Shown here: positions 1 to 64,000 of the stretch, piece by piece
How the letters are laid out: every line of letters starts with the position of its first letter
Position numbering within the stretch: the stretch's first letter is position 1
Assembly: GCA_963422645.2 (NCBI GenBank)
Contig: CAXXVO010000010.1
Span: 1-64,000 of the forward strand
Direction: 5' to 3'
DNA from: Alphaproteobacteria bacterium
GTDB taxonomy: Bacteria > Pseudomonadota > Alphaproteobacteria > UBA828
Length of the DNA stretch: 64,000 bases
Notes under the pieces: model-generated
Told to the model about the DNA's origin: nothing
The model's database searches: none
Seen by the model: only the letters and a program-made list of their open reading frames with translations
Position numbers and translations under genes: made by a program

Positions 1-149
1 ATGCCGCGCACCTCCGATCCTGCATAGGGCTCGGCCGCCTCCTCCAGTGACCAAGCGTGCGCCTCATCGGCATCCAGGGGCGCCCCGGCGAGAACGCCCG
101 CCAGCGCAGCGGCGCAGACTCCGAGCGCGATCTTGTTCATTTTCGACAT
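1..149 (-). CDS. 5' part of an extracellular solute-binding protein (ABC type); runs off the window edge
   Basis: ATG at 149 with GGGAGG RBS; reads MSKMNKIALGVCAAALAGVLAGAPW...AWSLEEAAEPYAG (signal peptide plus SBP-like N-terminus). Confidence 0.6.
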   Translation of the reverse strand, partial: MSKMNKIALGVCAAALAGVLAGAPLDADEAHAWSLEEAAEPYAGSEVRG

Positions 150-199
150 TGCTGTCCTCCCTTCTTTGTACAGGTCAATTGCCTCTACGAAATTCTTTG

Positions 200-2090
200 G
201 TAACTGCCCAGGTTCTTGCTGTGAAAATTCTCTGGGATTCGGCACAACGCTACCCACGCGACGCCCGTGTGCTCCTCTGGGGTCGCCGGGTTTCACAGCT
301 CACGATGCCCCTCTTGCGGACTGCGACCGGTAAGCTACCCCGATGTGGCCCGAAGTCCGCCCGCGCGACGGGCACCGATTTTCATTCTATGGGGTGGTCC
401 AGCACGGCGTCGACCATGATCGTTTATGAGAATGGCTCCGCTGTTGGAGAACCCGTGCCAGGTGAGCTTACGCGCACTTGACGGTGGCGATGAGCCGATC
501 CGATGGGCTGGTCAGGGCTTCGATGATATTCCAGCCCTGCTTTCTGGCGGTGGTGATGACGCTGCGCAGGATGGCGAAGTTCTCGGCCCCCTGCGCGGAC
601 CGGAAGCCCCCGGAGATCTTCTGGCGCAGCTTCATCATCCGAAGGTCGCGCTCGGCCTCGTTGTTCGTGAACCCGACCTCGAGGTCGATCAGGAACCGGA
701 GCACCGCGCATTTGTGGTCGCGCAGCCTCAAGGCCAGATTGTGACCGATCCTTCGCTTCCGGCGCTTCTTCCTCTTGCCAGGCGAGAACGGTGGTTGGCT
801 CTCGTGAAAGGCCAGCGCATCGGCGATGATCTCGTCCGTATCGGCGCTCGATCAGCGCCACAAGCCTCGCCGGAACGGCGATATCCTTGTCCAGCGCGAT
901 GCGGGCGGCGCGATTGGCTCGGCGCAGGAGCTGCTGCATCCGCCCGGGCCCAAGCCTCCCCTTCGATGTCCACCAGCGCCTGCAACTCCCGCAGGTGATG
1001 GGCGTTGCACAGGCCGTGCTCCACCCCTTCCATCGCGAAGTACGGCTTCCAGTGATCGTGCACGACGATGCCGGAGACACCCGAGAGCAGGGCGCCGCGC
1101 TTGCCGCTGACCCGGTACGCCGCCAGCAGCGGCGTGCAGATCACATGAAGCCACTGCGTCTGACCGCCGATCCGCAAGCCGGTCTCGTCCATGTGTTTCA
1201 CCCGCGCCGTGCCCGCCGCCAGGTCCTGTATGTGCAAGGCCGCGTCCCGCAAGCCGCTCGGCCGCCCTCTCGCTCATCGTCGCCAACGTCGCAGCCGTCA
1301 CCGGCGCGCCGAAGAGCTCGGCCATCACCTGCGACAGCCGATCCTCCGGCAGGAAGTGAGCGTGCTGAAGGTAGACCGCCACCCCGGCAATGCGCGGGCC
1401 GTACTGCACCGGCGCCGACACCCCGTCGGGGAACGCCGCCCGGGTCACCGTCCCGCAATGCCCGCAGCACTTGGCATGCGCCCGGTGCTCGGTCACCTCC
1501 AGGGGGCTCGGCTCGGGCAGATCGAACACCTGGCGGGCGACGGGCGTTCCCGCCCTGGCCGCGTCCGAAAGCGGCGAACCGCATCCCTTGCAGGAAGCCG
1601 GGACGTGATCCTTCACCCGATCCGGGTGATCGGCGCGGCGCAGCGTCTTGCCCTTGTGGCCGGGCTGGCCACCGGGCTTGCGGCCCGATTTGCCGCGCAG
1701 GCTTCGGGTTCGCCGCTTCGAATTCGGCTTCCTCAGCCCATCGCTCGAAGGCGGCTTGCCGCTGTTGCCGCTGTTGAGGCCGAGACGGCGCTCCAACTCC
1801 TCGATGCGCTCGACGAGACGCGCGACTTGCTCTTCCAGCCGCGCGTTCTGCTGCCGAAGCCAGGCATTTTCCTCCCGAAGCCGGGCGTTCTCCTCCTCCA
1901 GGCGGGCGATCTTCTGCGCGGGCGTTTCGGGCGCTGCTCCCGTCGAAGGGCCGCGCGGCGACTCGGGATTGCTCATGTCGTTGTTGAGTCATTTCCCGAA
2001 ATTCCCGTCAAGCCCTTTCCACCAACTCCGAACGAGAAACGCCTCAATCCACTGGCCCAAAATGACAAATCAGACGACCTGGGCAGTTAC
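200..2090 (-). mobile_element. IS66-family element 'A', copy 1 (tnpC only, ISBst12-like organisation)
   Basis: TIRs GTAACTGCCCAGGT (200) and ACCTGGGCAGTTAC (2090); 8-bp TSD ATTCTTTG at 192-199 and 2091-2098. Confidence 0.95.
468..1976 (-). pseudogene. tnpC: IS66 transposase, frameshifted
   Basis: Matches the intact 501-aa copy at 34649-36154 apart from three 1-bp insertions (near 836, 944, 1251); may be sequencing error. Confidence 0.85.
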
Positions 2091-2205
2091 ATTCTTTGTT
2101 TTGTTGGGGAATTGACGCTCAAAGCATCAACTCGGACGTTAGCCCGGATTTCTTGCCCATGTCACGGCCCGCGCCGCGCCGGGGCGCGCCGCGCAGAAAA
2201 TCCGC

Positions 2206-3528
2206 TCACCAATTCATGTGGGCCTGGACCGCCTCGTCGGAGACCCGGCCCGCGGCGACGTCGGCGAGAGCCTGGTCGATGATGGCGAGGCCCTCGGCGC
2301 ATTCCGCATCGCTCAAGTTCAGCGGCGGCGTGATCTCCAGCACGTTGGCTGCGAGCCCGACGTAGATGAAGCTCGCCCCGAGCTCGTAGGCGCGCAGGAT
2401 CACCTTGGCGGTGGTGGTGGCCTCGACCGGCGTCTTGCTTTCGCGGTCCTGTACCAGGTCGACGCCGATCGCGAGGCCGCGCCCCCGCACATCGCCGATC
2501 ATCGCGTGACGCTCGCCGAGCGCGCGCAAGCCGTCCGCCAGCTGCTTGCCCATGCACGCGGCGTGGGCCGGCAGGTCCTCGTCGAGAACGGTGCGCAGCA
2601 CGGCGAGGCCCGCGGCGGTGCAGACCGGGTTGCCGCCGGTGGTCTGAATCGCGAATGCCGGGCGGTGGTCCAGAATGTCCGCGGGCCCTATCACGGCGGA
2701 GAGCGGCAGCCCGCCGCCGATCCCCTTGCCCAACACCACCAGATCGGGGGTCAACCCCTCGTGACTGAAGGCGTGGAACAGCCCGCTGCGCCCGCAGCCG
2801 ACCTTGACCTCATCCAGCACGGTGAGAATACCGTGTTGCCGGCAACGCTCCTCCAGCGCCTTCAGGAAACCGGCGGGCGGCACGATGAGCCCGCCGTCGG
2901 ACATGACGGGCTCGATGAAGACGGCGGCGACCTGCTCCGGCGGACACGTGGTCTCGAACTGGTAGTCCAGCATGTCGAGCACCTCGTCCGCCGAGAAGCG
3001 CGGCCGGTAGGGATCGGGATAGGGCAGCAGCACCAGGCCCGGCCTCGGCAGGGTGTGGGTCATCGCGGTATGGCCCGAGATCGCCATGGAGCCCGCGACG
3101 CCGCCATGGTAGGAGCCGATGAACGAGATGAAGCGGGGCCGGCCGGTGGCGGCCTCCAGCACGCGCGCGGCGGCATCGTTCGCGTCCGAGCCGGAATGGC
3201 CGAACCAGACGCGCCGCTCGCCACTGCCGGGTGTGACCTGAAGCAACGCTTCGGCGAGCGCGGCGGCAGGCTCGTTCGGGTACATCAAGAGGCTCGCGCC
3301 CGCCATGTCGGTGAGCGCCTTGGTCACCGCCTCGGTCACCGCCGGGTGCGCGTAGCCGAGGCTCGCAGCGGTGGCGGAAGCCGAGAGATCGAGAATGCGC
3401 CGCCCGTCCTCGCTGGTGAGGTAGGAGCCCTTGCCGCCGCGGGCTGCCAGCGGATTGAAGCGCAGTTTCTGGATCTCCGCGATTGCGGCCGTGTCGCGCT
3501 GGCTCAGATCGTCGTTCGAGCGGGCCAT
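2206..3528 (-). CDS. Class III PLP aminotransferase (4-aminobutyrate/ornithine aminotransferase-like)
   Basis: 440 aa; SGSDAND, YHG, FIEPV, DEVKVGCGRSG and LGKGIGGG motifs. Confidence 0.9.
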   Translation of the reverse strand: MARSNDDLSQRDTAAIAEIQKLRFNPLAARGGKGSYLTSEDGRRILDLSASATAASLGYAHPAVTEAVTKALTDMAGASLLMYPNEPAAALAEALLQVTPGSGERRVWFGHSGSDANDAAARVLEAATGRPRFISFIGSYHGGVAGSMAISGHTAMTHTLPRPGLVLLPYPDPYRPRFSADEVLDMLDYQFETTCPPEQVAAVFIEPVMSDGGLIVPPAGFLKALEERCRQHGILTVLDEVKVGCGRSGLFHAFSHEGLTPDLVVLGKGIGGGLPLSAVIGPADILDHRPAFAIQTTGGNPVCTAAGLAVLRTVLDEDLPAHAACMGKQLADGLRALGERHAMIGDVRGRGLAIGVDLVQDRESKTPVEATTTAKVILRAYELGASFIYVGLAANVLEITPPLNLSDAECAEGLAIIDQALADVAAGRVSDEAVQAHMNW

Positions 3529-3709
3529 GGTTCGCGCTCCTTCATCGAAGTCTGCGCGCCAGCGTCATGCAAGCGCAGGCTGTGAGGAGGCGCTGGATGG
3601 TCGAGGCCACACCGGCGCTCTCTCTCCCAGCCGGCATTTTGCATCCCGGTGCGGGCCGCGTCATGCTTGGATGCCGTGGAACTCACACGATGAGCGCGAG
3701 GACAAGGCG

Positions 3710-5881
3710 ATGACGGGTGATTCGAGATACGACGTGCTGTTCGAGCCCGTTCGCATCGGGCCGAAGCAGGCTCCCAATCGCTTCTTCCAGGTTCCCCATT
3801 GCAACGGCGCGGGCTCCCACCGGCCAGGCGCCCAGGCCGCCTTTCGGGCCATGAAGGCCGAGGGCGGTTGGGGCGTCGTGTGCGTGGAATATTGCTCCAT
3901 CAACCCGGAAACCGACGACACGCCGCATACGAGTGTACGTCTGTGGGACGAGGGCGACGTCATCAATCTGCGGCACACGACGGAGAGCGTGCATCGCCAC
4001 GGCGCCCTGGCCGGAATTCAGCTGTGGTACGGGGGCGGTCACGCGCCAGTGCGCGAAACCCTCGCGATCCCGCGCGGCCCCAGCCAGATGCCCTCCGAGA
4101 CCGCTTACCAGAACTACTGCCATGAGTGCGACGAAGACGACATCCGCGAGCTTATCCAGATGTATGTCGACGCCGCCAAACGCTCCGAGGACGCAGGCTT
4201 CGACTATGTCGAGGTGATCGGCTCCGATTCCTCGCTCCCCACCCAGTTCCTCCAGCCGATGTACAACAAGCGCAGCGACCGCTGGGGCGGCTCATTCGAG
4301 AACCGCGCGCGCTTTTGGGTGGAAACCATGGCGGCGCTCAAGCGCGCCGTGGGCGACCGCGTCGCCGTCGGCACGCGCATCGCGATCGACAATTTGCTGG
4401 GGCCAGCGGGTCTGGAATTGGAGGAAGGTCTCAAATTCGTGGAGTTGGTCACGCGCGAGGGTGTGTGCGACCTGTGGGACATCAAGATTTCATACTTCAT
4501 GGAGTGGGGCAACGACGCCGGCCCCTCGCGCTTCTTCGAACCCGGTTATCAGACCTGGGCCACGAAGGCGGTCAAGGAGGTGGCGAATGTCCCTGTGGTC
4601 GGGGTGGGGCGGGTCACCAGCCCCGACGACATGGTGCGCATCATCCGCGCAGGCGAGGCGGACCTGATCGGCGCCGCGCGGCCGTCGATCGCCGATCCCT
4701 TTCTTCCCCGCAAGATCCGGGAGGGCAGGTCGGACGACATCCGGGAGTGCATCGGCTGCAACATCTGCGTCTCCCAGTTCAATCAGGAGGCCCCGCTCAT
4801 CTGCACCCAGAACGCGACGGCGATGGAGGAGTACCGGCGCGGCTGGCATCCCGAGCACTTCGACAAGGCAGCCGATCCCTGTTCGGTGCTCGTCGTGGGC
4901 GCCGGCCCCGCAGGGATGGAATGCGCGCGCGTGCTCGGCGAGCGTGGCTACGACGTTCACCTGCGCGAGCGCGAGGACGAGATCGGCGGGCACATCCGCC
5001 AGGTCATGCGCTACCCGGGCCTCGCGGAATGGGGCCGCATCATCAGCTACCGGCAGACTCAGATCGACAAGCTCAAGACCGTCGAGGTCCATACCGGCGT
5101 CGACGACATGACCGCCGGCAGCGTGCTCGCTTACGGCGCCGATAAGGTCGTGATCGCGGTCGGCGCCCAATGGGTCACAGATGGCCTCAACGCCGTCAGC
5201 TTCGGTCCGATCGATGGCGCCAGCGCCGAAACCCCGCAATTCTGCACACCCGAGCAGGTGATGAACGGAAAGGACATCGGCGATCGCGTGGTGATCCTGG
5301 ACGGCGACGGTTACTTCACCGGCGTCGCGATGGCGGAAATGATGGCGGAGAGAGGCAAGCAGGTCTCTGTCGTCACCCAGTTCAACGAAGTCGCCCCATT
5401 CTGTCAGAACACCCTCGAAGGACCGAACTTGCAGCGGCTTCTCTACGAGCAGGATGTCCAGTGCTACCCGCTTCACTGGGTCGAATCCCTATCCGTCAAC
5501 AACACGATCAAGGTCGAGATCGCGTACGCCTATCGCGACAGTCCCCGTATCGAGCTGCCGCCGCGAACGGGCCACGTGCCAAGGCGCCTCGGCACCGAAA
5601 CGACGACGCTGGAATGCGATACCGTGATCCTCTGTACGGCGCGTCAGTCGAGGACCGAGCTGTTTACATCGCTCAAGGCGCGTAAGGACGAGTGGTCTCT
5701 GAACGACGTGCAGGCGGTCTATCACGTGGGCGACTGCCACACCCCGAGATTCATCCAGTTATCCGTGTTCGAAGGGCACCGGCTAGGTCGCGAATTCGAG
5801 TCAGATAATCCGCAGTATCCGCTTCCCTTCATCAGTGAGAAGCACATCTGGGGAAACGAGACCTACCCGAAGAGGGGATAG
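3710..5881 (+). CDS. Trimethylamine/dimethylamine/histamine dehydrogenase-like flavoprotein (OYE barrel, 4Fe-4S, ADP domain)
   Basis: NRFFQVPHC (Cys for covalent FMN in TMADH), KAEGGWG, CIGCNIC..C cluster, GAGPAG; start taken at ATG 3710. Confidence 0.88.
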   Translation: MTGDSRYDVLFEPVRIGPKQAPNRFFQVPHCNGAGSHRPGAQAAFRAMKAEGGWGVVCVEYCSINPETDDTPHTSVRLWDEGDVINLRHTTESVHRHGALAGIQLWYGGGHAPVRETLAIPRGPSQMPSETAYQNYCHECDEDDIRELIQMYVDAAKRSEDAGFDYVEVIGSDSSLPTQFLQPMYNKRSDRWGGSFENRARFWVETMAALKRAVGDRVAVGTRIAIDNLLGPAGLELEEGLKFVELVTREGVCDLWDIKISYFMEWGNDAGPSRFFEPGYQTWATKAVKEVANVPVVGVGRVTSPDDMVRIIRAGEADLIGAARPSIADPFLPRKIREGRSDDIRECIGCNICVSQFNQEAPLICTQNATAMEEYRRGWHPEHFDKAADPCSVLVVGAGPAGMECARVLGERGYDVHLREREDEIGGHIRQVMRYPGLAEWGRIISYRQTQIDKLKTVEVHTGVDDMTAGSVLAYGADKVVIAVGAQWVTDGLNAVSFGPIDGASAETPQFCTPEQVMNGKDIGDRVVILDGDGYFTGVAMAEMMAERGKQVSVVTQFNEVAPFCQNTLEGPNLQRLLYEQDVQCYPLHWVESLSVNNTIKVEIAYAYRDSPRIELPPRTGHVPRRLGTETTTLECDTVILCTARQSRTELFTSLKARKDEWSLNDVQAVYHVGDCHTPRFIQLSVFEGHRLGREFESDNPQYPLPFISEKHIWGNETYPKRG

Positions 5882-6370
5882 GGGGGCACCGTACCCATAT
5901 CACGGTCCATCTGCTTCTTCCTCGCCAAGAGCGTCATCCAAGCTCCATCCGCGCGCGGATTGGCTGACGTCTTAGGCAGGGGAGGTTGAGCTTGGGCGGC
6001 AGTCGGAGCAGGGGCGCGCGTTCTGGACCTACGGCGACGTTAATTCAGACCGGGACTTCGATCGAATGTCGGTCTCGGTGGTTGCGGGCCACCGTAACCA
6101 AGACAAGCCCTTGAAAACGTTTCATTTTCAGGAGATTTTTCATGTCCGCGGATTGGCCAATTTAGGAAGCTGGCAAACATTTCGTTTCAAATAGAGGACG
6201 CCAAGAGCGGGCGCATGCGTCACCATCGGGGGTGTCGGGAGTGAGAGGGTGTTCGTTCGGTCATCGGGTGATGCCATCGCCGGGCCGGCGGCGATTTCGG
6301 GTTCTGCCCGGCCGAGGATGGCTGGGCTCGGTAGATTGCTCACCGCCGTCACCCGCTTAGCGAACGAATA

Positions 6371-6730
6371 TTGCGCCAGGGTAAGCCCTGGAGAGGAGGA
6401 TGCCATGAACTGAAACCTCTCGTAGCGATGCAGCGGGTTCGACTCCCGCCCGGCAAAGGCGCAGCCCGCCAGCCGGAAGCGAGTCTTGCATGGCGCGCGG
6501 CAACGCCCGTCGCGTGAGGCGTAGACAGCAGGCGATGAAGCGGCGGAGTAAGCCTCGAAATCGTTAAATCGACGACGCCTTCATTGTTATTCGTGTGGGG
6601 GCAGCACCGGAAGCACCGCTATCGGCGAGGCGCAATGGGTCGTCCGGGGTCGTAGACCGGCGCAGAGTCACGGGATGGATCGCCAGGAAACCTGGGAGAT
6701 CCTGCTCTTGCCCGCGGGCAAGGACGCTGG
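6371..6730 (+). ncRNA. Group II intron 5' fragment (domain I to start of domain II); no RT ORF, no domains V/VI
   Basis: Starts TTGCG followed by a hairpin; contains typical domain-I strings AGCCGGAAGCGAGTCTTGC, GCGTAGACAG, AGCCTCGAAA, GGGGTC..AGACC and GGAAACCTGGGAGATCC; 3' boundary approximate. Confidence 0.7.
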
Positions 6731-6805
6731 AAGAGGGGACGGCCAGCGTGACCAATTCAGACCCTGGCCCGCCCTTGGGCCTGCACAACGGCGGGAGCGC
6801 CCCAG

Positions 6806-7569
<764 letters not shown>

Positions 7570-7572
<3 letters not shown>

Positions 7573-7599
7573 AGCGCGTCCGACTTAGACGGACGCGCG
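7570..7599. repeat. Hairpin after the sigma stop codon (REP-like or terminator-like)
   Basis: CGCGTCCG-acttaga-CGGACGCG perfect 8-bp stem preceded by TAGAG. Confidence 0.4.
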
Positions 7600-7720
7600 A
7601 CAGGCCGCGACCGCGGCCCGCCGCGAATGCGGCGCGCCCGCGTAGGCGCCGGCCGCAGGCCGGCTGCCGTAAGCGACAAAGATCCAGAGCGTTTCCGTGT
7701 AGTGGTTAGACTTTGAGATT

Positions 7721-8011
7721 TTGTTGTGCGTGATGGCGACCGATGCGGAGTGGTCGCGGATGCGCGGGAAGGCGCAGGAGGAAGGGACGTCGTGCTCGGA
7801 ATTCATCGTGCGGCGCTGCCTGGTTGAAGCGGAGCCCGCCGCGCCTGATCCCGCTCTGCCGGCGCCGGTGCTGCGCCACATCGCGCGCTCGGTGCTGGCG
7901 CTGGGGGATATGGAGCGGCTGCGGTCGATCGGGGAGGGCTCCGAGGGGGACTGGAACGCGGCGCTCGCGCGGGCCGATCGCTGGCTTGACGGAGAGACGG
8001 CTCTGGGGTGA
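7721..8011 (+). CDS. Small ribbon-helix-helix/MobC-like protein 1
   Basis: ATDAEWSRMRGKAQEEGTSCSEFIVRRCL fits an RHH pattern; start uncertain. Confidence 0.5.
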   Translation: MLCVMATDAEWSRMRGKAQEEGTSCSEFIVRRCLVEAEPAAPDPALPAPVLRHIARSVLALGDMERLRSIGEGSEGDWNAALARADRWLDGETALG

Positions 8012-8024
8012 TCGGGAGGGCGCG

Positions 8025-8354
8025 GTGAGACTCGCGAAGCAGCGCGGCATCCACTGCACGCCAGAGAAGTGGGAGCGGATCCGGCGGCGCGCCCGGAAGG
8101 CGAATTTGTTGATCTCGCGCTTCGGCGAGCTCTGCTGCCGGCGCGCGGCGGAAGCGTTGGGCGCACCGCCGTCGGTGCCGCCGGGCCATCCGCTGGCGTG
8201 GCCTGAGGACGACCAGCGGCGCCTGCTGGCGCACAGTCTTGCGGTGCAGCGCAGGACGCGTGTTTCGATCCAGGCGCCGGGGGGAGAGCGCGTCGACCTA
8301 CCGCTCGATGCGGTGATCCGCTTCCTGCTGCTGTGCGAGGAGGAGGGCAATTGA
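8025..8354 (+). CDS. Small ribbon-helix-helix/MobC-like protein 2
   Basis: GGAGG RBS, GTG start; CTPEKWERIRRRARKANLLISRF. Confidence 0.5.
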   Translation: MRLAKQRGIHCTPEKWERIRRRARKANLLISRFGELCCRRAAEALGAPPSVPPGHPLAWPEDDQRRLLAHSLAVQRRTRVSIQAPGGERVDLPLDAVIRFLLLCEEEGN

Positions 8355-8887
8355 GCAAGCCGAGAAAGAAGCCGCCCACGCGCGAGGAGTCGCGCGGGAG
8401 GACGTACACGATCTCGTGCACCGAAGAGCAGTGGGCGGCGATTCAGGACGGAGCGGAGCGGGCCGGCAAGAACGTCTCGACGTGGTACGTCGAGTGCGCG
8501 CTGACCGTGGATCCGTGGCCCAGGAAGCACCGCCGGCTGGTGCTGAACGAGAGGGAGCAGCGCCGCCACGCGCGGGCGGTGGCGGCGAGCGCCCGGAACC
8601 TCGGCGTGGACGAGGCGGGCGGGGCCGGCGATGTCGGGGCCGATCTCAGGGCGCTCATGGCCGCGCGACTGCGCGGGATGGACCGGCGCGGCCGGCGCGC
8701 GGACGCGCTGGCGTTGTTGCGCCGGGCGTTCGGCGACGAGGCGGCGCAAACCGTCGCCGCGGCGTTCATACCGGACGCGCCGGCGCCGGCACCCGCGGCG
8801 CCGGCGGAGAGCCCGGACAGTAGCGGGGCCGAGGCGCCGCCCAAGGCAGCGCCGCAGGGCGAGCTGTTCCCTACCGACGACGATTAG
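8351..8887 (+). CDS. Ribbon-helix-helix/MobC-like protein 3
   Basis: TTG start overlapping the previous stop, GGAGG RBS; TISCTEEQWAAIQDGAERAGKNVSTWYVECAL. Confidence 0.55.
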   Translation: MSKPRKKPPTREESRGRTYTISCTEEQWAAIQDGAERAGKNVSTWYVECALTVDPWPRKHRRLVLNEREQRRHARAVAASARNLGVDEAGGAGDVGADLRALMAARLRGMDRRGRRADALALLRRAFGDEAAQTVAAAFIPDAPAPAPAAPAESPDSSGAEAPPKAAPQGELFPTDDD

Positions 8888-9065
8888 CAAGCGCCCTCGT
8901 CTGCTGCATTGCGGCGGTTGCGTGCGTCGAGTCTTGGCGAGCGGTCCGGGGCATCGTCGCTGCGTTCGGCCGCGAGGCCGCGGGGGCGCCGGCCCGTCCG
9001 CCGAATGCGGCACGTGAGCGCGCGTCCGGATCGTCACCGGCATGGTCCGATCCCGCTGCGGGCGC

Positions 9066-9665
9066 TCACGCGGCGGCGGTTCCGGCGCCCGGCCTCCGCC
9101 AGCGCCGGAGCAGGTCGAGGGCGATATCAGCCGTTATCGTCTCGCGCTGGCGGTCGATGCCCTTGCCCCTCGATCCGAACTCCCGGCCCTTCATCTTCAT
9201 CACCGGCCCGAGGCGCCGCATCCGGGGGTGGGTGCGCTTCTTGCTCTCTTCGTACTTGCGATCGTTGAACCCCATGACCTCGATCACGTATTGCGCCAGG
9301 TAGCGCGGATCGAAACGCCCGAGGTAAGGCGGGTCGTCCGGGCCGACCGGCACGTGGCCATGCGTGCTCGGGCGGACGACGCTCAGCAGGAAGTCCGGCT
9401 CGCAGGTGCCGGCGGTCGTCTCGATGAGGGCGACCGGCTTCTCGAGCTCGATGCGGAGAGGCCCGCCGAGCAGGGCGGCGAGCTCCGGGTTGCCGGCCAG
9501 CGTCCCGACCAGCCGCCGGAGCGCGCCGAGCGCCTGCCGCTCGTAGTCCGAGTCGACCGGAACCGGGCAGTCGAGCGCGACGATCGGCCGCGCGCAGGCG
9601 TCCACGCACGCCCACCTTCCCGTCGAGCGGTCGACGGCCCCGAGGAAGAGGTAGGGCCCGATCAC
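9066..9665 (-). pseudogene. Hypothetical protein, C-terminal PD-(D/E)XK nuclease-like region, probably 5'-truncated
   Basis: VDSDYER...EPDFLL...VIEVMGF..KY motif pattern; frame collides with the livH fragment near 9710. Confidence 0.45.
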
Positions 9666-9712
9666 CGGCCGGCCGCCGATGCGCGGACGTCGGCGGCCTC
9701 GGGTCGATCGCC

Positions 9713-9856
9713 GGCAGCCTGGTCGGCGGCGTTCTGCTCGGCATTACGCAAGTTCTCGCCGGGACCTATTTCGGCCCCTCCGCGCAACTCGTCGCCGGCT
9801 ACATGCTGATCCTGTTCGTGCTTGCGGTGCGGCCCCAGGGGCTCTTCTCGCGATGA
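9713..9856 (+). pseudogene. 3' fragment of a LivH-type ABC permease
   Basis: GSLVGGVLLGITQVLAGTYFGPSAQLVAGYMLILFVLAVRPQGLFSR*; stop overlaps the next ATG (ATGA). Confidence 0.75.
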
Positions 9857-12800
9857 TCGCGCGTGCCCTCAATTTCGCGCTGACCGGCTGGTCTGGCCGG
9901 GGCTTGCTCGCCCTGCTCTTCGCATTCGCCATTGCCCTCCCCTGGCTGGTCGGCGATCAGAGCTATGTGACCTATCTGGTGTTCACGTTCTTCGTGTTCG
10001 CCGTGTTCGGTCACGCCTGGAACCTGTTGGCCGGCTACTGCGGTCTGCTCTCCTTCGGCAACCAGGTCTACGTCGGCATCGGCGGCTTCGCCCTGGCGAT
10101 CATGTTCTATTACGGCGGCATCAACGTCTGGCTGGCGCTGCCGATCTCCGGAATCGTCACTGCGGCTTTCGCCTTTCTGCTTGCAACGCCGGTGCGGGAA
10201 AGCCTGGTGGGCATCGGAGTCTGGAAGCCCGTGGCGGTCGCCGGCGTGCTGTGGGCCGGCTACGAGGTCGCGCTTGGCTACTTTCCCGAGGCCGACATCT
10301 TCGGCGAAGTCTATATCCGCCGCGTCATCATCCTCCTGCTGATCTTTCTCGGCGCTCTCCCTCTGCTGCGCCTGCAAGGCGCCTATTTCGCGGTCGCAAG
10401 CTGGCTGATCGCGGCCGCGGTGGGCTCGATCTTCAACGAGTGGAAAGTGGTCGGCGCCGGCGGCGGCATGCAGATCAAGACCGATGCCACGCAGATCGAG
10501 ATGTACTACGCCGGCCTCGGGTTGCTCGTGTTCGCGACCGTGGTGATCGCACGGCTGCTCAAGAGCCGCTACGGACTCGCGCTGACCGCGGTGCGTGACG
10601 ATGAGGAAGCGGCGCGGACCGTCGGCATCGATATCCGCAAGGTGAAACTGATCGTCTTCGTGGTGGCGGGCGGGCTCAGCGGCATCGCGGCGGGCCTGTT
10701 CTACATCGACGCGGTGATCATCACGCCGCCGTCCGCATTCACGATCTTCTGGTCGGCCTATTTCGTCTTCATCGTCGTCGCCGGCGGCATGGGCACCCTG
10801 GCCGGCCCGATCATCGGCGCCGCAATCTTCGTCGTCGTCGACCGCGTGCTTTCCGGCTTCACCGAGTACCCGCTGCTGGTCCTCGGATTCGCCGCCGTGG
10901 TCATCATTTTCGTCATGCCCCGGGGCGTCATGGGCATCGTCAACGCGCTGCGCCATCTGGACGATTCGGCCACCGGCCGCAACGAGTTGCTCGAAGCGCT
11001 CGGCATCGGCGACCAGCTTCAGCGCACCCTCTTCTTCGCCAGACGGCGGGACACGAAGCCGGGGGTGGTGGCGGCCCTGCTGGTTCCGGGCAGCCCCCTG
11101 CCGCTCCTCGCCCGCGACAATCCGCCGTGGAGGGAGATTGCGGACGGTCTCGAAGGCGCAGCCGCTGCGCTACGCGAGGCGGAACCCGACGTCATCCTGA
11201 TCTACTCGACCCAATGGCTCGCCGTTCTCGACCAGCCCTGGCAGACCCGGCCGCGCGTCCGCGGCCTCCATGTCGACGAGAACTGGTACGAGTATGGCGA
11301 GATCGACTACGACATCGAGATCGACACCGAACTCGCTGAAGCGTGTATCGGCGGTTGCCGCTCCCTCGGGATCAAGGCTCGCGGCGTCGACTATGACGGC
11401 TTTCCGATCGACAGCGGCAGCATTGTCGCCAATCGCTTCCTCAACGCGGACGGTGCCCACATGGTCGTCTTGGCGGCGAACAACCTCTATCACGATTGGG
11501 AACTGACGCTGAAGCTCGGTGAGATGGCGGCGAACCAGGCGGTGCGCCTGGGCCGCCGGGTCGCCGTGGTCGGCGTCGGCGCTCTGTCCGGTTCCGCCTT
11601 CCGGCACGAGATCGATCCTGCCGACGATCGCATCGCGAGCACGAGCGAGGATGCGTGGAACCGGCGGATGCTCGACTTGATGGTCAAGGGAGATGCCTCG
11701 GCCATCAAGGCGCTGATTGCGGACTATACGCGCGAAGCCCGCGCGGACATGGGTTTCAAGCATTTCGCGTGGGTTCTCGGCGCCATGGGCGGCCGCTTCC
11801 ATAGCGCGACGCTTCACGCCTACGGCCCGATCTATGGAAACGGCGCGGCGGTGGTGGAGTTTCACACGAGCGAAGAGGCCGCGGCTCTTGCGGCCACGCG
11901 GCGAAGGCGCCGGCGTCGGCGGGCTCAGCCGGGGCGGGACGCACAAGTCCGTTCACAGGACGACGCCCGCGCCGGCAGGCGAGGGCTCTTCCGTTGGCTC
12001 CCGGCGGGTTCGCGGCGAGTGGCACCGACCGAACGCCCGTCGGCAGCGCCACCCTCGGCGCCCCCACCGCTTCCTGCGCGCCGGCCATCTGCAACGCGGA
12101 CCGGCCCCGCTCTCTATCGCTCGTTCCGCTCCCAGGCGGAAATCGACGAGCAATACGACGTCGAGAGCAGCGTGCCCGATTTCGGCCGCTACGTGGACTT
12201 CTTCCTCTCGAACAGCCAGCGCGTTCGCAAGAAGCTCGAGCCGCGGCTCGACGTGCCCTTCGGGCCGACGACAGCCGAGACCCTCGACATCTATCCGGCG
12301 GCGCGGCCCGATGCGCCGATCCACATGTTCATTCACGGTGGCTACTGGCACTCGCTGAGCAGCAAGGAGTTCAGCTTCGTGGCCGAGGGCCTGGTCGCGG
12401 CAGGCGTGACGGTGGTGATCAACAACTACGCGCTCTGCCCGGAGGTCACGATAACGGAGATCGTGCGGCAGAACCGTGCTGCGGTCGCATGGCTCTATCG
12501 CAACGCTGCGAGCTTCGGCGGCAATCGGAGCCGTGTCTACGTCTCGGGGCATTCGGCCGGCGGCCACCTGACGGCCATGTTGCTCGCGACCGATTGGGAG
12601 CGCGATTTCGGCCTGCCGCACGACCTCGTCAAGGGCGGCACGGCGATCAGCGGCCTCTTCGACCTGGAGCCGTTCGTTCATTCCTGGCTGCAAACCAAGC
12701 TGCGCCTGACCGCCGAGGAGATCGATCGGATGAGCCCGATCCGACACATCCCGGACCGTGCGTCCTCATTGATCGTCACGTTCGGCGGCGACGAATCCGC

Positions 12801-12969
12801 AGAGTTTCGCCGGCAGTCCGAGTCTTTTCTCACCGCCTGGAGCGAGAAGGGCCTCGACGGCCGCTATCTCGACCTGCCTGGCCGCAACCATTTTACGGTG
12901 CTGGAGGACTATATGGTGTCTGACAGCCCGCTCTGCCGTTCGATCCTGCGGCAAATGGGTGTTGCTTGA
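9853..12969 (+). CDS. Fusion: LivM-type ABC permease + 2-aminophenol 1,6-dioxygenase alpha-subunit-like (LigB fold) + arylformamidase-like alpha/beta hydrolase
   Basis: 1038-aa single ORF; WNLLAGYCGLLSFG and AVRDDEEAA (LivM); YSTQWLAVLDQ, HVDENWYE, DGFPID, DMGFKH (AmnA/CnbCa-like); HGGYW, GHSAGG, NHF (hydrolase). Confidence 0.85.
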   Translation: MIARALNFALTGWSGRGLLALLFAFAIALPWLVGDQSYVTYLVFTFFVFAVFGHAWNLLAGYCGLLSFGNQVYVGIGGFALAIMFYYGGINVWLALPISGIVTAAFAFLLATPVRESLVGIGVWKPVAVAGVLWAGYEVALGYFPEADIFGEVYIRRVIILLLIFLGALPLLRLQGAYFAVASWLIAAAVGSIFNEWKVVGAGGGMQIKTDATQIEMYYAGLGLLVFATVVIARLLKSRYGLALTAVRDDEEAARTVGIDIRKVKLIVFVVAGGLSGIAAGLFYIDAVIITPPSAFTIFWSAYFVFIVVAGGMGTLAGPIIGAAIFVVVDRVLSGFTEYPLLVLGFAAVVIIFVMPRGVMGIVNALRHLDDSATGRNELLEALGIGDQLQRTLFFARRRDTKPGVVAALLVPGSPLPLLARDNPPWREIADGLEGAAAALREAEPDVILIYSTQWLAVLDQPWQTRPRVRGLHVDENWYEYGEIDYDIEIDTELAEACIGGCRSLGIKARGVDYDGFPIDSGSIVANRFLNADGAHMVVLAANNLYHDWELTLKLGEMAANQAVRLGRRVAVVGVGALSGSAFRHEIDPADDRIASTSEDAWNRRMLDLMVKGDASAIKALIADYTREARADMGFKHFAWVLGAMGGRFHSATLHAYGPIYGNGAAVVEFHTSEEAAALAATRRRRRRRRAQPGRDAQVRSQDDARAGRRGLFRWLPAGSRRVAPTERPSAAPPSAPPPLPARRPSATRTGPALYRSFRSQAEIDEQYDVESSVPDFGRYVDFFLSNSQRVRKKLEPRLDVPFGPTTAETLDIYPAARPDAPIHMFIHGGYWHSLSSKEFSFVAEGLVAAGVTVVINNYALCPEVTITEIVRQNRAAVAWLYRNAASFGGNRSRVYVSGHSAGGHLTAMLLATDWERDFGLPHDLVKGGTAISGLFDLEPFVHSWLQTKLRLTAEEIDRMSPIRHIPDRASSLIVTFGGDESAEFRRQSESFLTAWSEKGLDGRYLDLPGRNHFTVLEDYMVSDSPLCRSILRQMGVA

Positions 12970-13272
12970 GAGCATGATGGTGTCGGCCCGGGGACACGAC
13001 CGCGGAGAGTGAACGCAGGCTGCGCTTCTCTCTTCTCCCCCTGATCCCCCTCGCGCCGGGAGGCGCAGGAGCCAAGCGAGCGGAGCGAGCGCCCGGCGAT
13101 TGAGGGAAATGAGTCTGTGGAGGAGAGGGTCGGGGGCGAGGAGGGGTCCGACCCGGACTCCTGCCGATTCTGGAGACCATGGTGCGGCGCAACGCGCGCA
13201 CCGGGCGTGTCAGGGTCGGGGTATGACGTGCAGAAACGAAGCGCCCTCGATCGATGTCACTGTCGCCGCCCG

Positions 13273-13314
13273 TCCCACTTATCCCACTTATCCCACTTGA
13301 ATCCCACTTATCCC
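13273..13314 (+). repeat. Short tandem repeat (TCCCACTTA) x ~4.5
   Basis: tcccactta tcccactta tcccacttgaa tcccactta tccc, directly left of the IS1595. Confidence 0.85.
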
Positions 13315-13318
13315 GGGA

Positions 13319-14369
13319 ACCGCTTATGCACATGGCTCCGGCTTGCTCAACATGTTGTAGGTAAGGGGTTTTGCATTGGTGGCGAGGCGGAAGAGCGAGC
13401 GGAAAGCAGCGTGGCGGGTTTTGCGGCGGTTGAAGCGAAAGACGAACTCATCGAGATAGGCCTGCAGATGCTTGCGGCGCAGCCCGTGGTAGACGCCTCG
13501 CGCCCATCCTTTGAGGTTGGAGAAGACTTGGTGGATCCACGGCAGGACGAGGTGAGCGGCGGTCTTCCCGACGACATGGACATTGTGGCGATCGGCGGGA
13601 ACCGCAGCGTAGCCGGACCAGCCGTCGGTTTTCGCGATGGCGTCGGGATCGGCGGCGGTTTCGATGAAGCGGCCGAGGTCGGCGGCGCCGTAGGAGGAGA
13701 TTTCGGCCAGCCGCAGGCGGCCCGGGATGGTTCCATCCCCCAGTTCGATGGCGCCGATGATCAGCATCTTGCCGTCGTGGCTGCGCCCCTGCCCGCCGCC
13801 GGGGGGATCGTTCCTGGTCCGGAATGGAAGGCTGGCCTCGTCGATTTCGACCAAGCCCGACAACGGGTTGCGCTCGGGGTCGACCATGCTGGCGCGCAGC
13901 TTGTGGACGAGCAGCCAGGCACTTCGGTACGAGCCGATGCCGAGTTGCTTCTGGAGTTGCAGGGCGGAAATGCCGTTGGAATGGGTCGCCATCAAGTAGG
14001 CGGCCCAGAACCAGACGGTGAGCGGCAGCTTGCTGGCGTGCAGGATCGTCCCGGCCGTCACCGAGGTCTGCCTGCGGCAGCCGGCGCACTCGAAGGTGTG
14101 TGCCTTTCTGCGCAGCGCCCATCCCTTTTCATGGCCGCACGCGGGACAGACGAAGCCGTCCGGCCAGCGCATTTCGATCAGCCAGGCGGCGCAGGCGTCA
14201 TCGTCCGGGAACATGCGCTGGAAGGCGAGGAGGCTGTCGGGGACCTGGTTCATGTGGTGGCTCCGCCGTCAGGAACGTATAGGGAACATTCTACCCGCTC
14301 CCCCGCCCTAACCTCAACCTCAACATCTGGTGGCCAACTCTCGTAACCGGAGCCACGTGCATAAGCGGT
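13319..14369 (-). mobile_element. IS1595-family element
   Basis: TIRs ACCGCTTATGCACaTGGCTCCGG / CCGGAGCCAcGTGCATAAGCGGT; 8-bp palindromic TSD TCCCGGGA (13311-13318, 14370-14377). Confidence 0.92.
13324..14253 (-). CDS. IS1595-family transposase
   Basis: CPAC..CAGC zinc finger, VEIDE, KTDGW, YLDEFVFRFNRR. Confidence 0.93.
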   Translation of the reverse strand: MNQVPDSLLAFQRMFPDDDACAAWLIEMRWPDGFVCPACGHEKGWALRRKAHTFECAGCRRQTSVTAGTILHASKLPLTVWFWAAYLMATHSNGISALQLQKQLGIGSYRSAWLLVHKLRASMVDPERNPLSGLVEIDEASLPFRTRNDPPGGGQGRSHDGKMLIIGAIELGDGTIPGRLRLAEISSYGAADLGRFIETAADPDAIAKTDGWSGYAAVPADRHNVHVVGKTAAHLVLPWIHQVFSNLKGWARGVYHGLRRKHLQAYLDEFVFRFNRRKTRHAAFRSLFRLATNAKPLTYNMLSKPEPCA

Positions 14370-14433
14370 TCCCGGGAATCCCGCCAAAAATTAACTCCCA
14401 CGTCTCGCGGGATGGGCACCGGAGCCGCAGGGA

Positions 14434-15504
14434 TCAGTCGATCAGCAACTCGCTGCTCGCCACGGTCCAGCCGATGACGGCCTCGGCCCCGTCGGCGAGA
14501 TCGGGCTGATCGGGTCGGTTGGGCACTTCGGCAACGATCTCCTGCCCCTCCAGCTGCATCCGGTAGCGGATGATCGCGCCCTGATAACTGCGATCGAGCA
14601 CGGTGGCGGTGACCTTGGTGCCGTCCACGGCCTCGGCGGCGGCGCCGATCAGCACGCGCTCCGGCCGGACCACGAAGCCGACCTCCTGGCCGGTCTCGAT
14701 CCCGTCGCGCCGCGGTGCGGCGAACTCGACCCGGCCCACGGCCACGCGACATTCGTCCCCGCTCACCGCCGCGACGCGGGCTTCGAGGATGTTGGACTCG
14801 CCGATGAAGTCGGTGACGAAGCGGTCCGCCGGATGCTCGTAAATCGTATCGGGCGCGCCAATCTGGACAACCTTCGCGCGGTTCATCACCGCGATCCGGT
14901 CCGACATGGTGAGCGCCTCGCCCTGATCGTGAGTCACGTAGACGGTGGTGATGCCGAGGGAGTGCTGCAGCCCCTTGATCCAGTACTTCATTTCCTCCCT
15001 GAGCTTCTTGTCGAGCGCGCTCAAGGGCTCGTCGAGAAGCAGGATCTTGGGCTCGGTGATAAGCACGCGGGCGAGCGCCACGCGCTGCTGCTCCCCGCCG
15101 GAAAGCTCGCGTTGGTAGCGCCGCTCGTAGCCGTCGAGATTGACCTGTTCCAGCGCCTTGCCGACGCGGCTGCGAATCTCCCGCTTCGGCACCTTCCGCA
15201 TCTTCAGGCCGAAGGCGATGTTGTCGAACGCCGTCATGTGCGGAAAGATCGCGTAGTTCTGGAAGACGATGCCGATGCCCCGCTTCTCCGGCGGAAGCAG
15301 GGTCATGTCCTCGCCGCCGATGAAGACGCGGCCCTGGTTCGGGCGGACGAAGCCCGCGATCATGCGGAGCGTCGTGGTCTTGCCGCAGCCGGAGGGTCCG
15401 AGGAGGGAGAAGAACTCCCCCTCCTCGACCCGGAGCGAGACGTCGTCGACCGCGAGGGTCTCGCCGTAGCGCTTGGTCAGGCTCGAAAGCTCGACGTCGG
15501 ACAC
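14434..15504 (-). CDS. ABC ATP-binding protein (PotA-like)
   Basis: GPSGCGKT, LSGGEQQR, LLDEP, TOBE-like C-terminus. Confidence 0.93.
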   Translation of the reverse strand: MSDVELSSLTKRYGETLAVDDVSLRVEEGEFFSLLGPSGCGKTTTLRMIAGFVRPNQGRVFIGGEDMTLLPPEKRGIGIVFQNYAIFPHMTAFDNIAFGLKMRKVPKREIRSRVGKALEQVNLDGYERRYQRELSGGEQQRVALARVLITEPKILLLDEPLSALDKKLREEMKYWIKGLQHSLGITTVYVTHDQGEALTMSDRIAVMNRAKVVQIGAPDTIYEHPADRFVTDFIGESNILEARVAAVSGDECRVAVGRVEFAAPRRDGIETGQEVGFVVRPERVLIGAAAEAVDGTKVTATVLDRSYQGAIIRYRMQLEGQEIVAEVPNRPDQPDLADGAEAVIGWTVASSELLID

Positions 15505-15543
15505 GCGCGACCCCTCTCAGTCATCCGGCCCGGCAACGATGGA

Positions 15544-16665
15544 TCAGCCGCCGAAGATCTCGTTGGTGGTCTCGACGATGTCGTCCTCGTTGTCGAGATA
15601 CCAATTCCAATCCGGGATCCAGAGCCCTTCCATGGCGCCGGCCGTGTTGACCACGCCCTTGCTTGCAAGGCTTTCCGCCACCGGCGCCGTGCCGTTGGTC
15701 GGCCGCAGGTAGAACGTGCCGCCGGCCTTCTCCTGGTAGCCGGGGTCGAGCGCCTCGTTCATCAGCGCAAACGCGAGCTTCTTCTGTATCGGATCGGAAT
15801 AGCGGCTGATGGTCTTGGTCTGGGTCAGGATCGGTTTGGAGCCCCAGATGACGGGGGCGACGGAGATGCCCTTGTCCATCTGCAGGTAGACCTCGCCTTC
15901 CCACTGCACGCCGAGGTGCACCTCGCCGCGCTCCACCAGGGTCTGCATGTTGCCGGTGAAGTCGCTGATCTTCATCGGCTTGGCGCGCTCCATGGCGTCG
16001 AAGCCGGCGTCCAGGTCCTCCGGCCCCTCGCCCCAGGCGGCGCTGGCGGCGATGAAGAACACCATCTGCAACGTGTTGGACGTGATGTAGGTGGCGCGAT
16101 TACCGGCGAAGCGGTCCTCCCAGAAGGACTTGAAGTCGGCGGGCGCGGGATCGACCAGGTCGGTCCGGTACACGTAGGCGTACTGGCCGAAGGCCCAGGT
16201 CACGCCGATGCCGTTGCCGAAGGCGAAGTCCCAGCAATCCGCCGCGTGCGGAACGTTCGCCTTGATGTCCTCGATCGGCAGGAAGTAATCGCCCGCCCGG
16301 GCGGTCTTCATCATCTCGGGCAGGTTCCAGTTGCACATGTGGAAGGCCGGGTCCTGCGGCCCGCTGGCGACGTATTTCGGGAACCAGGGCCACGAGGAAT
16401 CGTAGGCGATGGTGCAGTTGTAGGTCTTCTCGAAGTTCTCGATCACCGCGCCGCGGACGAACTCCTCCCAGAAGCCGCCCCACTCACCGAGGATGAACGT
16501 GGCGCCGCCGGCATCGAAGGGCTCACCGTCCCAGTGGACGTCCTGCGACCAGGCGTGGTTGATGTTGAAGAGGCCGAATTGGGTCGAGGCCGCGGCTGCG
16601 CCGCCTGCCGCGAGCCCCTTGAGGACGGTGCGCCGCGAGGGCTTGGAAGTACGTTTGACGGTCAT
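15544..16665 (-). CDS. ABC solute-binding protein (PotD/F-like) with Tat signal
   Basis: SRRTVLK twin-arginine motif; WGGFW; position in the operon. Confidence 0.85.
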   Translation of the reverse strand: MTVKRTSKPSRRTVLKGLAAGGAAAASTQFGLFNINHAWSQDVHWDGEPFDAGGATFILGEWGGFWEEFVRGAVIENFEKTYNCTIAYDSSWPWFPKYVASGPQDPAFHMCNWNLPEMMKTARAGDYFLPIEDIKANVPHAADCWDFAFGNGIGVTWAFGQYAYVYRTDLVDPAPADFKSFWEDRFAGNRATYITSNTLQMVFFIAASAAWGEGPEDLDAGFDAMERAKPMKISDFTGNMQTLVERGEVHLGVQWEGEVYLQMDKGISVAPVIWGSKPILTQTKTISRYSDPIQKKLAFALMNEALDPGYQEKAGGTFYLRPTNGTAPVAESLASKGVVNTAGAMEGLWIPDWNWYLDNEDDIVETTNEIFGG

Positions 16666-16687
16666 CGTTCAGTCTCCCTTTGTCCGG

Positions 16688-17575
16688 TTACGAGAACTTG
16701 ATTCCGGCGAAGCGCCGGATGTTGATGAGTCGCGAGGTGAGCAGCATCGAGATCACGACCAGCGCGATCGCGAAGATGCCCGCCGCCGCCGCCGTCGGCT
16801 CGAAGGTGTATCTGAGCGAAATATAGAGGGCGATGGGCAGCGGCGTGTAGTTCGGCGTGCTGAGAAAGAGCGAGACGTCGAACTGCCCGAAGGACACGAT
16901 GAAGGCGAAGATCGCGCCGGCAGCGACGCCGGGCCCGATGATCGGCAGCGTCACTCGGCGGAACGCCGTCCAGGGGCTGGCGCCGAGGCTGCGCGCGGCC
17001 TCCTCCAGCGCGATATCGAAGTTGAAGAGCGCCGCCGACACGGTGCCGATCACGTAAGGCGCCGTCACCAGCACGTGGCCGATGATGAGCCCGGGCAGTG
17101 TGCGAGAGAGCCCGATGCCGCTCGAGACATAGAAGACGTAGAGCGCGAGCCCCAGCACGATCCCCGGCAGAATCAGCGGCGAGAGGAAGTAGGCCCTGAG
17201 CAGGTTGCGGCCGGGGAAGGTCATGCGCGTGAGAAAGATCGCCGCCATGGTACCGAGCGTGGTCGAGATCACCATGACCACCACGGCGAGCCACAGGCTG
17301 AAGACGTAGGCGTCGAGGAATTCGCTCGCCTCGAAGAATGCGAAGATCCAACGGAGCGAGAGCCCCTCCGGCGGCCAGGTCAGGTGATCGCCGGAGTTGA
17401 GCCCGGCCAGCACTACGATCACGACGGGAAGCAGGAGGACGACAAAGGCGAGCCACGCGCCGATCTGGAGCGGCAGCGCGACCGCCGGCTCCTCGCGCGG
17501 CCCCTTCCGCCGGCCGAAGGGATTCCAGCCGCCGCCGCGCGGCGCGGGGCCTGTGTCCGTCACCATCTCCGCCAT
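16688..17575 (-). CDS. ABC permease (PotC-like)
   Basis: LEEAARSLGA EAA loop; hydrophobic helices. Confidence 0.9.
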   Translation of the reverse strand: MAEMVTDTGPAPRGGGWNPFGRRKGPREEPAVALPLQIGAWLAFVVLLLPVVIVVLAGLNSGDHLTWPPEGLSLRWIFAFFEASEFLDAYVFSLWLAVVVMVISTTLGTMAAIFLTRMTFPGRNLLRAYFLSPLILPGIVLGLALYVFYVSSGIGLSRTLPGLIIGHVLVTAPYVIGTVSAALFNFDIALEEAARSLGASPWTAFRRVTLPIIGPGVAAGAIFAFIVSFGQFDVSLFLSTPNYTPLPIALYISLRYTFEPTAAAAGIFAIALVVISMLLTSRLINIRRFAGIKFS

Positions 17576-17576
17576 C

Positions 17577-18491
17577 TCAGGCCCGCCCGCCCGCGGTGCG
17601 CGCCGCGAAGCGCTGATAGACGTAGACCGCGATCATGCTGGTGACGAAGAGCACGACCGCGATGGTCGCGCCGAACTGCCACTTACCCATCTCGGCGATC
17701 TGCTGATAGATGTGGAGCGGCATCACGATCACCTTCCAGCCGCCCATCAGCGCCGGCACGACGTAAGACGAGATCGAGATCGCGAACACCAGCAGCGTGC
17801 CGGCGAGGATGCCCGGCATGCTGAGCGGGAAGGTGATGCGCCAGAAGGTGGTCCAGCGGTTCGCGCCCAGGCTTCGCGCCGCCTCCTCCAACGAGGGGTG
17901 GATGCTCCTGATGATGCCGATCAGCGAGAGCACCATGAAGGGCAGAGTGAACTGGACGAGCCCGACCACGGCGCCGAAGAAGTTGTACATCAGCGGCAGC
18001 GGCTCGCGGATGACGCCTATGTCCTTGAGGACGCCGTTGATGATCCCGTTGTCGCCCATCAGAACCATCAGGCCGAAAAGGCGGATCACCATGTCGAGCT
18101 GCATCGCGCTCAGCACGAGGATCATATAGAAGGTGTTGCGCCCGGGATGCCTGGTCTTGGCGACGAAGTAGGCGAGCGGGTAGCCCAGCGCCAACGTAAC
18201 GACCGAGACGATCGCCGCCAGCCCGATCGAGCGTATCGCCGCCTCGTAGTAAAGCGAGCGGTTGAAGAAGCGGATGTAGTTCTTGAGCGTGAAGTCCCAC
18301 TGGATATCGACCACGCCCGCGACCGACTTGTCGAAGGAGATCAGGAACAACGAGACGGTCGGGACGACGAAGAATATCAGGAAGAAGACGAAAGCCGGCA
18401 GCACCAGCCAGAAGAGCCGGGAGTCGGCGAGAATGCGCCTGAGGTCGGGCAGCGGGGACGTGCGCTCCGCTTGGGCCTCGGCGAGTGCCAT
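17577..18491 (-). CDS. ABC permease (PotB-like)
   Basis: LGYPLAY, LEEAARSLGA. Confidence 0.9.
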   Translation of the reverse strand: MALAEAQAERTSPLPDLRRILADSRLFWLVLPAFVFFLIFFVVPTVSLFLISFDKSVAGVVDIQWDFTLKNYIRFFNRSLYYEAAIRSIGLAAIVSVVTLALGYPLAYFVAKTRHPGRNTFYMILVLSAMQLDMVIRLFGLMVLMGDNGIINGVLKDIGVIREPLPLMYNFFGAVVGLVQFTLPFMVLSLIGIIRSIHPSLEEAARSLGANRWTTFWRITFPLSMPGILAGTLLVFAISISSYVVPALMGGWKVIVMPLHIYQQIAEMGKWQFGATIAVVLFVTSMIAVYVYQRFAARTAGGRA

Positions 18492-18801
18492 CGTTCCCTT
18501 CGTTCCCTAAGTGCTCAAGACGCCCATGTTGGCCCCAATGCCTCAAGCGAACCAGCCCGGCGACGTCACATCCTGAACGGGTCAGGTCGTGACGGACGCC
18601 AAGTCTCGCCGACCGTCCATGACCATAGCATCCCTATTCGGTCTGCCGACATCAACGCCGATTGGCATTACGCTATCGGGCACGGGAAACGCGACGCTCG
18701 AATCTAGGCAGCGTGCCGGCCGCGAGTCAGTCGGCGAAACGGATAGGTTCTCGACTCGTTCGGATAGGTAATCGTGCTCGAGAGAGACCTGCTGAAAGGA
18801 T

Positions 18802-18878
18802 TGGCGCGCCCGGCAGGACTCGAACCTGCGACCCCAAGCTTAGAAGGCTCGTGCTCTATCCGGCTGAGCTACGGGCGC
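18802..18878 (-). tRNA. tRNA-Arg(UCU)
   Basis: 77-nt cloverleaf GCGCCCGTAGCTCAG...CT-TCT-AA...GGTTCGAGTCC...GCCA with encoded CCA. Confidence 0.96.
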
Positions 18879-18956
18879 CGACCCCGTACCTATCACGACC
18901 GGCCCCAAATGTGATCGACCATCAGCGTATCCGCCCGGCTCGCGCTCGCCATGCGC

Positions 18957-20138
18957 TCAAGCTGCGGCCGCGCGCTCCGCGAGCCAGCGCTCGATGCGGG
19001 CGATGGATTCCTCGATCTCCTCGGTGCTCGCGGCATAGGAGAGGCGGAGGTAGCCCTCGCCGTAGGCGCCGAAGCTGGTGCCGGCGATGGTGGCGACGCC
19101 GGCCTCCTCCAGCAGCCCGTCCTGCAGCGTGCGCGTATCGAGCCCGGTGCCGGTGATGTTGGGCATGGCGTAGAACGCACCGGCGGAATCGACGCAGGTG
19201 ACACCCTCGACCCGGTTGAGCGCGGCGACGATAAGCTTCCTCCGCTCGTCGAAGGTTTGGCGCATGATCTCGACCGAATCCTGCGGCCCGGTGAGTGCCG
19301 CCAACGCCGCGTGCTGGGTCGGCGCGTTGACGCAGGAGTTGCAGTTGATCGCAAGCCGCGTCGCCTGCTCCGCAAGCGATGCGGGCCAGACCCCGTAGCC
19401 GATGCGCCAGCCGGTCATCGCGTAGGTCTTGCTCCAGCCGTCCAACACGATCACGCGGTCCCGAAGCGCCGGATAGTCCAGCATCGTGACGTGCTCGCGG
19501 CCCTCGTAGAGCAGCCGGCTGTAGATCTCGTCGCTCATGATCGCGACATGCGGATGGGCCTCGAGCCCTTCGGCAAGCCGATCGAAGGTCTCGCGGGGCA
19601 CCACGCCCCCGGTCGGGTTGGCCGGGCTGTTGAGCATGACCAGCCGGGTGCGCGGGGTGATCTTGGCCAGCACCTCGTCCGCATCGAAGGAGAAGCCGGT
19701 CTCCTCGTAGAGCGGGATCGGCACTGGGATCGCGCCGGAAAACTTGATCGCGGATTCGTAGATGGGGAAGCCGGGATTGGGATAGAGGATTTCGGCCCCC
19801 TCTTCGCCGAACATCAGCGCGGCGAAGAACATCGTGACCTTGCCGCCCGGCACCACCACGACATTGTCGGGATCGACCTCGCAGCGACGGTAAGTGACGA
19901 TATCCGCCGCCACCGCCTCGCGCAGCGCCGGGATGCCGTTGGCCGGGGTATAACCGTGGTGGCCGTCCGCAAGCGCCTTGCGGCCGGCCTCGACGATGTG
20001 CTCAGGCGTGCGGAAATCGGGCTGCCCGATTCCGAGATTGATGATGCTGCGCCCGGCCGCCTGCAAGGCGCCTGCGCGGGCCAATACATCGAAGGCGGTC
20101 TCGGTCCCGAGCCGCCCCATGCGCTCGGCGGTCTGCAC
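18957..20138 (-). CDS. Class I/II PLP aminotransferase (aspartate aminotransferase-like)
   Basis: NSPANPTG, SDEIY, SKTYAMTGWRIG; GTG start with GGGAGG RBS. Confidence 0.92.
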   Translation of the reverse strand: MQTAERMGRLGTETAFDVLARAGALQAAGRSIINLGIGQPDFRTPEHIVEAGRKALADGHHGYTPANGIPALREAVAADIVTYRRCEVDPDNVVVVPGGKVTMFFAALMFGEEGAEILYPNPGFPIYESAIKFSGAIPVPIPLYEETGFSFDADEVLAKITPRTRLVMLNSPANPTGGVVPRETFDRLAEGLEAHPHVAIMSDEIYSRLLYEGREHVTMLDYPALRDRVIVLDGWSKTYAMTGWRIGYGVWPASLAEQATRLAINCNSCVNAPTQHAALAALTGPQDSVEIMRQTFDERRKLIVAALNRVEGVTCVDSAGAFYAMPNITGTGLDTRTLQDGLLEEAGVATIAGTSFGAYGEGYLRLSYAASTEEIEESIARIERWLAERAAAA

Positions 20139-20263
20139 GTGCGCCTCCCTGTCCCAACTCAAGGCCGCGCATGATGCCATCAAAGGAGGCGGCGCGGAAC
20201 CGGACCTGCGCTATCATGCGCCGCCGACAGAGTTTAAGGTCCGTGCCGGCCTGGCACGCTTAG

Positions 20264-20611
<348 letters not shown>

Positions 20612-20683
20612 GCGCGCCAGCGCGTCGATGCCGGATGCGGCAGGCGCGGAGAGGACAGGCCGAGCGGGCGATGGAGCAGTGCA

Positions 20684-22093
20684 ATGAGTGATGCGGACAG
20701 CGTCTTGGAGATGATCGAGAAGAACGAAATTCAGTTCGTGGATTTCCGGTTCACTGACCCACGCGGCAAATGGCAACACATGACCCAGGCGGTCCGCACG
20801 GTCGACGAGGACATGCTGACCGACGGGATCATGTTCGACGGGTCCTCGATCGCGGGCTGGAAGGAGATTCACCAGTCGGACATGGTGCTCATGCCGGACC
20901 CGGCGAGCGCCGTGATGGACCCCTTCTCGGCGCTGCCGCAGCTGATCCTGACCTGCGACGTGATCGAGCCGTCCACCGGGCAGTCTTATCACCGCTGCCC
21001 GCGCAGCGTTGCCAAGCAGGCAGAGGTGTATCTGGCCTATTCCGGGATCGGCGATACCGCGTACTTCGGGCCGGAGGCCGAGTTCTTCGTCTTCGACGAC
21101 GTGCGCTTCAAGGTCTCGATGAACGAGACCTACTACATGCTCGACCAGGAGGAAGGCCCTTACAACACGGGCCGCGCCTACGAGGAGGGCAACTACGGCC
21201 ACCGCCCGCCGACCAAGGGCGGTTACGTGCCGGTGCCGCCGGTCGATTCCATGAACGACATGCGGGCCGAGATGGTCACCCACCTGGCCGGCATGGGCGT
21301 CAAGGTGGAGAAGCACCATCACGAGGTTGCGCCCAGCCAGAACGAGCTCGGCGTCGAGTTCGGCACCCTGCTCCAGGCCGCCGACCAGCTGCAGATTCAG
21401 AAGTACGTGGTGCAGATGACCGCCCACAGCTACGGCAAGAGCGCCACCTTCATGCCGAAGCCCATCTTCGGCGACAACGGCTCCGGCATGCACGTGCATC
21501 AGTCGATCTGGAAGGACGGCAGGCCACTCTTCGCGGGCTCGGGCTACGCCGACCTCTCGGACATGGCGCTCTACTACATCGGCGGCGTGATCCGGCACGC
21601 CAGGGCGATCAACGCTTTCACCAACCCGTCGACGAACAGCTACAAGCGGCTCGTGCCGGGTTACGAGGCGCCGGTGCTGCTCGCCTACTCGGCGCGCAAC
21701 CGCTCCGCCTCCTGCCGCATTCCTTACGCGGCGAGCCCCAACGGCAAGCGGGTGGAGGTGCGCTTCCCCGATCCCTCGGCGAACCCCTACCTCTCCTTTG
21801 CGGCGATGCTGATGGCGGGAATCGACGGCATCGAGAACAAGATCCATCCCGGCGATGCGATGGACAAGAACCTCTACGACCTGCCGCCGGAGGAGCTGAA
21901 GGACGTGCCGACAGTGTGCGGCAACCTGGGCCAGGCGCTCGACTCGCTCGACGCCGACCGGGATTTCCTGAAGAAGGGCGACGTGTTCACCGACGACCTG
22001 ATCGATGGCTATATCGAGCTCAAGCGGGAGGAGCAAACGGCCTTCCTCATGGCCCCGCACCCCATCGAGTTCGAGATGTACTACTCGGTCTGA
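20684..22093 (+). CDS. glnA: Glutamine synthetase type I
   Basis: [29 protein letters not shown]. Confidence 0.98.
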
Positions 22094-22165
22094 ACGGGGG
22101 GTGCGGACGACGCAGCGCGCCGGACGCGCCCGGCCCGCCTGAACGACCGCAACTGCGCCGCGGCC

Positions 22166-22357
22166 GTGCCAATTCAGATCGCCGTCGGCCTCGTGCTCGG
22201 GGCCGTCATCCTCTATCCAGCGTTGCGCATCTGCGCGCGCGCGGGCCTGCGCTGGCCGATCGCGCTCGTGGTGTTCGTGCCCCTGATCGGGCCGCTGATC
22301 CTGCTCGCGCTGCTTGCCTTCATGATCTGGCCCAACGACCGCTACGGAAAGCGCTGA
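22166..22357 (+). CDS. Small membrane protein
   Basis: 63 aa, two hydrophobic helices; similar pattern to the next ORF (RI..RAG..W...AF..WP). Confidence 0.55.
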   Translation: MPIQIAVGLVLGAVILYPALRICARAGLRWPIALVVFVPLIGPLILLALLAFMIWPNDRYGKR

Positions 22358-22360
22358 ACC

Positions 22361-22727
22361 GTGGTCGGCGTCCTGCAGTACCTCGCGGTCGTTGTCATCG
22401 CGATGTGGATGTTCTGGCGCATCTTCCACAAGGCCGGGCGCAACCCCTGGTGGTCCCACGTCATGGTATTCGCGTTCGTCGGCCTCTTCACGCCGCTTCC
22501 CATCGGCTTGGGCCTCCTGTTCGGCGTGCCGGTGCTCATGATCTGGGTCTTTGCATTCTTGCCCTGGCCCTCGATCGACAACCCGCGCCCGCTCCCTGAT
22601 ACGCCGGGCTACGATCCGCCGGAGCCTGAGCGATTCACAGGGCGTTTCAGACGAACCACACGGCCGACCGAGACGACGGACCGAAGGAGCCGCGGGATTA
22701 CTCGCCGGCCGGCAAGGAGACGAGACG

Positions 22728-22735
<8 letters not shown>
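22361..22735 (+). CDS. Membrane protein
   Basis: [10 protein letters not shown]...WVFAFLPWP. Confidence 0.6.
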
Positions 22736-23939
<1,204 letters not shown>

Positions 23940-23976
23940 ACCGCATCCCTGCTGAGGGGAACATCTCCGGCTCCTA

Positions 23977-24570
23977 TCACTGGGTGTCACTCGCCCCCGC
24001 TTGGGCGCTCGACGCATCGGCAAGCATTCCGTGGGCCTGTGCCCACTCTCGCCACTCGACAAGTTCTTCGTCCACTGCCTCGAGCTTTTCGATCAGCGCG
24101 TGATTGTCCGCGAATATCATCAGGTTGTCGCAGGACCAGCGGGCTGAAGGGGCGATGAGGCCGTCAAACCCCAAGAAGACAAGAGCCGCGCCGATCTTCT
24201 GCGTTCGGTCGTAGTCGCGCTCCCCATAGCGCGCCGAGTCCACGCCGAGCGTTCCAAGATCGGCGCGGACAAGCCGTATCATGCGCGCCGTCGAAACGGC
24301 GAGCCGCGTTACCTTGATCGGACGCGGCCCCGGTATCGGCGTCAGTTGCGCCAGAAACGAAGCGACCTCGGCAAGTGCGCCATCGCGTTCGAGGCTGGTG
24401 TAGAGAACGGAATGCCCGGTGTTTCCGTCAGGCGGTGGTGCCCATCGCCCGCCGCTAATGGATGCCGCGACCGGATCCGCATTCGTGCGTGTTGCGCGGA
24501 AGACCTCACCCTGGAAACGTTCCGAGCCAAACGCGCTCAGGGGATCCAGGAGATCCGGATCGTGGATCAT
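23977..24570 (-). CDS. RES-domain toxin (NAD+-targeting family)
   Basis: FRA..GGRW..LYTS..ALAE..IAPSAR. Confidence 0.85.
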   Translation of the reverse strand: MIHDPDLLDPLSAFGSERFQGEVFRATRTNADPVAASISGGRWAPPPDGNTGHSVLYTSLERDGALAEVASFLAQLTPIPGPRPIKVTRLAVSTARMIRLVRADLGTLGVDSARYGERDYDRTQKIGAALVFLGFDGLIAPSARWSCDNLMIFADNHALIEKLEAVDEELVEWREWAQAHGMLADASSAQAGASDTQ

Positions 24571-24590
24571 ACCGGCAAGGTCGATGCTGC

Positions 24591-25004
24591 TTACATGTAC
24601 ACGCCTTCGCGGAGCTGATTAGCCAGTCGGCGTACTTCGTCGATTCGCCCAGCCTGGATCAACTCGGCCGGCGACATTCCGCGCAGGAGCTTCTGCGGCG
24701 CAAATATCCACTGACGGGCTTCGTTCGGTTCGTAAAAGTCCGATAGCTGGTCGACGATGAACTCCAGCTCCAGAAGGGTCTTTTCGGTTCTTGAGTGGGG
24801 ATAGGCACGGCCCTGATTCCAGCGCGACACCGTCTCCGGTCGTGTGCCAAGCAGGTTGGCCACCTCGACGTGCCGCATCGCCCCCTTGGCGGAGATCGAC
24901 CCCAATCGCCTCGCGATCGCATTGCCTGCGAGCGCCGTCTTTTTTCGTGCTGTCGTCGTTGGTGCCAATTTCCACGTCCATCGTTCGGTGCGCCGCCAAC
25001 CCAA
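24591..25004 (-). CDS. Xre/MbcA/ParS-like antitoxin (start uncertain)
   Basis: HTH VANLLGTRPETVSRW and C-terminal ARQWIFAPQKLL..SPAELI; upstream of the RES gene. Confidence 0.8.
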   Translation of the reverse strand: MGWRRTERWTWKLAPTTTARKKTALAGNAIARRLGSISAKGAMRHVEVANLLGTRPETVSRWNQGRAYPHSRTEKTLLELEFIVDQLSDFYEPNEARQWIFAPQKLLRGMSPAELIQAGRIDEVRRLANQLREGVYM

Positions 25005-25107
25005 AACGCCGGTCAGAGTGGGCGACTGATCCTGGAACTCAAGAGCAATACCTGTCGGTCAAACACTGATGTTGCGTTTTCGATTGCGTATTATATTGAT
25101 ATTTTGG

Positions 25108-25119
25108 TTGATATATCAA
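25108..25119. promoter_or_regulatory. Candidate operator of the Xre-RES operon
   Basis: Perfect palindrome TTGATATATCAA in the AT-rich stretch upstream of the antitoxin. Confidence 0.4.
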
Positions 25120-25185
25120 GACTCAGTCTGCCACAGACTCAATCCGCCACAGCGACATCCGGCGCAGGCGGGCCGCGCCTGCGCG

Positions 25186-26067
25186 TCACTCCGGCTCTTC
25201 GATCCCGTGGCGGCGGCAGGCGGCGGTGAGTGTGTTCTTCAAGAGGCACGCGATGGTCATGGGCCCGACGCCGCCCGGCACAGGGGTGATCCAGCCCGCG
25301 TTCTCGACCGCCTCTTCGAAGCAGACGTCGCCCACCAGCCTGGTCTTCTCGCCCGCCTGCACGCGGTTGATGCCGACGTCGATGACCGCAGCGCCGGGCT
25401 TGACCCAGTCACCCCGGATCATCTCGGCCCGCCCCACGGCGGCGATCAAGACATCGGCGCGGCGGCACTCGCCCGGCAGGTCCTGGGTGCGCGAATGGCC
25501 GACGGTGACGGTACAGTGCTCGCGCAGCAGCAGCGATGCCATCGGCTTTCCGACGATGTTGGAGCGGCCGACGATCATCGCCCGCTTGCCCTTCAGCTCG
25601 CCCACGAAGTGACGCAGCATCAGCATGCAGCCGAGCGGTGTGCAAGGCACCAGGCTGTCCTGCCCCGTGGTGAGCCGGCCCACGTTGACGGTGTGGAAGC
25701 CGTCCACATCTTTGTCCGGATTGATCGCATTGATGATCGCGTTGGAGTCCACCTGATCGGGCAGGGGAAGCTGGACCAGAATGCCGTGCACGGCATCGTC
25801 GGCGTTCAGCCGCTCGACCGTCTCCAGCACCTCCTGATGGCTCGCGGTCGCAGGCAGGCGGTACTCCTGCGAGTCCATACCGGCGGCAGCCGTCGCCTTG
25901 CCCTTGTTGCGAACGTAGACGTGGCTCGCCGGATCGTCGCCTACGAGCACGACCGAGAGGCCCGGAACGAGGCCGTGGCTCTCCTTCAGGAGCGCGGCCT
26001 TGCGCCCGACCTCGGCCCGGATGTCGGCCGCGAATGCCTTGCCATCGATGATGACCGCGTCGCTCAT
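25186..26067 (-). CDS. folD: Methylenetetrahydrofolate dehydrogenase/cyclohydrolase
   Basis: [31 protein letters not shown]. Confidence 0.97.
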
Positions 26068-26137
26068 GGGAAATCCTCGCTTGGGGCTGGACGTGCTCCG
26101 ATCCGGCTGGCGCGCTGGCCCGCCGGTCTCGAACGAC

Positions 26138-26419
26138 TCAACTGACGATGTTGTCCACGATGAGATCGCGGAGGAAGTAAAGGATCAGAATCAGGATGAT
26201 CGGCGATATGTCGATGCCGCCGAGATTGGGGATGATGCGCCGGATCGGCCGGAGCGCCGGCTCGGTGATGCGGTGGAGGAAGCTCAGCAGCGTGAACACG
26301 AAGCGGTTGCTCGTGTTGATGACGTTGAAGGCCACCAGCCAGCTGAACACCGCCGATGCGATCAGCAGATAGATGTAGATCGAGAAGACGACGTGGATGA
26401 GTTCGGCCAACGCGTTCAT
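26138..26419 (-). CDS. yggT: YggT family membrane protein
   Basis: [32 protein letters not shown]. Confidence 0.92.
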
Positions 26420-26544
26420 CGCCGGGCACGTCTCGGTGATTGCGGGGCGGGAGGCGGAATCCAGAGCCGGAGTATATCGCAGGGGCCGGGGGGCGCGAGT
26501 CCCTTATGCGCGCGGGCCGGAGACCGAGAGATGCGCGCTCGCAT

Positions 26545-26655
26545 ACACCTCAGAGCGACCAGGCGCAGCATGTCGGGATCGTGCGCGGCGTCCGCCGCAT
26601 CGCCCGTGCGGTCGACCCCGATGCCGGGGATGTCGCTCAGCCTCGATACCGTCAT
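26545..26655 (-). pseudogene. Possible N-terminal remnant of a PLP aminotransferase
   Basis: MTVSRLSDIPGIGVDRTGDAADAAHDPDMLRL, then the frame degenerates. Confidence 0.35.
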
Positions 26656-26694
26656 CGGCTGCGAGCCGCAGCGCTGGTTGCTGGCTCGGAGCGC

Positions 26695-27249
26695 TCAGTC
26701 CGCGTGGCGCGGGATGAAGTTCGACCAGGCCATGACGTAGGGGTGGGAGCTGACCTCGACGATATTGCCCCACGGATCCTCACAGTAGCAGACCTTGTAG
26801 GGCTTATCGGGCCAGAGCTGCCACACCCTGCTGCGCTGCTTCCCGCCGCTCTCGTCGATCCGCTTGGCCAGGCCCTCGATGTCGGGATCGAGAATGCAGA
26901 TGTGGAAGATGCCGGTCTTCCAGTAGTCGAAATGCTCCTCCTGCGGCGCGTTGGCGACGAATTGGAAGAGCTCGATGCCGACCCCGTCGGCGGTCGCCAG
27001 ATGGGCGATCTTCATGCCCTTGAAGTCGGCGCCGAAGATGTCGCCGACCACCTGCCCGAAATGGCTGTCGTCGGCATAGCCCTCGACCGGCTCCATCAGC
27101 ACGTAGCAGCCGAGGACGTCACGATACCAGGCGACGGCAGCATCGATATCGGGCACCGAGATGCCGACGTGATCGAGCGCTCGCGCCGGCGCTCCCGCTG
27201 GTGCCGTCTGGTGGCCCTGCCCTTCTGTCATGTCCTTGTCTTCGGTCAT
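26695..27249 (-). CDS. VOC/glyoxalase family protein
   Basis: DHVGISVPDIDAAVAWY, GIELFQF, FHIC, EDPWGNIVE. Confidence 0.9.
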   Translation of the reverse strand: MTEDKDMTEGQGHQTAPAGAPARALDHVGISVPDIDAAVAWYRDVLGCYVLMEPVEGYADDSHFGQVVGDIFGADFKGMKIAHLATADGVGIELFQFVANAPQEEHFDYWKTGIFHICILDPDIEGLAKRIDESGGKQRSRVWQLWPDKPYKVCYCEDPWGNIVEVSSHPYVMAWSNFIPRHAD

Positions 27250-27404
27250 ATCTGCTCTCCTTCGCGGGCGGACCCTATCGACCGGCATCCAGCGGCACAA
27301 GCGAGAGCCGCGCCGCCTGCCCGCCGTGTTCCAGACCGCGATTTGACCGCACGCGCGCCCTGATATTCGATGGGTTTCCGCTCAACGAGGCACGAGGAGA
27401 ATCC

Positions 27405-28550
27405 ATGGGCGCTATCGGAAGGCTCGGTCCCAACGAATCGCTCATCGGACAACAGGGCTCGCGCACGGCGCTGTCGACGCCCGCGCTGGTGCTCGACCTC
27501 GACCGGCTGGAGCGCAATATCGCCTACCTCGCCAACTACCTGGGCAAGGCCGGCCACGGAGTCCGGCCGGTCGCCAAGATCCACAAGTCGGTGGAGGTGG
27601 CGAAGCGCCAGATCGAGGCCGGCGCGCTCGGCCAATGCTGCGCGACGCTGGCCGACGCTGAGGTCATGGCCGATGCGGGGATCCCGGGCGTGCTGCTCTT
27701 CTCCCAGGTCGTGACCGAGCCCAAGATCGCCCGCCTCGCCGCGCTCAACGTCCGCGCCGAGGGGCTGCTCGTCGCCGTGGACGATGCGGCCGTGGTGGAC
27801 CGGCTCGCCGGGGCCGCACTCGCGGCCGGCAAGCCCCTCCGCATGCTGGTGGACTTCGAGGTGGGCGGCCGGCGCACCGGGCTCGTTGCGGCGGACGATG
27901 AGCTCGCTCTCGCGCGCCACATCGCCGAAACCGAGGGCGCGGTCTACGCCGGCGTGCAGGGCTACAACGGCTCGTTCCAGCGCGAGCCCGACTTCGACGC
28001 CCGCCGCGCCGAGCAGGAACGCTGCACGGCGCCGCTCGCCGCGCTTTGCGAGCGCCTCGGCGCGGAAGGCCTGGCGCCCGGAATCGTCTCCGGCGGCGGC
28101 ACCGGCACCTATGCCATCGACGCGGCCGCCGGCCTCTTCACCGAGTGCCAGGCGGGCAGCTACATCTTCATGGACGTGAACTACGCCGATACCCCCTTCG
28201 AGCCCGACAACCCGCATCCCTTCGAGACCTCGCTCTTCGTCCACACCACGGTGATCAGCGCGCGGGACGAGTTCGCGGTCACCGACGCCGGGATCAAGGA
28301 GCTGCAGCGCGAGGAGTTCCCGCCCCGCGTCGCCGCAGGCGCGCACCCGGGCTCCCTCTACGAGCTGGTCGGCGACGATATGGGCCGCGTCACGGTGCCG
28401 GAGGGCGCGCGCCTGCCGCAGGTAGGCGACGCGCTGGAATGCATCTCCCCGCACTGCTACCAGACGCTCCTTCTGTACGATGTCTATCACTGCGTGCGCG
28501 GCGACACGCTGGTAGACATCTGGCCGATCGAGGCGCGCGCCCAGTGGTGA
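27405..28550 (+). CDS. DSD1/D-threonine aldolase-family PLP enzyme
   Basis: TPALVLDLD, RPVAKIHK, SGGGTGT, QAGSYIFMD, PHC. Confidence 0.88.
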   Translation: MGAIGRLGPNESLIGQQGSRTALSTPALVLDLDRLERNIAYLANYLGKAGHGVRPVAKIHKSVEVAKRQIEAGALGQCCATLADAEVMADAGIPGVLLFSQVVTEPKIARLAALNVRAEGLLVAVDDAAVVDRLAGAALAAGKPLRMLVDFEVGGRRTGLVAADDELALARHIAETEGAVYAGVQGYNGSFQREPDFDARRAEQERCTAPLAALCERLGAEGLAPGIVSGGGTGTYAIDAAAGLFTECQAGSYIFMDVNYADTPFEPDNPHPFETSLFVHTTVISARDEFAVTDAGIKELQREEFPPRVAAGAHPGSLYELVGDDMGRVTVPEGARLPQVGDALECISPHCYQTLLLYDVYHCVRGDTLVDIWPIEARAQW

Positions 28551-28561
28551 GGAGAGGCACG

Positions 28562-29360
28562 ATGGGCGTGCACACACCTGATTCCGACGCACCGCAACGG
28601 GGGAGAGCGCGGACCGTCCGTCTGTGCATCGCCGGCATTGCGGCCATGGTCGCGGCGGCGATGAGCGCGGGCACCGAAGCCGCAGCGACCGAGGGCCTCT
28701 ATCTGCGGCTGGGAATCGGCTTCGACCGCCCGGCAGAGACGGAGTTCCTCGACAAGAACTGAGAGAGCGAGTCTCCGGTCCCGCTCTACGGTTGCGGCCC
28801 CGGTACCGACGGGGCGCCGTATCGTTCGGTGGGGGAGTTCGGAACGGTGACCGCACTCGAAGTCGGAATCGGCGGCACCGTCGCGCCGGCGCTGAGCCTG
28901 GAAGCTTTCGTCGAGTACCGCCCAGGCCTCACCTTCAGCGGGCGAGCCAACTTCCTGGCGCCAGAGCGGCGACAGGCGGTATCGACCGACCTATCGGTCC
29001 TGTCCGGGATGGTTGCCGCCTACCTGGAGCTTCCGGCACTGGGCTTGCCGAGGCTCGGCCCCTTCGACCCCTTCGTGGGAGTCGGGGTTGGCGTCGCCCG
29101 GGTCAAGACAGGCGAGACGCGGATGATGTTCCCGGCGACGACGACAATCGTGCCGGGCGCGCGCCGGTCCGATTTCGCCTGGATGCTGACGGCGGGCGTC
29201 GCGACGGCATTGAGCGAGAGCGCGACGCTGGAGGTCGCGTGGCGATACAGCGATCTCGGCACCGCCGAGACCGCCACGGGCGGCGGCCGGGTGGTGTGGC
29301 GTGACGGGAGCAGGGAGCCGCTTATACTCGATCAGGCTGCGAGCGAAGCGTACTTAAAAC
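28562..29360 (+). pseudogene. Outer-membrane beta-barrel protein (opacity/OmpA-like), internal TGA and 3' end broken by two IS66 insertions
   Basis: Signal-like N-terminus, PFVGVGVGVA, FAWMLTAGV, WRYSDLG; TGA at 28760; tail RHGIRFSLRQLF continues at 31877-31911 and the stop lies at 36277-36279. Confidence 0.8.
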
Positions 29361-29502
29361 GTAACTACCCAGGTACCCCAATCCTGAGTTGAGGACGGTG
29401 ATTATGGCGGCGGCCGCGGCCTGGTTCTGCCACCGCGATTGGTTCTTGACCTCATAGAGTTGCGGGACTATGGACTGCTCTCTCGCGTGACGGGAGCGGT
29501 CC

Positions 29503-30168
29503 ATGGGGTATTTCGGCTCGAAGGCGACAGCAGGTCTGTGCCAAGCGCTGATTGCGCTGATGCCGCCGCACTCCGTCTACATCGAAAGCCACCTTGGGGG
29601 CGGGGCGCTGATGAAGCGCAAGCCGCCGGCCGTGCGTTCGATCGGCATCGACCGCGATGCGCAGGCGCTCGAGGCCTTCGTCTGCGACTACCCGGTCGAT
29701 CTGGTTCACGGCTGTGCCCATGACTTCCTGGCCTCGTTCCCGTTCCTGGGCCCGGAGCTGGTTTACAGCGATCCGCCCTATCTGCACGCGACCCGCCGCT
29801 CGGCGCAGCGCTACCGCTTCGAGTACGAGGAGGCCGGCCACGTCGCGCTTCTCGCGCTGCTCAAGGCTCTGCCCTGCCAGGTCATGATCTCGGGCCATCC
29901 GTCGGCGCTCTATGACGAGGTGCTGGCGGGATGGCGCCGGCTGGCGCTGCAGGTCACGACCCAGGGTCTGGTGCGAACCGAGGTCGTCTGGTTCAACTAC
30001 GCCCCCGACCGGATGCATTGGGCCAGCCACGCAGGCCGGAACTTCACCGACCGCCAGCGCATCAAGCGCAAGGCAGCCAACTGGGGCCGGCGCTACCAGG
30101 CCTTGCCGCCGGGCGAACGCCTCGCCGTGCTCGCCGCCATGATGGCCGTCGAGGCCGAAGACACGTGA
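29503..30168 (+). CDS. D12/Dam-class N6-adenine DNA methyltransferase
   Basis: YFGSK (motif X), YIESHLGGG (motif I), YSDPPY (motif IV), VMISG. Confidence 0.9.
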   Translation: MGYFGSKATAGLCQALIALMPPHSVYIESHLGGGALMKRKPPAVRSIGIDRDAQALEAFVCDYPVDLVHGCAHDFLASFPFLGPELVYSDPPYLHATRRSAQRYRFEYEEAGHVALLALLKALPCQVMISGHPSALYDEVLAGWRRLALQVTTQGLVRTEVVWFNYAPDRMHWASHAGRNFTDRQRIKRKAANWGRRYQALPPGERLAVLAAMMAVEAEDT

Positions 30169-31703
30169 CGGTGTCGCACTGGCACGAAGACCTCGCCGCC
30201 CGTAACGAGGCCTTCTGCTGCCTGAAGGAGCTTCTCGAGCCATCATCCCTCGCAACCACTGTCGTCGTTGCCGTCCGGGAATGGGGGCAGGGGCTGCTGC
30301 GATCAGCCACCGCGCTCGCCCGGGAAAATGCCGCACTCGAGCAGGAGAACGCGGCCCTGCGCGAGCGCATCGCCGAACTCGAGCGCAGCGCGGCCCTCAA
30401 CAGCACCACAAGCAGCAAGCCCCCCGCCAGCGACGGGCTCAAGAAGAAAAGCGGAGCCCAGAGGCGCACCCAAAGCCAGCGCGGAAAGTCCGGCGGGCCC
30501 AGTGGCGGCCAGCCCGGCCACAAGGGAACCACCCTCGCGCGGAGCGACAGCCCGGACCGTGTCGTCGATCACCACCCCTCCACCTGTTCCGGCTGTGGCG
30601 TCGAGCTCTCGGACGCCGACCGGCAAGGCGCGCCCGCCTGTCGGCAGGTCTTCGACGTACCCGAGCCGCAGCCTCTCGAGGTCACCGAACACCGCGCCCA
30701 TCGCTGCCTCTGCGGCGCATGCGGCACGCTGACACGAGCCGCCTTCCCGCCGGGCGTCACCGCCCCGGTCCAGTACGGCCCTCGCATCACCGCTTGGGTG
30801 AGTTACCTGCTGTACGCCCAGTTCGTGCCCGAGAAGCGTCTGGCCGAACTCATGAGCGACATCTTCGCGGTGTCCATCTCCACTGCCACGATCGCCGCCA
30901 TGGGCCGGCGCACAGCGCAGCGCTTCGAGGGCTTCCTCGACCATGTCGCCGATCTGATCCGCACGCAGGCGCCGGTCAAGCACCTCGACGAGACCGGCCT
31001 GCGTATCGCCGCCCGTACCCGCTGGCTCCATGTGCTGTGCACCCCGTTGCTCACCGTCCTGCGCATCGGCGAGGGACGCGGCGATGTCGAAAAGAACCTG
31101 AAAGGCATCCTCGTCCACGACGACTTCGCCCCCTACTTCACCATCAAGGGCGTCCGCCACGGCGCCTGCAACGCACATCACCTGCGCGAACTCCAGGCCC
31201 TGATCGACATCGAGAAGGAGGAATGGGCGGCGAGCATGCACCGCCTGCTTCAGCGCGCGCGCAGGGCCGCCCGCTTCGCCCGTGAGAAAGACCGTCAAGT
31301 CCCCGCCTCCCTGGTGGCCCGCATCTCAAGGGCATGGGACCGTATCCTCGAAGAAGCCATCGCCTTCCATGAGGCCCAACCGCCGCTCCAGATCGCAAAG
31401 CGAGGGCGAAAGAAACGCCGCATCGGCCACAACCTCGCGCGCCGCCTTCAAAAGCATAAGGAGGGCTGCCTGCGCTTCCTCACCGACCTGCGCACGCCGT
31501 TCACGAATAACGAGGCGGAGCGTGACATCCGTATGAACAAAGTGCATGAGAAGATCTCAGGCGGCTTCCGCTCCCTGCAAGGCGCCTGCAACTTCGCCGG
31601 AATGCGCAGCGTCATCGTCACCGCTCGAAAGCAAGGCTGGAACATCCTGCAAATCCTGGCGCACCCGGAACCGATGCAGCTGATCCCTATACTGCGCTCC
31701 TGA
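30165..31703 (+). CDS. tnpC: IS66 transposase
   Basis: GTG overlaps the MTase stop (GTGA); coiled coil, SSKPP.SD, GGQPGHKG, zinc finger, HLDETG, CNAHHLREL, TNNEAER. Confidence 0.92.
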   Translation: MTVSHWHEDLAARNEAFCCLKELLEPSSLATTVVVAVREWGQGLLRSATALARENAALEQENAALRERIAELERSAALNSTTSSKPPASDGLKKKSGAQRRTQSQRGKSGGPSGGQPGHKGTTLARSDSPDRVVDHHPSTCSGCGVELSDADRQGAPACRQVFDVPEPQPLEVTEHRAHRCLCGACGTLTRAAFPPGVTAPVQYGPRITAWVSYLLYAQFVPEKRLAELMSDIFAVSISTATIAAMGRRTAQRFEGFLDHVADLIRTQAPVKHLDETGLRIAARTRWLHVLCTPLLTVLRIGEGRGDVEKNLKGILVHDDFAPYFTIKGVRHGACNAHHLRELQALIDIEKEEWAASMHRLLQRARRAARFAREKDRQVPASLVARISRAWDRILEEAIAFHEAQPPLQIAKRGRKKRRIGHNLARRLQKHKEGCLRFLTDLRTPFTNNEAERDIRMNKVHEKISGGFRSLQGACNFAGMRSVIVTARKQGWNILQILAHPEPMQLIPILRS

Positions 31704-32198
31704 ACTTCTCCGGCTCATCCTGAGTATCGCTGTCCTCTCATCTTGTTCGCGACGCGGCGTTCATCATCCTCTCGCGCTCAAGAGAGTAGGCACCCCCGCG
31801 GCGTGGGGGCGTTGACGCAAAAGGAACTGGCTTGTTCCATAAGAGAGAGGGGGTACCTGGGCAGTTACCTTAAAACGCCATGGGATTCGCTTCTCTCTGC
31901 GCCAATTATTCGTAACTGCCCAGGTTCTTGCTGTGAAAATTCTCTGGGATTCGGCACAACGCTACCCACGCGACGCCCGTGTGCTCCTCTGGGGTCGCCG
32001 GGTTTCACAGCTCACGATGCCCCTCTTGCGGACTGCGACCGGTAAGCTACCCCGATGTGGCCCGAAGTCCGCCCGCGCGACGGGCACCGATTTTCAGTAA
32101 CTGCCCAGGTCTGATTCTGCCGAGCACTCGGACGTGATGGATTGATGGTTCTGACCAGCCAGGGGTCAGGCGGCGCTTTCCCGGAGCAGCGCAGGATT

Positions 32199-33740
32199 TC
32201 AGAAGCGCAATACGGGGATCAGCTGGATTGGATCGGGGTGCGCCAGGGTTTCGAGGACATTCCAGCGCTGTTTTCGAGCGGTGGCGATGACGGATCGCAG
32301 GTTTGCGAAGTCGCGGGCGCCTTGTATCGAGCGGAAGCCGCCTGAGATTTTCTGGCGCAGCTTGCCCATTCGGAGGTCGCGCTCGGCCTCGTTGTTGGAG
32401 AAGGGGGTTCGCGGATCGGTGAGGAAGCGCAGGCACCCCTCCTTGTACTTCTGGAGTCGGAGGGCGAGGTTGTGACCGATGCGGCGCTTTTGTCGTCCGC
32501 GCTTTCCGGTCTGGAGCGGTGGCATTTCTTCGTGAGAGGCGATGGCACGTTCGAGGATGCGGTCCCAGGCTCGCGAGATGCGGGCCACCAGTGAGGCGGG
32601 CACGTCGCGGTCGTTCTTGTGGGCGAAGCGGGCGGCTCTGTTGGCACGGATGAGGAGCCGGTGCGTGCTCGTTGCCCAGTCTTCCTTCTCGATCTCGATG
32701 AGGGCTTGGAGCTCGCGCAGGTGATGGGCGTTGCAGGCCCCGTGGCGCACGCCCTCGAGAGCGAAGTAGGTGGCGTAGTCGTCATGGATGACGATGCCGT
32801 TGAGCTTCTCGTCGATGTGGCTGCGCCCGGTGGCGACGCGCAGGATGGTGAGCAACGGGGTGCACAGCACATGGAGCCAATGGGTCCGGGCGGCGATGCG
32901 GATGCCGGTCTCGTCGAGGTGTTTGACTGGGGCTGCGGTGCGGATGATCTCCGCGAGGCGATCGAGGAAGCCCTCGAAGCGCCGGGCGGTGCGCCTTCCC
33001 ATGGCGACGATGGTGGCTGTTGAGAGCTTGACCGCGAAGAGGTCGCTCATGACCTCGGCGACCCGCTTCTCGGGAATGAACTGAGCGTGCAGCAGGTAGG
33101 TCACCCACGCGGTGATGCGCGGCCCGTATTGGACCGGTGCGCTCACGCCGTTCGGGAAGACGGCTGTCGTCACGGTGCCGCAGGCAGCGCAGAGGCAACG
33201 ATGGCCGCGATGTTCGGTGACCTCGAGGGGCTGCGGCTCGGGCACATCGAAGACCTGCCGGCAGACGGGGGCTCCGTGACGGTCAGCGTCCGACAGCGGC
33301 GCGCCGCAGCCCTCACAGGCGGACGGATCATGATCGACGACATGGTCGGGCGTCGCGGTCCGCTCCAGGGTAGTTCCCTTGTGGCCCGGCTGGCCGCCAC
33401 TGGGCCTGTCGGACTTGCCGCGCTGGCTCCGGGTGCGCTTCTCCCGGTCACCGCTCTTCTTCTTCAGACCGTCGCTGGCCGGCGGCTTGGAGCTGGTGGT
33501 GCTGTCGAGCGCGGCGCTGCGCTCGAGTTCGGCGATCCGCTCGCGCAAGCGGGCGTTCTCCCGCTCCAGCGCGTCGTTCTCCTTGACCAGGGCCGCGCTC
33601 AGGCGCAGCAACCCCTGGCCCCATTCCCGAATGGCCTTGACGGCGGTCATTGCGAAGGATTGTGGGGTGAAAAGGTCCTGCAGGCACGCGAAGGCCTCGT
33701 CGTGGGCAGCGAGGTCCTCGTGCCAGCGCGACACTGTCAC
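32199..33740 (-). CDS. tnpC: IS66 transposase
   Basis: Paralogue of 30165-31703; GTG overlaps the MTase stop. Confidence 0.92.
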   Translation of the reverse strand: MTVSRWHEDLAAHDEAFACLQDLFTPQSFAMTAVKAIREWGQGLLRLSAALVKENDALERENARLRERIAELERSAALDSTTSSKPPASDGLKKKSGDREKRTRSQRGKSDRPSGGQPGHKGTTLERTATPDHVVDHDPSACEGCGAPLSDADRHGAPVCRQVFDVPEPQPLEVTEHRGHRCLCAACGTVTTAVFPNGVSAPVQYGPRITAWVTYLLHAQFIPEKRVAEVMSDLFAVKLSTATIVAMGRRTARRFEGFLDRLAEIIRTAAPVKHLDETGIRIAARTHWLHVLCTPLLTILRVATGRSHIDEKLNGIVIHDDYATYFALEGVRHGACNAHHLRELQALIEIEKEDWATSTHRLLIRANRAARFAHKNDRDVPASLVARISRAWDRILERAIASHEEMPPLQTGKRGRQKRRIGHNLALRLQKYKEGCLRFLTDPRTPFSNNEAERDLRMGKLRQKISGGFRSIQGARDFANLRSVIATARKQRWNVLETLAHPDPIQLIPVLRF

Positions 33741-34405
33741 GAACCCTCGTCGGCCTCGACGGCCATGATCGCGGCCAGCACCGCCAGGCGTTCGCCCGCC
33801 GGCATGGCCTCGTAGCGCCGGCCCCAGTTGGCCGCCTTGCGCTTGATGCACTGGCGCTCGGTGAAGTTCCGGCCGGCGAAGCTCGCCCAGTGCACCCGGT
33901 CAGGCGCGAAGTTGAACCACACGACCTCGGTCCGCACCTGGGCCTGGGTCGTCACCTGCAGCGCCAGCCGGCGCCAGCCCGCCAGCAGCTCGTCATAGAG
34001 CGCAGACGGGTGGCCCGAGACCATCACCTGGCAGGGCAGACCCTTGAGCAGTTCGAGGAGCGCGACGTGGTCGGCCTCCTCGTACTCGAAGCGGTAGCGC
34101 TGCGACGAACGCCGGGTCGCGTGCAGATAGGGCGGATCGCTGTAGACCAGCTCCGGGCCCAGAAACGGGAACGAGGCCAGGAAGGAATGGGCGCAGCCGT
34201 GCACCAACTCCACCGGGTAGTCGCAGCCAAAGGCCTCAAGCGCCCGCTCGTCGCGGTCGATCCCGATCGAGCGCATGGCCGCAGGCTTGCGCTTCATCAG
34301 CGCCCCGCCCCCAAGATGGCTCTCGATATAGACAGAGTGCCGCGGCATCAGCGCAATCAGCGCCTGGCTCAGACCGGTCGTCGCCTTCGACCCGAAATAC
34401 CCCAC
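33737..34405 (-). CDS. D12/Dam-class N6-adenine DNA methyltransferase
   Basis: Same motifs; about 30 substitutions relative to the B enzyme by manual count. Confidence 0.9.
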   Translation of the reverse strand: MGYFGSKATTGLSQALIALMPRHSVYIESHLGGGALMKRKPAAMRSIGIDRDERALEAFGCDYPVELVHGCAHSFLASFPFLGPELVYSDPPYLHATRRSSQRYRFEYEEADHVALLELLKGLPCQVMVSGHPSALYDELLAGWRRLALQVTTQAQVRTEVVWFNFAPDRVHWASFAGRNFTERQCIKRKAANWGRRYEAMPAGERLAVLAAIMAVEADEGS

Positions 34406-34648
34406 CGGCTGCTCCTCTCATGCGAGAGTGCAACCCATAGGCGAGAGAACCTATACAGTCAAGCGGGGATCAACGACGCGCCGACGGCGAAACGGCACCG
34501 ACGGCAAGCAACATCAGCACGCACTCAGAACTGGCGGCGGGGTACCTGGGTAGTTACGATTTTCATTCTATGGGGTGGTCCAGCACGGCGTCGACCATGA
34601 TCGTTTATGAGAATGGCTCCGCTGTTGGAGAACCCGTGCCAGGTGAGC

Positions 34649-36154
34649 TTACGCGCACTTGACGGTGGCGATGAGCCGATCCGATGGGCTGGTCAGGGCT
34701 TCGATGATATTCCAGCCCTGCTTTCTGGCGGTGGTGATGACGCTGCGCAGGATGGCGAAGTTCTCGGCCCCCTGCGCGGACCGGAAGCCCCCGGAGATCT
34801 TCTGGCGCAGCTTCATCATCCGAAGGTCGCGCTCGGCCTCGTTGTTCGTGAACCCGACCTCGAGGTCGATCAGGAACCGGAGCACCGCGCATTTGTGGTC
34901 GCGCAGCCTCAAGGCCAGATTGTGACCGATCCTTCGCTTCCGGCGCTTCTTCCTCTTGCCAGGCGAGAACGGTGGTTGGCTCTCGTGAAAGGCCAGCGCA
35001 TCGGCGATGATCTCGTCGTATCGGCGCTCGATCAGCGCCACAAGCCTCGCCGGAACGGCGATATCCTTGTCCAGCGCGATGCGGGCGGCGCGATTGGCTC
35101 GGCGCAGGAGCTGCTGCATCCGCCGGGCCCAAGCCTCCCCTTCGATGTCCACCAGCGCCTGCAACTCCCGCAGGTGATGGGCGTTGCACAGGCCGTGCTC
35201 CACCCCTTCCATCGCGAAGTACGGCTTCCAGTGATCGTGCACGACGATGCCGGAGACACCCGAGAGCAGGGCGCCGCGCTTGCCGCTGACCCGGTACGCC
35301 GCCAGCAGCGGCGTGCAGATCACATGAAGCCACTGCGTCTGACCGCCGATCCGCAAGCCGGTCTCGTCCATGTGTTTCACCCGCGCCGTGCCCGCCGCCA
35401 GGTCCTGTATGTGCAAGGCCGCGTCCCGCAGCCGCTCGGCCGCCCTCTCGCTCATCGTCGCCAACGTCGCAGCCGTCACCGGCGCGCCGAAGAGCTCGGC
35501 CATCACCTGCGACAGCCGATCCTCCGGCAGGAAGTGAGCGTGCTGAAGGTAGACCGCCACCCCGGCAATGCGCGGGCCGTACTGCACCGGCGCCGACACC
35601 CCGTCGGGGAACGCCGCCCGGGTCACCGTCCCGCAATGCCCGCAGCACTTGGCATGCGCCCGGTGCTCGGTCACCTCCAGGGGGCTCGGCTCGGGCAGAT
35701 CGAACACCTGGCGGGCGACGGGCGTTCCCGCCCTGGCCGCGTCCGAAAGCGGCGAACCGCATCCCTTGCAGGAAGCCGGGACGTGATCCTTCACCCGATC
35801 CGGGTGATCGGCGCGGCGCAGCGTCTTGCCCTTGTGGCCGGGCTGGCCACCGGGCTTGCGGCCCGATTTGCCGCGCAGGCTTCGGGTTCGCCGCTTCGAA
35901 TTCGGCTTCCTCAGCCCATCGCTCGAAGGCGGCTTGCCGCTGTTGCCGCTGTTGAGGCCGAGACGGCGCTCCAACTCCTCGATGCGCTCGACGAGACGCG
36001 CGACTTGCTCTTCCAGCCGCGCGTTCTGCTGCCGAAGCCAGGCATTTTCCTCCCGAAGCCGGGCGTTCTCCTCCTCCAGGCGGGCGATCTTCTGCGCGGG
36101 CGTTTCGGGCGCTGCTCCCGTCGAAGGGCCGCGCGGCGACTCGGGATTGCTCAT
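34649..36154 (-). CDS. tnpC: IS66 transposase (intact)
   Basis: 501 aa; HMDETG, CNAHHLREL, TNNEAERDLR. Confidence 0.94.
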   Translation of the reverse strand: MSNPESPRGPSTGAAPETPAQKIARLEEENARLREENAWLRQQNARLEEQVARLVERIEELERRLGLNSGNSGKPPSSDGLRKPNSKRRTRSLRGKSGRKPGGQPGHKGKTLRRADHPDRVKDHVPASCKGCGSPLSDAARAGTPVARQVFDLPEPSPLEVTEHRAHAKCCGHCGTVTRAAFPDGVSAPVQYGPRIAGVAVYLQHAHFLPEDRLSQVMAELFGAPVTAATLATMSERAAERLRDAALHIQDLAAGTARVKHMDETGLRIGGQTQWLHVICTPLLAAYRVSGKRGALLSGVSGIVVHDHWKPYFAMEGVEHGLCNAHHLRELQALVDIEGEAWARRMQQLLRRANRAARIALDKDIAVPARLVALIERRYDEIIADALAFHESQPPFSPGKRKKRRKRRIGHNLALRLRDHKCAVLRFLIDLEVGFTNNEAERDLRMMKLRQKISGGFRSAQGAENFAILRSVITTARKQGWNIIEALTSPSDRLIATVKCA

Positions 36155-36506
36155 GTCGTTGTTGAGTCATTTCCCGAAATTCCCGTCAAGCCCTTTCCAC
36201 CAACTCCGAACGAGAAACGCCTCAATCCACTGGCCCAAAATGACAAATCAGACGACCTGGGCAGTTACAATTATTCTAATGAAGAATAGCGGCAGGCGGT
36301 GAACTGTCAATCGGCTTTCAATACTGACCCCCGATCGGCGTGCAAAATTGACCCCCCTGAGTGGCACGGCGGAGGTTGTCCCGGTAGCCAATAGGGGGGA
36401 CCCGCGCGGCTTCGTGTGGCGCCCTGCGCTACGCGGAGCGAAGCCGCGTGGGGGGTCCCTGTTGGCCCACCGGGGCAACCGGGCCGCAAGGGAGGCCGGC
36501 GGCGGG

Positions 36507-37235
36507 TCAGGAGCGGTTCTTGAAGCGCCAGCTCTCGTTGCCGGTCTCGATGATCTCGCAATGATGGGTGAGGCGATCGAGCAGCGCTGTGGTCATCTTG
36601 GGGTCGCCGAAGACGGATGGCCATTCGCCGAAGGCGAGGTTTGTGGTGATGACGATCGAGGTGCGCTCGTAGAGCCGGCTCATCAGATGGAAGAGCAGCT
36701 GCCCACCGGCCTGGGCGAAGGGCAGGTAGCCGAGCTCGTCGAGGATGACGAAGTCGCGGCGGACGAGCTGGTCTGCAGTGCGGCCCTGGCGTCCGGCGCG
36801 AAGCTCGGCCTCGAGGAGGTTGACCAGGTCGACGACGTTGTAGCACCGGCCGCGCGCGCCCTTGCGGATGCAGGACCGCGCGATGGCGACGGCGAGATGG
36901 GTCTTGCCGGTACCGGTGCCGCCGACCAGCACGATGTTGCGTTTGCCCTCGAGGAAGCCGCCGCCGGCGAGCTCCTGGATCAGGGGCTCGTTGACCGGCG
37001 AGGCGGCGAAGTCGAAGTCGGCCAGCTCCTTGACCGTCGGCAGCTTGGCGGAGGCCATCTGGTACTTGATCGAGCGGGCCCTCTTGTCGGCGATCTCGAC
37101 CTGCAGCAGCGTACCGATGATCTGTTGCACCGGATGGCGGCGCTTGAGCCCGTCGGCAAGGATGTCGTCGTAAGCGGCGCGCATACCTGCGAGCTTCAGC
37201 TGGGTCATCATCTCCAGCACATCATGACGCTCCAT
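36507..37235 (-). CDS. istB: IS21 helper ATPase
   Basis: [23 protein letters not shown]. Confidence 0.95.
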
Positions 37236-38748
37236 GACCGGCCTCCCTCAGGCTGTCGTAGCGCTGACAGTCGGCTACCGGCTTGTGGCGAAGCTGCAGG
37301 CCCTCGGGCGTCGGGATGATTGCCGGCGGTGCCGGCTGGCGCTGCCGGGCGAGGATGTTGAGCACCACGTCGGCGCTGCAGGCACCGCAGTCGAGCGTCT
37401 CGGCACAGGCCGCCTCAACCGCCTCCAGTCCGTCCTCCAGCACCGCCGCGAGCACCTTGACGAACTGCCGGTCGCCGTCGTCGTGGCCCGCGAGCCGGGT
37501 TCGCAGGCGGCCGAGCGCGTTGGGCAACTGCCAGTCCTTGAAGGGCGCGCCATTGCGTAGCGCGCCGGGCTTCCGCGTCAGGATCGGCACGTAATGCCAC
37601 GGATCGTAGACGAACCGGCCGCGCCCGAAGCTGCGGGGGTGCTCGGCAACGGTCTCGCCGTCCTGGCGGATGACGATCCGATCGGCATAGGCCCGCACGT
37701 CCACCGGCCGGCCGACGGCGCGGGCCGCGACGCTGTACTGGTTGTTGTCGAAGCGCACCAGACAGGTCTTCGAGACCGACACCTCGCTGGCATGGAAGCC
37801 GTCGAAGGGGCCGCGATACGCCATCAGGAAGGGCTGCTCCTCCTCGAACACCTGCCACACCGTCTTGCCCGGGATTGTCGGATGCGGATGCTTCTTGGCG
37901 TCCTCGATGCACCGATCCATCAGCCACTCGTTGATCTCGGCGTAGGAGCGGCCCCGCGGGATGGGCACGAACAGGCGGCCGCGAAGGTCACCCACCTGCT
38001 TCTCGACCTGCCCCTTCTCCCAGCCAGCCCCTGGCGTGCACGCCACAGGCTCCACCAGATGGTGCGAGCACAGCTCCTGGAAGCGGCGGTTGTAGTCCCG
38101 CTTCTTGCCCACGAAGATCGTGCTCACCGCCGTCTTCATGTTGTCGTAGATGCCCCGCCGGCAGACCCCGCCGAAGAAGCGGAAGGCACGCTCGTGCGCC
38201 TCGAAGACCATCTCCTGGCTCTCGCGGGGAAAGATCTGGACCAGATACATCCGGCTGTGGCACAGCCGCATGTGCGCCGCCTTCACCCTGGTCGTCGCGC
38301 CCGACAGACGCGCGTACTCGTGGCTCCAGTCGAACTGGTAGGCCTCGCCGGGATCGAAGATCAGCGGCACATAGGCCTGCGCCGGCGACAACAGCCGCCA
38401 CCGGCGCCGCCAGGCCCTGGCATAGCGGCGAACCGCGTCATAGCCGCCCTTGTAGCCCAGCGACACAAGGTCTTCATGAATCCGCAGAAGAGACAGCCGA
38501 TCCTTGCGTGCCTTCTTCTCGTTGGCCTTCAGCTGGCGCTCAAGCTCCTCCACCCACAGCCCAAGCTTCGGCATCGGCTGGATCTTGCGCTCGTAGCTGT
38601 GCGAGGTCGCATCGCCCCGCACCACCTTGCGTATCGTGTTCTTGGAAACCCTCAAATCCCGGGCGAGCTTCTTGATCGGAACGCCCTTCACCAGATGATC
38701 CCGACGGATCTTCGCGATCGTTTCCACAACCAGCATCTCCCCCACCAC
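37222..38748 (-). CDS. istA: IS21 transposase
   Basis: [19 protein letters not shown]. Confidence 0.95.
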
Positions 38749-38855
38749 CCCGTCCGTCCAAACGACGAGGTGTGTTCATGGACACAAATCCAAGGGGGTC
38801 AATTTTGGACGCCGATCACCCCCAATAGGGGGTCACTTTTCCACGCTTAACAACA

Positions 38856-39722
38856 CTTCAGGCAGCAGAAGGCCTCGTTACGGGCGGCGAGGTCTTCGTG
38901 CCAGTGCGACACCGTCACGTGTCTTCGGCCTCGACGGCCATCATGGCGGCGAGCACGGCGAGGCGTTCGCCCGGCGGCAAGGCCTGGTAGCGCCGGCCCC
39001 AGTTGGCTGCCTTGCGCTTGATGCGCTGGCGGTCGGTGAAGTTCCGGCCTGCGTGGCTGGCCCAATGCATCCGGTCGGGGGCGTAGTTGAACCAGACGAC
39101 CTCGGTTCGCACCAGACCCTGGGTCGTGACCTGCAGCGCCAGCCGGCGCCATCCCGCCAGCACCTCGTCATAGAGCGCCGACGGATGGCCCGAGATCATG
39201 ACCTGGCAGGGCAGAGCCTTGAGCAGCGCGAGAAGCGCGACGTGGCCGGCCTCCTCGTACTCGAAGCGGTAGCGCTGCGCCGAGCGGCGGGTCGCGTGCA
39301 GATAGGGCGGATCGCTGTAAACCAGCTCCGGGCCCAGGAACGGGAACGAGGCCAGGAAGTCATGGGCACAGCCGTGAACCAGATCGACCGGGTAGTCGCA
39401 GACGAAGGCCTCGAGCGCCTGCGCATCGCGGTCGATGCCGATCGAACGCACGGCCGGCGGCTTGCGCTTCGTCAGCGCCCCGCCCCCAAGGTGGCTTTCG
39501 ATGTAGACGGAGTGCGGCGGCATCAGCGCAATCAGCGCTTGGCACAGACCTGCTGTCGCCTTCGAGCCGAAATACCCCATGGACCGCTCCCGTCACGCGA
39601 GAGAGCAGTCCATAGTCCCGCAACTCTATGAGGTCAAGAACCAATCGCGGTGGCAGAACCAGGCCGCGGCCGCCGCCATAATCACCGTCCTCAACTCAGG
39701 ATTGGGGTACCTGGGTAGTTAC
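38856..39722 (-). mobile_element. Truncated second copy of IS66 element 'B' (left end, MTase and first ~20 codons of tnpC)
   Basis: Reverse complement of 29361 to about 30227; cut exactly at the IS21 end. Confidence 0.93.
38915..39580 (-). CDS. D12/Dam-class N6-adenine DNA methyltransferase (third copy)
   Basis: Identical to 29503-30168 except M37T. Confidence 0.9.
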   Translation of the reverse strand: MGYFGSKATAGLCQALIALMPPHSVYIESHLGGGALTKRKPPAVRSIGIDRDAQALEAFVCDYPVDLVHGCAHDFLASFPFLGPELVYSDPPYLHATRRSAQRYRFEYEEAGHVALLALLKALPCQVMISGHPSALYDEVLAGWRRLALQVTTQGLVRTEVVWFNYAPDRMHWASHAGRNFTDRQRIKRKAANWGRRYQALPPGERLAVLAAMMAVEAEDT

Positions 39723-39892
39723 ATGTACAGAACAATTGGATCGCCAGTCTCAGGGTTGGCAAGATTCATGGAAATCATTGGAAAGGTTCGTCCATCGGCT
39801 GCCCTTGGTCGAACTACACGAAAGCCCGTCAGCTGAGCTATCGGCGCTGGAAACTCTGTAACCGTCATCGCTATACCTTGATTCTCTTCGGC

Positions 39893-40147
39893 TTATTCGG
39901 TCTCGCACTCGATGAGCACGTCATCCGGGAGGGACACGGTGAGCGGCTTGGTGCAGTCCACCCCGAGGATGATGCGCTCGGTCGCTAACTCCTCGACCGG
40001 TTCGGCCGCTTCGACGATCGGGGTATTGGGCTCGCGGTCCTTGCTCTCTTCGGCTGCCGCCGAGGCGGCGAGGGGAAGGAGGATGGCCGCGAACATAGCC
40101 ACACCCAGCTTCCTGGTGGTGGTCATCGACTTGCCGCAGCGGCTCAT
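39893..40147 (-). CDS. Small exported hypothetical protein
   Basis: Signal peptide RKLGVAMFAAILLPLAASA, acidic mature part with two Cys; a transposon end lies 3 bp upstream of ATG 40147. Confidence 0.55.
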   Translation of the reverse strand: MSRCGKSMTTTRKLGVAMFAAILLPLAASAAAEESKDREPNTPIVEAAEPVEELATERIILGVDCTKPLTVSLPDDVLIECETE

Positions 40148-40250
40148 ATTCAGAACTCCTGACATTACGCTGGTAAGTGATTGAATCATTGAGAATGTTT
40201 TGGGAACCGCCGGCCGACCTTCGTAATGTCAAGTGTTGAGGCGAAAAGAT

Positions 40251-42763
40251 CAGACTTCCTGACCTCGTGATGCTGGCTGTTCTGGGCAGCGTGCCGGGAA
40301 CTCCTTGAATTCTGATACATTTCGGTTGTTTCAGGCGGTTTTTCGCTGGGTGTCGCGCCCGAGGTCTGATATTATAATTTGATACCAATTGCACGGTCTC
40401 AACCATGCCCAGTACCCTCCCAATGTGCCCTCCAGAGGCGGTCTCGATCGGCAACAGCTGCTTCGCCGTCCTGATCTCGGACGACACCTTCACCTACTTT
40501 TCCAACCTCATTCCCTTTGACAGCCACGCCGCCGATGACCGCACGGCCATGCTCTTGCGGATCGGCCGCCTCGCGGCGATCAGCGCGGTCTCGCCGCAGG
40601 AACTGGCTGACGCTTTCGCTGTCTCGCGCGCGACGGTGCAGCGCGCACGACGGCGCTACCTGGCCGAGGGCGAAGCGGGGTTCATGAAGCCCCGGCGCGG
40701 TCGCGGGCCGTCGGTGTTCACTCCGGAGTTGGCGGAGAAGGCGACGGCGTTGCTGGCATCGGGCCTGAGCGGCTCTGCGGCGGCCCGGGTTCTCGGCGTG
40801 TCAGCGCCATCGGTCAACAAGTGGCGCCGTCAGGGACTGATCGGCAACACGGAGGCGGATGGGGAGCCCGGACGCTCAGCGCTGGCTGCGCCGCCTGACG
40901 CGGGTGCGGCTCCTGAAGGCCGTGTCGATGAAGAGAGTACCGGTGCCCCGGGGCCGGAGACGGCGCCGGGGCTGGAAGCGCAGCCGCAAACGGATCGCAG
41001 CGCGCGCGATCGGCGGGACCGGCAGGCGCCGATGGGGCGTGCGACTTGCGATGTTCCGGCTCGGGTTCTGGCCAGTTGTGGACAGGCGGGGCCGGTCGAA
41101 CCGCAGTTCGCCGCCGCCGCCCGCGGTGTCCGCTTCGGCGGCGTGCTCGCCGCCCTGCCGGCCCTGCTGAAGGAAGGTCTTCTCTCCGAGACCGGTCTCC
41201 TGCCATTGCTGCCGAAGGGCTATTACGGCTTGCCTACGATCCTGCTCTTCCTGGCCTTCATGACCTTGGCGCGGGTGCGCAACCCCGAGAGCCTGCGCTA
41301 CCAGGCGCCGGGCGAATGGGGCGCCATTCTCGGCCTCGATCGCTGCCCCGAGGTCAAGACGCTGCGCCGCAAGATCGCTCTCATCGCCGACGACGAGGCC
41401 GGCGTGCGGGCGTGGCAGCTCGCCCTTGCCAGGCGCTGGCAGGCGCCGACGAGCCGGAGCTCTGGGCGACGCTGGCCATCGACGGGCACGTCAAGGTCTA
41501 CTCCGGCCGCAAGGGGCGCTTGCCCAAGCACTTCGTCTCGCGCGAGAAGCTGTGCCTGCCGGCGAGCGCCAGCTACTGGATCAACGCTCTGGGCGGCAAG
41601 CCGCTGCTCTGTCTGCACAAGCCGCTGGACCCGAAGATGGTCGCGGCCATCGAAGCCGACGTGGTGCCGGCGCTGCAGGAGCTTGGGATCGTTGGCGCCG
41701 GGGCGCCGGACCTGACCGCCGAGCATCCCGGCCAGCCGGCGCTCACCCTGGTCTTCGACCGCGAGGGCTGGAGCCCGGATCTGTTCCGCCGGCTGGCGAG
41801 GCGCGGCGTCGCCTGCCTGACCTGGCACAAGAACTTCAGGGGCGAGGACTGGCCGGCCGAGGACTTCGGCGCGATGACCGTTCCCATTCACGGACCGGCG
41901 GCGGACGGCAGCGCCACCATGCGGCTGGCTGAGAAGCCGGTGACGTTGCCGAACGGCTTCAGGGTGCGCCAGATCCGCCGCCTGCTCGACAACGGCCGTC
42001 AGGTGCCGCTGATCACCACCGATCCGCACAAGCCGATGGCTGAGGTTGCGGGCGCCATGTTCTCGCGCTGGTCGCAGGAGAACTTCTTCAAGTACATGCG
42101 TGACGAGTTCAATCTCGACGCCCTGCCGACCCACGAGCTCGAGCCTCTCGATCCCGCCGCCATGGTCGTCAACCCGCTGCGGCGGGCCTATGACAAGGCA
42201 ATCCATCGCCTCGACCGCCAGCTTGGCCGCCTGCGCAACCGCATCGCCGACACGGCCCGGAAGAAGCAGCCGACGGCGGAACTCAGGAGGGAAGTCAGGG
42301 ACCTCCAGGATGTCCGCGACATCGTCAGGGCCAGCCGCAGGGAGACGCCCAAGCACTGCCGGGCCGGCGACCTCGACGAAGCCGAGCAGCTCGATGCCTT
42401 GCCCGCGCGCGAGCGCCTCCTCCTCGACGTCATCCGGATGATCGCCTACCGCGCCGAAACCCGCATGATGCTTCCCGTCATGCAGGCGCAGGGCCACAAG
42501 CCCCATCCCCGGAAACTGCTTCAAGCGCTGCTCACCGCCGATGCCGACATCCTGCCGGATCCTGGCAATGGCCTCCTGCGGGTCCACATTCTTGGCCTCG
42601 CAAACGACGCCTGCGACCGTTGGATCGATGCGGTTCTGAGCGACCTGAACGCCACCGAAACGGTCTTCCCCGGCACCCGTCTGCGCATAGTCTACGACAT
42701 CGACGGGGCCTCGGAATCCGCGCGGCTCGTGTCACCTAAAATCAGCAGAGGTCAGGAAGTCTG
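40251..42763 (+). mobile_element. Related large DDE element nested in the left end of the outer one
   Basis: 16-bp TIRs CAGACTTCCTGACCTC / GAGGTCAGGAAGTCTG; TSD AAGAT (40246-40250, 42764-42768). Confidence 0.9.
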
Positions 42764-42764
42764 A
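40405..42764 (+). pseudogene. Large DDE transposase with N-terminal HTHs, one frameshift near 41445
   Basis: IDGHVKVY, VFDREGW, RWSQENFFKY; collinear with 42921-45203. Confidence 0.8.
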
Positions 42765-42920
42765 AGATGCGGGACGAGCGGCAGAAAGAAGCGGTCAGAA
42801 TAGCAGGGTATTCCAACTAATGTCAATGATATGGGCGCTGTAAAGGGGCCTCGTAGTGAGCAGCCGAACTCGCTTACAATGCGCGGCAAAGGGGCACAAC
42901 GCGGTTCAGGAACATAGCCG

Positions 42921-45203
42921 ATGCAGCTTCAGTTTCCGCTGTGGCCGGAAAACGCCATCGTCATCTCCGAGACGCTCGCAATGGTCGAAGAGGACGGAAG
43001 GGTCGTCTTTTTCAACAGCGCGGGCCCGATCTTCACCTATGCCGAAGACGATGCCCTCGGGAAACGCCACGCAATGGCGATGCTCACTGCACAGCGTCTG
43101 GTCTCAGCCGAAGCTCTGGCAAGGGCGATGGGTGTCAGCGGGCAGACCGTCCGGCGCAATCGTGACAAGTATCTCGACGGTGGGCTGGAGGCGCTCATCG
43201 CGAAGCCGCGTCCAAGAAAAGGATACAAGCTGGCCGGGGCCGAGCTCACCCTGGCACAGGAGCTGCTCGACGCAGGTGCGAGCGTGTCGGCAACAGGGCG
43301 TGCCGTCGGGGTCTCGGAAGGGTGCGTCAGGGCGGCGATCAAGACCGGCAAGCTGGTGCGGCCGGGCAAGCGGACGGCGCGAGGAGGCAAGGGTGCCGGG
43401 CCGGCGCAGGGTTCGGTTGCAGCTGCACCGGCGCCGGGCGCTCAGCGAACGGAAGCGCCGGTATCGTTGTCGCTCCCACAGGGCATCCTGGAGACCGGGC
43501 CGGGACCGTCGCTGCGTTCGGCGGCGGATGCGCAGTGCAGCGCCGGTGTTGCCGTCAAGCGGATTGAGGAACGGACTCTGGCGATGGCCGGCCGCCTGAC
43601 GGAGGCGCCGATGCAGGTGCAGGCGGCGGAAGCGGTGCCGGGAGCCGGTGTGCTGCTGGCGCTGCCGGCGGTGCTGGATCAGGGCCTGTTCGCGGCCGGC
43701 GAGCAAGCCTACGGCCATCTCAAGAAGGGCTTCTTCGGTCTGTGCAGCGTGCTGTTGTTGCTCACCTTCATGGCGCTGCTGCGGATACGCACGCCGGAGC
43801 AGCTCAAAGCCCATGCGCCGGGCGAACTCGGCCTGCTGCTCGGCCTCGACCGCGCGCCGGAGGTGAAGACCTTGCGCCGCAAGCTCGCGGAAATCGGCGC
43901 CATGGGCAAGGCGCGCCACTTCGCCGATGCGCTGGCCCGGCGTTGGGCGCGCCCCGAGGCGCTGGGCTATCTCTATGTCGACGGCCATGTCCGGCCCTAT
44001 CATGGCCGCAAGTACAAGATCCCGAAGACCTGGTCGCCGCAGCGTCGGCTGTGCATGCCGGCGACCTCCGATACCTGGGTGAACGACGCGCAGGCGCAGC
44101 CCTGGTTCTTCGTCACCGCCGAAGCCAATGACGACCTGCTGTCGATGCTTGAGAACGCGGTTCTCCCGAAAATCCGCGACGAGGTCGGCGCCGGGCCGCG
44201 GCCGACCGTGGTGTTCGATCGCGGCGCCTGGAGCCCGGCTGCCTTCCAGCGCTGGTCGATCGCCGGCTTCGACATCATGACCTATCGCAAGGGTCGCTAC
44301 GCCCCCTGGCCACAGCAGGACTTCGTCACCGTTGTCGATCCGAGCGGCCGGCAGAAGGCAGGCAAGCCGATGACCTGGAAGCTGGCCGAAAAGCCGCTCG
44401 CGCTCAGCACCGGGGGCGGTGACTCTCTGACAGTGCGCGAAGTTCGCAGGCTATGCGACAACGGCCACCAGACCTCGATCGTGACCACGCGCACCGACCT
44501 GTCGACCGGCGCCGTCGCCGCCCGGATGTTCGCGCGATGGCGGCAGGAGAACTACTTCAAATACATGCGCCAGGAATACGCCCTCGACCATCGGTGCAGC
44601 TATGCCGCAGAAGCCGCAGACCCCGACCGCCCGATGGCAAATCCTCAGATCAAGGCTCTGGAGAAAAGCCGGAAGATCGTGAAGAAGGCGCTCGACAAGC
44701 TTCGCATTCGCTACGGCGAACTGCGCGACCGGAAGCCGAGCGATCCGGACCTGCCGGACATCAGGGAATGGATCGGCGAGTTCGACCGTATCCTCAAGGA
44801 GATCCGGGCCGGGAAGAGAGCCTTGCCGAAGAAGGTGTCGGCCAAGACCGTGATGGACGAGGCGGACATCGTTCGTCTCGAGATCGAACGCAAGCGCTTC
44901 ACCGACCTGATCCGCATGATCGCATACCGCGCCGAGAGTGCGATGCTGCCCATGATCGCACCGCTGTTCATGCGCGATGCCGAGGAGGGCCGCACTTTCC
45001 TCAAGGCGGTCTACCAGCTTCCGGCCGACATGATCCCGCGACCCGAACGACAGATACTCATCCTCCGCTTCCACTCCATGGCCAACCCGCGATTCAACCG
45101 CGCTCTCGCTCATCTCTGCGAAAATCTCACCGCCGAATCGCACCTCTATCCGGGAACGCAACTCCGATTCGTCTTCCAGCCCCCGGCTCTTTCCGCCATT
45201 TGA
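42921..45203 (+). CDS. Large DDE transposase (760 aa) with N-terminal HTHs
   Basis: YVDGHVRPY, VFDRGAW, RWRQENYFKY. Confidence 0.85.
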   Translation: MQLQFPLWPENAIVISETLAMVEEDGRVVFFNSAGPIFTYAEDDALGKRHAMAMLTAQRLVSAEALARAMGVSGQTVRRNRDKYLDGGLEALIAKPRPRKGYKLAGAELTLAQELLDAGASVSATGRAVGVSEGCVRAAIKTGKLVRPGKRTARGGKGAGPAQGSVAAAPAPGAQRTEAPVSLSLPQGILETGPGPSLRSAADAQCSAGVAVKRIEERTLAMAGRLTEAPMQVQAAEAVPGAGVLLALPAVLDQGLFAAGEQAYGHLKKGFFGLCSVLLLLTFMALLRIRTPEQLKAHAPGELGLLLGLDRAPEVKTLRRKLAEIGAMGKARHFADALARRWARPEALGYLYVDGHVRPYHGRKYKIPKTWSPQRRLCMPATSDTWVNDAQAQPWFFVTAEANDDLLSMLENAVLPKIRDEVGAGPRPTVVFDRGAWSPAAFQRWSIAGFDIMTYRKGRYAPWPQQDFVTVVDPSGRQKAGKPMTWKLAEKPLALSTGGGDSLTVREVRRLCDNGHQTSIVTTRTDLSTGAVAARMFARWRQENYFKYMRQEYALDHRCSYAAEAADPDRPMANPQIKALEKSRKIVKKALDKLRIRYGELRDRKPSDPDLPDIREWIGEFDRILKEIRAGKRALPKKVSAKTVMDEADIVRLEIERKRFTDLIRMIAYRAESAMLPMIAPLFMRDAEEGRTFLKAVYQLPADMIPRPERQILILRFHSMANPRFNRALAHLCENLTAESHLYPGTQLRFVFQPPALSAI

Positions 45204-45227
45204 AATTGCACCATGTCAGGAGTTCTG

Positions 45228-45337
45228 AACCTATACAGTCAAGCGGGGATCAACGACGCGCCGACGGCGAAACGGCACCGACGGCAAGCAACATCAGCAC
45301 GCACTCAGAACTGGCGGCGGGGTACCTGGGTAGTTAC
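45228..45337 (-). mobile_element. Orphan left end of IS66 element 'C'
   Basis: Identical to 34448-34557, ending ACCTGGGTAGTTAC. Confidence 0.92.
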
Positions 45338-45494
45338 TGCCAGACGTTCGATAAGCAACAATGAATCGGGTGCCGGGAACCACCGACCGCACGCCGACAT
45401 CGCGCCGCGACTGAGGCGGCCGGCGGGGCGTGCTTTGGCCTGTGTCGGCCTGTATGGTGGCGCCGCGTCGGCGGGACGGAGAGGGAGAAGAGAG

Positions 45495-45890
45495 ATGGTT
45501 GAGTTGCCGGATCTGGCCAGACGGCTGCTGGACGGGAAGAATTTCGCGACCGTGGCAACCGTGATGGGGGACGGCCGGCCCCAGGCCTCCGTCGTCTGGA
45601 TCCATACCGACGGCCCGCACATCGTCTTCAACACGGCGGAAGGGCGCGTGAAGCCCCGCAACATGCGCCGCGACGCGCGGGTCGCGATCGCCGTGTTCGG
45701 CATGGAGAACCCCTACCAGCAGGCGATGATCCAGGGCCGCGTGGTGGCGATGGAGCACGAGGGCGCCGAAGAGCACATCGACGCGATGACCAAGAAGTAC
45801 CTGGACCTGGATAGCTATCCCCACCGCAAGGAGGGCGAAGAGCGAGTGATCGTCAAGGTCGCGCCCGAGAAAGTCGCGCTGATGGAGTAG
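45495..45890 (+). CDS. PPOX-class (F420-dependent-like) oxidoreductase
   Basis: FATVATVMGDGRPQASVVW, KPRNMRRDARV. Confidence 0.85.
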   Translation: MVELPDLARRLLDGKNFATVATVMGDGRPQASVVWIHTDGPHIVFNTAEGRVKPRNMRRDARVAIAVFGMENPYQQAMIQGRVVAMEHEGAEEHIDAMTKKYLDLDSYPHRKEGEERVIVKVAPEKVALME

Positions 45891-45924
45891 TTGCCGCCTG
45901 CGCCAGGACGAGGGGAGTTGAGCG

Positions 45925-46671
45925 ATGAGGCTAGAAGGCAAACGGGCACTGATCACGGGCGCGCTTGGCGGCATCGGCCGCAAGGTCGCCGAGCGTTTCG
46001 CCGCCGAGGGCGCCGAGCTCGCGCTGGCGGACGCAGCCTCGGGCGAGAGCCCCGTGGCTGGCGCGCGCTGCTATCAGGCCGATCTCAGCAGCGTCGCGGC
46101 GTGCCGGCGCCTCGCGGCCGAGGTCGAGGCCGATCTCGGCCCCATCGACTTGCTCGCCAACTGTGTCGGTGTCTTCGAGCAGATGCCCTTCGACGAGATC
46201 ACGGAGGAGAACTGGGATCGCAACGTCGACATCAACCTGAAGGGCGTGTTCTTCCTCATCCAGGCCGTGGTGCCGCAGATGCGCCAGCGCGGCGGCGGGC
46301 GCGTGGTCAACATCACCTCGATCGCCGCGACCCAGGGCTTCGCCAACGCCGAGGCGTATTGCGCGGCCAAGGGCGGGCTCCTCAACCTCACACAGGCGTT
46401 GGCCATGACGCTCGCGCCCGACGGCATCAACGTCAATGCGGTGGGACCCGGCTTCATCCGCACGCAGATGACCGAGCACCAATGGACCGACGACGCCTTC
46501 AACGCCGGCCTCGCCCGTATGCTGGCCACCCGCAAGGGCTACATGGAGCCCGACAACATCGCCGCAGCCGTGCTCTTCCTCTGCTCCGACGATGCCGCTC
46601 ATATCCACGGCACCAATCTGCGTGTGGACGACGGCTGGCTCTCCGGAATCGCGGGCGCCGCATTTACGTGA
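45925..46671 (+). CDS. SDR family oxidoreductase
   Basis: TGALGGIG, YCAAK, VNAVGPG. Confidence 0.92.
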   Translation: MRLEGKRALITGALGGIGRKVAERFAAEGAELALADAASGESPVAGARCYQADLSSVAACRRLAAEVEADLGPIDLLANCVGVFEQMPFDEITEENWDRNVDINLKGVFFLIQAVVPQMRQRGGGRVVNITSIAATQGFANAEAYCAAKGGLLNLTQALAMTLAPDGINVNAVGPGFIRTQMTEHQWTDDAFNAGLARMLATRKGYMEPDNIAAAVLFLCSDDAAHIHGTNLRVDDGWLSGIAGAAFT

Positions 46672-46705
46672 GGCCGGCTGCGGCCCTTATGACGGGACCC
46701 TTGCG

Positions 46706-47737
46706 ATGAAGTTCGGTCTGCTCTTCGCTCACCAGGTGCCGCCGGAGAGCGGCATTTCGAGCCAGGAAACCTACCGGGACATGCTGCGCTGCCTGCCGTG
46801 GGCAGAAGAGCTCGGCTACGTCTCCGCCTTCCAGTGCTCCCACCACATCCAGAAGGACGGTTTTTGCCCGGGCCCGCTGGTGGCGATGGCCGGCGCCGCG
46901 GCGGTCACCCAGCGGATGCGGATCGGCACGGCGGTTCTGCTGGTGCCGCTCTACGCCCCGCTCAAGCTCGCCGAGGATGTCGCGGTGATCGACAACCTCT
47001 CGGGCGGGCGCTTCGTCTTCGGCGTGGCGCCGGGGTACGTCACGCAGGAGTTCGCGGCCCACGGCGTGCCGCGGGAGGAACGCGTCGGCCGCTTTGAGGA
47101 AGCGCTCGATCTGATGGTCCAGGCCTGGACCGGGGAGCCTTTCTCCTTCGAGGGGCGCTACTACCGGGTGCCGGAGGGGCGGGTGACGCCGAAGCCGGTG
47201 CAAAGCCCGCATCCGCCCATCTGGTACGGGGTCTCTGCGCCCGGCTCTCTGCGCCGGGCGGCGGCGCGGCGCTCAGTGCAGATCATGTCGCCGCGCCACG
47301 GGCTCGCCGAGCTCGAAGCCCACTTCGAGCCATACGAAGCGGCTGCCGAGGCCGCCGGCTGGGAGATTCCGGAGCGGCCGATCATCCGCCAGGTGTTCGT
47401 CGCGCCGACCATGGCGGAGGCGGAGGCGAAGGCCGCACCTGCGGTGGACTACCTCTACCGCGAGCTCTACGGCGCTGCGTCGGCCGCCGGCGACCGGGTG
47501 CTGCGGCGGGACGACGGCAGCGTGATCGACGACCCCACCGAGGTCGCGTTCACGACCTTCAAGGACCGCTACATCATCGGCGATCCGGACTTCGCGATCC
47601 GCAGCATTCGGGACTATCAGGCGGCGGTGAACCCGAGCGAGATGATCTGCTGGATGCACATGCCGGGCGTTGCCGGCGCCGACGCAAAGGCCTCGGTCGA
47701 GCTCTTCGCCAGCGAAGTGATGCCGCACTTCCGATAG
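46706..47737 (+). CDS. LLM-class flavin-dependent oxidoreductase
   Basis: AEELGY...HH, RIGTAV..PL..P.KLAED, SGGR, PKPVQ.PHPPIW. Confidence 0.9.
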   Translation: MKFGLLFAHQVPPESGISSQETYRDMLRCLPWAEELGYVSAFQCSHHIQKDGFCPGPLVAMAGAAAVTQRMRIGTAVLLVPLYAPLKLAEDVAVIDNLSGGRFVFGVAPGYVTQEFAAHGVPREERVGRFEEALDLMVQAWTGEPFSFEGRYYRVPEGRVTPKPVQSPHPPIWYGVSAPGSLRRAAARRSVQIMSPRHGLAELEAHFEPYEAAAEAAGWEIPERPIIRQVFVAPTMAEAEAKAAPAVDYLYRELYGAASAAGDRVLRRDDGSVIDDPTEVAFTTFKDRYIIGDPDFAIRSIRDYQAAVNPSEMICWMHMPGVAGADAKASVELFASEVMPHFR

Positions 47738-47844
47738 ATCCGCGTTTCCGAACAATCAGATAATGTGGTCACACTGTGGTCTTGCACCCGGTCTCCCTGC
47801 GGCGTAGGGTGGGAAGGTCGCTCAGTTTCCAGGAAGCATCGGCT

Positions 47845-48156
47845 ATGGAATACGCCTTGCGCGATGCCAAGGCTCACCTTTCCAAGCTCATCAGGGACGC
47901 TCAGAACGGCAAACGTGTGGTCATCACCAAGCACGGCGAGCCGGTTGTCGAACTCGTGCGCTGCGCGGGGCGGGGCGGAATCGACTTCGACAAGCTGGAA
48001 GCGGACCGCCGGCGCCTTGGGATCGAGGACGCCTCCCCGGAAGAAGCCGAGGCGATGATCGCCGCCTTTCAAGATCCGGCGCTGAGCCGCCGGGTGCTCG
48101 GACTCGAAGACAAAACAGTCATGGTCCCCGCGGTTCTGAGCCACCCCGTGGCATGA
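47845..48156 (+). CDS. Phd/YefM-family antitoxin; last codons replaced by IS110 sequence
   Basis: LRDAKAHLSKLI..AQNGKRVVITKHGEPVVEL; native end reconstructed as ...EDKE* using 56957-56962. Confidence 0.85.
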   Translation: MEYALRDAKAHLSKLIRDAQNGKRVVITKHGEPVVELVRCAGRGGIDFDKLEADRRRLGIEDASPEEAEAMIAAFQDPALSRRVLGLEDKTVMVPAVLSHPVA

Positions 48157-48222
48157 AACAGGAGCGGTTCGGCTGACGTTTTCCTTGCGCTTGCACCCAT
48201 TTGCCGTGTCAGGATGGGTATT

Positions 48223-48405
48223 GGCGGAGGTGGGGACGTGTGAGCGTCGTTATATCGGTGACGTAGTTCCCGATGACAAAACTGCTTCCGGCGGCCGGCT
48301 CCGCACCCCGTATTGTACCCGGCCCGTGGCCGTGGACGCGCGGCAAATTGCACCGCACCCGCTCGTCGGATGCGTGTTCTTCCGACCGCTGTCCCCGCCT
48401 CCACC
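48223..48405 (+). ncRNA. Predicted IS110 bridge RNA (repeated in each unit)
   Basis: Closed by a long stem GGCGGAGGTGGGGAC/GTCCCCGCCTCCACC; contains target- and donor-matching segments (see findings). Confidence 0.65.
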
Positions 48406-48467
48406 GTGGCGATGCCACGGCGTGATCGTACGCCGCCGTGGCGAGAGCGCAAATGAGGAGGAAGGCG

Positions 48468-49718
48468 ATGAAGACGGAAGGCTTGCACGTCGTCCGGCCG
48501 CGCGCGGCGGGTCTGGACGTGCACAAGATGGAGATCACCGCGACGGTTCGCCTCTGTGAGGGCGAGGGTGAGCCGGTGGTGGAGACGCGCTGCTTCGGCA
48601 CGCTGCCGAGCGGTCTGGAGGAGATGGTCGCGTGGCTGACCGGTCACGGCGTCGAGGCTGCGGTGATGGAAGGGACCGGGGTCTACTGGCAGGCGCCCTT
48701 CGCGGCCCTGGAGGCGGCCGGGCTCGAGGCGATCCTGGTGCATGCGCGTCAGGTGAAGCAGTTGAAGGGGCGCAAGACCGACGTGGCGGACAGCGTGTGG
48801 CTGGCCTGCGTGTGCCAGTTCGGGCTCTGCACGCCTTCCCACGTTCCGCCTGAGCCGTTCCGGGAGCTGCGCGCACTGAGCCGCCAGCGCCGCGTCCTGG
48901 TCAGGCAGCGCTCCGCCGTGCGCAACCGCGTGCAGAAGATCATCGACCGCGCCGGTGCGCGCATCGGCGGCATCCTCTCCGACGTCTTCGGCGTCAACGG
49001 CCGGAAGATCCTCGACGGCCTGGCGCAGGGGACGGCGCGCGAGGTCATCCTCGCCTCGCTCACCAGCCACGTTGCGAACAAGCTGGAGGGGCTCGGCGAG
49101 GCGCTCACCCTGAGCCTGGGCGACAACGACCGCTTCATGCTCAACGACCTGCTGGAGGAGCATGACGCGCTTGAGGCGCGCATCGCGTCCTACACCAGGA
49201 AGATCGACGGGCAGATGACACCGTGGGAGGAGCAGCTCCGTCTGCTGACCACCATCCCCGGCATCGACCGCACCGCCGCCTCGACCATCCTCATCGAGAT
49301 CGGCCCCGACATCGGCGTGTTCGCCTCCAAGGAGCACTTCGCCGCCTGGGCCGGGCTCTGCCCCGGCAACAACGAGAGCGGGGGCAAGCGCCGCAACGCA
49401 CGCACCCGCATGGGCTCCAAGACCCTGCGCGCCTGCCTCGTCGAGTGTGCCCACGGCGCGGCCCGAACCAAGGGGTGCCAGTTCGAGGCTCATCACCGCG
49501 CCCTCGCCGCCCGGCGCGGCTACAAGCGCGCCATCGTCGCCGGCGCTCACAAGATGCTGCGCATCATCTATGTGGTGCTCAAGACCGGCAGGCCCTACTA
49601 CGACCGCACGGCCGACTACGACGCTCTGATGGTCAAGCGCAACGCTCCTCGGTGGATCCGCATGCTCCGCCGCTACGGCTACATCGAGCCCGTAGGCGCG
49701 GAACTCAAGGCCGCCTGA
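48468..49718 (+). CDS. IS110 recombinase, copy 1
   Basis: DEDD: GLDVHK, MEGTG, KTDVADS; catalytic Ser in NNESGGK; GAGGAGG RBS. Confidence 0.95.
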   Translation: MKTEGLHVVRPRAAGLDVHKMEITATVRLCEGEGEPVVETRCFGTLPSGLEEMVAWLTGHGVEAAVMEGTGVYWQAPFAALEAAGLEAILVHARQVKQLKGRKTDVADSVWLACVCQFGLCTPSHVPPEPFRELRALSRQRRVLVRQRSAVRNRVQKIIDRAGARIGGILSDVFGVNGRKILDGLAQGTAREVILASLTSHVANKLEGLGEALTLSLGDNDRFMLNDLLEEHDALEARIASYTRKIDGQMTPWEEQLRLLTTIPGIDRTAASTILIEIGPDIGVFASKEHFAAWAGLCPGNNESGGKRRNARTRMGSKTLRACLVECAHGAARTKGCQFEAHHRALAARRGYKRAIVAGAHKMLRIIYVVLKTGRPYYDRTADYDALMVKRNAPRWIRMLRRYGYIEPVGAELKAA

Positions 49719-50235
49719 GCGGCCCGCATCTCGTCAGCCGGCTACGCGGGACCGCTTCGGACCACATCGGGGAAGTCCACCGCTCGTCTCCGCCGCGCCG
49801 ACCCTGGCGGTCTCAGCCAACGCCGTGACCTCGGGGTTGGAGCGTCACCGCGCGTCCCTCGCCAGAATCTGTTTCACGGCAAACAGTCATGGTCCCCGCG
49901 GTTCTGAGCCACCCCGTGGCATGAAACAGGAGCGGTTCGGCTGACGTTTTCCTTGCGCTTGCACCCATTTGCCGTGTCAGGATGGGTATTGGCGGAGGTG
50001 GGGACGTGTGAGCGTCGTTATATCGGTGACGTAGTTCCCGATGACAAAACTGCTTCCGGCGGCCGGCTCCGCACCCCGTATTGTACCCGGCCCGTGGCCG
50101 TGGACGCGCGGCAAATTGCACCGCACCCGCTCGTCGGATGCGTGTTCTTCCGACCGCTGTCCCCGCCTCCACCGTGGCGATGCCACGGCGTGATCGTACG
50201 CCGCCGTGGCGAGAGCGCAAATGAGGAGGAAGGCG

Positions 50236-51486
50236 ATGAAGACGGAAGGCTTGCACGTCGTCCGGCCGCGCGCGGCGGGTCTGGACGTGCACAAGATGGA
50301 GATCACCGCGACGGTTCGCCTCTGTGAGGGCGAGGGTGAGCCGGTGGTGGAGACGCGCTGCTTCGGCACGCTGCCGAGCGGTCTGGAGGAGATGGTCGCG
50401 TGGCTGACCGGTCACGGCGTCGAGGCTGCGGTGATGGAAGGGACCGGGGTCTACTGGCAGGCGCCCTTCGCGGCCCTGGAGGCGGCCGGGCTCGAGGCGA
50501 TCCTGGTGCATGCGCGTCAGGTGAAGCAGTTGAAGGGGCGCAAGACCGACGTGGCGGACAGCGTGTGGCTGGCCTGCGTGTGCCAGTTCGGGCTCTGCAC
50601 GCCTTCCCACGTTCCGCCTGAGCCGTTCCGGGAGCTGCGCGCACTGAGCCGCCAGCGCCGCGTCCTGGTCAGGCAGCGCTCCGCCGTGCGCAACCGCGTG
50701 CAGAAGATCATCGACCGCGCCGGTGCGCGCATCGGCGGCATCCTCTCCGACGTCTTCGGCGTCAACGGCCGGAAGATCCTCGACGGCCTGGCGCAGGGGA
50801 CGGCGCGCGAGGTCATCCTCGCCTCGCTCACCAGCCACGTTGCGAACAAGCTGGAGGGGCTCGGCGAGGCGCTCACCCTGAGCCTGGGCGACAACGACCG
50901 CTTCATGCTCAACGACCTGCTGGAGGAGCATGACGCGCTTGAGGCGCGCATCGCGTCCTACACCAGGAAGATCGACGGGCAGATGACACCGTGGGAGGAG
51001 CAGCTCCGTCTGCTGACCACCATCCCCGGCATCGACCGCACCGCCGCCTCGACCATCCTCATCGAGATCGGCCCCGACATCGGCGTGTTCGCCTCCAAGG
51101 AGCACTTCGCCGCCTGGGCCGGGCTCTGCCCCGGCAACAACGAGAGCGGGGGCAAGCGCCGCAACGCACGCACCCGCATGGGCTCCAAGACCCTGCGCGC
51201 CTGCCTCGTCGAGTGTGCCCACGGCGCGGCCCGAACCAAGGGGTGCCAGTTCGAGGCTCATCACCGCGCCCTCGCCGCCCGGCGCGGCTACAAGCGCGCC
51301 ATCGTCGCCGGCGCTCACAAGATGCTGCGCATCATCTATGTGGTGCTCAAGACCGGCAGGCCCTACTACGACCGCACGGCCGACTACGACGCTCTGATGG
51401 TCAAGCGCAACGCTCCTCGGTGGATCCGCATGCTCCGCCGCTACGGCTACATCGAGCCCGTAGGCGCGGAACTCAAGGCCGCCTGA
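50236..51486 (+). CDS. IS110 recombinase, copy 2
   Basis: Identical translation to copy 1. Confidence 0.93.
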   Translation: MKTEGLHVVRPRAAGLDVHKMEITATVRLCEGEGEPVVETRCFGTLPSGLEEMVAWLTGHGVEAAVMEGTGVYWQAPFAALEAAGLEAILVHARQVKQLKGRKTDVADSVWLACVCQFGLCTPSHVPPEPFRELRALSRQRRVLVRQRSAVRNRVQKIIDRAGARIGGILSDVFGVNGRKILDGLAQGTAREVILASLTSHVANKLEGLGEALTLSLGDNDRFMLNDLLEEHDALEARIASYTRKIDGQMTPWEEQLRLLTTIPGIDRTAASTILIEIGPDIGVFASKEHFAAWAGLCPGNNESGGKRRNARTRMGSKTLRACLVECAHGAARTKGCQFEAHHRALAARRGYKRAIVAGAHKMLRIIYVVLKTGRPYYDRTADYDALMVKRNAPRWIRMLRRYGYIEPVGAELKAA

Positions 51487-52003
51487 GCGGCCCGCATCTC
51501 GTCAGCCGGCTACGCGGGACCGCTTCGGACCACATCGGGGAAGTCCACCGCTCGTCTCCGCCGCGCCGACCCTGGCGGTCTCAGCCAACGCCGTGACCTC
51601 GGGGTTGGAGCGTCACCGCGCGTCCCTCGCCAGAATCTGTTTCACGGCAAACAGTCATGGTCCCCGCGGTTCTGAGCCACCCCGTGGCATGAAACAGGAG
51701 CGGTTCGGCTGACGTTTTCCTTGCGCTTGCACCCATTTGCCGTGTCAGGATGGGTATTGGCGGAGGTGGGGACGTGTGAGCGTCGTTATATCGGTGACGT
51801 AGTTCCCGATGACAAAACTGCTTCCGGCGGCCGGCTCCGCACCCCGTATTGTACCCGGCCCGTGGCCGTGGACGCGCGGCAAATTGCACCGCACCCGCTC
51901 GTCGGATGCGTGTTCTTCCGACCGCTGTCCCCGCCTCCACCGTGGCGATGCCACGGCGTGATCGTACGCCGCCGTGGCGAGAGCGCAAATGAGGAGGAAG
52001 GCG

Positions 52004-53254
52004 ATGAAGACGGAAGGCTTGCACGTCGTCCGGCCGCGCGCGGCGGGTCTGGACGTGCACAAGATGGAGATCACCGCGACGGTTCGCCTCTGTGAGGGCG
52101 AGGGTGAGCCGGTGGTGGAGACGCGCTGCTTCGGCACGCTGCCGAGCGGTCTGGAGGAGATGGTCGCGTGGCTGACCGGTCACGGCGTCGAGGCTGCGGT
52201 GATGGAAGGGACCGGGGTCTACTGGCAGGCGCCCTTCGCGGCCCTGGAGGCGGCCGGGCTCGAGGCGATCCTGGTGCATGCGCGTCAGGTGAAGCAGTTG
52301 AAGGGGCGCAAGACCGACGTGGCGGACAGCGTGTGGCTGGCCTGCGTGTGCCAGTTCGGGCTCTGCACGCCTTCCCACGTTCCGCCTGAGCCGTTCCGGG
52401 AGCTGCGCGCACTGAGCCGCCAGCGCCGCGTCCTGGTCAGGCAGCGCTCCGCCGTGCGCAACCGCGTGCAGAAGATCATCGACCGCGCCGGTGCGCGCAT
52501 CGGCGGCATCCTCTCCGACGTCTTCGGCGTCAACGGCCGGAAGATCCTCGACGGCCTGGCGCAGGGGACGGCGCGCGAGGTCATCCTCGCCTCGCTCACC
52601 AGCCACGTTGCGAACAAGCTGGAGGGGCTCGGCGAGGCGCTCACCCTGAGCCTGGGCGACAACGACCGCTTCATGCTCAACGACCTGCTGGAGGAGCATG
52701 ACGCGCTTGAGGCGCGCATCGCGTCCTACACCAGGAAGATCGACGGGCAGATGACACCGTGGGAGGAGCAGCTCCGTCTGCTGACCACCATCCCCGGCAT
52801 CGACCGCACCGCCGCCTCGACCATCCTCATCGAGATCGGCCCCGACATCGGCGTGTTCGCCTCCAAGGAGCACTTCGCCGCCTGGGCCGGGCTCTGCCCC
52901 GGCAACAACGAGAGCGGGGGCAAGCGCCGCAACGCACGCACCCGCATGGGCTCCAAGACCCTGCGCGCCTGCCTCGTCGAGTGTGCCCACGGCGCGGCCC
53001 GAACCAAGGGGTGCCAGTTCGAGGCTCATCACCGCGCCCTCGCCGCCCGGCGCGGCTACAAGCGCGCCATCGTCGCCGGCGCTCACAAGATGCTGCGCAT
53101 CATCTATGTGGTGCTCAAGACCGGCAGGCCCTACTACGACCGCACGGCCGACTACGACGCTCTGATGGTCAAGCGCAACGCTCCTCGGTGGATCCGCATG
53201 CTCCGCCGCTACGGCTACATCGAGCCCGTAGGCGCGGAACTCAAGGCCGCCTGA
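52004..53254 (+). CDS. IS110 recombinase, copy 3
   Basis: Identical translation to copy 1. Confidence 0.93.
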   Translation: MKTEGLHVVRPRAAGLDVHKMEITATVRLCEGEGEPVVETRCFGTLPSGLEEMVAWLTGHGVEAAVMEGTGVYWQAPFAALEAAGLEAILVHARQVKQLKGRKTDVADSVWLACVCQFGLCTPSHVPPEPFRELRALSRQRRVLVRQRSAVRNRVQKIIDRAGARIGGILSDVFGVNGRKILDGLAQGTAREVILASLTSHVANKLEGLGEALTLSLGDNDRFMLNDLLEEHDALEARIASYTRKIDGQMTPWEEQLRLLTTIPGIDRTAASTILIEIGPDIGVFASKEHFAAWAGLCPGNNESGGKRRNARTRMGSKTLRACLVECAHGAARTKGCQFEAHHRALAARRGYKRAIVAGAHKMLRIIYVVLKTGRPYYDRTADYDALMVKRNAPRWIRMLRRYGYIEPVGAELKAA

Positions 53255-53772
53255 GCGGCCCGCATCTCGTCAGCCGGCTACGCGGGACCGCTTCGGACCA
53301 CATCGGGGAAGTCCACCGCTCGTCTCCGCCGCGCCGACCCTGGCGGTCTCAGCCAACGCCGTGACCTCGGGGTTGGAGCGTCACCGCGCGTCCCTCGCCA
53401 GAATCTGTTTCACGGCAAAACAGTCATGGTCCCCGCGGTTCTGAGCCACCCCGTGGCATGAAACAGGAGCGGTTCGGCTGACGTTTTCCTTGCGCTTGCA
53501 CCCATTTGCCGTGTCAGGATGGGTATTGGCGGAGGTGGGGACGTGTGAGCGTCGTTATATCGGTGACGTAGTTCCCGATGACAAAACTGCTTCCGGCGGC
53601 CGGCTCCGCACCCCGTATTGTACCCGGCCCGTGGCCGTGGACGCGCGGCAAATTGCACCGCACCCGCTCGTCGGATGCGTGTTCTTCCGACCGCTGTCCC
53701 CGCCTCCACCGTGGCGATGCCACGGCGTGATCGTACGCCGCCGTGGCGAGAGCGCAAATGAGGAGGAAGGCG

Positions 53773-55023
53773 ATGAAGACGGAAGGCTTGCACGTCGTCC
53801 GGCCGCGCGCGGCGGGTCTGGACGTGCACAAGATGGAGATCACCGCGACGGTTCGCCTCTGTGAGGGCGAGGGTGAGCCGGTGGTGGAGACGCGCTGCTT
53901 CGGCACGCTGCCGAGCGGTCTGGAGGAGATGGTCGCGTGGCTGACCGGTCACGGCGTCGAGGCTGCGGTGATGGAAGGGACCGGGGTCTACTGGCAGGCG
54001 CCCTTCGCGGCCCTGGAGGCGGCCGGGCTCGAGGCGATCCTGGTGCATGCGCGTCAGGTGAAGCAGTTGAAGGGGCGCAAGACCGACGTGGCGGACAGCG
54101 TGTGGCTGGCCTGCGTGTGCCAGTTCGGGCTCTGCACGCCTTCCCACGTTCCGCCTGAGCCGTTCCGGGAGCTGCGCGCACTGAGCCGCCAGCGCCGCGT
54201 CCTGGTCAGGCAGCGCTCCGCCGTGCGCAACCGCGTGCAGAAGATCATCGACCGCGCCGGTGCGCGCATCGGCGGCATCCTCTCCGACGTCTTCGGCGTC
54301 AACGGCCGGAAGATCCTCGACGGCCTGGCGCAGGGGACGGCGCGCGAGGTCATCCTCGCCTCGCTCACCAGCCACGTTGCGAACAAGCTGGAGGGGCTCG
54401 GCGAGGCGCTCACCCTGAGCCTGGGCGACAACGACCGCTTCATGCTCAACGACCTGCTGGAGGAGCATGACGCGCTTGAGGCGCGCATCGCGTCCTACAC
54501 CAGGAAGATCGACGGGCAGATGACACCGTGGGAGGAGCAGCTCCGTCTGCTGACCACCATCCCCGGCATCGACCGCACCGCCGCCTCGACCATCCTCATC
54601 GAGATCGGCCCCGACATCGGCGTGTTCGCCTCCAAGGAGCACTTCGCCGCCTGGGCCGGGCTCTGCCCCGGCAACAACGAGAGCGGGGGCAAGCGCCGCA
54701 ACGCACGCACCCGCATGGGCTCCAAGACCCTGCGCGCCTGCCTCGTCGAGTGTGCCCACGGCGCGGCCCGAACCAAGGGGTGCCAGTTCGAGGCTCATCA
54801 CCGCGCCCTCGCCGCCCGGCGCGGCTACAAGCGCGCCATCGTCGCCGGCGCTCACAAGATGCTGCGCATCATCTATGTGGTGCTCAAGACCGGCAGGCCC
54901 TACTACGACCGCACGGCCGACTACGACGCTCTGATGGTCAAGCGCAACGCTCCTCGGTGGATCCGCATGCTCCGCCGCTACGGCTACATCGAGCCCGTAG
55001 GCGCGGAACTCAAGGCCGCCTGA
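53773..55023 (+). CDS. IS110 recombinase, copy 4
   Basis: Identical translation to copy 1. Confidence 0.93.
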   Translation: MKTEGLHVVRPRAAGLDVHKMEITATVRLCEGEGEPVVETRCFGTLPSGLEEMVAWLTGHGVEAAVMEGTGVYWQAPFAALEAAGLEAILVHARQVKQLKGRKTDVADSVWLACVCQFGLCTPSHVPPEPFRELRALSRQRRVLVRQRSAVRNRVQKIIDRAGARIGGILSDVFGVNGRKILDGLAQGTAREVILASLTSHVANKLEGLGEALTLSLGDNDRFMLNDLLEEHDALEARIASYTRKIDGQMTPWEEQLRLLTTIPGIDRTAASTILIEIGPDIGVFASKEHFAAWAGLCPGNNESGGKRRNARTRMGSKTLRACLVECAHGAARTKGCQFEAHHRALAARRGYKRAIVAGAHKMLRIIYVVLKTGRPYYDRTADYDALMVKRNAPRWIRMLRRYGYIEPVGAELKAA

Positions 55024-55541
55024 GCGGCCCGCATCTCGTCAGCCGGCTACGCGGGACCGCTTCGGACCACATCGGGGAAGTCCACCGCTCGTCTCCGCCG
55101 CGCCGACCCTGGCGGTCTCAGCCAACGCCGTGACCTCGGGGTTGGAGCGTCACCGCGCGTCCCTCGCCAGAATCTGTTTCACGGCAAAACAGTCATGGTC
55201 CCCGCGGTTCTGAGCCACCCCGTGGCATGAAACAGGAGCGGTTCGGCTGACGTTTTCCTTGCGCTTGCACCCATTTGCCGTGTCAGGATGGGTATTGGCG
55301 GAGGTGGGGACGTGTGAGCGTCGTTATATCGGTGACGTAGTTCCCGATGACAAAACTGCTTCCGGCGGCCGGCTCCGCACCCCGTATTGTACCCGGCCCG
55401 TGGCCGTGGACGCGCGGCAAATTGCACCGCACCCGCTCGTCGGATGCGTGTTCTTCCGACCGCTGTCCCCGCCTCCACCGTGGCGATGCCACGGCGTGAT
55501 CGTACGCCGCCGTGGCGAGAGCGCAAATGAGGAGGAAGGCG

Positions 55542-56792
55542 ATGAAGACGGAAGGCTTGCACGTCGTCCGGCCGCGCGCGGCGGGTCTGGACGTGCACAA
55601 GATGGAGATCACCGCGACGGTTCGCCTCTGTGAGGGCGAGGGTGAGCCGGTGGTGGAGACGCGCTGCTTCGGCACGCTGCCGAGCGGTCTGGAGGAGATG
55701 GTCGCGTGGCTGACCGGTCACGGCGTCGAGGCTGCGGTGATGGAAGGGACCGGGGTCTACTGGCAGGCGCCCTTCGCGGCCCTGGAGGCGGCCGGGCTCG
55801 AGGCGATCCTGGTGCATGCGCGTCAGGTGAAGCAGTTGAAGGGGCGCAAGACCGACGTGGCGGACAGCGTGTGGCTGGCCTGCGTGTGCCAGTTCGGGCT
55901 CTGCACGCCTTCCCACGTTCCGCCTGAGCCGTTCCGGGAGCTGCGCGCACTGAGCCGCCAGCGCCGCGTCCTGGTCAGGCAGCGCTCCGCCGTGCGCAAC
56001 CGCGTGCAGAAGATCATCGACCGCGCCGGTGCGCGCATCGGCGGCATCCTCTCCGACGTCTTCGGCGTCAACGGCCGGAAGATCCTCGACGGCCTGGCGC
56101 AGGGGACGGCGCGCGAGGTCATCCTCGCCTCGCTCACCAGCCACGTTGCGAACAAGCTGGAGGGGCTCGGCGAGGCGCTCACCCTGAGCCTGGGCGACAA
56201 CGACCGCTTCATGCTCAACGACCTGCTGGAGGAGCATGACGCGCTTGAGGCGCGCATCGCGTCCTACACCAGGAAGATCGACGGGCAGATGACACCGTGG
56301 GAGGAGCAGCTCCGTCTGCTGACCACCATCCCCGGCATCGACCGCACCGCCGCCTCGACCATCCTCATCGAGATCGGCCCCGACATCGGCGTGTTCGCCT
56401 CCAAGGAGCACTTCGCCGCCTGGGCCGGGCTCTGCCCCGGCAACAACGAGAGCGGGGGCAAGCGCCGCAACGCACGCACCCGCATGGGCTCCAAGACCCT
56501 GCGCGCCTGCCTCGTCGAGTGTGCCCACGGCGCGGCCCGAACCAAGGGGTGCCAGTTCGAGGCTCATCACCGCGCCCTCGCCGCCCGGCGCGGCTACAAG
56601 CGCGCCATCGTCGCCGGCGCTCACAAGATGCTGCGCATCATCTATGTGGTGCTCAAGACCGGCAGGCCCTACTACGACCGCACGGCCGACTACGACGCTC
56701 TGATGGTCAAGCGCAACGCTCCTCGGTGGATCCGCATGCTCCGCCGCTACGGCTACATCGAGCCCGTAGGCGCGGAACTCAAGGCCGCCTGA
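55542..56792 (+). CDS. IS110 recombinase, copy 5
   Basis: Identical translation to copy 1. Confidence 0.93.
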   Translation: MKTEGLHVVRPRAAGLDVHKMEITATVRLCEGEGEPVVETRCFGTLPSGLEEMVAWLTGHGVEAAVMEGTGVYWQAPFAALEAAGLEAILVHARQVKQLKGRKTDVADSVWLACVCQFGLCTPSHVPPEPFRELRALSRQRRVLVRQRSAVRNRVQKIIDRAGARIGGILSDVFGVNGRKILDGLAQGTAREVILASLTSHVANKLEGLGEALTLSLGDNDRFMLNDLLEEHDALEARIASYTRKIDGQMTPWEEQLRLLTTIPGIDRTAASTILIEIGPDIGVFASKEHFAAWAGLCPGNNESGGKRRNARTRMGSKTLRACLVECAHGAARTKGCQFEAHHRALAARRGYKRAIVAGAHKMLRIIYVVLKTGRPYYDRTADYDALMVKRNAPRWIRMLRRYGYIEPVGAELKAA

Positions 56793-56975
56793 GCGGCCCG
56801 CATCTCGTCAGCCGGCTACGCGGGACCGCTTCGGACCACATCGGGGAAGTCCACCGCTCGTCTCCGCCGCGCCGACCCTGGCGGTCTCAGCCAACGCCGT
56901 GACCTCGGGGTTGGAGCGTCACCGCGCGTCCCTCGCCAGAATCTGTTTCACGGCAAGAATAGCGGCCGAACACCG

Positions 56976-57371
56976 ATGCGCGTCCTTCTCGATACGTCAT
57001 ACCTCTATAAGCTCATGCGGGCCCATGGTTGGATTTCCGAGCTGGAGCGTCGGTTCTTCGACACGTGGGAGGCACGGCTCTACGTGAGCGCCGTGTCGAT
57101 CTGGGAGATGCGCCTCAAGTTTCGCGCCATACATCCGTCCGGCGAGCGCAAGAGCCCTTACGATCCGAACGATGTGGTCGCCGCGCTCGAACGGCAGGGG
57201 GTGACGTTCCTGACCATGACCGCGCGGCACGCCGCGTGCGATCTCGAGACCCCAATTCCTCACAAGGACCCGTTCGACGAGCTTCTTCTGGTGCAGGCCC
57301 AGGAAGAGGGGCTAAAACTCCTCACCGACGATCGTCGACTCATCGGGCACCCCCTGACCATCACGGCATAG
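56976..57371 (+). CDS. vapC: PIN-domain VapC-family toxin
   Basis: [26 protein letters not shown]. Confidence 0.9.
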
Positions 57372-57372
57372 C

Positions 57373-59052
57373 ATGAGCGCAGGCGACGACTTTATTCGGG
57401 CGGTGGTCCGCGCCGACCTGGAAGCCGGGCGGCATGACGAGGTGGTGACCCGCTTCCCGCCCGAGCCCAACGGCTATCTCCACATCGGGCACGCCAAGTC
57501 GATCTGCCTCAACTTCGGCGTGCCGCAGGAGTTCGGCGGGCGCTGCCACATGCGCTTCGACGACACCAACCCCACGAAGGAGGAGCACGAGTTCATCGAG
57601 GCGATCATGGCGGACGTGCGCTGGCTCGGCTTCGACTGGGGCAGCCATCTCTATTTCGCCTCCGACCATTTCGAGCGCCTCTACGCGTGGGCCGAGCACC
57701 TGATCCAGATTGGCGACGCCTACGTGGACGATCTTTCGGCCGAGGAAATCCGCGCGCACCGCGGCACGCTGACCGAGCCCGGGCGCGACAGCCCCTATCG
57801 CACCCGCCCGGCGGCGGAGAGCCTGGATCTCTTCCGCCGCATGCGCGCGGGCGAGTTCGGCGAAGGCGCGCGGGTGCTGCGGGCGAAGATCGACATGGCG
57901 TCGGGCAACATCAACATGCGGGACCCCGTGCTCTACCGCATCCTGCACGCTGCCCACCCGCGCACCGGCGATGAGTGGTGCATCTATCCCACCTACGATT
58001 TCGCCCACGGGCAGTCGGACGCGATCGAGGGCGTGACGCATTCGCTCTGCACGCTTGAGTTCGAGGACCACCGCCCGCTCTACGACTGGCTTATCGAGCA
58101 CCTGCCGGTGCCGATGGTGCCGCGGCAGTACGAGTTCTCGCGCCTCAATCTCAGCCACACCCTGCTCTCCAAGCGGCGCCTCACGCAGATGGTGGAGGAG
58201 GGCCGGGTGGACGGCTGGGACGACCCCCGGATGCCGACCCTGCGCGGCCTGCGCCGGCGGGGTGTGCCGCCCGAGGCGATCCGCGACTTCGTGGGCCTGC
58301 TCGCCATCTCCAAGACCAGCGACAACCTGGTGGAGCAGGCCATGCTCGACCATGCGGTGCGCGAGCGGTTGAACAAGACCGCGCCGCGCCGCTTCGGGGT
58401 GCTCAAGCCGCTCAAGCTCGTGATCGAGAACTACCCGGAAGGCGAGGGCGAGTGGGTCGACGCCCTCAACAACCCGGAGGACCCGGATGCGGGCACCCGG
58501 CAAGTCCGCTTCAGCCGCACCCTTTACGTCGAGGCCGACGACTTCATGGAGGACCCGCCCAGGAAATTCTTCCGGCTGGCGCCGGGCCGCGAGGCGCGGC
58601 TGCGCTACGGCTACCTCGTGACCTGCCAGGAGGCGGTCAAGGACTCCTCGGGCGCCGTCACCGAGCTTCGCTGCACCTACGACCCCGAGACCCGTGGCGG
58701 CCAGGCGCCGGACGGGCGCAAGGTGAGGGGCGCGCTGCACTGGCTCTCGGCGCAGGACTCGGTCGAGGCCGAGGTGCGGCTCTACGACTCCCTCTTTACC
58801 GAGCCGCTGCCGGGTACGGACGGCGGCGCGCTGTGGGACGACCTCAATCCGGCATCCCGCACCGTGCTGACCGGCTGCCGGCTCGAGCGGGCTCTCGCCG
58901 ACGCGGCGCCGGGGGAGACAGTGCAGTTCGAGCGCCAAGGCTATTTCTGCCCCGATCCGGTCTCCACCCCGGACGCGCCGGTCTTCAACCGCACGGTGGG
59001 CCTGCGCGATTCCTGGGCACGGGCGCAGAAGCGGGCGGTGAGCCAGGGCTGA
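57373..59052 (+). CDS. glnS: Glutaminyl-tRNA synthetase
   Basis: [48 protein letters not shown]. Confidence 0.95.
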
Positions 59053-59315
59053 GCCGCTCCCTGCACCAGGGACTTGGTGGACGTCGGGGCCGGCACGTTT
59101 TCGGGAACTGACGCTCCTGCTTGCTCAACGCCCCGGAACATGGTGCCCGTCGCGGCGCTGGCCTTGACCGAGGTGAAGGTCGTGCCGAACCCGGGTTCGG
59201 GCGTGAACTACACCTGATTGCGGAACCTTCGAGGCCGGCCGCAGCCCGAGGCGTCAGGTGCTTGTCATCGAACACGCGCCATGAAAGGTTTCGTCGCAGC
59301 GGCGGGAGCAGCTGG

Positions 59316-59996
59316 GTGGCCGATGAGTTGCAAAGGGTCGAACTGGTCATATTCGACTGCGATGGAGTCATCGCCGACAGCGAGGTCATCAGCGCAAGGC
59401 TCCTGGTCCGACAGCTCCTGCCCTACGGCATATGCATCGACACCGATTACGTCTTTCGCAACTTTGTCGGCAGGAGCTTCCCCGTCGCGGCCGGCATCAT
59501 CAGCGAGCGTTTCGGAGTAGCGCTGCCCACCACGTTCGAGAGCGATTATCGCGCGGCGCTGCGCGAGGCCTTCGCCGAGAGTCTGCAGGCCACGCCCGGA
59601 TTGCCCGACGTGTTGGATCAACTGACCTGCGCCTCTTGTATCGCGACCAGCTCGAGCCCACAGCGTGTGGCCTATACCCTGGAGATCCTCGGACTCACCG
59701 ACTATTTCGGCGCCGATGTCTTCACGGCGTCCCAGGTTGCGAAGGGAAAGCCGGCGCCCGACCTCTTCCTGTTCGCAGCCCGCGAGATGTCGACGCCGCC
59801 GGAGCGCTGCCTGGTAATCGAGGACAGCGTTGCGGGGATCGAAGCGGGGCTGGCGGCCGGCATGAAGGTCTGGCGTTACGTGGGTGCATCGCATATCGCC
59901 GATCCCGCCCAGGCGCGCGATGAGACGCCGGCTGGCGTGACTGTCTTTGACAATTGGGACCGCTTTTACGTATTGGCGCCTGAACTGAGGGCGTGA
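59316..59996 (+). CDS. HAD-family phosphatase
   Basis: FDCDGV, ATSS, KPAPD, IEDS. Confidence 0.9.
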   Translation: MADELQRVELVIFDCDGVIADSEVISARLLVRQLLPYGICIDTDYVFRNFVGRSFPVAAGIISERFGVALPTTFESDYRAALREAFAESLQATPGLPDVLDQLTCASCIATSSSPQRVAYTLEILGLTDYFGADVFTASQVAKGKPAPDLFLFAAREMSTPPERCLVIEDSVAGIEAGLAAGMKVWRYVGASHIADPAQARDETPAGVTVFDNWDRFYVLAPELRA

Positions 59997-60006
59997 CAGA
60001 GCGAGC

Positions 60007-60959
60007 ATGGCCAGGACCAACGGCGGCAACCGTCTGGACGACGCGGCTCGGGCCGGATGGCTCTACTACGTCGCGGGCAACACCCAGGACGAGATCGCGC
60101 ACAAGCTGGGCGTGTCGCGGCAGTCTGCGCAGAGGCTGGTGTCGCTGGCGGTCAGCGAGAAGCTGATCAAGTTCCGACTGGATCACCCCATCGCACACTG
60201 CATGGAGCTTTCGGCGCAACTGAGTCGGCGCTTCGGTCTGCAATCCTGCGAGATCGTGCCGTCGGACCCGGGCGCGCCCGAGTCGATCACCGGCGTTGCC
60301 ATTGCCGGCGCTGCGGAGATGGAGAAGCAGCTCGATACGAAGACGCCCAGGGTCATTGCAGTGGGGACGGGTCGCGTCCTGCGCGCCTGCGTCGAGCAAC
60401 TGCCGTCGATGGATTGCCCGCAGCATCACCTTGTTTCGCTGGTCGGCAATACGATGCCCGATGGGTCCGCCACCGCCTACAACGTCGTGGTGCGCATGGC
60501 CGAGCGTGTCGGCGGCCGGCACAACCCGATGCCGCTCCCCGTGCTGGTGCGCAAGCCGGCCGAGCTCCCCATACTGCACAGCCAGGAACCGGTGGCGAAG
60601 ACGCTTGGGCTGTGCGCCGACGCCGGCGCGACCTTCGTCGGGATCGGTCACATCGATGGCTCGGCGCCGCTCACGGTGGACGGGTTCATCACCCATGAGG
60701 AAAGCCGGGCGCTCATCCGCATGGGCGCGGTTGGCGAGATCGTCGGCTGGGTCTTCGATTCCAGGGCAGGCTGATCGAGGGCCTGACCAACGATCGGGTT
60801 TCGAGCGCGCCGCTGGTGCCCGCAACCCCGCGCCCGATGATCGGGCTCGCCGTCGGCGAAGTCAAGGTCGCCGCGATTCTCGGAGCCATGCGCGGCCAGC
60901 TCATCAACGCGCTGGTCACCGACGAAGCGACGGTCGAGGCGATTCTGGCGCACGCCTGA
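60007..60959 (+). pseudogene. SorC/DeoR-type sugar-binding transcriptional regulator, frameshift near 60765
   Basis: AGWLYYVAGNTQDEIA HTH; continues in another frame to ...LINALVTDEATVEAILAHA*; may be a sequencing error. Confidence 0.8.
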
Positions 60960-60965
60960 CCAGCT

Positions 60966-60992
60966 TGGAGCGTTTCCCTTTCACACGGAAAC
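60966..60992. repeat. REP-like hairpin
   Basis: GCGTTTCC-ctttcacac-GGAAACGC stem just after the stop codon. Confidence 0.4.
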
Positions 60993-61071
60993 GCGCACCT
61001 TCGGTTCTACGCAACTGATTCGATTGCGATTGTCTTCCGTATCTATTGCCACAGGGCGCGGAATTCAAGCC

Positions 61072-61105
61072 TGTCAATCGGCTTTCAATATTGACCCCCG
61101 ATTGG
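61072..61105. mobile_element. Orphan IS21-like terminal repeat
   Basis: 32/34 identical to the IS21 end at 36305-36338. Confidence 0.85.
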
Positions 61106-61257
61106 AGATGCCGTAATGGGGCTTGGCGCCGGCGTGCAGCGTCTCGGCCTGTCGCGATGACGGCGAATCGGTTGTCGTTGCCCTTACACGCGTAGCGTGT
61201 TCACGGGGTCTTGCCGCAAGGCGCGCCCCAATTCCTCTGGAGGAAAGGGCAACGACA

Positions 61258-62298
61258 ATGGACGTCTGTATCGGGCTGGATGTATCGCTGGCAAGCACGG
61301 CGGTTTGCGTTCTCGACGAGAAGGGCAAGATCGCGACCGAGGCGCAGGTCGCCAGCACGCCTGAAGCGCTGGTTGGGTTCCTGCACAAGCTGCCGCACGA
61401 GATCACCGCGATCGGTCTCGAGGCCGGTCCCTTGTCCCACTGGTTGCACAAGGGAATGACCGACGCCGGCTTCGAGGCCGTGTTGATGGAGACCCGGCAG
61501 GTAAAGGGTGCGCTGAAGGCCATGCCGATCAAGACCGATCGCCGGGACGCCGAGGGCATCGCACGGCTGTTGCTGATGGGGTGGTTTCGGCCGGTGCACT
61601 GCAAGTCGGTGTCATCGCAAGAGATGCGAGCCCTCCTGACCTCGCGCAAGTCCGTGCTGGACGCGATCATCCGCCTGGAGGTCTCGCTGCGCGGCGTCCT
61701 GCGTAACTTTGGCCTGAAGCTGGGCCTGATCTCGAAGGGCCGCTATGAGGCCCGAGTGCGGGAGTTGGTCGCCGGCAACGCGATGCTGGAAGCGGCAGCC
61801 GAACCGATCCTGGGCGCGCGGGCGGCCCTGCGCCGCGAGTTCGCCGAGCTGGAGAAGCTGGTCCGCACTCTGGCAAGGCAAGACAGGGCATGCCGCCTGT
61901 TGATGACCATGCCGGGCGTGGGGCATGTCATAGCCCTGACCTTCAAGTCCGCGATCGACGACCCGGAGCGGTTCCGAAGATCGAAGGATGTCGGCCCCTG
62001 GGTAGGGCTGACGCCGGCGCGGGAGCAGTCCGGGGAGAGGGATATTGTCGGCCGGATCACCAAGGCCGGCGATGCCGGTCTGCGCGCGGCTCTTTACCAA
62101 GCCGCAACGGTGATGCTGAACCGCACAGGGCCGAACTGGCTGAAGGCTTGGGCGCTACGTTTGGCGAAGCACAGGGGCAAGAAGCGCGCGACCGTTGCCT
62201 TGGCCCGGCGCATCGGTGTTGTGCTTCACCGAATGTGGCGGGATGGAACCGAGTTCCGCTTTACGCGCGAGGAAGCGATGGCGCTTCGGACGGCATAG
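61258..62298 (+). CDS. IS110-family recombinase
   Basis: GLDVS, LEAG, KTDRRDA, EQSGE. Confidence 0.95.
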   Translation: MDVCIGLDVSLASTAVCVLDEKGKIATEAQVASTPEALVGFLHKLPHEITAIGLEAGPLSHWLHKGMTDAGFEAVLMETRQVKGALKAMPIKTDRRDAEGIARLLLMGWFRPVHCKSVSSQEMRALLTSRKSVLDAIIRLEVSLRGVLRNFGLKLGLISKGRYEARVRELVAGNAMLEAAAEPILGARAALRREFAELEKLVRTLARQDRACRLLMTMPGVGHVIALTFKSAIDDPERFRRSKDVGPWVGLTPAREQSGERDIVGRITKAGDAGLRAALYQAATVMLNRTGPNWLKAWALRLAKHRGKKRATVALARRIGVVLHRMWRDGTEFRFTREEAMALRTA

Positions 62299-62369
62299 GC
62301 GCGGCTGCATCCCATCGGCAGTCAGCGAGGAGAGGAGGAAAGAGCCGCGCCTGAAGGTGGGCGAGCCAC

Positions 62370-62550
62370 CAACGTCCCCTCGCCGGGACGCGGTCCCCGA
62401 TGATGCACGTGGGCCCACTTGTTTGCCGAACCGGCCTGTCGTGTTCGAGCACGCTGTGGAGATAGGCACTCGGGAACCGATTTGGACTGGGCATGATGTT
62501 GGCAGCCGATGCGCTGACCACGGACAGAAGCGAGAACCCGGCGAAGGACA
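62370..62550 (+). ncRNA. Predicted seek/bridge RNA of the IS1111-type element
   Basis: Four segments matching target and donor halves (see findings); boundaries approximate. Confidence 0.65.
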
Positions 62551-62759
62551 CAAGACGTTGAGCAAGCGCGAGATCGATACGGTCGGCCCCATTGCACCTG
62601 ACACCGGCAACCTCCTCCGCGCCTCACCCGGCGCCTCATAGCCAGGCCGAAGGAGCCCCTACACCACGCCAGGAAAACAACTGATTGGCGCGACAATGAT
62701 CTATTGAAAATCGAGCTTGACGGGAAACGCCCCATTACAGAAGTGGGCCCCTGGGGTCG

Positions 62760-62895
62760 GGCAACCGGGGCCGGCGCCGTCGAGAGAGTGCATTGCGGCA
62801 TCGGCACGGGTATCCAGCCAGCGCTCGACGCCTGCTGCGACGGCTTCGCTGTCACCGGTGTAGGTGCCGTTCAGCCAGCGGGTGATGCTGGAGCC
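62760..62895 (-). pseudogene. Fragment resembling the N-terminal HTH of MuB-type transposition ATPases
   Basis: SSITRWLNGTYTGDSEAVAAGVERWLD. Confidence 0.4.
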
Positions 62896-62993
62896 CTTAT
62901 GGGCTGTGAGCGTTCTGCCAAGTCCGGTGAAGGGTCGAAAACGCATGGCCTGAGGCGCTGGCCATCGAGTGCGGCCTCCCGATCCCGGGTACT

Positions 62994-63785
62994 TCAGCCG
63001 AAAACCGCACGCCCGCCTGTGAGGACCACTACCTCTCCGACCTTCGCCTGGAAGAACAGCCCGGCGCCATTGCCATCTGCGGTCACGTCGATCGCATCCC
63101 CTGGCATCACCGGTGCTGCGAGGCGCGCTTCGAGGCGTCTGAGTTCGCTCGGGTGAGCCCCCGCCGGCTCGGCGAGCATTCGCGCCGCGATCCCGAGTGT
63201 GCAGAGGCCGTGGAGGATCGGTCGATCGAAGCCGTTGGCGCGCGCGACCTCGATATCGATGTGGATCGGATGCAGGTCACCGGTCAGCCGGTAAAGCGCC
63301 GCCCGGCTACGATCGGTCGCGTGGCGGCCTTGCCAGGACGGCTGCCATTCCTGAGGCGTAGCCGACGGCCCCCGCTCGCCTCCCCAGCCTCCGCGCCCCG
63401 GCAGGAAGATGCCGTAGCGCGCCGTGAAGAGCTCGCACTCCACGACGATGGTGACAATCGCCGCCTTGCCCTTGTCCCATACCTCGGCGACCCGTCCCCG
63501 AGCCTCGAACGAGCCGTTGCGGGGCATCGGCGCGTGCACGTCCAGGCTCTGGGCAGCGTGGAGTGACCTGTTCCGGTCGTAGGCACCGAGGCCGCCTGCC
63601 GATTCGACCGCCCAAAGGCCGAGGGCGCAGGCGTAGGTCGGCAACACCCTGAGGTCCCGCTCGTAGACGAGCTCCGTCTCGTCGCTCGAGGCCCCGACGG
63701 CGAGCGCATAGAGTATCGCGTCGCGCGTGTCGTAGCCGATGGTTCGGGTGCCGAGATCGTGCCCGGCCAGATCCTTGAGCTCCAT
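62994..63785 (-). CDS. MaoC-like double hot-dog dehydratase
   Basis: DAILYALAVG, YRLTGDLHPIHID, ILHGLCT. Confidence 0.9.
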   Translation of the reverse strand: MELKDLAGHDLGTRTIGYDTRDAILYALAVGASSDETELVYERDLRVLPTYACALGLWAVESAGGLGAYDRNRSLHAAQSLDVHAPMPRNGSFEARGRVAEVWDKGKAAIVTIVVECELFTARYGIFLPGRGGWGGERGPSATPQEWQPSWQGRHATDRSRAALYRLTGDLHPIHIDIEVARANGFDRPILHGLCTLGIAARMLAEPAGAHPSELRRLEARLAAPVMPGDAIDVTADGNGAGLFFQAKVGEVVVLTGGRAVFG

Positions 63786-63834
63786 GGGGTCGCGGTCTCC
63801 TCTATGCCGCCGCCGAGGCGCCGCTTCGCGCCTT

Positions 63835-64000
63835 TCAGACCATGAGGTAAGCGGCGCGGATTTCCTCGTTTTCGGCGAGTTCCGCCATCGATCCCTCGTA
63901 GCGGATGCGGCCTTTTTCGATGATGTAGGCGCGATCCGAAACCAGGGTCGACAAATGGAGGTTTTGTTCGGAGAGCAGAATCGACAGACCCTGCGCCTTC
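63835..64000 (-). CDS. 3' end of a LivF-type ABC ATP-binding protein
   Basis: SILLSEQN...DRAYIIEKGRI...IRAAYLMV*. Confidence 0.8.
   Translation of the reverse strand, partial: KAQGLSILLSEQNLHLSTLVSDRAYIIEKGRIRYEGSMAELAENEEIRAAYLMV

Follow-up and report, generated by a model that had tools for sequence, protein, structure and literature searches.

A LivM-type permease fused in frame to an AmnA-like dioxygenase subunit and a serine hydrolase: a recurrent gene family with a probably stranded copy in an alphaproteobacterial genome

The window analyzed here (64,000 nucleotides of contig CAXXVO010000010.1, assembly GCA_963422645.2) encodes a single protein with three domains: a LivM-type permease, a domain of the AmnA/CnbCa dioxygenase alpha-subunit type (hereafter alpha'), and a serine hydrolase (Table 1). 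The frame is free of stops from position 9679 to the stop codon at 12967-12969, and the start codon (ATG, 9853) overlaps, as ATGA, the stop codon of a livH remnant that is read in a different frame. Frame scan, Pfam matches, and PDB matches agree with the first-pass annotation, which had described one uninterrupted ORF of three domains, the second and third of which have no start methionine; no in-frame ATG occurs where either domain begins, and in-frame GTG codons are present at aa 405, 406, and 723.

Table 1. Features of the fusion gene and its immediate flanks (positions within the window).
Feature	Coordinates	Strand	Basis or remarks
livH remnant, last 51 codons + stop	9701..9856	+	translation GSIAGSLVGG...GLFSR, then stop
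Three-domain ORF, 1038 aa plus stop	9853..12969	+	Pfam, genus alignment, related proteins
LivM-type (HAAT family) ABC permease domain, aa 1-366	9853..10950	+	BPD_transp_2; LivM/UrtC models below cut-offs
Linker 1, aa 367-403 (37 aa)	10951..11061	+	conserved in genus; ends RRRD
AmnA/CnbCa-type alpha-subunit domain (alpha'), aa 404-672	11062..11868	+	PDB match 3vsg_A
Linker 2, aa 673-747 (~75 aa)	11869..12093	+	variable sequence and length
Serine hydrolase, BD-FAE/Abhydrolase_3 (hormone-sensitive-lipase) group, aa 748-1038	12094..12966	+	Pfam; HGGYW, GHSAG, NHF
Insertion absent from sister genome G005	12977..14369	-	gap in G005 alignment

The ORF is a real, conserved gene with its three domains in one translated frame. 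A full-length, stop-free match was found in 8 of the 41 genomes searched, namely the genome of the window (G000) and 7 of 20 others of the genus, at 81-97% identity; because the same ORF recurs in these 7 genomes with length differences of whole codons only (alignment of 8 sequences), a chance ORF is excluded. The linker that had been put at about 90 aa is Arg/Pro-rich as stated (R 25%, A 21%, P 15%) but measures about 75 aa between homology boundaries. It evolves at a dN/dS of 0.31-0.71 (linker 1: 0.06-0.21), and the permease, alpha', and hydrolase domains are all under purifying selection (dN/dS 0.06-0.20). A genome of 66-67% G+C, in which stops are rare and long spurious frames common, might nevertheless yield such an ORF by read-through of three adjacent genes or by misassembly at a linker; the Arg/Pro/Ala-rich linkers resemble what out-of-frame translation often produces, and the hydrolase frame is lost in three database relatives (P0021, P0023, and P0027). 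This explanation is refuted, and its residual probability is negligible: besides the conservation within the genus, the frame persists in proteins only 57-68% identical with wholly different linker sequences and lengths, linker dN/dS stays below 1, the domains begin without an ATG, and four independent public runs agree. Contigs of these runs show no indel inside 9853-12969, and single contig pieces span linker 1 (X4, 10825-11213; X5, 10741-11142) and linker 2 (X4, 11776-12518) with 0 differences.

The permease domain matches BPD_transp_2 (1.3e-24; 87.3 bits against a Pfam gathering cut-off of 26.8) and stays below the curated NCBIfam cut-offs for LivM (PRK11301, 101.8 bits vs. 366) and UrtC (95.9 vs. 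296). Its dN/dS is 0.00-0.13, with 0 non-synonymous and 33 synonymous differences between G000 and G005. A sequence search returned 0 matches between this domain and solved structures, and a crude hydropathy scan gave overlapping segments with no clean count. We infer a cytoplasmic C-terminus for the fusion solely because four hydrophobic stretches follow a conserved ALTAVRDDEEA loop, with RRRD after the last of them.

The second domain had been read as an alpha subunit of the AmnA/CnbCa type, and this identification stands. Beyond a Pfam LigB match (1.7e-12), alpha' aligns with residues 3-270 of the 271 of the CnbCa alpha subunit (3vsg_A; E 1e-95) and with AmnA (8ihg_B; 4.9e-88), and more weakly with beta-subunit chains (1e-23 to 1e-19). 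Within the genus, alpha' is 58% identical to a solved alpha subunit from end to end and has a dN/dS of 0.14-0.18. In the alignment to AmnB, the motifs APHPPH, SPHW, and FAEVK of the catalytic subunit correspond to VPGSPL, STQW, and RADMG, so that in alpha' Gly and Gln occupy the positions of two beta-subunit His; across 23 fusions, G413 and Q454 are each at least 90% conserved. The Fe(II) ligands of CnbCb are presumably His13, His62, and Glu251. By these sequence criteria, alpha' is a non-catalytic AmnA-type alpha subunit; intact operons encode it in addition to a free amnA, to which it is ~59% identical.

Of the three LigB-type proteins, alpha' is under the weakest constraint. In one common set of 48 loci, pairwise identity averages 47% for alpha', 61% for the free alpha subunit, and 79% for beta, with 4, 48, and 100 invariant columns, respectively. 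One clade shows alpha' identities of just 26-35%, with beta still conserved. A quick tree, which carried long-branch warnings and cannot date or root the duplication, gave beta as one group and free alpha nearly so, with alpha' outside free alpha. Because the free alpha subunit is always retained, alpha' is not required for making the enzyme.

The C-terminal domain contains the HGGYW and GHSAG motifs on which its earlier description as an arylformamidase-like hydrolase was based, and by its motifs it is a kynurenine-formamidase-like serine hydrolase. The motifs lie at aa 828 (HGGYW), 899 (GHSAG), and 1012 (NHF), and all are kept in the 8 genus sequences; the Pfam matches are BD-FAE (1.8e-16) and Abhydrolase_3 (1.2e-13), and dN/dS is 0.12-0.20. 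The best PDB match is 9n8r (8.8e-46), followed by 2pbl (2.7e-21) and, weakly, kynurenine formamidase 4e11 (1.7e-16). No curated equivalog is reached (HaHSL_fam, 163 bits against a cut-off of 320), and only generic alpha/beta-hydrolase clusters were retrieved from the ESM Atlas. Paralogues 42-45% identical to the hydrolase lie on contigs C13 and C7 of the same genome. A kynurenine-pathway context for these paralogues was considered and rejected: the Aminotran_5 neighbor is BhcA-like rather than a kynureninase, and the other neighbors are unrelated.

The fusion belongs to a recurrent family that is undescribed in the literature searched. LivM and an AmnA-like domain are joined in frame at 67 of the 73 related loci that encode a LivM orthologue (54 two-domain, 13 three-domain), which come from Alpha- and Betaproteobacteria, and the 120 matches listed of 324 include at least 51 protein clusters with all three Pfam families and at least 66 with LivM and LigB. 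Cultured carriers include Mesorhizobium sp. ANAO-SY3R2, Phaeobacter sp. 11ANDIMAR09, and Xenophilus sp. L33. Neither of the findings that the first-pass annotation had named as contrary to its reading, broken linkers or homologues always encoded as three separate genes, was made, since the linkers hold no stops or frameshifts and 67 of the 73 related loci are fused. Its remark that no example had been described also holds for the literature searched (titles and abstract openings, outside subscription-only papers), in which no account of a permease-AmnA fusion was found, although such proteins are already in public databases under automatic names.

In intact operons of relatives, the gene order is MarR, RidA, amnB, amnA, binding protein, hydrolase, livG, livF, livH, livM::amnA', amnC; the transporter and hydrolase genes are thus inserted between amnA and amnC of a classical amn cluster. 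Both amnB and a free amnA are present in all 53 fused loci with upstream DNA. The hydrolase is fused only in this Rhodospirillales-type lineage and is elsewhere a separate gene of the same transporter module: a free hydrolase gene was found in 35 of 38 two-domain operons vs. none of 12 three-domain operons. The free hydrolases begin directly at the LYRxF motif and have no signal peptide, and are therefore predicted to be cytoplasmic. AmnB of the relatives matches CnbCb (3vsg_B; E 2e-166), and the operon aldehyde dehydrogenase scores above the TIGR03216 cut-off (860 bits vs. 693). A PDB sequence search with the binding protein found no resemblance to a structure solved with a ligand, the best matches being unliganded Leu/Ile/Val-binding homologues (best E 1.1e-05). 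A flotillin gene lies divergently upstream of 46 of 47 operons; no literature linking aminophenol dioxygenase with flotillin was found outside subscription-only papers.

The copy in the window has lost most of this context. The livH remnant is 49% identical to the C-terminus of a LivH encoded on contig C15, and homology to the intact operon of G005 starts at ~9688 and is limited to 9688-12976 and 14370-22717 (blastn). The intervening insertion contains an IS1595-family transposase ORF (13324-14253; DDE_Tnp_IS1595) and a ~1.05-kb element that has >20 copies in the genome at ~95% identity. Owing to the break inside livH at ~9688, amnB, amnA, the binding protein gene, both ATPase genes, and most of livH are gone. 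The operon's amnB, amnA, binding protein, livG, livF, and livH genes were not found elsewhere in the 99.58%-complete assembly, and none of amnB, amnA, amnC, and RidA-type genes lies within the window; the amnB that was expected elsewhere in the genome is thus missing. Since the partner genes are gone, the proposed metabolon cannot assemble in this genome. In the contig graphs of the public runs, the sequence also forks at position 9688, where run X5 continues leftward with unlike sequence, and strains with another upstream context therefore coexist. One metatranscriptome run contained 5% of the sampled words.

We propose that in intact operons the fusion serves as an importer permease with a docking alpha' and a hydrolase, and that the copy in the window is an intact but stranded orphan, a relic unable to perform the function of the operon; we give this explanation as a whole a probability of about 0.6. 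The protein would supply the LivM-type permease of an ABC importer that depends on a binding protein, with two further domains at its C-terminus; the imported compound would be an acylated, formylated, or esterified aminophenol. On the inner side of the membrane, the hydrolase would set the aminophenol free, and alpha' would hold the catalytic AmnB at the transporter exit. It has been reported that alpha/beta heterodimers pair through their beta subunits (PMC10470539, available text), and AmnB may in the same way dimerize with another AmnB that is bound to free AmnA; toxic aminophenol would therefore be cleaved at once. AmnC and the RidA-type deaminases would then process the ring-cleavage product. 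In the genome of the window, a rearrangement breaking inside livH would have removed the promoter-proximal genes. Counting against the proposed mechanism are the weak constraint on alpha', the constant presence of a free alpha subunit, the subthreshold family score and faint formamidase match of the hydrolase, and the failure of the binding protein to match any liganded structure. For intact operons, the metabolon of import, deacylation, and docking suggested by the first-pass annotation is plausible, as the gene context of the relatives fits it; the suggestion fails for the genome in which it was made, where the partners are absent. A more specific version, for which we would claim less than an even chance, is a conserved type of transport metabolon in which an amn-cluster importer carries, fused to its permease, a duplicated and catalytically dead dioxygenase subunit docking AmnB/AmnA, the hydrolase, whether free or fused, unmasks the toxic aminophenol only at the exit, the divergently encoded flotillin organizes the whole in a membrane microdomain, and the substrate is an aminophenol conjugate rather than a nitroaromatic pollutant.

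Two other readings bear on different parts of this proposal. Instead of docking AmnB, alpha' might be an enzyme subunit recruited as a cytoplasmic ligand-sensing or gating domain that binds aminophenol or its precursor and throttles import (trans-inhibition) when the toxic intermediate accumulates. Its much faster evolution than free alpha and beta, the retention of free alpha in 53 of 53 loci, and the loss of the metal-ligand His positions, as expected of a binding-only module, would all suit such a role. We nevertheless consider it unlikely, given the full-length 58% identity of the genus alpha' to a solved alpha subunit, its dN/dS of ~0.15, and the lack of a ligand pocket in alpha subunits among the material examined; moreover, the regulatory domains of ABC importers known to us belong to the ATPase subunits rather than the permease.

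The other reading concerns the orphan copies in G000 and G003, which might still act alone, either as a membrane-anchored esterase/amidase or as a permease borrowing paralogous LivH and ATPases. G003 kept an intact fusion ORF after an independent deletion with a different break point inside livH, so that two separate deletions both spared the gene. Branch counts are 14 non-synonymous/31 synonymous for G000 and 11/24 for G005, with no relaxed constraint on the G000 branch; this unrelaxed constraint, the spared ORF of G003, and the fork at 9688 count against the relic reading. The complete conservation of the permease residues between G000 and G005 favors a residual function, and a paralogous liv operon on contig C15 encodes a LivH that shares 43% identity with the one missing here. 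However, pairing with a heterologous LivH at that identity is unproven, the upstream DNA of the fusion gene is unrelated, repeat-rich sequence, and a promoter scan of it found 0 sites where 0.4 were expected, although such a test has little power at 70% G+C. Recent loss accounts equally well for the intact frame, and a residual function of these copies seems to us quite improbable.

To our knowledge, almost all that is known of the 2-aminophenol pathway comes from nitrobenzene and chlorobenzene degraders. By placing this pathway behind a dedicated importer and hydrolase, the fusion family suggests that its natural substrates are aminophenol conjugates taken up from outside. The joining of an enzyme subunit to an ABC permease can here be studied in a genetically simple setting, in which the free paralogue is a built-in control, and because cultured carriers exist, the model of docking and channeling is directly testable. 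Bacterial flotillins, for which functional handles are rare, could become approachable through the conserved flotillin neighbor. The window alone is of lower value, because its gene appears to be a stranded remnant in an IS-rich genome.

The fusion shares BPD_transp_2 with HAAT permeases of the LivM/BraE type, and its gene in relatives likewise follows livH, two ATPase genes, and one for a Peripla_BP_6 binding protein; it differs in a ~670-aa C-terminal extension of enzyme-derived domains and in scoring far below the curated LivM and UrtC cut-offs. As in AmnA/CnbCa (PDB 3VSG, 8IHG, 7TXY), homology of alpha' extends over the full length, the two beta His positions are absent, and the relatives' genes cluster with amnB and amnC. 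Unlike these free 270-aa proteins, alpha' is the middle domain of a membrane protein, is an extra copy beside a free amnA and evolves faster than it, and has no beta subunit in the genome of the window. The hydrolase shares HGGYW and GHSAG with kynurenine formamidase (4E11) and with uncharacterized HSL-family esterases (9N8R "Lipase 1," 2PBL), but is fused to a permease and falls below every curated family cut-off; in most relatives, it is instead a free gene between the binding-protein and ATPase genes.

At the level of the gene cluster, the closest comparison is the classical 2-aminophenol cluster of Paraburkholderia xenovorans LB400, with the order amnRJBACD (amnRJBACD(FEHG) in full; PMC3790839, available text). 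Operons of the relatives share its order of MarR, RidA/YjgF-type, amnB, amnA, amnC, and second RidA-type genes, and some add FAA-hydrolase-family and acetaldehyde dehydrogenase genes, as in LB400. They differ in the inserted module of five or six genes (binding protein, hydrolase, livG, livF, livH, livM::amnA') and in the flotillin gene divergently upstream; the LB400 cluster, as given in that text, contains no transporter gene. The actinobacterial ARO microcompartment, for which the natural substrates of the 2-aminophenol pathway, the initial one included, have also been raised as a question (PMC10470539, available text), similarly confines AmnAB together with its unstable and toxic intermediates. 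The ARO system, found in another phylum and compared here for homology of AmnAB only, achieves this by encapsulation in a protein shell, whereas the fusion family would do so by tethering the enzyme to a transporter.

The fusion frame is open from position 9679 to the stop at 12967–12969. The start ATG (9853) and the stop codon of a short livH remnant in a different frame overlap in an ATGA, and the resulting protein comprises three Pfam-matched domains in one frame, as the first-pass annotation had read it (see table). In a comparison with solved structures, the middle domain (alpha′) aligns along the whole length of aminophenol dioxygenase alpha subunits (3vsg_A, 1e-95; 8ihg_B, 4.9e-88) and reaches only 1e-23 to 1e-19 with beta subunits, which bears out its assignment to the AmnA/CnbCa type. 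When alpha′ is aligned to an AmnB, Gly and Gln replace the beta-subunit His of APHPPH and SPHW, which we take to be the Fe ligands His13 and His62. The third domain carries HGGYW, GHSAG, and NHF motifs, and its top solved-structure matches are the uncharacterised 'Lipase 1' 9n8r (8.8e-46), 2pbl, and Drosophila kynurenine formamidase 4e11 (1.7e-16); it reaches no cut-off of the curated NCBIfam models. Of the earlier label of arylformamidase-like hydrolase, the motifs stand, but the likeness to kynurenine formamidase is weak. With homology boundaries as end points, linker 1 spans 37 aa and linker 2 spans 75 aa (R 25%, A 21%, P 15%), the latter being Arg/Pro-rich as described but shorter than the ~90 aa proposed. 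No in-frame ATG occurs at the starts of domains 2 and 3, in agreement with the lack of Met noted there, although in-frame GTG codons are present at aa 405, 406, and 723.

Coordinates of features in the window and in loci of relatives (L-numbers)
Feature	Location	Strand	Details
IS66-family transposase fragment, near contig start	window 852-1976	-	DUF6444 and zf-IS66 only
Class-III aminotransferase	window 2206-3528	-	
OYE-type FMN oxidoreductase fused to pyridine-nucleotide-disulphide oxidoreductase	window 3431-5881	+	
Sigma-70-type gene segment	window 6806-7574		duplicates on contigs C18 (99%) and C9 (80%)
Repeated stretch (~1.05 kb), left of livH break	window 7727-8780		repeated on contig C8 (94%)
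Segment left of livH break	window 8333-8887		weak NikA-like Pfam match only
Fusion ORF	window 9853-12969	+	1038 aa
Domain 1, fusion ORF			BPD_transp_2 (Pfam)
Domain 2, fusion ORF			LigB (Pfam)
Domain 3, fusion ORF			BD-FAE/Abhydrolase_3 (Pfam)
Gap after fusion gene	window 12977-14369		1.4-kb insertion
IS1595-family transposase ORF, in insertion	window 13324-14253	-	
Deletion join in G003	L017 (G003:C2) ~11583-11760		inside flotillin gene to last ~40 codons of livH
Flotillin gene	L059:167-2257	-	
Flotillin gene	L044:406-2166	-	
Flotillin gene	L090:1243-3051	-	
Flotillin gene	L013:19258-20000	+	
Second RidA-type gene and cytochrome P450, after amnC	L044 (Xenophilus sp. L33) 13391-15121		
Tandem duplicate of the binding-protein/hydrolase gene pair, within operon	L048 (Burkholderiaceae MAG) 3117-7475		
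Split LivM and AmnA-like ORFs	L090 (Neopusillimonas aromaticivorans CC-YST667, cultured) 9902-11905		LivM 9902-10315; AmnA-like 10805-11905; separate frames

The full-length frame was searched for in 41 genomes, comprising that of the window (G000) and 40 relatives (20 of the same genus and 20 of other genera). It is present and stop-free in 7 of the 20 other genomes of the genus, at 81–97% identity, and was found in none of the 20 genomes of other genera. The eight proteins of the genus align end to end, with length differences that are all whole codons and all in linker 2. Pairwise dN/dS is 0.00–0.13 for LivM, 0.14–0.18 for alpha′, 0.12–0.20 for the hydrolase, 0.06–0.21 for linker 1, and 0.31–0.71 for linker 2; thus, the three domains and linker 1 are constrained, and linker 2 is loose but translated. 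In contigs of four public sequencing runs (two studies), no indels inside the ORF are listed and each linker lies within single pieces showing 0 differences, a contig-level answer to the call for a read-level check; the linker stops or frameshifts that would speak against a genuine fusion were seen neither there nor in the seven other genus genomes that carry the frame. The frame is also kept in proteins just 57–68% identical, despite a linker 2 wholly different in sequence and length. On the frame shared by eight genomes of the genus, whole-codon indels, dN/dS, public-run contigs, and this deeper conservation, an artefactual ORF is rejected. Permease, dead alpha subunit, and hydrolase form a single polypeptide under selection.

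Members of the fusion family are widespread but uncommon. A word-indexed search across 5.8 billion proteins gave 324 matches; among the 120 matches listed, all three Pfam families occur in at least 51 proteins (~1010–1043 aa) and LivM plus LigB without the hydrolase in at least 66 (mostly 665–702 aa). Also among those listed, three metagenomic relatives (P0021, P0023, and P0027; 90–93% identity) keep LivM and alpha′ and have lost the hydrolase frame, the divergence point of P0021 being the exact end of linker 2. An exhaustive search of 50%-identity representatives gave a consistent result. These sequences are already public under generic, automatic names, such as 'alpha/beta hydrolase fold domain-containing protein', 'hypothetical', and 'ABC-type branched-chain amino acid transport system permease/aromatic ring-opening dioxygenase'. 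Among 80 loci from GTDB species genomes, 73 have a LivM orthologue (>45% identity); 67 of them show a LivM frame that reads stop-free into an AmnA-type domain (54 two-domain and 13 three-domain fusions); homologues are thus not always three separate genes. The remaining six comprise four interrupted by a contig end, LivM alone in a Paraburkholderia, and the split in N. aromaticivorans, which may be due to decay of the copy or to an error in sequencing. Because the sampled genomes are related, the counts given here do not represent independent events. Alphaproteobacterial carriers include Rhodospirillales and Rhodospirillaceae MAGs, Azospirillaceae, Mesorhizobium, Phaeobacter, Devosia, and Paracoccaceae, and carriers are many in Burkholderiales (Xenophilus, Methylibium, Variovorax, Rubrivivax); a junction-spanning match occurs in 5 of 401 genomes, including G000, in an even sample of the class Alphaproteobacteria.

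In the sister genome G005 (97% identical), the fusion gene closes a run of nine genes, encoding in order an aldehyde dehydrogenase (ALDH), a RidA-type protein, AmnB, AmnA, a Peripla_BP_6 binding protein, two ABC ATPases, LivH, and the fusion. This AmnB matches the solved structures of CnbCb (2.3e-166) and AmnB (8ihg_A, 7.1e-166), and the dehydrogenase scores 860 bits against an equivalog cut-off of 693 for 2-hydroxymuconic semialdehyde dehydrogenase. The order recurring across the 80 loci is [MarR] - RidA - amnB - amnA - binding protein - [hydrolase] - livG - livF - livH - livM::amnA′ - [ALDH, amnC] - [RidA, FAA-hydrolase family, acetaldehyde dehydrogenase], and both amnB and a free amnA are present in all 53 fused loci having upstream DNA. 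Besides the embedded fusion, the operon codes for an aminophenol dioxygenase of near-canonical type and for the two enzymes that follow it in the pathway. The cytochrome P450 in the Xenophilus sp. L33 operon may hint at the substrate type in that lineage.

In 35 of 38 complete two-domain operons (all but L034, L068, and L076), a free hydrolase with ~50% identity to domain 3 is encoded between the binding protein and livG; none of 12 three-domain operons has one there. The hydrolase is thus a constant component of the transporter module across lineages, and in the window's lineage it has relocated to the 3′ end of the permease gene. Free hydrolases start right at an M-x-LYRxF motif, aligned with aa 748 of the fusion; they lack a signal peptide, which points to a cytoplasmic enzyme in free and fused forms alike. 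The genome G021, from another genus, has amnB and amnA adjacent to a free hydrolase of 74% identity, and the 8 kb covered there contains no transporter gene. Among the 47 fused loci whose sequence extends at least 2.5 kb beyond amnB on the upstream side, 46 (all but L022) have a divergent flotillin gene (SPFH/Band 7 and Flot domains) upstream, compared with 0 of 7 loci with merely distant, unfused LivM. The flotillin gene is absent from the window, and nothing joining flotillin to aminophenol dioxygenase was found in the open-access literature.

Nucleotide alignment of G000 with G005 covers only 9688–12976 (96%) and 14370–22717 (95%). The break at 9688 lies inside livH, 55 codons ahead of its stop, and the DNA to its left (70–78% G+C, without clear Pfam domains) is unrelated to G005. 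The IS1595 element, inserted directly after the fusion gene, has a core of ~1.05 kb present in >20 copies (~95% identity) across G000 contigs, so this genome is IS-rich. Elsewhere in the G000 assembly (99.58% complete, 8.48% contamination), searches for amnB, amnA, the cognate ALDH, binding protein, ATPases, and livH found none; the best AmnB match is the fusion's own alpha′, and the sole other LigB-family gene (contig C19) is not AmnB-like, so the amnB to be located in this genome was not recovered. G003 (a different species of the genus; 2 contigs, 100% complete) lost the same genes, amnB included, via an independent ~8-kb deletion with a different livH break point. The fusion ORF is intact after deletion in both genomes (1041 aa in G003), and, polarised by six outgroups with 44 ambiguous sites dropped, the G000 branch carries 14 non-synonymous and 31 synonymous changes vs. 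11 and 24 on the G005 branch, which indicates that the loss is recent or the gene still of some use. In the contig graph, paths branch at position 9688, where pieces end or start in 4 of 4 public runs; a piece from run X2 crosses it from the left by 29 bases (threshold for a bridge, 31 letters), and one from X5 runs 1388 letters to its left with unlike sequence. Strains with different, possibly intact, upstream context thus coexist in some samples. What is left in G000 is a stranded remnant, bounded by a rearrangement break on one side and an IS element on the other.

The C-terminus of the fusion is predicted to be cytoplasmic: the conserved ALTAVRDDEEA loop is followed by four hydrophobic stretches, basic residues come behind the last of them, and cytoplasmic enzyme domains follow. 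The importer may bring in a masked aminophenol, which the hydrolase would unmask, with alpha′ keeping AmnB at the transporter exit. The solved ARO enzyme consists of two alpha/beta heterodimers joined via the beta subunits (PMC10470539). A LivH/LivM transporter would contribute a single alpha′, leaving the other alpha position of a docked tetramer to be filled by free alpha, and this would explain the constant retention of free amnA. The same paper describes 2-aminophenol as toxic at >100 µM, its intermediates as unstable, and the natural substrate as unknown (PMC10470539); the toxicity and instability offer a rationale for confinement. Alpha′ is, at the same time, the fastest-evolving of the three LigB-type proteins, with a mean pairwise identity of 47% (4 invariant columns) in the same 48 loci vs. 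61% (48) for free alpha and 79% (100) for beta, and it falls to 26–35% identity in one alphaproteobacterial clade, which leaves room for a sensor or gating domain rather than an AmnB dock. The membrane-anchored metabolon of the first-pass annotation, in which alpha′ would dock AmnB, is plausible for the family, where amnB, importer, and hydrolase share an operon, but impossible in G000 as assembled, with its partner genes lost. No substrate clue came from the binding protein or from paralogues of the hydrolase.

The interest lies mostly in the conserved family and its context, which are testable in cultured strains. No description of a permease–alpha′ fusion system was found in the open-access literature. 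What is new is an ABC importer module within an amn cluster, a permease–alpha′ fusion retained alongside free alpha, an obligatory hydrolase, free or fused, and a flotillin neighbour; the domains individually fall in known superfamilies, and the pathway around them, amn, is known as well. Compared with the classical cluster amnRJBACD of P. xenovorans LB400 (PMC3790839), the cluster of the relatives is the same plus a transporter module between amnA and amnC.

Follow-up and report, generated by a model that had tools for sequence, protein, structure and literature searches.

The comparisons presented here show that a methylase-like gene, together with its promoter and a putative operator, forms a portable cassette that has moved among at least five IS66 transposase lineages and into IS701 and IS1634 elements. 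We propose that this cassette may act as a portable autorepressor and promoter module that would set the transposase level, a reading to which we give even chances of being right. The DNA analyzed (the window) comprises 64,000 nucleotides of contig CAXXVO010000010.1 from an alphaproteobacterium, and two complete carriers of the cassette, elements B and C, lie within it:

29361-31868, + strand: element B, a complete IS66-family insertion sequence of 2508 bp, methylase cassette followed by tnpC
29361-29379 and 31850-31868: left (GTAACTACCCAGGTACCCC) and right (GGGGTACCTGGGCAGTTAC) inverted repeats of B
29353-29360 and 31869-31876: target duplication (TSD) of B, CTTAAAAC
29503-30168, + strand: methylase-like gene of B (221 aa), of the Upf31 family, with a Dam fold, without a target-recognition domain (TRD), DPPY at residues 90-93
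30165-31703, + strand: tnpC of B, an IS66 DDE transposase of 512 aa counted from the GTG on the methylase stop
32097-34557, - strand: element C, a complete IS66-family element of 2461 bp that sits inside element A
32089-32096 and 34558-34565: target duplication (TSD) of C, GATTTTCA
33737-34405, - strand: methylase-like gene of C (222 aa)
32199-33740, - strand: tnpC of C, 513 aa counted from the overlapping GTG

Inverted repeats starting with GTAA and target duplications of 8 bp define the IS66 family. Both were found in B and C, confirming the original prediction that these are intact elements; their ends read GTAAC... The transposases of B and C match PF03050 (E 4e-41 and 3e-38) and NF033517 (290 and 284 bits, cut-off 180), and the tnpC products contain the domains DUF6444, zf-IS66 and DDE_Tnp_IS66. 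The IS66 accessory genes tnpA and tnpB were detected upstream of tnpC in neither element, by the list of open reading frames or by a Pfam scan. Their place is taken, as had been noticed from the sequence, by the DPPY-containing, Dam-like gene, the sole open reading frame from the left end to tnpC. Since only this frame precedes tnpC, B and C are grouped with the tnpA/tnpB-less, tnpC-only IS66 subgroup, which we take to be the ISBst12 group of ISfinder, plus one gene. They share tnpC, the GTAA... ends and the 8-bp duplications with this subgroup but differ from it by the extra, unrelated upstream gene, which is translationally coupled to tnpC: the methylase TGA overlaps the tnpC GTG as GTGA in B (30165-30168) and in C (33737-33740), as predicted. 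No terminator-like site was found on the + strand between the methylase gene and tnpC.

The sister element A, described earlier as lacking a methylase, carries only tnpC, is a plain member of the same subgroup and has the end GTAACTGCCCAGGT. Neither a methylase gene nor the nATAG-N10-CTATn repeat described below is present in it. A stretch at 31912-31925, first taken for an orphan end of C, turned out to be the other end of A, which consists of 31912-32096 and 34566-36268 and was split by C. The insertions around A are as follows:

31912-32096, - strand: distal part of element A (tnpC-only IS66), severed by the insertion of C
34566-36268, - strand: main part of element A, with tnpC at 34649-36154
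31904-31911 and 36269-36276: target duplication (TSD) of A, AATTATTC
36305-38853, - strand: IS21-family element with istA (37222-38748), istB (36507-37235) and repeated TGACCCCC motifs; its ends are approximate
38856-39722, - strand: truncated copy of B with left end, cassette, methylase gene and the first tnpC codons
38915-39580, - strand: methylase gene of the truncated copy, which differs from that of B by one residue

The truncated copy of B, likewise predicted, is 99% identical to B across 889 nt and adjoins the IS21 element. The window is thus densely nested, with C lying within A and the IS21 element against the truncated B.

The host genome contains 36 full copies of B (at least 99.7% identity), 14 of C and 66 of A (counted after rejoining), and identity among the full copies of B and C is 97.4-100%. 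Perfect 8-bp duplications flank 22 of the 36 B copies, 11 of the 14 C copies and 48 of the 66 A copies. The multiple copies with perfect duplications show that the observation in the window is not due to chance; both B and C belong to the tnpA/tnpB-less IS66 type and are active. Because A lacks the cassette and is still the commonest of the three, the cassette is dispensable for expansion.

The methylase gene has remained intact in 73 of 75 full-length copies. Its dN/dS is 0.22 between B and C and 0.12-0.30 against other copies, over large synonymous distances, so that the selection suspected earlier is borne out as purifying selection. The enzymes of B and C had been said to differ at about 30 mostly conservative positions; the number was right (29 of 220 aligned residues), whereas the description as conservative was only about half right (14 of the 29 are positives). 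Synonymous divergence between B and C amounts to 0.31 for the methylase and 0.63 for tnpC, twice as much.

The cassette is ~725 bp long and consists of a promoter, a putative palindromic operator of the form nATAG-N10-CTATn, a 5' leader and the open reading frame. Its regulatory parts in B and C are:

29446-29474, + strand: sigma-70-type cassette promoter of B, with -35 TTGACC (29446-29451), a 17-nt spacer and -10 TATGGA (29469-29474)
29453-29472, + strand: putative operator of B, CATAG-N10-CTATG, within the spacer and overlapping the -10
34436-34455, - strand: putative operator of C, TATAG-N10-CTATG
29477-29497, + strand: leader inverted repeat of B, GCTCTC...GGGAGC, directly ahead of the ATG

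Among 110 distinct upstream regions, the promoter is kept in 106 and nATAG-N10-CTATn in 82, always with a spacing of 10. Many of the 28 regions that lack the exact operator motif retain the 10-nt spacing with altered half-sites, and some of these are changed on both halves so that the symmetry is preserved (CGTAG...CTACG). Right half-sites of the CTACG type are concentrated in one supported methylase clade, and distant relatives on phage contigs carry CATCG-N10-CGATG at the equivalent position; the palindrome over the promoter thus co-varies with the protein clade. In the host genome, 78 of 83 repeats of the nATAG-N10-CTATn type lie at methylase starts, while about 13 would be expected from base composition. 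The leader repeat could form an RNA hairpin or be a second protein site. A second lineage has the equivalent TGATCC-N13-GGATCA, in which two of the six pairs show compensatory changes. In the leader of B, GGAG lies inside the 3' arm of the repeat; the idea that a leader hairpin always masks the ribosome-binding site was weakened by the second lineage, which has a purine-rich stretch after the stem.

The original prediction had regarded the pairing of methylase and tnpC as old and specific to one lineage. This was not upheld, since the methylase proved to be a mobile cassette common to IS66, IS701 and IS1634 transposases. Methylases that are 65-87% identical are paired with IS66 transposases that share only 21-35% identity. 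Immediately downstream of 166 non-viral methylase copies we found an IS66 tnpC in 146 cases, an IS701 transposase in seven, an IS1634 transposase in four and an IS630 gene in one; nothing was recognized in three, and five lie at a contig end. In every carrier the cassette is placed upstream of the transposase at the same position and in the same orientation. Nucleotide homology between B and the IS701 element L072 covers positions 86-809 of B, beginning at the -35 and ending one base beyond the stop codon. In IS701 copies, cassette plus transposase are enclosed by the elements' own ends (AGCTCGACTTTGTACA) and by CTNAG duplications. In the IS1634 element L130, 16-bp inverted ends at 16 and 3192 flank the cassette, and the left boundary is common to L130 and a second contig (L132); these two features support the IS1634 unit. 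L130 is homologous to the IS66 element L125 for 77 bp beyond the methylase stop, through the tnpC start of L125, which suggests an IS66 donor. IS630 was dropped as a fourth carrier: an IS630 transposase follows the cassette in L068, and the sister locus L071 has only 828 bp in common with it, corresponding to left end plus cassette, so that the arrangement looks like a nested insertion or deletion. In the tree the IS-borne methylases form one clade (SH-aLRT 96), separate from plasmid and phage-contig relatives. Alignment A2 was used for the locus scans since A1 was too diverse, and statements on host range were restricted to long contigs, because bin assignments are unreliable for short MAG contigs.

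A cassette found between the ends of several elements might be a neutral hitch-hiker, useless to the insertion sequence and trapped by nested insertions and deletions in genomes crowded with such elements. Dense nesting in the window itself would fit, as would the excess of cassette-less A over B or C and the homology of L130 beyond the methylase stop, which may be a remnant of tnpC and would point to capture by rearrangement. We nevertheless consider a neutral passenger very doubtful, because the gene is kept open under purifying selection, its position and orientation before the transposase are constant, promoter and operator are conserved upstream of it, and the trimming in IS701 is near exact.

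The methylase-like protein contains the motifs of the Dam/D12 class, namely K7 (N-terminal xGxK), G32-G34 (FxGxG), D50 (the acidic residue after strand 2) and D90-Y93 (DPPY). H23, G32, D90, P91 and P92 are invariant in 48 family members, and K7, E28, G34 and Y93 are present in at least 90% of these. The TRD that this class has between the SAM-binding and catalytic halves was not found: a profile alignment to DpnM (E 3.5e-10) covers both halves and leaves DpnM ~79-183, the TRD, without a counterpart. This agrees with the earlier remark that the target-recognition region is minimal, with about 55 aa from motif I (G32-G34) to the DPPY (90-93). The conserved basic C-terminal part (RQRIKRKAANWGRR...) noticed at the same time was also confirmed; in the 48 members R184 is invariant and R189 and E205 are present in at least 90%. 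An AlphaFold2 model (pLDDT 91.3) predicts C-terminal helices at 181-199 and 203-220, and its closest PDB structures are E. coli Dam, DpnM and T4 Dam, although the TM-score to Dam structures is only ~0.55. The similarity is remote: a Pfam scan of both methylases yielded no family at E<=0.01, TIGR00571 scored 22-27 bits, below the cut-off of the curated Dam family (114.85), and phmmer with a single methylase protein gave no match among PDB sequences, so that a profile search was required. Prediction of a homodimer from two copies gave a score of 0.21 (mark 0.42) and was weighed neither way. Since the SAM and adenine pockets are intact, adenine binding or methylation is probably retained. S175R and Q199R are clade-specific residues that accompany the CTACG operator variant; they are only a lead to a DNA-reading surface.

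Among studied proteins, Upf31 of IncP-1beta plasmids (locus L094) is the nearest relative, with ~46% identity over 93% of the query (residues 1-206). Homology to this family is full-length and includes the C-terminal two-helix domain. Upf31 has the same size as the IS-borne proteins and, like these, combines a globular Dam-like domain with a two-helix basic C-terminal domain that contains a conserved Trp (PMC11997246). As in the IS-borne genes, it is annotated as an adenine methylase, a promoter lies directly upstream and upstream repeats occur in the family; Upf31's own promoter has only a degenerate version of the repeat. Upf31 differs in being a single-copy plasmid backbone gene (pBP136, R751) beside Tra2 genes and a recombinase-family gene, and published work links it to the KorA/KorB circuit. 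The IS-borne genes lie inside insertion sequences before a transposase, occur in tens of copies and have no KorB, and their proteins form their own clade with a CATAG-type rather than a CATCG-type repeat. In the sections available, Upf31 represses its own promoter (0.09 versus 4.76 XylE units), for which the C-terminal domain is required, and over-expression of Upf31 of pBP136 in the methylase-free E. coli ER2796 gave neither GATC methylation nor an SMRT kinetic signal (PMC11997246).

These last assays speak against an orphan N6-adenine DNA methyltransferase that is active with a short or relaxed specificity and would methylate host or carrier DNA widely, the gain for the insertion sequence being anti-restriction or a changed methylome. 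Such an enzyme would account for the complete Dam-type motifs in the 48 members, the Dam fold and the purifying selection, and without a TRD its specificity could be relaxed. Of 196 matching plasmid records, 134 are conjugative plasmids, and 34 loci with relatives lie on phage contigs; orphan methylases on plasmids and phages commonly serve anti-restriction. Against it stand, besides the Upf31 data, the tight autoregulatory layout with the operator over the -10, the heavy load that a promiscuous methylase in tens of copies per genome would impose, and the distribution within the class, where only three of 400 other sampled genomes have the cassette gene (E<=1e-40), giving no hint of a function widely useful to hosts. 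We hold wide methylation to be unlikely.

In the autorepressor reading that we prefer, the protein would bind the putative operator and repress the cassette promoter, as the plasmid relative does; the conserved palindrome over the promoter, co-varying with the protein clade, lends this indirect support. Since no promoter is recognizable for tnpC itself and its GTG overlaps the methylase stop codon, tnpC is most likely expressed from the cassette transcript; its dependence on the cassette promoter is inferred from this layout. A repressor acting in trans would lower the transposase output of each copy as copies per cell increase, and a copy entering a naive cell would give a burst of transposase expression. 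The insertion sequence would thereby gain a ready-made, self-limiting expression unit. Several points count against this reading: it is extrapolated from a relative that is only ~46% identical and has just a degenerate repeat at its own promoter; the cassette-less A outnumbers B and C; and the DPPY and SAM-binding residues, for which a pure repressor would have no need, are invariant or nearly so.

Both functions may be combined in a methyltransferase-repressor that takes its own operator as substrate. The protein would flip, and perhaps methylate, the adenine of the right half-site CTATG. This adenine lies at position -11, within the -10 hexamer TATGCT, and is the base captured by sigma-70 at promoter opening. 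The cassette would then sense copy number and replication state as a portable epigenetic switch, captured by unrelated IS families to time the transposase. This would explain the invariant catalytic pocket in a repressor, how the TRD could be lost, and why Upf31 expressed without its operator gave no genome-wide methylation signal. The original prediction had suggested an insertion sequence that writes its own m6A, and the Upf31 assays, as far as the available part of the report describes them, would hardly detect a methylase with a site as rare as its own operator (PMC11997246). We judge methylation of the operator to be distinctly unlikely all the same.

The enzyme could instead methylate the IS ends or transposase-binding sites and thereby couple transposition to passage of the replication fork, for which Dam control of IS10 and IS50 is the precedent. 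GGTACC is present in the ends of B, and GTAC in those of both B and IS701. As a methylation target GTAC was dropped, since it is absent from the ends of the other carriers, from one end of C and from both ends of A. Across the five kinds of carrier, the ends (GTAACTACCCAGGTACCCC, GTAACTACTCACCC, GTATCCGTTCAGATCC..., AGCTCGACTTTGTACA and CTTACTTTCCGCGCAT) have no motif in common, and of the cis elements only the promoter and operator of the gene move together with it. Methylation of the ends thus has hardly any chance of being correct. The cassette resembles the IS10/IS50 systems in its adenine-methylase-type protein and in a site overlapping the -10 of a promoter that feeds the transposase. 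In those systems the host supplies the methylase and the site is GATC; in B and C the protein is element-borne, its site is a palindrome of 20 bp and methylation is putative.

The proposed logic also resembles that of trans-acting repressors encoded by elements themselves, such as IS1 InsA, the Tn5 inhibitor protein and IS911 OrfA, where an element protein cuts the transposase supply in trans and activity falls as copies rise. Those repressors either derive from the transposase or have DNA-binding domains in common with it, and they bind the element ends, whereas the cassette protein has an unrelated enzyme fold and its own putative operator and is interchangeable between IS families. Transporter IS (tIS) are insertion sequences with passenger genes, methyltransferases included. 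Likewise, the non-transposase gene of B and C lies within the inverted repeats and moves with the insertion sequence, and multi-copy units flanked by target duplications include the gene in IS66 and IS701. Unlike such passengers, one gene has been captured repeatedly by different IS families, is placed to feed the transposase and is more conserved than the transposases. In the full-text literature searched (ISfinder and TnCentral lay outside the search), no description of a methylase inside IS66, IS701 or IS1634 elements was found, and the accessible part of PMC9296519 is unrelated to methylase-carrying insertion sequences.

The usual description of an insertion sequence is that of a transposase with its ends, regulated by parts of the transposase gene itself. 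In the elements described above, a foreign, putatively self-regulated gene unit has repeatedly been recruited to head the transposase operon in three unrelated DDE families, and elements with the recruited cassette have reached tens of copies per genome. If the autorepressor reading is true, the cassette would be a plug-in copy-number governor for mobile DNA and a compact natural part of about 725 bp whose promoter is close to consensus. Should it methylate its own promoter as well, transposons would carry a self-contained epigenetic switch. The many annotations as 'DNA adenine methylase' in the Upf31 family may not mark genome-wide methylases, and the enigmatic Upf31 of IncP-1 plasmids gains a much larger family context and a candidate DNA site.

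The anatomy of the IS66 elements given in the original prediction was borne out by the open reading frame list, a repeat search and direct reading of the junctions. The region contains the following features:

29361-31868, + strand: element B, IS66 family, methylase-like gene and tnpC; inverted ends of 19 bp (GTAACTACCCAGGTACCCC and, with one mismatch, its complement) and 8-bp duplication CTTAAAAC
31912-32096 and 34566-36268 (whole span with duplications 31904-36276): element A, tnpC only; duplication AATTATTC on both sides
32097-34557, - strand: element C, IS66 family, methylase-like gene and tnpC; flanking duplication GATTTTCA
about 36305-38853: IS21-family element containing istA and istB, with several terminal repeats of the TGACCCCC type
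38856-39722: truncated copy of B, directly adjoined by the IS21 element

In B and C the open reading frame list gives a 221/222-amino acid DPPY frame followed by an IS66-type tnpC (PF03050, E 4e-41 and 3e-38; NF033517, 290 and 284 bits at a cut-off of 180, for B and C, respectively). The two reading frames are coupled in both elements, the TGA of the methylase-like gene overlapping the GTG that opens tnpC (GTGA), and the small proteins of B and C show 29 differences over 220 positions. The end at 31912 (GTAACTGCCCAGGT), taken before for an orphan end of C, belongs to element A, of which it is the far end. Rejoined, the two parts of A make up a complete IS66 element of 1888 bp with tnpC only, which was split through the insertion of C. 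The second half of the truncated B copy is absent beside the IS21 element, and since the rest of this copy is missing, a deletion or rearrangement after insertion is indicated.

Full copies of the three elements were counted with blastn in the host assembly (5.9 Mb, 23 contigs), showing 66 copies of A, 36 of B and 14 of C with identities of 97.4-100%. The B methylase as query had 92 matches in this genome, 75 of them full-length, and 73 of these 75 are free of stop codons. Perfect 8-bp duplications flank 22 of the 36 B copies, 11 of the 14 C copies and 48 of the 66 A copies. Thus, copy number, identity, open frames and duplications identify A, B and C as recently active elements. Their target sequences are AT-rich in a genome of 67% G+C. 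Several copies without matching flanks pair reciprocally (e.g., GAATACAT/GGAGAGTC and GGAGAGTC/GAATACAT), the pattern expected for inversions or other rearrangements through recombination between IS copies.

Searches of the methylase-like proteins of B and C against Pfam gave no match, and the NCBIfam Dam model matched weakly around DPPY. The family is large, with 3706 matches in a clustered protein collection (the best 120 all at least 70% identical) and 5660 representatives of the methylase (Upf31) family at E<=0.001 in an exhaustive library. An alignment of 48 sequences, reaching down to 40% identity, revealed the invariant residues G5, H23, G32, D90, P91, P92, H113, G178 and R184, and K7, E28, G34, Y93, R98, Y104, W144, E160, W163, N165, R189 and E205 are nearly invariant. 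The AlphaFold2 model is confident (pLDDT 91.3); its closest PDB structures are E. coli Dam, DpnM and T4 Dam, with a TM score of only about 0.55. In a profile search both halves of the protein align to DpnM (E 3.5e-10), and DpnM residues ~79-183, the target-recognition domain, are skipped. With Dam-type motifs and fold and this domain unmatched, all parts required of a Dam-type enzyme are present apart from the target-reading one. In the model the catalytic core is followed by a beta hairpin and then by two helices (181-199 and 203-220) bearing a conserved basic stretch. The methylase-free version A outnumbers B and C in the host genome, and the idea that the cassette is a neutral hitch-hiker, which we regard as very unlikely, is to be set beside a protein under purifying selection (dN/dS 0.22 between B and C, 0.12-0.30 against other copies).

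The gene is preceded by a conserved promoter. TTGAC is located 40-80 nt before the start in 106 of 110 distinct upstream regions, and the consensus CTTGACAnCATAG-N10-CTATGCT comprises a -35 element, a 17-nt spacer and a -10 element (TATGCT), with an inverted repeat that occupies the spacer and overlaps the -10 element. This palindromic operator, nATAG-N10-CTATn, was found in 82 of the 110 regions, with a spacing of 10 in all 82. In many of the other 28 the half-sites are altered but still 10 nt apart, and in some both halves are changed with the symmetry kept (CGTAG...CTACG). Right halves of the CTACG type cluster in a single supported clade of methylases (13 rows), which is accompanied by S175R and Q199R, a lead only. 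Element A has no such repeat. The host genome contains 83 operator-type repeats where base composition predicts about 13; since 78 are located at methylase starts and one more is a remnant of the B promoter, nothing among them points to a host regulon.

Arrays of CATAG-N10-CTATG are present in one Xanthomonas plasmid relative and one phage-contig relative, and relatives on phage contigs that are more distant have CATCG-N10-CGATG at -30 to -42. Six phage-contig loci (L191, L194, L200, L204, L208 and L218; 33-43% identity, N-terminus YPGGK) have CATCG-N10-CGATG or ATCGC-N8-GCGAT at about -30 to -115 relative to the start of the methylase; compared with the IS clade, the spacing of the phage-contig repeats is the same and the half-site is different. 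The layout of repeat plus gene is therefore common to the Upf31 family as a whole. A second inverted repeat in the leader reads GCTCTC/GGGAGC in B and TGATCC-N13-GGATCA in another lineage. It has six pairs, two of them with compensatory changes, and may be either an RNA hairpin or a DNA site.

Promoter, operator, leader and gene travel as one unit between IS families. Most of the 80 loci in the genome collection have the arrangement of B and C. In nine of the 80 (L083-L091) the methylase is ~70% identical and the adjoining tnpC only 26-31%; the next gene is an IS701-family transposase in seven loci (L072, L073, L075-L078 and L092) and an IS630-family transposase in L068. More than 599 stretches matched in the JGI metagenomes, of which the best 80 loci were examined: 69 have an IS66 tnpC directly downstream, and the others include IS1634 transposases (L130, and L182 as a fragment). 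Further IS66 lineages are also among these others (L160/L164 and L187). Altogether, 166 non-viral copies have as downstream partner IS66 (146), IS701 (7), IS1634 (4) or IS630 (1); three have nothing recognised downstream and five no room on the contig.

The borders of these carriers establish true carriage of the cassette inside the elements. In a second IS66 lineage the ends GTAACTACTCACCC enclose methylase and tnpC, and L086 has its own 29-bp ends. The IS701 unit of 2.78 kb has the ends AGCTCGACTTTGTACA and 5-bp CTNAG duplications and was found in six copies in several genomes. In L130, 16-bp inverted ends at 16 and 3192 enclose the cassette and an IS1634 transposase; the homology of a second contig begins exactly at the L130 inverted end, and about 77 bp beyond the methylase stop are homologous to the IS66 element L125 through the L125 tnpC start. 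Nucleotide homology between B and the IS701 element covers B 86-809, beginning at the -35 hexamer and ending one base beyond the stop codon.

Other settings were also observed. L068:3867-4692 and L071:3865-4692, from one MAG, have in common only a decayed IS66 left end and an intact cassette with an open 221-amino acid frame; tnpC is absent, the IS630 transposase is next in L068, and these cassettes may be stranded or domesticated solo copies. At L183:664-3225 a 74%-identical methylase in AT-rich surroundings lacks the TTGAC/operator region and is followed by a gene for an ABC-transporter substrate-binding protein in place of a transposase. L082 and L110, on the same contig, are another IS-crowded setting, with an IS66 tnpC fragment upstream of the cassette and an IS91-family transposase 1.6 kb downstream.

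Sequence divergence and phylogeny were compared. Across five IS66 lineages the transposases are 21-35% identical pairwise and the methylases 65-87% (L084 versus L086: 21% and 87%), and between B and C synonymous divergence amounts to 0.31 in the methylase and 0.63 in tnpC. Same-label rows at least 97% identical, rows interrupted by stops and viral loci beyond L189 were dropped first, and a tree was then calculated from 103 methylases. The IS-borne methylases form one clade (99 rows, SH-aLRT 96), to which two plasmid-borne relatives and two from phage contigs do not belong. IS701 partners fall within the B-type methylase subclade, IS1634 and three further IS66 lineages within the L084-type subclade. 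Phage contigs hold relatives only at <=54% identity. The gene is present at E<=1e-40 in 3 of 400 other genomes sampled evenly across the host's class and in none of three genomes of the same family.

Insertion sequences with passenger genes are known, as are orphan methylases carried on mobile DNA and the control of IS10 by Dam. Full-text literature searches did not reveal a description of the present gene inside IS66, IS701 or IS1634 elements. New are the sharp borders of the cassette, its transfer between IS families, the operator and the link to Upf31 and its experiments. A tblastn search against 72,556 plasmids matched 196 records, all below 60% identity and 134 of them conjugative; those with about 46% identity correspond to upf31.0 of the IncP-1beta plasmids, located after the Tra2 genes in pBP136. 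Upf31 itself is already in print, and according to the study describing it a dam mutant carrying pBP136 does not regain GATC methylation, and a SMRT kinetic signal was absent when Upf31 was over-expressed in the methylase-free strain ER2796 (Elg et al., Mol Biol Evol 2025, PMC11997246). The same study reports that a 68-bp region upstream of upf31 is a promoter, that full-length Upf31 lowers its own promoter about 50-fold and needs the C-terminal domain (residues ~180-225) to do so, and that contact of this domain with KorB is predicted; the authors also recall an association of upf31 with clustered repeats on IncP-1beta plasmids (PMC11997246).

Autorepression dependent on the C-terminal domain and the lack of detectable methylation are thus published results on a 46%-identical relative; by analogy, the IS-borne proteins may repress their own promoter. 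A broad orphan methylase serving anti-restriction or a change of the methylome is a doubtful alternative, to be weighed with the Dam-type pocket on one side and these Upf31 results on the other. Methylation of the IS ends is hardly probable; a comparison of the ends of different carriers found no common motif, an absence that the autorepressor reading fits. The autorepressor reading leaves the invariant catalytic pocket unexplained. The boldest reading that fits everything, in our view an unlikely one, is that the adenine handled by the protein is in its own operator, where position -11 of the -10 hexamer is occupied by the A of the right half-site CTATG. As far as they are described, the published tests of Upf31 for methylation do not seem to have had a design that would detect a site as rare as the operator (PMC11997246).

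On the autorepressor reading, the most likely of those considered, the IS-borne protein would bind the palindrome and close the promoter that also feeds tnpC. Because such a repressor is diffusible, transposase per copy would drop as copies accumulate, and a copy entering a naive cell would be briefly derepressed. A self-limiting repressor module of this kind would give unrelated IS families a reason to keep the same module.

Follow-up and report, generated by a model that had tools for sequence, protein, structure and literature searches.

The 64,000-nt stretch of DNA analysed here (the window) holds five copies of an IS110-family insertion sequence, IS-A, joined head to tail at a single site at the 3' end of a Phd/YefM antitoxin gene, and this arrangement is confirmed. 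We consider it rather likely that the copies form a genuine chromosomal array of a recently active, bridge-RNA-guided IS110 element that was seeded by the element's own recombinase and resized by unequal exchange.

The array and its insertion site

A repeat search and a letter-level script comparison both resolved positions 48115-56954 into five 1766-bp units lying head to tail, with start-to-start spacings of 1768, 1768, 1769 and 1769. Every letter is the same in all five units; only the A-run at the junctions varies.

48115-49880, plus strand: IS-A unit 1 (1766 bp, ACAGTC…CACGGC; without terminal inverted repeats)
49881-49882, plus strand: internal junction 1, spacer AA (3A form, CACGGC-AAA-CAGTC, equal to the expected circle/donor junction)
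49883-51648, plus strand: IS-A unit 2 (repeat search, script comparison)
51649-51650, plus strand: internal junction 2, spacer AA (3A form)
51651-53416, plus strand: IS-A unit 3 (repeat search, script comparison)
53417-53419, plus strand: internal junction 3, spacer AAA (4A form; a 4A-form contig exists in run X15)
53420-55185, plus strand: IS-A unit 4 (repeat search, script comparison)
55186-55188, plus strand: internal junction 4, spacer AAA (4A form)
55189-56954, plus strand: IS-A unit 5 (repeat search, script comparison)
48468-49718, plus strand: IS110-family recombinase of 416 aa (Pfam PF01548 and PF02371; alignment to IS621)
50236-51486, 52004-53254, 53773-55023 and 55542-56792, plus strand: further recombinase copies (ORF calls)

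An earlier note on this DNA had described five full units joined at the circle-junction sequence, with an extra A at the last two junctions, and both statements hold: junctions 1 and 2 read CACGGC-AAA-CAGTC and junctions 3 and 4 CACGGC-AAAA-CAGTC. Its further proposal that the internal junctions are donor sites is also borne out at the level of the letters, as each exactly equals the expected circle (donor) junction and the putative left donor guide word CGGCAAA fits. Tandem Repeats Finder returned 0 rows for the window because the longest period that it covered was 500.

The identification of the units as IS110 is upheld by two Pfam domains in the recombinase (PF01548, E=1.9e-23, residues 24-171; PF02371, E=4.6e-21, residues 268-352) and by its alignment, over two stretches, to the IS621 chain 8wt6_A (phmmer E=6.3e-16). 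The recombinase motifs MEGTG, KTDVAD and NESG align with IEATG, KTDTVD and YESG of IS621, the first Asp lying beyond the aligned stretch; the catalytic residues named for IS621 in PMC11208158 are D11, E60, D102, D105 and S241, and their placement here follows our own count, shifted by the construct. As far as sequence comparison goes, the protein has an N-terminal DEDD/RuvC-like domain followed by a C-terminal Tnp domain, IS-A is shown to encode a predicted intact DEDD/Ser recombinase, and the assignment of the units as complete IS110-family elements is supported. The ends lack terminal inverted repeats (at most 11/30 matches between the left end and the reverse-complemented right end at any offset), and at the eight checkable sites a 2-nt AA core makes the A counts of the empty site and of the two outer junctions add up.

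The array interrupts an antitoxin-toxin pair, of which the relevant features are as follows.

47845-48156, plus strand: Phd/YefM-type antitoxin gene (Pfam PF02604, E=2.1e-10), native portion to 48114
48109-48116, plus strand: left junction GACA-AA-AC, comprising left target (LT) GACA, core AA (48113-48114) and then the element's first bases
56955-56962, plus strand: right junction, core AA and then GAATAG (last native antitoxin codon and stop TAG)
56976-57371, plus strand: PIN-domain (VapC-like) toxin gene (Pfam PF01850, E=2.1e-10), an intact ORF of 131 aa

The sequence is GAAGACAAAACAGTC across the left junction and CACGGCAAGAATAG across the right one. A 13-residue tail from the IS left end replaces the last native codon and stop of the antitoxin (…LEDK-TVMVPAVLSHPVA*), and the PIN toxin is now separated from its antitoxin by 8.8 kb; the pair is uninterrupted in 6/6 relatives that hold it. 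In the closest relative (97% identity) the empty site is GAAGACA-AG-GAATAG, with the stop TAG 5 bp beyond the insertion point. The empty site reconstructed earlier, GAAGACA-AA-GAATAG, is confirmed together with the restored antitoxin stop, the core in that relative being AG instead of AA. The array probably uncouples or silences the pair, and the consequence at this locus, an altered antitoxin C-terminus and a distant toxin, is an ordinary one.

Candidate bridge RNA and target specificity

Upstream of each recombinase lies a non-coding region resembling a bridge RNA, which recurs in units 2-5 at +1768, +3536, +5305 and +7074 relative to the following positions in unit 1.

48200-48420, plus strand: bridge-RNA-like non-coding region (approximate span; 16-member family alignment)
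48275-48281, plus strand: left target guide (LTG) GACAAAA, same sense as LT+core+1 (covariation)
48341-48347, plus strand: putative left donor guide (LDG) CGGCAAA, same sense as right-end CGGC + core AA + A

In the alignment of 16 family members, 31 pairs are predicted for this region and eight of them show compensatory changes; the scaffold was identified in 31/58 sequences examined. Guides were read in the same sense as LT plus core, following the strand rule given in PMC11208160. For 11/15 distinct guide words an exact copy lies at the left boundary of the same element, 100-200 nt upstream; permuted guides gave 0.12 on average and never more than 2 over 1000 rounds. The earlier note had pointed to an 11/12 match between the left junction and the element's 5' non-coding segment CGATGACAAAAC (48271-48282 in unit 1) as a sign of repeated re-targeting. 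The match is present, but the covariation (11/15 versus 0.12 permuted) shows it to be the ordinary LTG contained in that segment and not a special sign of re-targeting. The LDG begins 66 nt after the LTG, a distance of 66-70 nt in nearly all family loci (61 nt in locus L112), and only three distinct LDG words occur (CGGC, CAGC and CAAC), each fitting its own right end; by table reading, about 23/27 loci in all show this fit. Together, family-wide comparison shows a structured RNA with a predicted left target guide and left donor guide upstream of the recombinase.

A right target guide was not located in the consensus fold of the IS-A family, and neither a complementarity scan over 10 family members nor the consensus fold gave a consistent position for a right donor guide. 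The single-sequence fold of the IS-A left end is no stabler than shuffles (z=-0.17), and an Rfam search returned no family at the gathering score; its one hit, to P10 sRNA, falls within the recombinase ORF and scores 22.1 bits where 37 is required. We considered the 'ACUG' 3' of the LTG, which matches the element's first bases, as a left-end guide and rejected it: it is conserved whatever the left end, and it pairs with an upstream strand, with compensatory changes at two pairs. Over junction 1 (49650-50300), a scan limited to the sigma-70 type gave 0 promoter-like and 0 terminator-like signals.

The target logo of IS-A, built from 32 distinct sites, reads G16/A8, A28, C32 and A31 at LT-4 to LT-1, then core AA and A23/G8 at RT+1, with little else beyond and almost no right-target specificity. 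These sites show that the natural target is confined to ~4 nt on the left-target side and an AA(A) core, in short (G/A)ACA-AA-(A/G). Since the guide appears to read just these ~4 nt and the AA(A) core, the left junction (GACA-AA-A) remains a consensus target after insertion, and it agrees with both the target consensus and the LTG word at 8/8 positions despite being occupied.

Origin of the array

IS-A is present in the genome (G000) as 47 identical copies spread over 36 sites; one further copy lacks 32 bp. There are no IS-A fragments, no contig ends inside any copy, and unique DNA flanks all 47. Six sites are arrays (x5, x3, x3, x2, x2 and x2), an adjacency that cannot arise by chance, and in three copies of a serine-recombinase repeat one shared target is occupied by IS-A x1, x2 and x3. 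As a control, 92 full-length near-identical IS66-family copies in the same genome form one head-to-tail pair (array sites 6/36 for IS-A versus 1/91, Fisher P=0.002); relative to this control, array formation is specific to IS110-type elements. In G004, a closed genome from the same genus, 7 of the 34 clusters of a different IS110 element, IS-B, are pure arrays, and for both elements at least two complete same-strand units abut at a donor junction within one pair of target halves. IS-B has also inserted into other IS-B copies, precisely where the LTG is encoded, which indicates that LT+core is enough as a target in this clade. An adjacent copy is found at only 1/57 related loci in other genomes, so arrays are no clade-wide feature. 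When three single-copy IS-A sites were compared as whole loci with five relatives, no usable empty sites emerged, the flanks being unconserved or repetitive. Among 13 loose-end flank probes, four are flanks of IS-A sites in G000, seven have no match there, one matched outside any IS-A site and one, with 6 matches, was too short to be specific; the probes give no more than a hint that sites are polymorphic between samples.

On the reading that we favour, the element's own recombinase would seed arrays by re-using the occupied site, either through a circle that enters the left junction or through an excision-type reaction in which the left junction on one sister chromosome meets the right junction on its partner. 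Copy number could afterwards rise and fall through unequal exchange, with identical units or donor junctions as the partners and whether RecA-dependent or RNA-guided, and this would explain the over-representation of large arrays. The spread of array sizes is too wide for uniform re-targeting (P=0.006) and is better accounted for by copy-number-dependent growth (P=0.07). The IS-A guide-coding word GACAAAAC was never used as a target, at 0/47 copies versus 11 tandem junctions (by our own arithmetic, P ~1e-4 under equal use and 0.036 against the IS-B ratio). Because guide-coding DNA is never used, re-targeting through LT+core is insufficient by itself, and re-targeting as the sole mechanism for the IS-A arrays is not supported by these counts.

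We put forward only tentatively, and with less confidence than the array itself, that this bridge-RNA clade targets by half-site, with ~4 nt of left target plus core and no right-target guide. If so, each insertion would recreate a target for the element at its left junction, and the guide-coding DNA would be one as well, making such elements both self-concatenating, as in the arrays, and self-nesting, as IS-B in G004. Permanent chromosomal donor sites could then drive RNA-guided copy-number changes and larger rearrangements in IS-laden genomes, and 3A/4A junctions would record a reaction that is less register-faithful on occupied than on naive sites. The literature searched, supplements aside, holds no report of IS110 insertion into guide-coding DNA or of a regenerated target.

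The +A form occurs at 5/11 internal IS-A junctions genome-wide, versus 8/8 checkable outer junction pairs that balance with a 3A donor (P=0.045), and no in-register reaction predicts a 4A junction. Homopolymer error, one of two causes suggested in the earlier note, is very unlikely: 23 homopolymer runs in each of 47 copies (1081 runs) show zero length differences, and run X15 contains a 52-letter contig, at depth 19, with one additional letter at the junction (4A form) where the flank depth is 3.9, a ratio close to 5, the number of such junctions in the assembly. We infer that the 3A and 4A forms are real variants, most likely due to a one-base register ambiguity in the A-run.

The read evidence consists of k=31 contigs, which are unable to give copy number or to separate chromosomal junctions from circles. 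None of these contigs reaches 31 letters past a junction in both directions; in X15 and X16 the flank contig extends 24 letters into IS-A, and in X18 and X19 the last 20-100 bases before the left junction are uncovered. Last-bin depth across the junction is 5.7x that of the flank in X15, 8.3x in X16 and 9.8x in X18. The ratio of IS-body to flank depth in X15 (139/3.9, ~36) fits 36 single sites as well as 47 copies, and X15 is not independent evidence because it may be the source sample.

Host homologous recombination acting alone is the most serious competitor, although we think it a good deal less probable than seeding by the recombinase. Here an excised double-stranded circle would recombine with a resident copy, followed by RecA-dependent unequal sister-chromatid crossing-over; 1.77 kb of perfect homology would be used, and the bridge RNA would only make circles. 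The expected products are the same as those seen, with 100% identical units and internal junctions equal to the circle junction, and the over-dispersed, copy-number-dependent sizes, the zero IS-A insertions into the guide-coding pseudo-target and the single adjacent copy among the 57 related loci all fit. It leaves unexplained, however, why +A occurs at 5/11 internal junctions when 8/8 checkable outer pairs balance with a 3A donor, and why 92 near-identical IS66-like copies give just one head-to-tail pair. The nesting of IS-B at its guide-coding site, moreover, represents site-specific re-use of LT+core in this clade, and tandem repeats of CazIS110-1 occur in E. coli, whatever the role of RecA in that product.

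One-step insertion of a multimeric circle (dimer to pentamer), produced by rolling-circle or copy-out over-replication or by circle-by-circle donor recombination, is improbable in our view. It would account for arrays at new sites without repeated insertions and for mixed 3A/4A junctions within one molecule, and copy-out models for IS110 have been proposed in two preprints (10.1101/2025.10.25.684509; 10.64898/2026.08.31.748434). Against this, the x1, x2 and x3 states in the three serine-recombinase repeat copies suggest stepwise change, a pentamer circle is an ad hoc assumption, and multimeric circles were not observed here.

Least credible by far is an assembly artefact, with one chromosomal copy, extra units from mis-assembled circles or dispersed copies and 3A/4A as consensus noise: the lack of a spanning read among the k=31 contigs, the X15 depth ratio equal to the number of IS-A sites and the genome contamination score of 8.48% are outweighed by the unique flanks of 47/47 copies with zero contig ends within them, the ordered and differing junctions of the six arrays, the absence of length errors in the homopolymer runs, head-to-tail junction words at several times flank depth in three runs, the depth of the 4A-specific contig, the same architecture with another IS110 element in a closed single-contig relative, and an IS66-like control without such inflation.

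The material is a clean natural data set that combines a closed genome and natural empty sites with two elements, at 36 sites and in 34 clusters. Bridge-RNA elements can be seen re-using occupied sites, contrary to current models, in which insertion splits the target and should prevent such re-use. Were short left-only guides sufficient, reprogrammed bridge recombinases could carry off-target and concatemer risks, and guide-coding DNA could be a hidden target. The arrays also show one way in which IS bursts build up series of ready-made donor sites.

Comparison with known systems

IS-A resembles the IS621/IS110 bridge elements, as described by Durrant 2024 (PMC11208160) and Hiraizumi 2024 (PMC11208158), in its DEDD (RuvC-like) and Tnp domains with a conserved Ser motif, in a non-coding RNA upstream of the recombinase with guides in the same sense as LT+core and LD+core, in a dinucleotide core common to target and donor without inverted repeats, and in a donor site equal to the RE-core-LE junction. 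The IS-A guide covers ~4 nt of left target plus AA(A), whereas IS621 requires ~7 nt on the LT side and no fewer than 4 nt on the RT side. Unlike in IS621, no right-target guide was found in the consensus fold and the logo is almost without right-side information; also unlike IS621, both same-sense guides of the predicted IS-A fold lie directly 3' of a hairpin. The two recombinases share low identity (E=6e-16, two stretches), and the IS-A RNA has no Rfam match.

Head-to-tail (IS)2 dimers of the IS30, IS21 and IS911 type have abutted ends that form a reactive donor junction for further transposition; they depend on DDE transposases, contain a spacer and inverted-repeat ends, and are unstable. 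The sole pair of this kind in G000 is the IS66-like dimer at G000:C9:406466.

Further parallels come from IS110-type elements, among them IS117, the 'minicircle' of Streptomyces coelicolor, a family member from another host phylum that moves through a circle. Tandem insertions have been reported for it (Smokvina et al. 1994, Mol Microbiol 12:459, listed in PMC2194683). When the CazIS110-1 recombinase and bRNA were used in E. coli, the preprint reports an element tandem repeat in 3/96 colonies, whose junction restores the selectable donor circle sequence (bioRxiv 10.1101/2025.10.25.684509). Those repeats are described there as transient, reverting under continued induction, whereas IS-A arrays reach up to five units and are fixed in the assembly at six sites. 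A 2026 preprint (n=437) describes multi-copy head-to-tail IS110 loci at one chromosomal site, and concludes that IS110 has no target immunity and that the recombination system already resident is drawn into expansion. Set against that preprint, some of whose examples may be arrays of this sort, IS-A has a left junction that still equals the target consensus and, at each internal boundary, a complete LD-core-RD donor. Tandem IS110 modules are thus already in print (IS117 in 1994; the 2026 preprint), and the IS-A array is a real, well-documented addition to them.

The five-unit array and its insertion site

A repeat search of the window recovered five direct copies of the IS110-family element IS-A at 48115-56954, with start-to-start spacings of 1768, 1768, 1769 and 1769, and a script comparison found the five 1766-bp units (ACAGTC…CACGGC) to be letter-for-letter identical. 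Junctions 1-2 read CACGGC-AAA-CAGTC (3A) and junctions 3-4 read CACGGC-AAAA-CAGTC (4A); the outer junctions are GAAGACAAAACAGTC (left) and CACGGCAAGAATAG (right). The spacings and the unit comparison thus bear out the earlier note, which had described five full units with an extra A at the last two junctions. Tandem Repeats Finder, with its period limit of 500 bp, is blind to the array. Each unit carries one long ORF (in unit 1, from an ATG at 48468 to 49718, 416 aa) with the Pfam domains DEDD_Tnp_IS110 and Transposase_20, and in an alignment of this recombinase with that of IS621 (solved structure 8wt6, E=6.3e-16) the E, D-x-x-D and ESG motifs coincide. End-to-end comparison of the unit found no terminal inverted repeats. 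At 48939 and 49271, within the recombinase ORF, contigs of several sequencing runs diverge from IS-A, and the tail diverging at 49271 matches contig C15 of the same genome; related IS110 copies or chimeras could account for this.

Genes flanking the array
From 47845: Phd/YefM antitoxin gene, left flank
56976-57371: PIN (VapC-like) toxin gene, intact, right flank
Next after the PIN toxin gene: Glu/Gln-tRNA synthetase gene

The antitoxin-PIN pair is uninterrupted in 6/6 relatives having it, and in the closest of them (L032, 97% identity) the empty site reads GAA GAC AAG GAA TAG. In the window, the antitoxin ends in a 13-residue tail translated from IS-A. This relative confirms the site and the restored stop of the empty-site reconstruction proposed earlier, but its core is AG, not AA. 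AG also forms the core in the empty C10 and C8 paralogues of the C5:486197 site, whereas both occupied junctions have AA, which suggests either mismatch tolerance with conversion to the donor core or strain polymorphism. Position 47667 lies between the antitoxin and a luciferase-like monooxygenase gene; upstream of it, contigs from runs X16, X18 and X19 have one sequence in common that is unlike the window. Thus, the toxin-antitoxin pair has a different left neighbour in other samples.

Arrays across the genome and the extra A

The genome (G000; 5.9 Mb, 23 contigs, the window being contig C11) contains 47 exact IS-A copies spread over 36 sites; a further copy has lost 32 bp. A genome census found neither IS-A fragments nor contigs ending within a copy.

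IS-A arrays and the lengths of A-runs at their internal junctions
C11, five units: 3, 3, 4, 4
C10, three units: 4, 3
C16, three units: 3, 3
C5, two units: 4
C8 (first), two units: 3
C8 (second), two units: 4

The copy with the deletion (C16:23523-25256) lies 1.9 kb upstream of the C16 array in a normal GACA-AA-A target; the 32 bp were lost between CCGTGGCGA direct repeats, and with them a hairpin that separates the RNA region from the ribosome-binding site of the recombinase. The control was an IS66-family element, present 92 times at full length with 99-100% identity (e.g., C3:11800-14800, L149), by which measure the genome is heavily IS-laden. This element forms a single head-to-tail pair (C9:406466-410249), whose spacer is the 8-bp target duplication GAGAATGA. 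Arrays per site number 6/36 for IS-A vs 1/91 for the IS66-family element (Fisher P=0.002); arrays are thus a property of IS-A and not of repeats in this assembly.

The homopolymer error offered earlier as one explanation of the 3A/4A difference is made very unlikely by 23 homopolymer runs compared across the 47 copies (1081 in all), with zero length differences. The additional A occurs at 5/11 internal junctions vs none of the 8 checkable outer junction pairs (Fisher P=0.045). Thus, the extra A is genuine and confined to junctions between units. The 4A form is predicted by no in-register reaction; it could arise if recombination at the left junction's A4 run is ambiguous in register by one base, or if unequal exchange propagates a heritable +A variant.

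Arrays also occur in a relative of the same genus whose genome is closed in a single contig (G004), where a different IS110-family element, IS-B (1704 bp), forms 34 clusters: 11 are single copies, at least 7 are pure arrays (x3, x2, x2, x2, x3, x2, x2), and complex arrays have up to 5 full and 2 partial copies. One IS-B tandem junction has an extra AG. Elsewhere arrays are rare, with an adjacent copy at 1/57 related loci.

Runs containing the window locus were examined as k=31 contigs mapped to flank, unit 1 and junction 1, and their depth ratios are not copy numbers. X15 and X16 each yielded one flank contig reaching 24 letters into IS-A, the furthest that a k=31 graph can enter a repeat and fewer than the 31 letters required to count as bridging. 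Element-body and flank depths, again not copy numbers, were 139/3.9 (X15), 743/14 (X16), ~2400-3400/43 (X18) and 194/7.5 (X19), and the bin beyond the junction stood at 5.7, 8.3, 9.8 and 0.5 times the flank, respectively (likewise not copy numbers). X15, a possible source sample, also yielded a junction-crossing contig (52 letters, depth 19) that is one letter longer there than the 3A reference. This contig is ~5 times as deep as the flank; 4A junctions in the assembly number five. Circles could form part of the junction depth, but would have to be unusually abundant to supply several junctions per genome. Considering these depths along with the unique DNA flanking the copies, the order of the junction variants, the IS66 comparison and the closed G004 genome, it is very improbable that an assembly artefact explains the array, which we regard as real with high probability.

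Bridge RNA guides and target choice

The left donor guide (LDG) relates to the left donor (LD) plus core as the left target guide (LTG) does to the left target (LT) plus core (Durrant et al., PMC11208160). In IS-A, GACAAAA within 48271-48282 equals LT, core and one further base, and CGGCAAA, sixty-six nt downstream, equals the right end, core and one further base. We surveyed guides in 57 related loci from public genomes plus IS-A and IS-B. The LTG scaffold CC(C/U)GA, 4-5 variable nt and AAAC(U/C)G (AAGCCUG in IS-B) was found in 31/58 sequences examined. Guide words (4 variable nt plus the next 3 letters) comprised 15 distinct words, of which 11 have an exact match 100-200 nt upstream, at the left boundary and immediately ahead of the …CATGG left-end motif, as compared with a mean of 0.12 and a maximum of 2 recurrences when guides were permuted among loci (1000 trials). 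The LDG words CGGC, CAGC and CAAC (+AA), three distinct words only, match their own right end in ~23/27 loci (table read by eye). In a 16-member alignment, 8 of the 31 consensus pairs show compensatory changes. The 11/12 match that the earlier note took as a sign of repeated re-targeting is present at 48271-48282, but the covariation identifies it as the normal bridge-RNA guide-target relation.

A conserved ACUG after the LTG was considered as a guide and rejected, being a helix strand in the consensus structure. Neither right guide (RTG or RDG) was found in the consensus fold or in a complementarity scan of family members, and Rfam had no family matching the IS-A RNA.

Across 32 distinct flank pairs, the logo shows G16/A8, A28, C32 and A31 at LT-4 to LT-1, the core AA, A23/G8 at RT+1 and little else. 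The short guide and the little weight of the target's right side are the unusual feature of IS-A. Some targets lie within other repeats that also exist unoccupied, providing natural empty sites. One of these repeats (2.2 kb, 5 copies, L148) carries the gene of a large serine recombinase with Resolvase, Recombinase and Zn ribbon domains. It is empty at C6 and C8:634063 (ACTCAC-AAAA-TCCCGG), whereas at C8:727930, C10:44761 and C19:33969 IS-A occupies the identical point, ~35 nt before the start of the recombinase gene; one of these three sites has a single IS-A copy, another two and another three in tandem. Of a further repeat, three copies are occupied and many are empty. A counts balance at 8 checkable sites, given a three-A donor junction and a 2-nt core. 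The ninth (C6:66372-68137) is an imprecise or off-target event within an IS66-family copy; unoccupied copies read GGACAAGGATATCG at this site, and 3-4 bases are missing from the right junction.

IS-B shares AGC at its junctions and has the LTG UGUUAAGC for the target TGTTA-AG-C. In a recurrent nested structure, [1-142][1-1704][138-1704] (e.g., L056, G004:C1:3790000-3797000, reverse strand), the inner copy lies exactly at the LTG-coding DNA of the outer copy (…GATGTTA-AGC|CTCCACC… and …CTCAAG|AGC-CTGGTCC…). Thus, LT plus core is sufficient for insertion in this clade. Ordinary IS-B targets have a longer left motif, TGTTGTTA-AGC, in roughly 20/24 flanks, and a distal right-side TTGACCCC is common to many. 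A 235-bp derivative, [1-141]+[1610-1704], looks like a non-autonomous mini-element; the endpoint of its internal deletion is the guide-coding pseudo-target, and some copies of it stand alone while others adjoin full copies in tandem.

Locations of the 235-bp IS-B derivative in G004
C1:701581-701811 and C1:705223-705453
Beside full copies at 770425, 2176545 and 4770660

Growth of arrays and comparison with known systems

The left junction of IS-A retains LT, core and A and matches the LTG at 8/8, so a circle can re-enter there, yielding exactly the 3A junction. This supports the re-targeting of the occupied site proposed earlier, but not as the whole story. The element's own guide-coding copy of the target word has received 0 insertions vs 11 tandem junctions (by hand arithmetic, P ~1e-4 assuming equal use of the two kinds of site, and P=0.036 against the roughly 5:14 ratio of IS-B). 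The x5 array is unexpectedly large if the 11 extra copies were spread uniformly over 36 sites (P=0.006; variance test P=0.0008); growth proportional to copy number fits array sizes better (P=0.07).

The unused guide-coding word and the x5 array therefore point to reactions involving element ends or whole units. An excision-type reaction could join the left junction on one sister chromosome to the right junction on the other, giving a dimer and an empty site; donor junctions could also exchange with one another, or RecA-dependent unequal crossing-over could take place. Array growth may be RNA-guided or RecA-driven. Overall, the observation is confirmed and its interpretation in part supported, the mechanism being inferred.

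Tandem insertions of IS117 were reportedly studied in 1994; tandem IS110 arrays have already been described, so the array itself is not new in kind. CazIS110-1 gave tandem repeats in 3/96 E. coli colonies (bioRxiv 10.1101/2025.10.25.684509). Published accounts of IS621 include reactions driven by donor-only 'half-match' recognition, and excision substrates are described as bound across both loops. In three related elements of other MAGs (L081, L105 and L072), a short duplication involves the right end alone: it spans 15 bp in the first and ~11 bp in the second, and the third has an additional right end at a distance of 147 bp. All three resemble the LD-only repeat units described in a 2026 preprint. 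In the literature searched, figures and supplements aside, we found no description of internal donor pairs, guide-coding nested hits or junction-length dimorphism. The complete donor pair at every internal boundary, the nested IS-B hits on guide-coding DNA and the junction-length dimorphism may be new, as may the regeneration of the target after insertion, contrary to a statement in the text of that preprint.

Follow-up and report, generated by a model that had tools for sequence, protein, structure and literature searches.

The left non-coding end of an IS110-family insertion sequence, which is arrayed in the window (the whole stretch of 64,000 nucleotides that was analysed), probably encodes a guide RNA of the bridge/seek type. 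We hold this with good confidence as a joint reading, which comprises a predicted RNA with two confirmed guides, their proposed pairing with target and donor, a candidate third guide in the loop strand J5 and re-insertion of the element within its arrays. An earlier note on this DNA had already claimed that the left end of the arrayed IS110 carries readable RNA guides. This central claim holds, as the predicted RNA has a conserved and covarying structure, and the covariation of guides and flanks across homologues, which the note had proposed as a check, is found for the left-target and the left-donor guide.

The unit of 1768 bp occurs five times head-to-tail, with copies starting at 48115, 49883, 51651, 53420 and 55189 and the array ending at 56956 (Table 1). 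The lengths of the five units are 1768, 1768, 1769, 1769 and 1768 bp, and apart from one extra A at two junctions and the flank base the units are identical. The unit is an IS110-family insertion sequence with 353 nt of non-coding DNA up to the ATG of the recombinase gene and 165 nt past the gene. This ATG is kept in the alignment of the relatives, and the recombinase has 416–426 aa. A profile search identified the domains PF01548 (1.9e-23) and PF02371 (4.6e-21), that is the DEDD/RuvC-like and Tnp domains; the recombinase matches the transposases of IS621 (E 7e-16) and ISCro4 (2.5e-15), and its ESG aligns to the serine motif region of IS621. By these matches the recombinase is distantly homologous to that of IS621. 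The own genome carries 48 identical copies at 33 distinct sites and contains six arrays with 11 internal junctions. Head-to-tail copies are also present in the relatives L077 and L105–L107, and L051 has a short right-end duplication. Where two copies adjoin in tandem, the junction is identical to the one expected for a circle. The clade has members in metagenome-assembled genomes with the labels Alphaproteobacteria, Thalassobaculaceae, Paracoccaceae, Pseudomonadales, Binatia, Vicinamibacterales and Bryobacterales. A tblastn search against plasmids returned no named element, only matches of less than 60% identity labelled "IS110 family transposase", and no match to the RNA pattern of this element turned up in viral contigs.

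Table 1. Positions of the features of the first element copy and of the array flanks in the window
Feature	Position	Strand	Remarks
Left target (LT) GACTCGAAGACA	48101–48112	+	only GACA (48109–48112) agrees with the consensus of all sites
Core AA, left junction	48113–48114	+	the same AA closes every copy, e.g. 49881–49882 and 56955–56956 (right end of the array)
First element copy	48115–49882	+	spans right-donor base 1 to the core
Subterminal inverted repeat, left copy TGAAACAG	48154–48161	+	inverse of CTGTTTCA at 49869–49876 near the right end
Antisense 9-mer TTTGCCGTG	48200–48208	+	antisense to the donor junction CACGGCAAA
P1 closing stem, 5′ strand	48226–48235	+	partner 48393–48402; 9 pairs, 5 changed on both sides
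P2, 5′ strand AGCG	48243–48246	+	partner TGCT 48283–48286; closes the predicted target-binding loop
J5 TCGTTATAT	48247–48255	+	5′ strand of the internal loop between P2 and P3, rich in T; candidate right-target guide
P3 hairpin	48256–48272	+	within the predicted target-binding loop; 5 pairs, 93.3% of cells paired
Left-target guide AT-GACA-AA-AC	48273–48282	+	3′ strand of the P2/P3 loop
P4, 5′ strand	48289–48298	+	partner 48382–48391; encloses the predicted donor-binding three-way junction; 9 pairs, 7 changed on both sides
J4/5 CTCCGCACCCCGTAT	48299–48313	+	conserved CG[AC][GA]CCCCG motif, then three variable bases; target complementarity at chance level
P5 hairpin	48314–48338	+	9 pairs, 98.1% of cells paired
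Left-donor guide CGCGGCAAA	48339–48347	+	same sense as the right end CACGGC-AA-A; between P5 and P6
P6 hairpin CGCACCCG/CGGATGCG	48354–48374	+	arms 48354–48361/48367–48374; 7 pairs and one C·A
J6/4 TGTTCTT	48375–48381	+	not kept in relatives with the same ends; no covariation
Recombinase gene	48468–49718	+	likely start ATG 48468, behind GAGGAGGAAGG; mechanical open reading frame from GTG 48438
Left donor (LD) TTTCACGGC	49872–49880	+	right end of copy 1
Right target (RT) GAATAGCGGCCG	56957–56968	+	right flank of the array

The left flank of the array reads ...CGAAGACA-AA-ACAGTC, with the element beginning at ACAGTC, and the last right junction reads CACGGC-AA-GAATAGCGG. When the 33 distinct insertion sites of the own genome are compared, the logo gACA-AA-[A/G]t is obtained: G is found at position −4 in 17 sites, A at −3 in 29, C at −2 in all 33 and A at −1 in 32, and in the right half information is confined to +1 and +2. 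The core reads AA at 33/33 left and 32/33 right junctions. Three of five unoccupied paralogous sites read LT-AA-RT exactly (CACA-AA-ATCC, AACA-AA-ACGC and AACA-AA-GTGC) and the other two depart from this prediction. The element inserts at an AA that is common to target and donor and does so without duplication, in agreement with the AA core that the earlier note proposed. The readable target of the 1768-bp element is only about 7 nt long, gACA-AA-[A/G]. From the preferred target GATGACA-AA-CAATA of that note the part gACA-AA is retained, whereas CGAT upstream of it and CAATA as the right half carry no information in the 33 sites: C at +1 occurs in 0/33 and A at +2 in 4/33.

A conserved and covarying RNA structure is found at about 48223–48405 on the + strand, on which the recombinase gene also lies. 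All alignments were made with MAFFT, and the structure set contains 30 of the 80 sequences listed from 149 genome matches. For 36 pairs in five helices 93.7% of the cells are paired, as compared to 83.3% after shuffling and 41–52% when the partner is slid. Changes on both sides are present at 21 of the 36 pairs, and in none of 500 shuffles is one of the five measures attained. P6 does not enter the pair count, being offset in the MAFFT alignment; a hairpin at its place is visible in every family. Many of the conserved pairs are G·U (for example 26/86 in 28 of the 30 sequences and 120/154 in 19 of them), and these pairs fit the + strand only, since the other strand would have C·A mismatches. 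Covariation is also seen in P2, where column 24/88 has UA in 15, GC in 11, AU in three and CG in one sequence and column 23/89 has GC in 15 and AU in 10. The closing stem 48223–48237/48391–48405, which had been described before, consists of 13 Watson–Crick pairs, one G·U and one C·A and is backed by covariation. The RNA predicted in this way is closed by P1 and has two domains, a P2/P3 stem–loop with an internal loop and a three-way junction of P4, P5 and P6. Folds of the single sequence carried no information (z = −2.03 over 183 nt, −0.17 over 325 nt). About 60 nt separate the end of the structure from the start codon and the ribosome-binding site downstream, and close relatives have further hairpins between P1 and the start.

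In the left-target guide GACA corresponds to the left target, AA to the core and AC to the element bases 1–2. Among 31 distinct guide variants the match to the own flank is 3.44 of 6 positions, compared to 1.47 (sd 0.17) for shuffled flanks, a value which none of 5000 shuffles attains; an earlier set of 24 variants had given 3.59 of 6 against 1.47, again with 0/5000. The match is beyond chance in the sequences compared. The guide thus tracks the left flank in the 31 variants, and it fits the 33 sites of the own genome. Natural retargeting is seen among relatives with 88–94% protein identity, namely L036, L038, L041 and L047/L053.

One could argue that such sense matches are features of the DNA, either internal copies bound by the recombinase or remnants of past insertions, and that a guide RNA is not involved. 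The support for the RNA indeed comes from sequence. In Rfam 15 no family matches the left end, with sub-threshold chance matches only; a scan of 49700–50260 revealed neither a promoter nor a terminator, and no sigma-70-like promoter was seen at the junction. Contigs of relatives (90–99% alike) occur in four RNA-library runs; they are silent on ends, strand and level, carry no meaning where cover is missing, and could stem from DNA. In addition, the inverted repeat between the element ends exists at the DNA level. Nevertheless, in 31 variants a change of the flank, which lies outside of the element, goes along with a change of the guide segment, and the loops that contain both guide segments belong to a structure in which 21 pairs are compensated and the conserved G·U pairs are strand-specific. 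Homologous recombinases use such RNAs, as described in the text of PMC11208160 and PMC11187229. We consider an explanation at the DNA level highly improbable.

Another reading would be that the left end acts mainly as a 5′ untranslated leader, through which the recombinase mRNA is controlled in its translation or stability, and that the guide-like matches are secondary. The stop of the structure some 60 nt short of the start codon and ribosome-binding site and the extra hairpins in close relatives would be in line with this function. However, a leader leaves the covariation with target and donor flanks unexplained, and we give very little credence to it as the main role of the left end, where a leader role and a guide role would be compatible with each other.

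For the predicted guide RNA the donor side gives a second guide. The base of the left-donor guide is identical to the variable donor position −3 in 21/21 families, an agreement in a single column that is inflated by clade structure, as an unrelated stem column agrees to 90% with the same donor position. The guide variants CGGC, CAGC and TGGC follow the element's right end with one exception (L060), and at the guide columns a sense match of at least 5 nt is present in 20–21 of the 21 families. The left and right ends also share a subterminal inverted repeat of 6–10 bp which covaries: the longest inverted match between own ends has a mean of 7.47, compared to 6.04 (sd 0.21) for shuffled ends (0/1000, 19 distinct end pairs). 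The exact antisense copy of the donor junction at 48200–48208, reported before, is present. This 9-mer is pairing-competent in 10/10 close relatives (7–9 of 9 positions, G·U allowed) and absent in 15 distant families (0–6 of 9). As the anti-guide considered in the note, it may likewise pair with the left-donor guide; a compensatory change is unobservable here because the donor guide is invariant in the one clade which has the 9-mer.

The earlier note came to a different conclusion concerning the layout of the RNA. It suggested an IS621-like bridge RNA with the order left-target guide (48271–48280), right-target guide (48311–48316), left-donor guide (48339–48347) and right-donor guide (48375–48378). 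All four strings are present at these positions, including CGATGACAAA at 48271–48280, and both left guides are confirmed, whereas TATTGT as right-target guide and TGTT as right-donor guide are chance matches. By arithmetic with equal base use, a 5/6 match is expected about 0.8 times and a 4/4 match about 0.7 times in 183 nt. The first half of TATTGT falls in J4/5 and the second half is buried in P5, where TGT is paired with ACG 48336–48338 in a stem with nearly all cells paired. The columns 119–120, which should hold a conserved TT, have TT, CT, CC, AT or TC though the core AA is invariant. When TATTGT was compared in every register with LT6+AA+RT8 no complementarity was found (the lowest values were 38 and 49/500 shuffles, and separately 99/1000), and the target sites themselves lack the predicted C at +1 and mostly the A at +2. 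TGTT is complementary to AACA, that is core base 2 and element bases 1–3, and GTT or GTTT follows P6 in about half of the families. It is lost in the nearest relative L031, whose identical ends are accompanied by TGTC; the same TGTC is present in L036, L038, L041, L047, L053 and L094, regardless of the right-donor sequence. The mutual information of RD3, RD4, RD5, RD10 and RD11 with all alignment columns of the left and right ends gave no consistent signal, and none of the columns covaries with RD3/RD4. Antisense donor matches of at least 5 nt did not occur at a consistent place, and a contact of 3–4 nt to invariant bases is possible. The J6/4 strand was also compared with the targets, and 197/1000 shuffles attain its match. 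Concerning the order of the guides, the text of PMC11208158 describes for IS621 simple internal loops that have the left guides in their 5′ strand, and a left-target guide that precedes its hairpin; here the left-target guide follows its hairpin and belongs to the 3′ strand of the loop between P2 and P3, and the left-donor guide is situated in the three-way junction. The IS621-like layout with four guides is largely refuted by the other insertion sites and the homologues, and we regard it as very unlikely.

Instead of TATTGT, J5 is the candidate for the right-target guide. It is the sole T-rich loop strand opposite the invariant AA core. Its longest antisense run against AA+RT is 3.95 nt for own targets and 3.37 nt (sd 0.16) for shuffled ones (0/1000, 22 families), an effect of modest size with a register that varies among the families. 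The best matches have 8 nt (L095) and 6 nt (L058, L039 and L122). For the 1768-bp element J5 predicts (A)TAACG, with the own sites being informative at +1 and +2 only.

We suggest that the RNA acts as follows. The segment 48273–48282, which has the sense of the left target and the AA core, would base-pair with the target's bottom strand, and the segment 48339–48347, which has the sense of the right end and the core, would base-pair with the donor's bottom strand, both as in IS621. J5 would read the right target, so that the top-strand match would stand before the bottom-strand match, which is the order of IS1111-type seekRNAs. The right donor side would be read, if at all, at invariant bases only. 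An inserted copy would leave a usable target, because the left-target guide still fits the left junction GACA-AA-AC and little of the right half is read. A left junction that can be targeted again would explain the head-to-tail arrays. A simple re-insertion model fails to yield the four A's, not three, which are found at 5 of the 11 internal array junctions.

Bridge and seek RNAs serve as programmable recombination tools, and to our knowledge few of their natural architectures have been bench-tested so far. The 48 copies at 33 sites of a single genome, together with over 30 guide variants from the relatives, make the element a source of clean natural data on which guide positions are read. Its targeting is unusual, as the left-target guide appears to work with four bases and the AA core while the target is hardly constrained in its right half, and the layout of its guides departs from IS621. 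A left junction that stays a target would be a reason for IS110-family elements to accumulate in head-to-tail order. If nothing beyond the two confirmed guides holds, the element would be an ordinary addition to a family described in 2024.

By its sequence the system is of the already known bridge/seek RNA kind with a variant layout. As far as the text of Durrant et al. 2024 (PMC11208160) and Hiraizumi et al. 2024 (PMC11208158) describes IS621, both elements have a two-domain recombinase and a guide RNA (here predicted) from the left end, left guides with top-strand sense that include the core, no target duplication and a tandem junction that equals the circle junction. Unlike IS621, the element has the core AA instead of CT, a recombinase of 416–426 aa instead of 328 aa (chain length), the left-target guide on the 3′ instead of the 5′ loop strand and the donor guide in a three-way junction instead of a simple internal loop; a right-donor guide and a promoter-like site at the junction were not found here. 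The covarying subterminal inverted repeat of 6–10 bp compares to 2–3 bp given for the IS110 group in the descriptions consulted. In this respect the element resembles the IS1111 type, for which subterminal inverted repeats of 7–17 bp are given. Further likenesses are a top-strand match that lies 5′ of its bottom-strand counterpart, provided that J5 is the guide for the right target (Siddiquee et al. 2024, PMC11187229), and a multi-loop with the donor-binding nucleotides, as described for many IS1111 members (Durrant et al. 2024, PMC11208160). On the contrary, the long non-coding region lies upstream of the gene (353 vs 165 nt) and not downstream, as is almost always the case in IS1111 according to PMC11187229, and the recombinase is much longer than the 330–350 aa stated for IS1111 members. 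The seekRNA of ISEc21, a member of the IS110 family, is similar as it is described with an upstream non-coding region carrying the guide RNA (here predicted), insertion without duplication and natural retargeting in a relative via base changes in the guide (PMC11187229). In the same description its top-strand match is located on the 3′ side of the bottom-strand one, whereas here the bottom-strand match, that is the left-target guide, is the 3′ one. Head-to-tail loci with multiple copies of whole elements have also been reported in a preprint (n = 437 cases); unlike these loci, the left junction here still has everything that the left-target guide reads. The layout is unusual when compared to the published text descriptions, and PMC11208160 may depict it already in Fig. 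6d, Extended Data Fig. 10c and Supplementary Table 5. Taking all this together, we put forward as a tentative and, in its entirety, rather doubtful proposal that the clade forms a distinct architectural class of bridge RNAs. Such an RNA would be encoded at the left end as in the IS110 group and built as in the IS1111 type, with a top-strand target guide first and the donor guide in a three-way junction, and would have no programmable right-donor guide. The covarying repeat at 48154–48161 and, in the close clade, TTTGCCGTG at 48200–48208, both antisense to the right end, would act as RNA or within a single-stranded circle and help to present the donor junction, and the left target, of which about 7 nt are read, would survive insertion and be targeted again to give the arrays.

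The array consists of five head-to-tail units of 1768, 1768, 1769, 1769 and 1768 bp whose only difference is an additional A at two of the junctions. In each copy an open reading frame encodes PF01548 and PF02371, the two Pfam domains of IS110. The encoded recombinase is a distant homologue of the solved transposases of IS621 (E 7e-16) and ISCro4 (E 2.5e-15). With exact 40-mers of both ends we found 48 left and 48 right ends on the 23 contigs of the genome; 47 copies have 100% identity and one has 98%. The copies are spread over 37 places representing 33 distinct sites, and six of these places carry arrays of 2 to 5 copies. The array in the window disrupts a Phd/YefM antitoxin gene at its 3′ end, whose reading frame now extends 42 nt into the element, and parts it from the downstream gene of the presumed toxin–antitoxin pair. 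Repeated elements abound in this genome. One repeat occurs in ~66 copies, of which one, unoccupied, lies in the window and another, located elsewhere, carries the element. In two element copies (C21:59025 and C8:774880), the left flank of one and the reverse-complemented right flank of the other are nearly the same, which suggests either that an inversion took place between copies or that the element inserted into two paralogues of opposite orientation.

At the left, the junction is ...ACAAAA/CAGTC or a close variant at all 33 sites; at the right, CACGGCAA precedes A, G or T. Unoccupied paralogous copies are present in the genome for 5 of the 33 sites, and three of them are exact fusions of left target half, core and right target half (CACA-AA-ATCC, AACA-AA-ACGC and AACA-AA-GTGC). 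Given the number of A's on both sides, the donor is CACGGC-AA-ACAGTC and the target ..ACA-AA-N, without duplication; at the AAAG site this is also the sole register without a core mismatch. Thus, the empty paralogues fix the register of the AA core that the earlier note had proposed. The other two deviate: one has AG at the core, and for the other, from a 103-copy repeat, 3 nt are missing at the right junction. The latter insertion (C6:66373-68138, outside the window) lies in a repeat whose 103 unoccupied copies read GACAAGGATATCG; with its right junction CACGGCA/TATCG, three lost bases and core AT it looks like an imprecise or off-target event. Counted from the core, the 33 sites have G at -4 in 17, A at -3 in 29, C at -2 in 33 and A at -1 in 32 cases, the core AA throughout, A (24) or G (8) at +1 and T (14) at +2. 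The predicted right half CAATA is not compatible with these sites, as C is found at +1 in 0/33 and A at +2 in 4/33. GACAAAA occurs 175 times in the genome, 48 times inside the guide itself and sometimes at left junctions; about a hundred unoccupied sites remain.

A scan of one genome per species yielded 149 relatives from metagenome-assembled genomes of several phyla, many of them multi-copy, and 80 of the 149 loci (51–97% protein identity) were analysed. Ends were derived by comparing copies within a genome, and single-copy junctions from conserved end motifs. A degenerate pattern of the RNA core retrieved 20 further loci from metagenome contigs and none from viral contigs. All families have AA at both junctions, a right end T[T/A]CA[C/T][A/G]GC and a left end of AC (AG in L095), two variable bases and TCATG. 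For 30 of 81 available left ends, one or two per family, RNAalifold predicts five helices with 36 pairs. Standard pairs occupy 93.7% of the cells as compared to 83.3% in shuffled alignments and 41–52% with the partner slid, changes on both sides are seen in 21 of the 36 pairs, and 0/500 shuffles reached any of five pairing measures. The conserved G.U pairs are compatible with the + strand only. The P6 hairpin is visible in every family and was left out of the pair count because it is misaligned. The 183-nt region with its closing stem is therefore well supported by the alignment and its compensated pairs. In this layout helix P1 encloses two domains: P2 with the strand J5, the P3 hairpin and the left-target guide, and P4 with J4/5, the P5 hairpin, the left-donor guide, the P6 hairpin and J6/4. 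A CCCCG motif occurs three times, and a variable or guide-like segment follows immediately on its 3′ side each time: first the left inverted repeat, then the left-target guide, and last the variable bases of J4/5. In L057 two identical guide-RNA regions (936-1124 and 2284-2472) are 1348 bp apart, less than a full element, so that one of them lies in an element that is partial or rearranged.

Features of the element and its surroundings in the window, and guide matches of homologous loci (L numbers)
Feature	Position	Sequence	Match or location
Antitoxin gene	47776-48156
Array of five units	48115-56956
Downstream gene	56957 onward
Array junctions	49881-49884, 51649-51652, 53417-53421, 55186-55190
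Unoccupied repeat	~31517
CCCCG motif	48140-48148, 48268-48272, 48306-48310	CACCCCG, TTCCCG or GCACCCCG
Subterminal inverted repeat	48154-48161		49869-49876
Proposed anti-guide	48200-48208	TTTGCCGTG
J5	48247-48255
Left-target guide	48273-48282	AT-GACA-AA-AC	loop strand
P5 strand	48336-48338	ACG	TGT of TATTGT
Left-donor guide	48339-48347	CGCGGCAAA	between P5 and P6
P6 hairpin	48354-48374
L036 left-target guide		GCAAA-AA	flank ctGCAAA-AA
L038 left-target guide		GATCT-AA	flank cATCT-AA
L053 left-target guide		CGCCA-AA	flank tCGCCA-AA
L119 left-target guide		AAACT-AA	flank cAAACT-AA
L095 J5		AATTACTT	target AA-GTAATT (8 nt)
L058 group J5		CCGCAT	target A-TGCGG (6 nt; 7 of 8 sites listed, 9 sites in all)
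L039 J5		TCCTTT	target AA-AGGA
L122 J5		GAAGGT	target A-CCTTC

Across homologues, no part of the RNA varies as much as the left-target guide strand, which follows the left flank. For 24 guide variants in 96 guide/site combinations own flanks scored 3.59/6 as compared to 1.47 (sd 0.20) for shuffled families (0/5000 shuffles), and for 31 variants, with the metagenome loci added, 3.44 as compared to 1.47 (0/5000). Thus, the covariation of guide and flank, named earlier as a check, is found for this guide and, together with the 33 sites, supports its GACA-AA part; CGAT at -5 to -8 carries no matching information, and C71 and G72 of the guide as first drawn are part of stem P3. In the left-donor guide the base aligned to donor -3 is identical to the donor in 21/21 families, and CGGC, CAGC and TGGC guides are found with CGGC, CAGC and TGGC ends, the sole exception being L060 at position -4. 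Since 90% agreement with donor -3 is likewise seen for a stem column that has no relation to the donor, clade structure contributes and the single-column figure is no probability. At the sequence level, the contiguous identity of 6–8 nt between guide and donor in 20–21 of 21 families is the stronger support for this assignment, which we retain.

The assignment of TATTGT as right-target guide has to be given up. Its TGT forms the base of stem P5, and GT is preceded by TT, CT, CC, AT, TC or GC, depending on the family. As the core AA is invariant, a guide for core and right target must hold its complement, and TT is not conserved here. Compared in every register to LT6+AA+RT8 (left target, core, right target), the variable bases were never above shuffled families (lowest 38 and 49 of 500), and a register-free test of this segment against the targets gave 99/1000 shuffles. 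Among the loop strands only J5 is T-rich; it faces the left-target guide across one internal loop. The longest run of J5 antisense to AA+RT10 measures 3.95 with own targets, as compared to 3.37 with shuffled targets (sd 0.16, maximum 3.93; 0/1000, 22 families); in a test with 21 families 2/400 shuffles reached the observed value. The register relative to P3 differs among families, several of which match 3–4 nt only, and as the sites of the window element show only A or G at +1 and T at +2, J5 adds two bases at most. Given these antisense matches, we slightly favor J5 as the right-target guide.

TGTT, the suggested right-donor guide, is complementary to AACA. TGTC is found instead in L031, which has identical ends, and also, irrespective of the right donor they carry, in L036, L038, L041, L047, L053 and L094. 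In the alignments of the left and right ends, no column shows complementary covariation with RD3 and RD4, the donor positions that vary, and no antisense donor match of at least 5 nt occurs at a consistent column. TGTT is thus discarded, and a programmable right-donor guide was not found in these alignments; there may be a short RNA contact to the invariant AAAC. The proposed anti-guide is exact in the window element. In 10 close relatives it can pair at 7–9 of 9 positions (slid controls 1–7), the changes being C-to-U and retaining G.U pairs, and in 15 distant families it pairs at 0–6 of 9 positions. Within the close clade the donor guide does not vary, so that compensatory change cannot be seen, and the pairing may reflect a function or a clade-specific coincidence. 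Each copy has a covarying subterminal inverted repeat: the 8 bases preceding CGGC-AA at the right end recur in inverted form ~40 nt into the element on its left side, and the variants GTTTCA, GTTACA, CTTACA and ATTTCA change on both sides in 19 end pairs.

Head-to-tail copies are also found in L077 and L105–L107, and L051 has a short duplication of the right end. Passages of a 2026 preprint describe tandem duplication of whole IS110 modules and argue that the target is not regenerated by IS110 insertion (10.64898/2026.08.14.744561). The left junction GACA-AA-AC retains everything the left-target guide reads, and the right half is hardly specified; from this we infer that the arrays could arise by re-insertion at the left junction of a resident copy. 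The junctions of the six arrays read CACGGC-AAA(A)-CAGTC, with three A's in 6/11 and four in 5/11. Conservative re-insertion of a three-A donor yields three-A junctions only and leaves the four-A junctions unexplained, for which register slippage in the A run or homopolymer error is possible. One paralogous site carries 3, 1 and 2 copies at C10, C19 and C8, respectively; therefore, either the array size changed after the surrounding repeat was duplicated or the arrays arose independently.

Relatives that are 90–99% alike occur as contigs in four RNA libraries, and one contig runs from a flank ending in GACGACA into the left end; neither ends nor strand nor level can be read from such contigs, which may also stem from carried-over DNA. 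Judged from its sequence, the element is a bridge-RNA element with an AA core. This part of the earlier note stands, whereas two of its four guide assignments and the target it predicts do not.

According to published descriptions, IS621 has two simple internal loops in which the 5′ strand carries the left guide and the 3′ strand the right guide, with the handshake bases 3′ of the latter (PMC11208158, PMC11208160). In contrast, the donor guide of our element lies in a multi-loop. As stated in passages of Siddiquee et al. (PMC11187229), IS1111-type and IS110-type seekRNAs have their top- and bottom-strand matches in opposite orders, and IS1111 members carry subterminal inverted repeats and have the non-coding region downstream, with few exceptions. 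The guide order of our element is probably of the IS1111 type. Its upstream non-coding region and long recombinase resemble the IS110 subgroup proper, whereas the covarying inverted repeat of 6–10 bp, joining left-end ~+40 with the right end, resembles IS1111. The RNA architecture, which is worth a bench test, is a variant of the layouts that these descriptions present.
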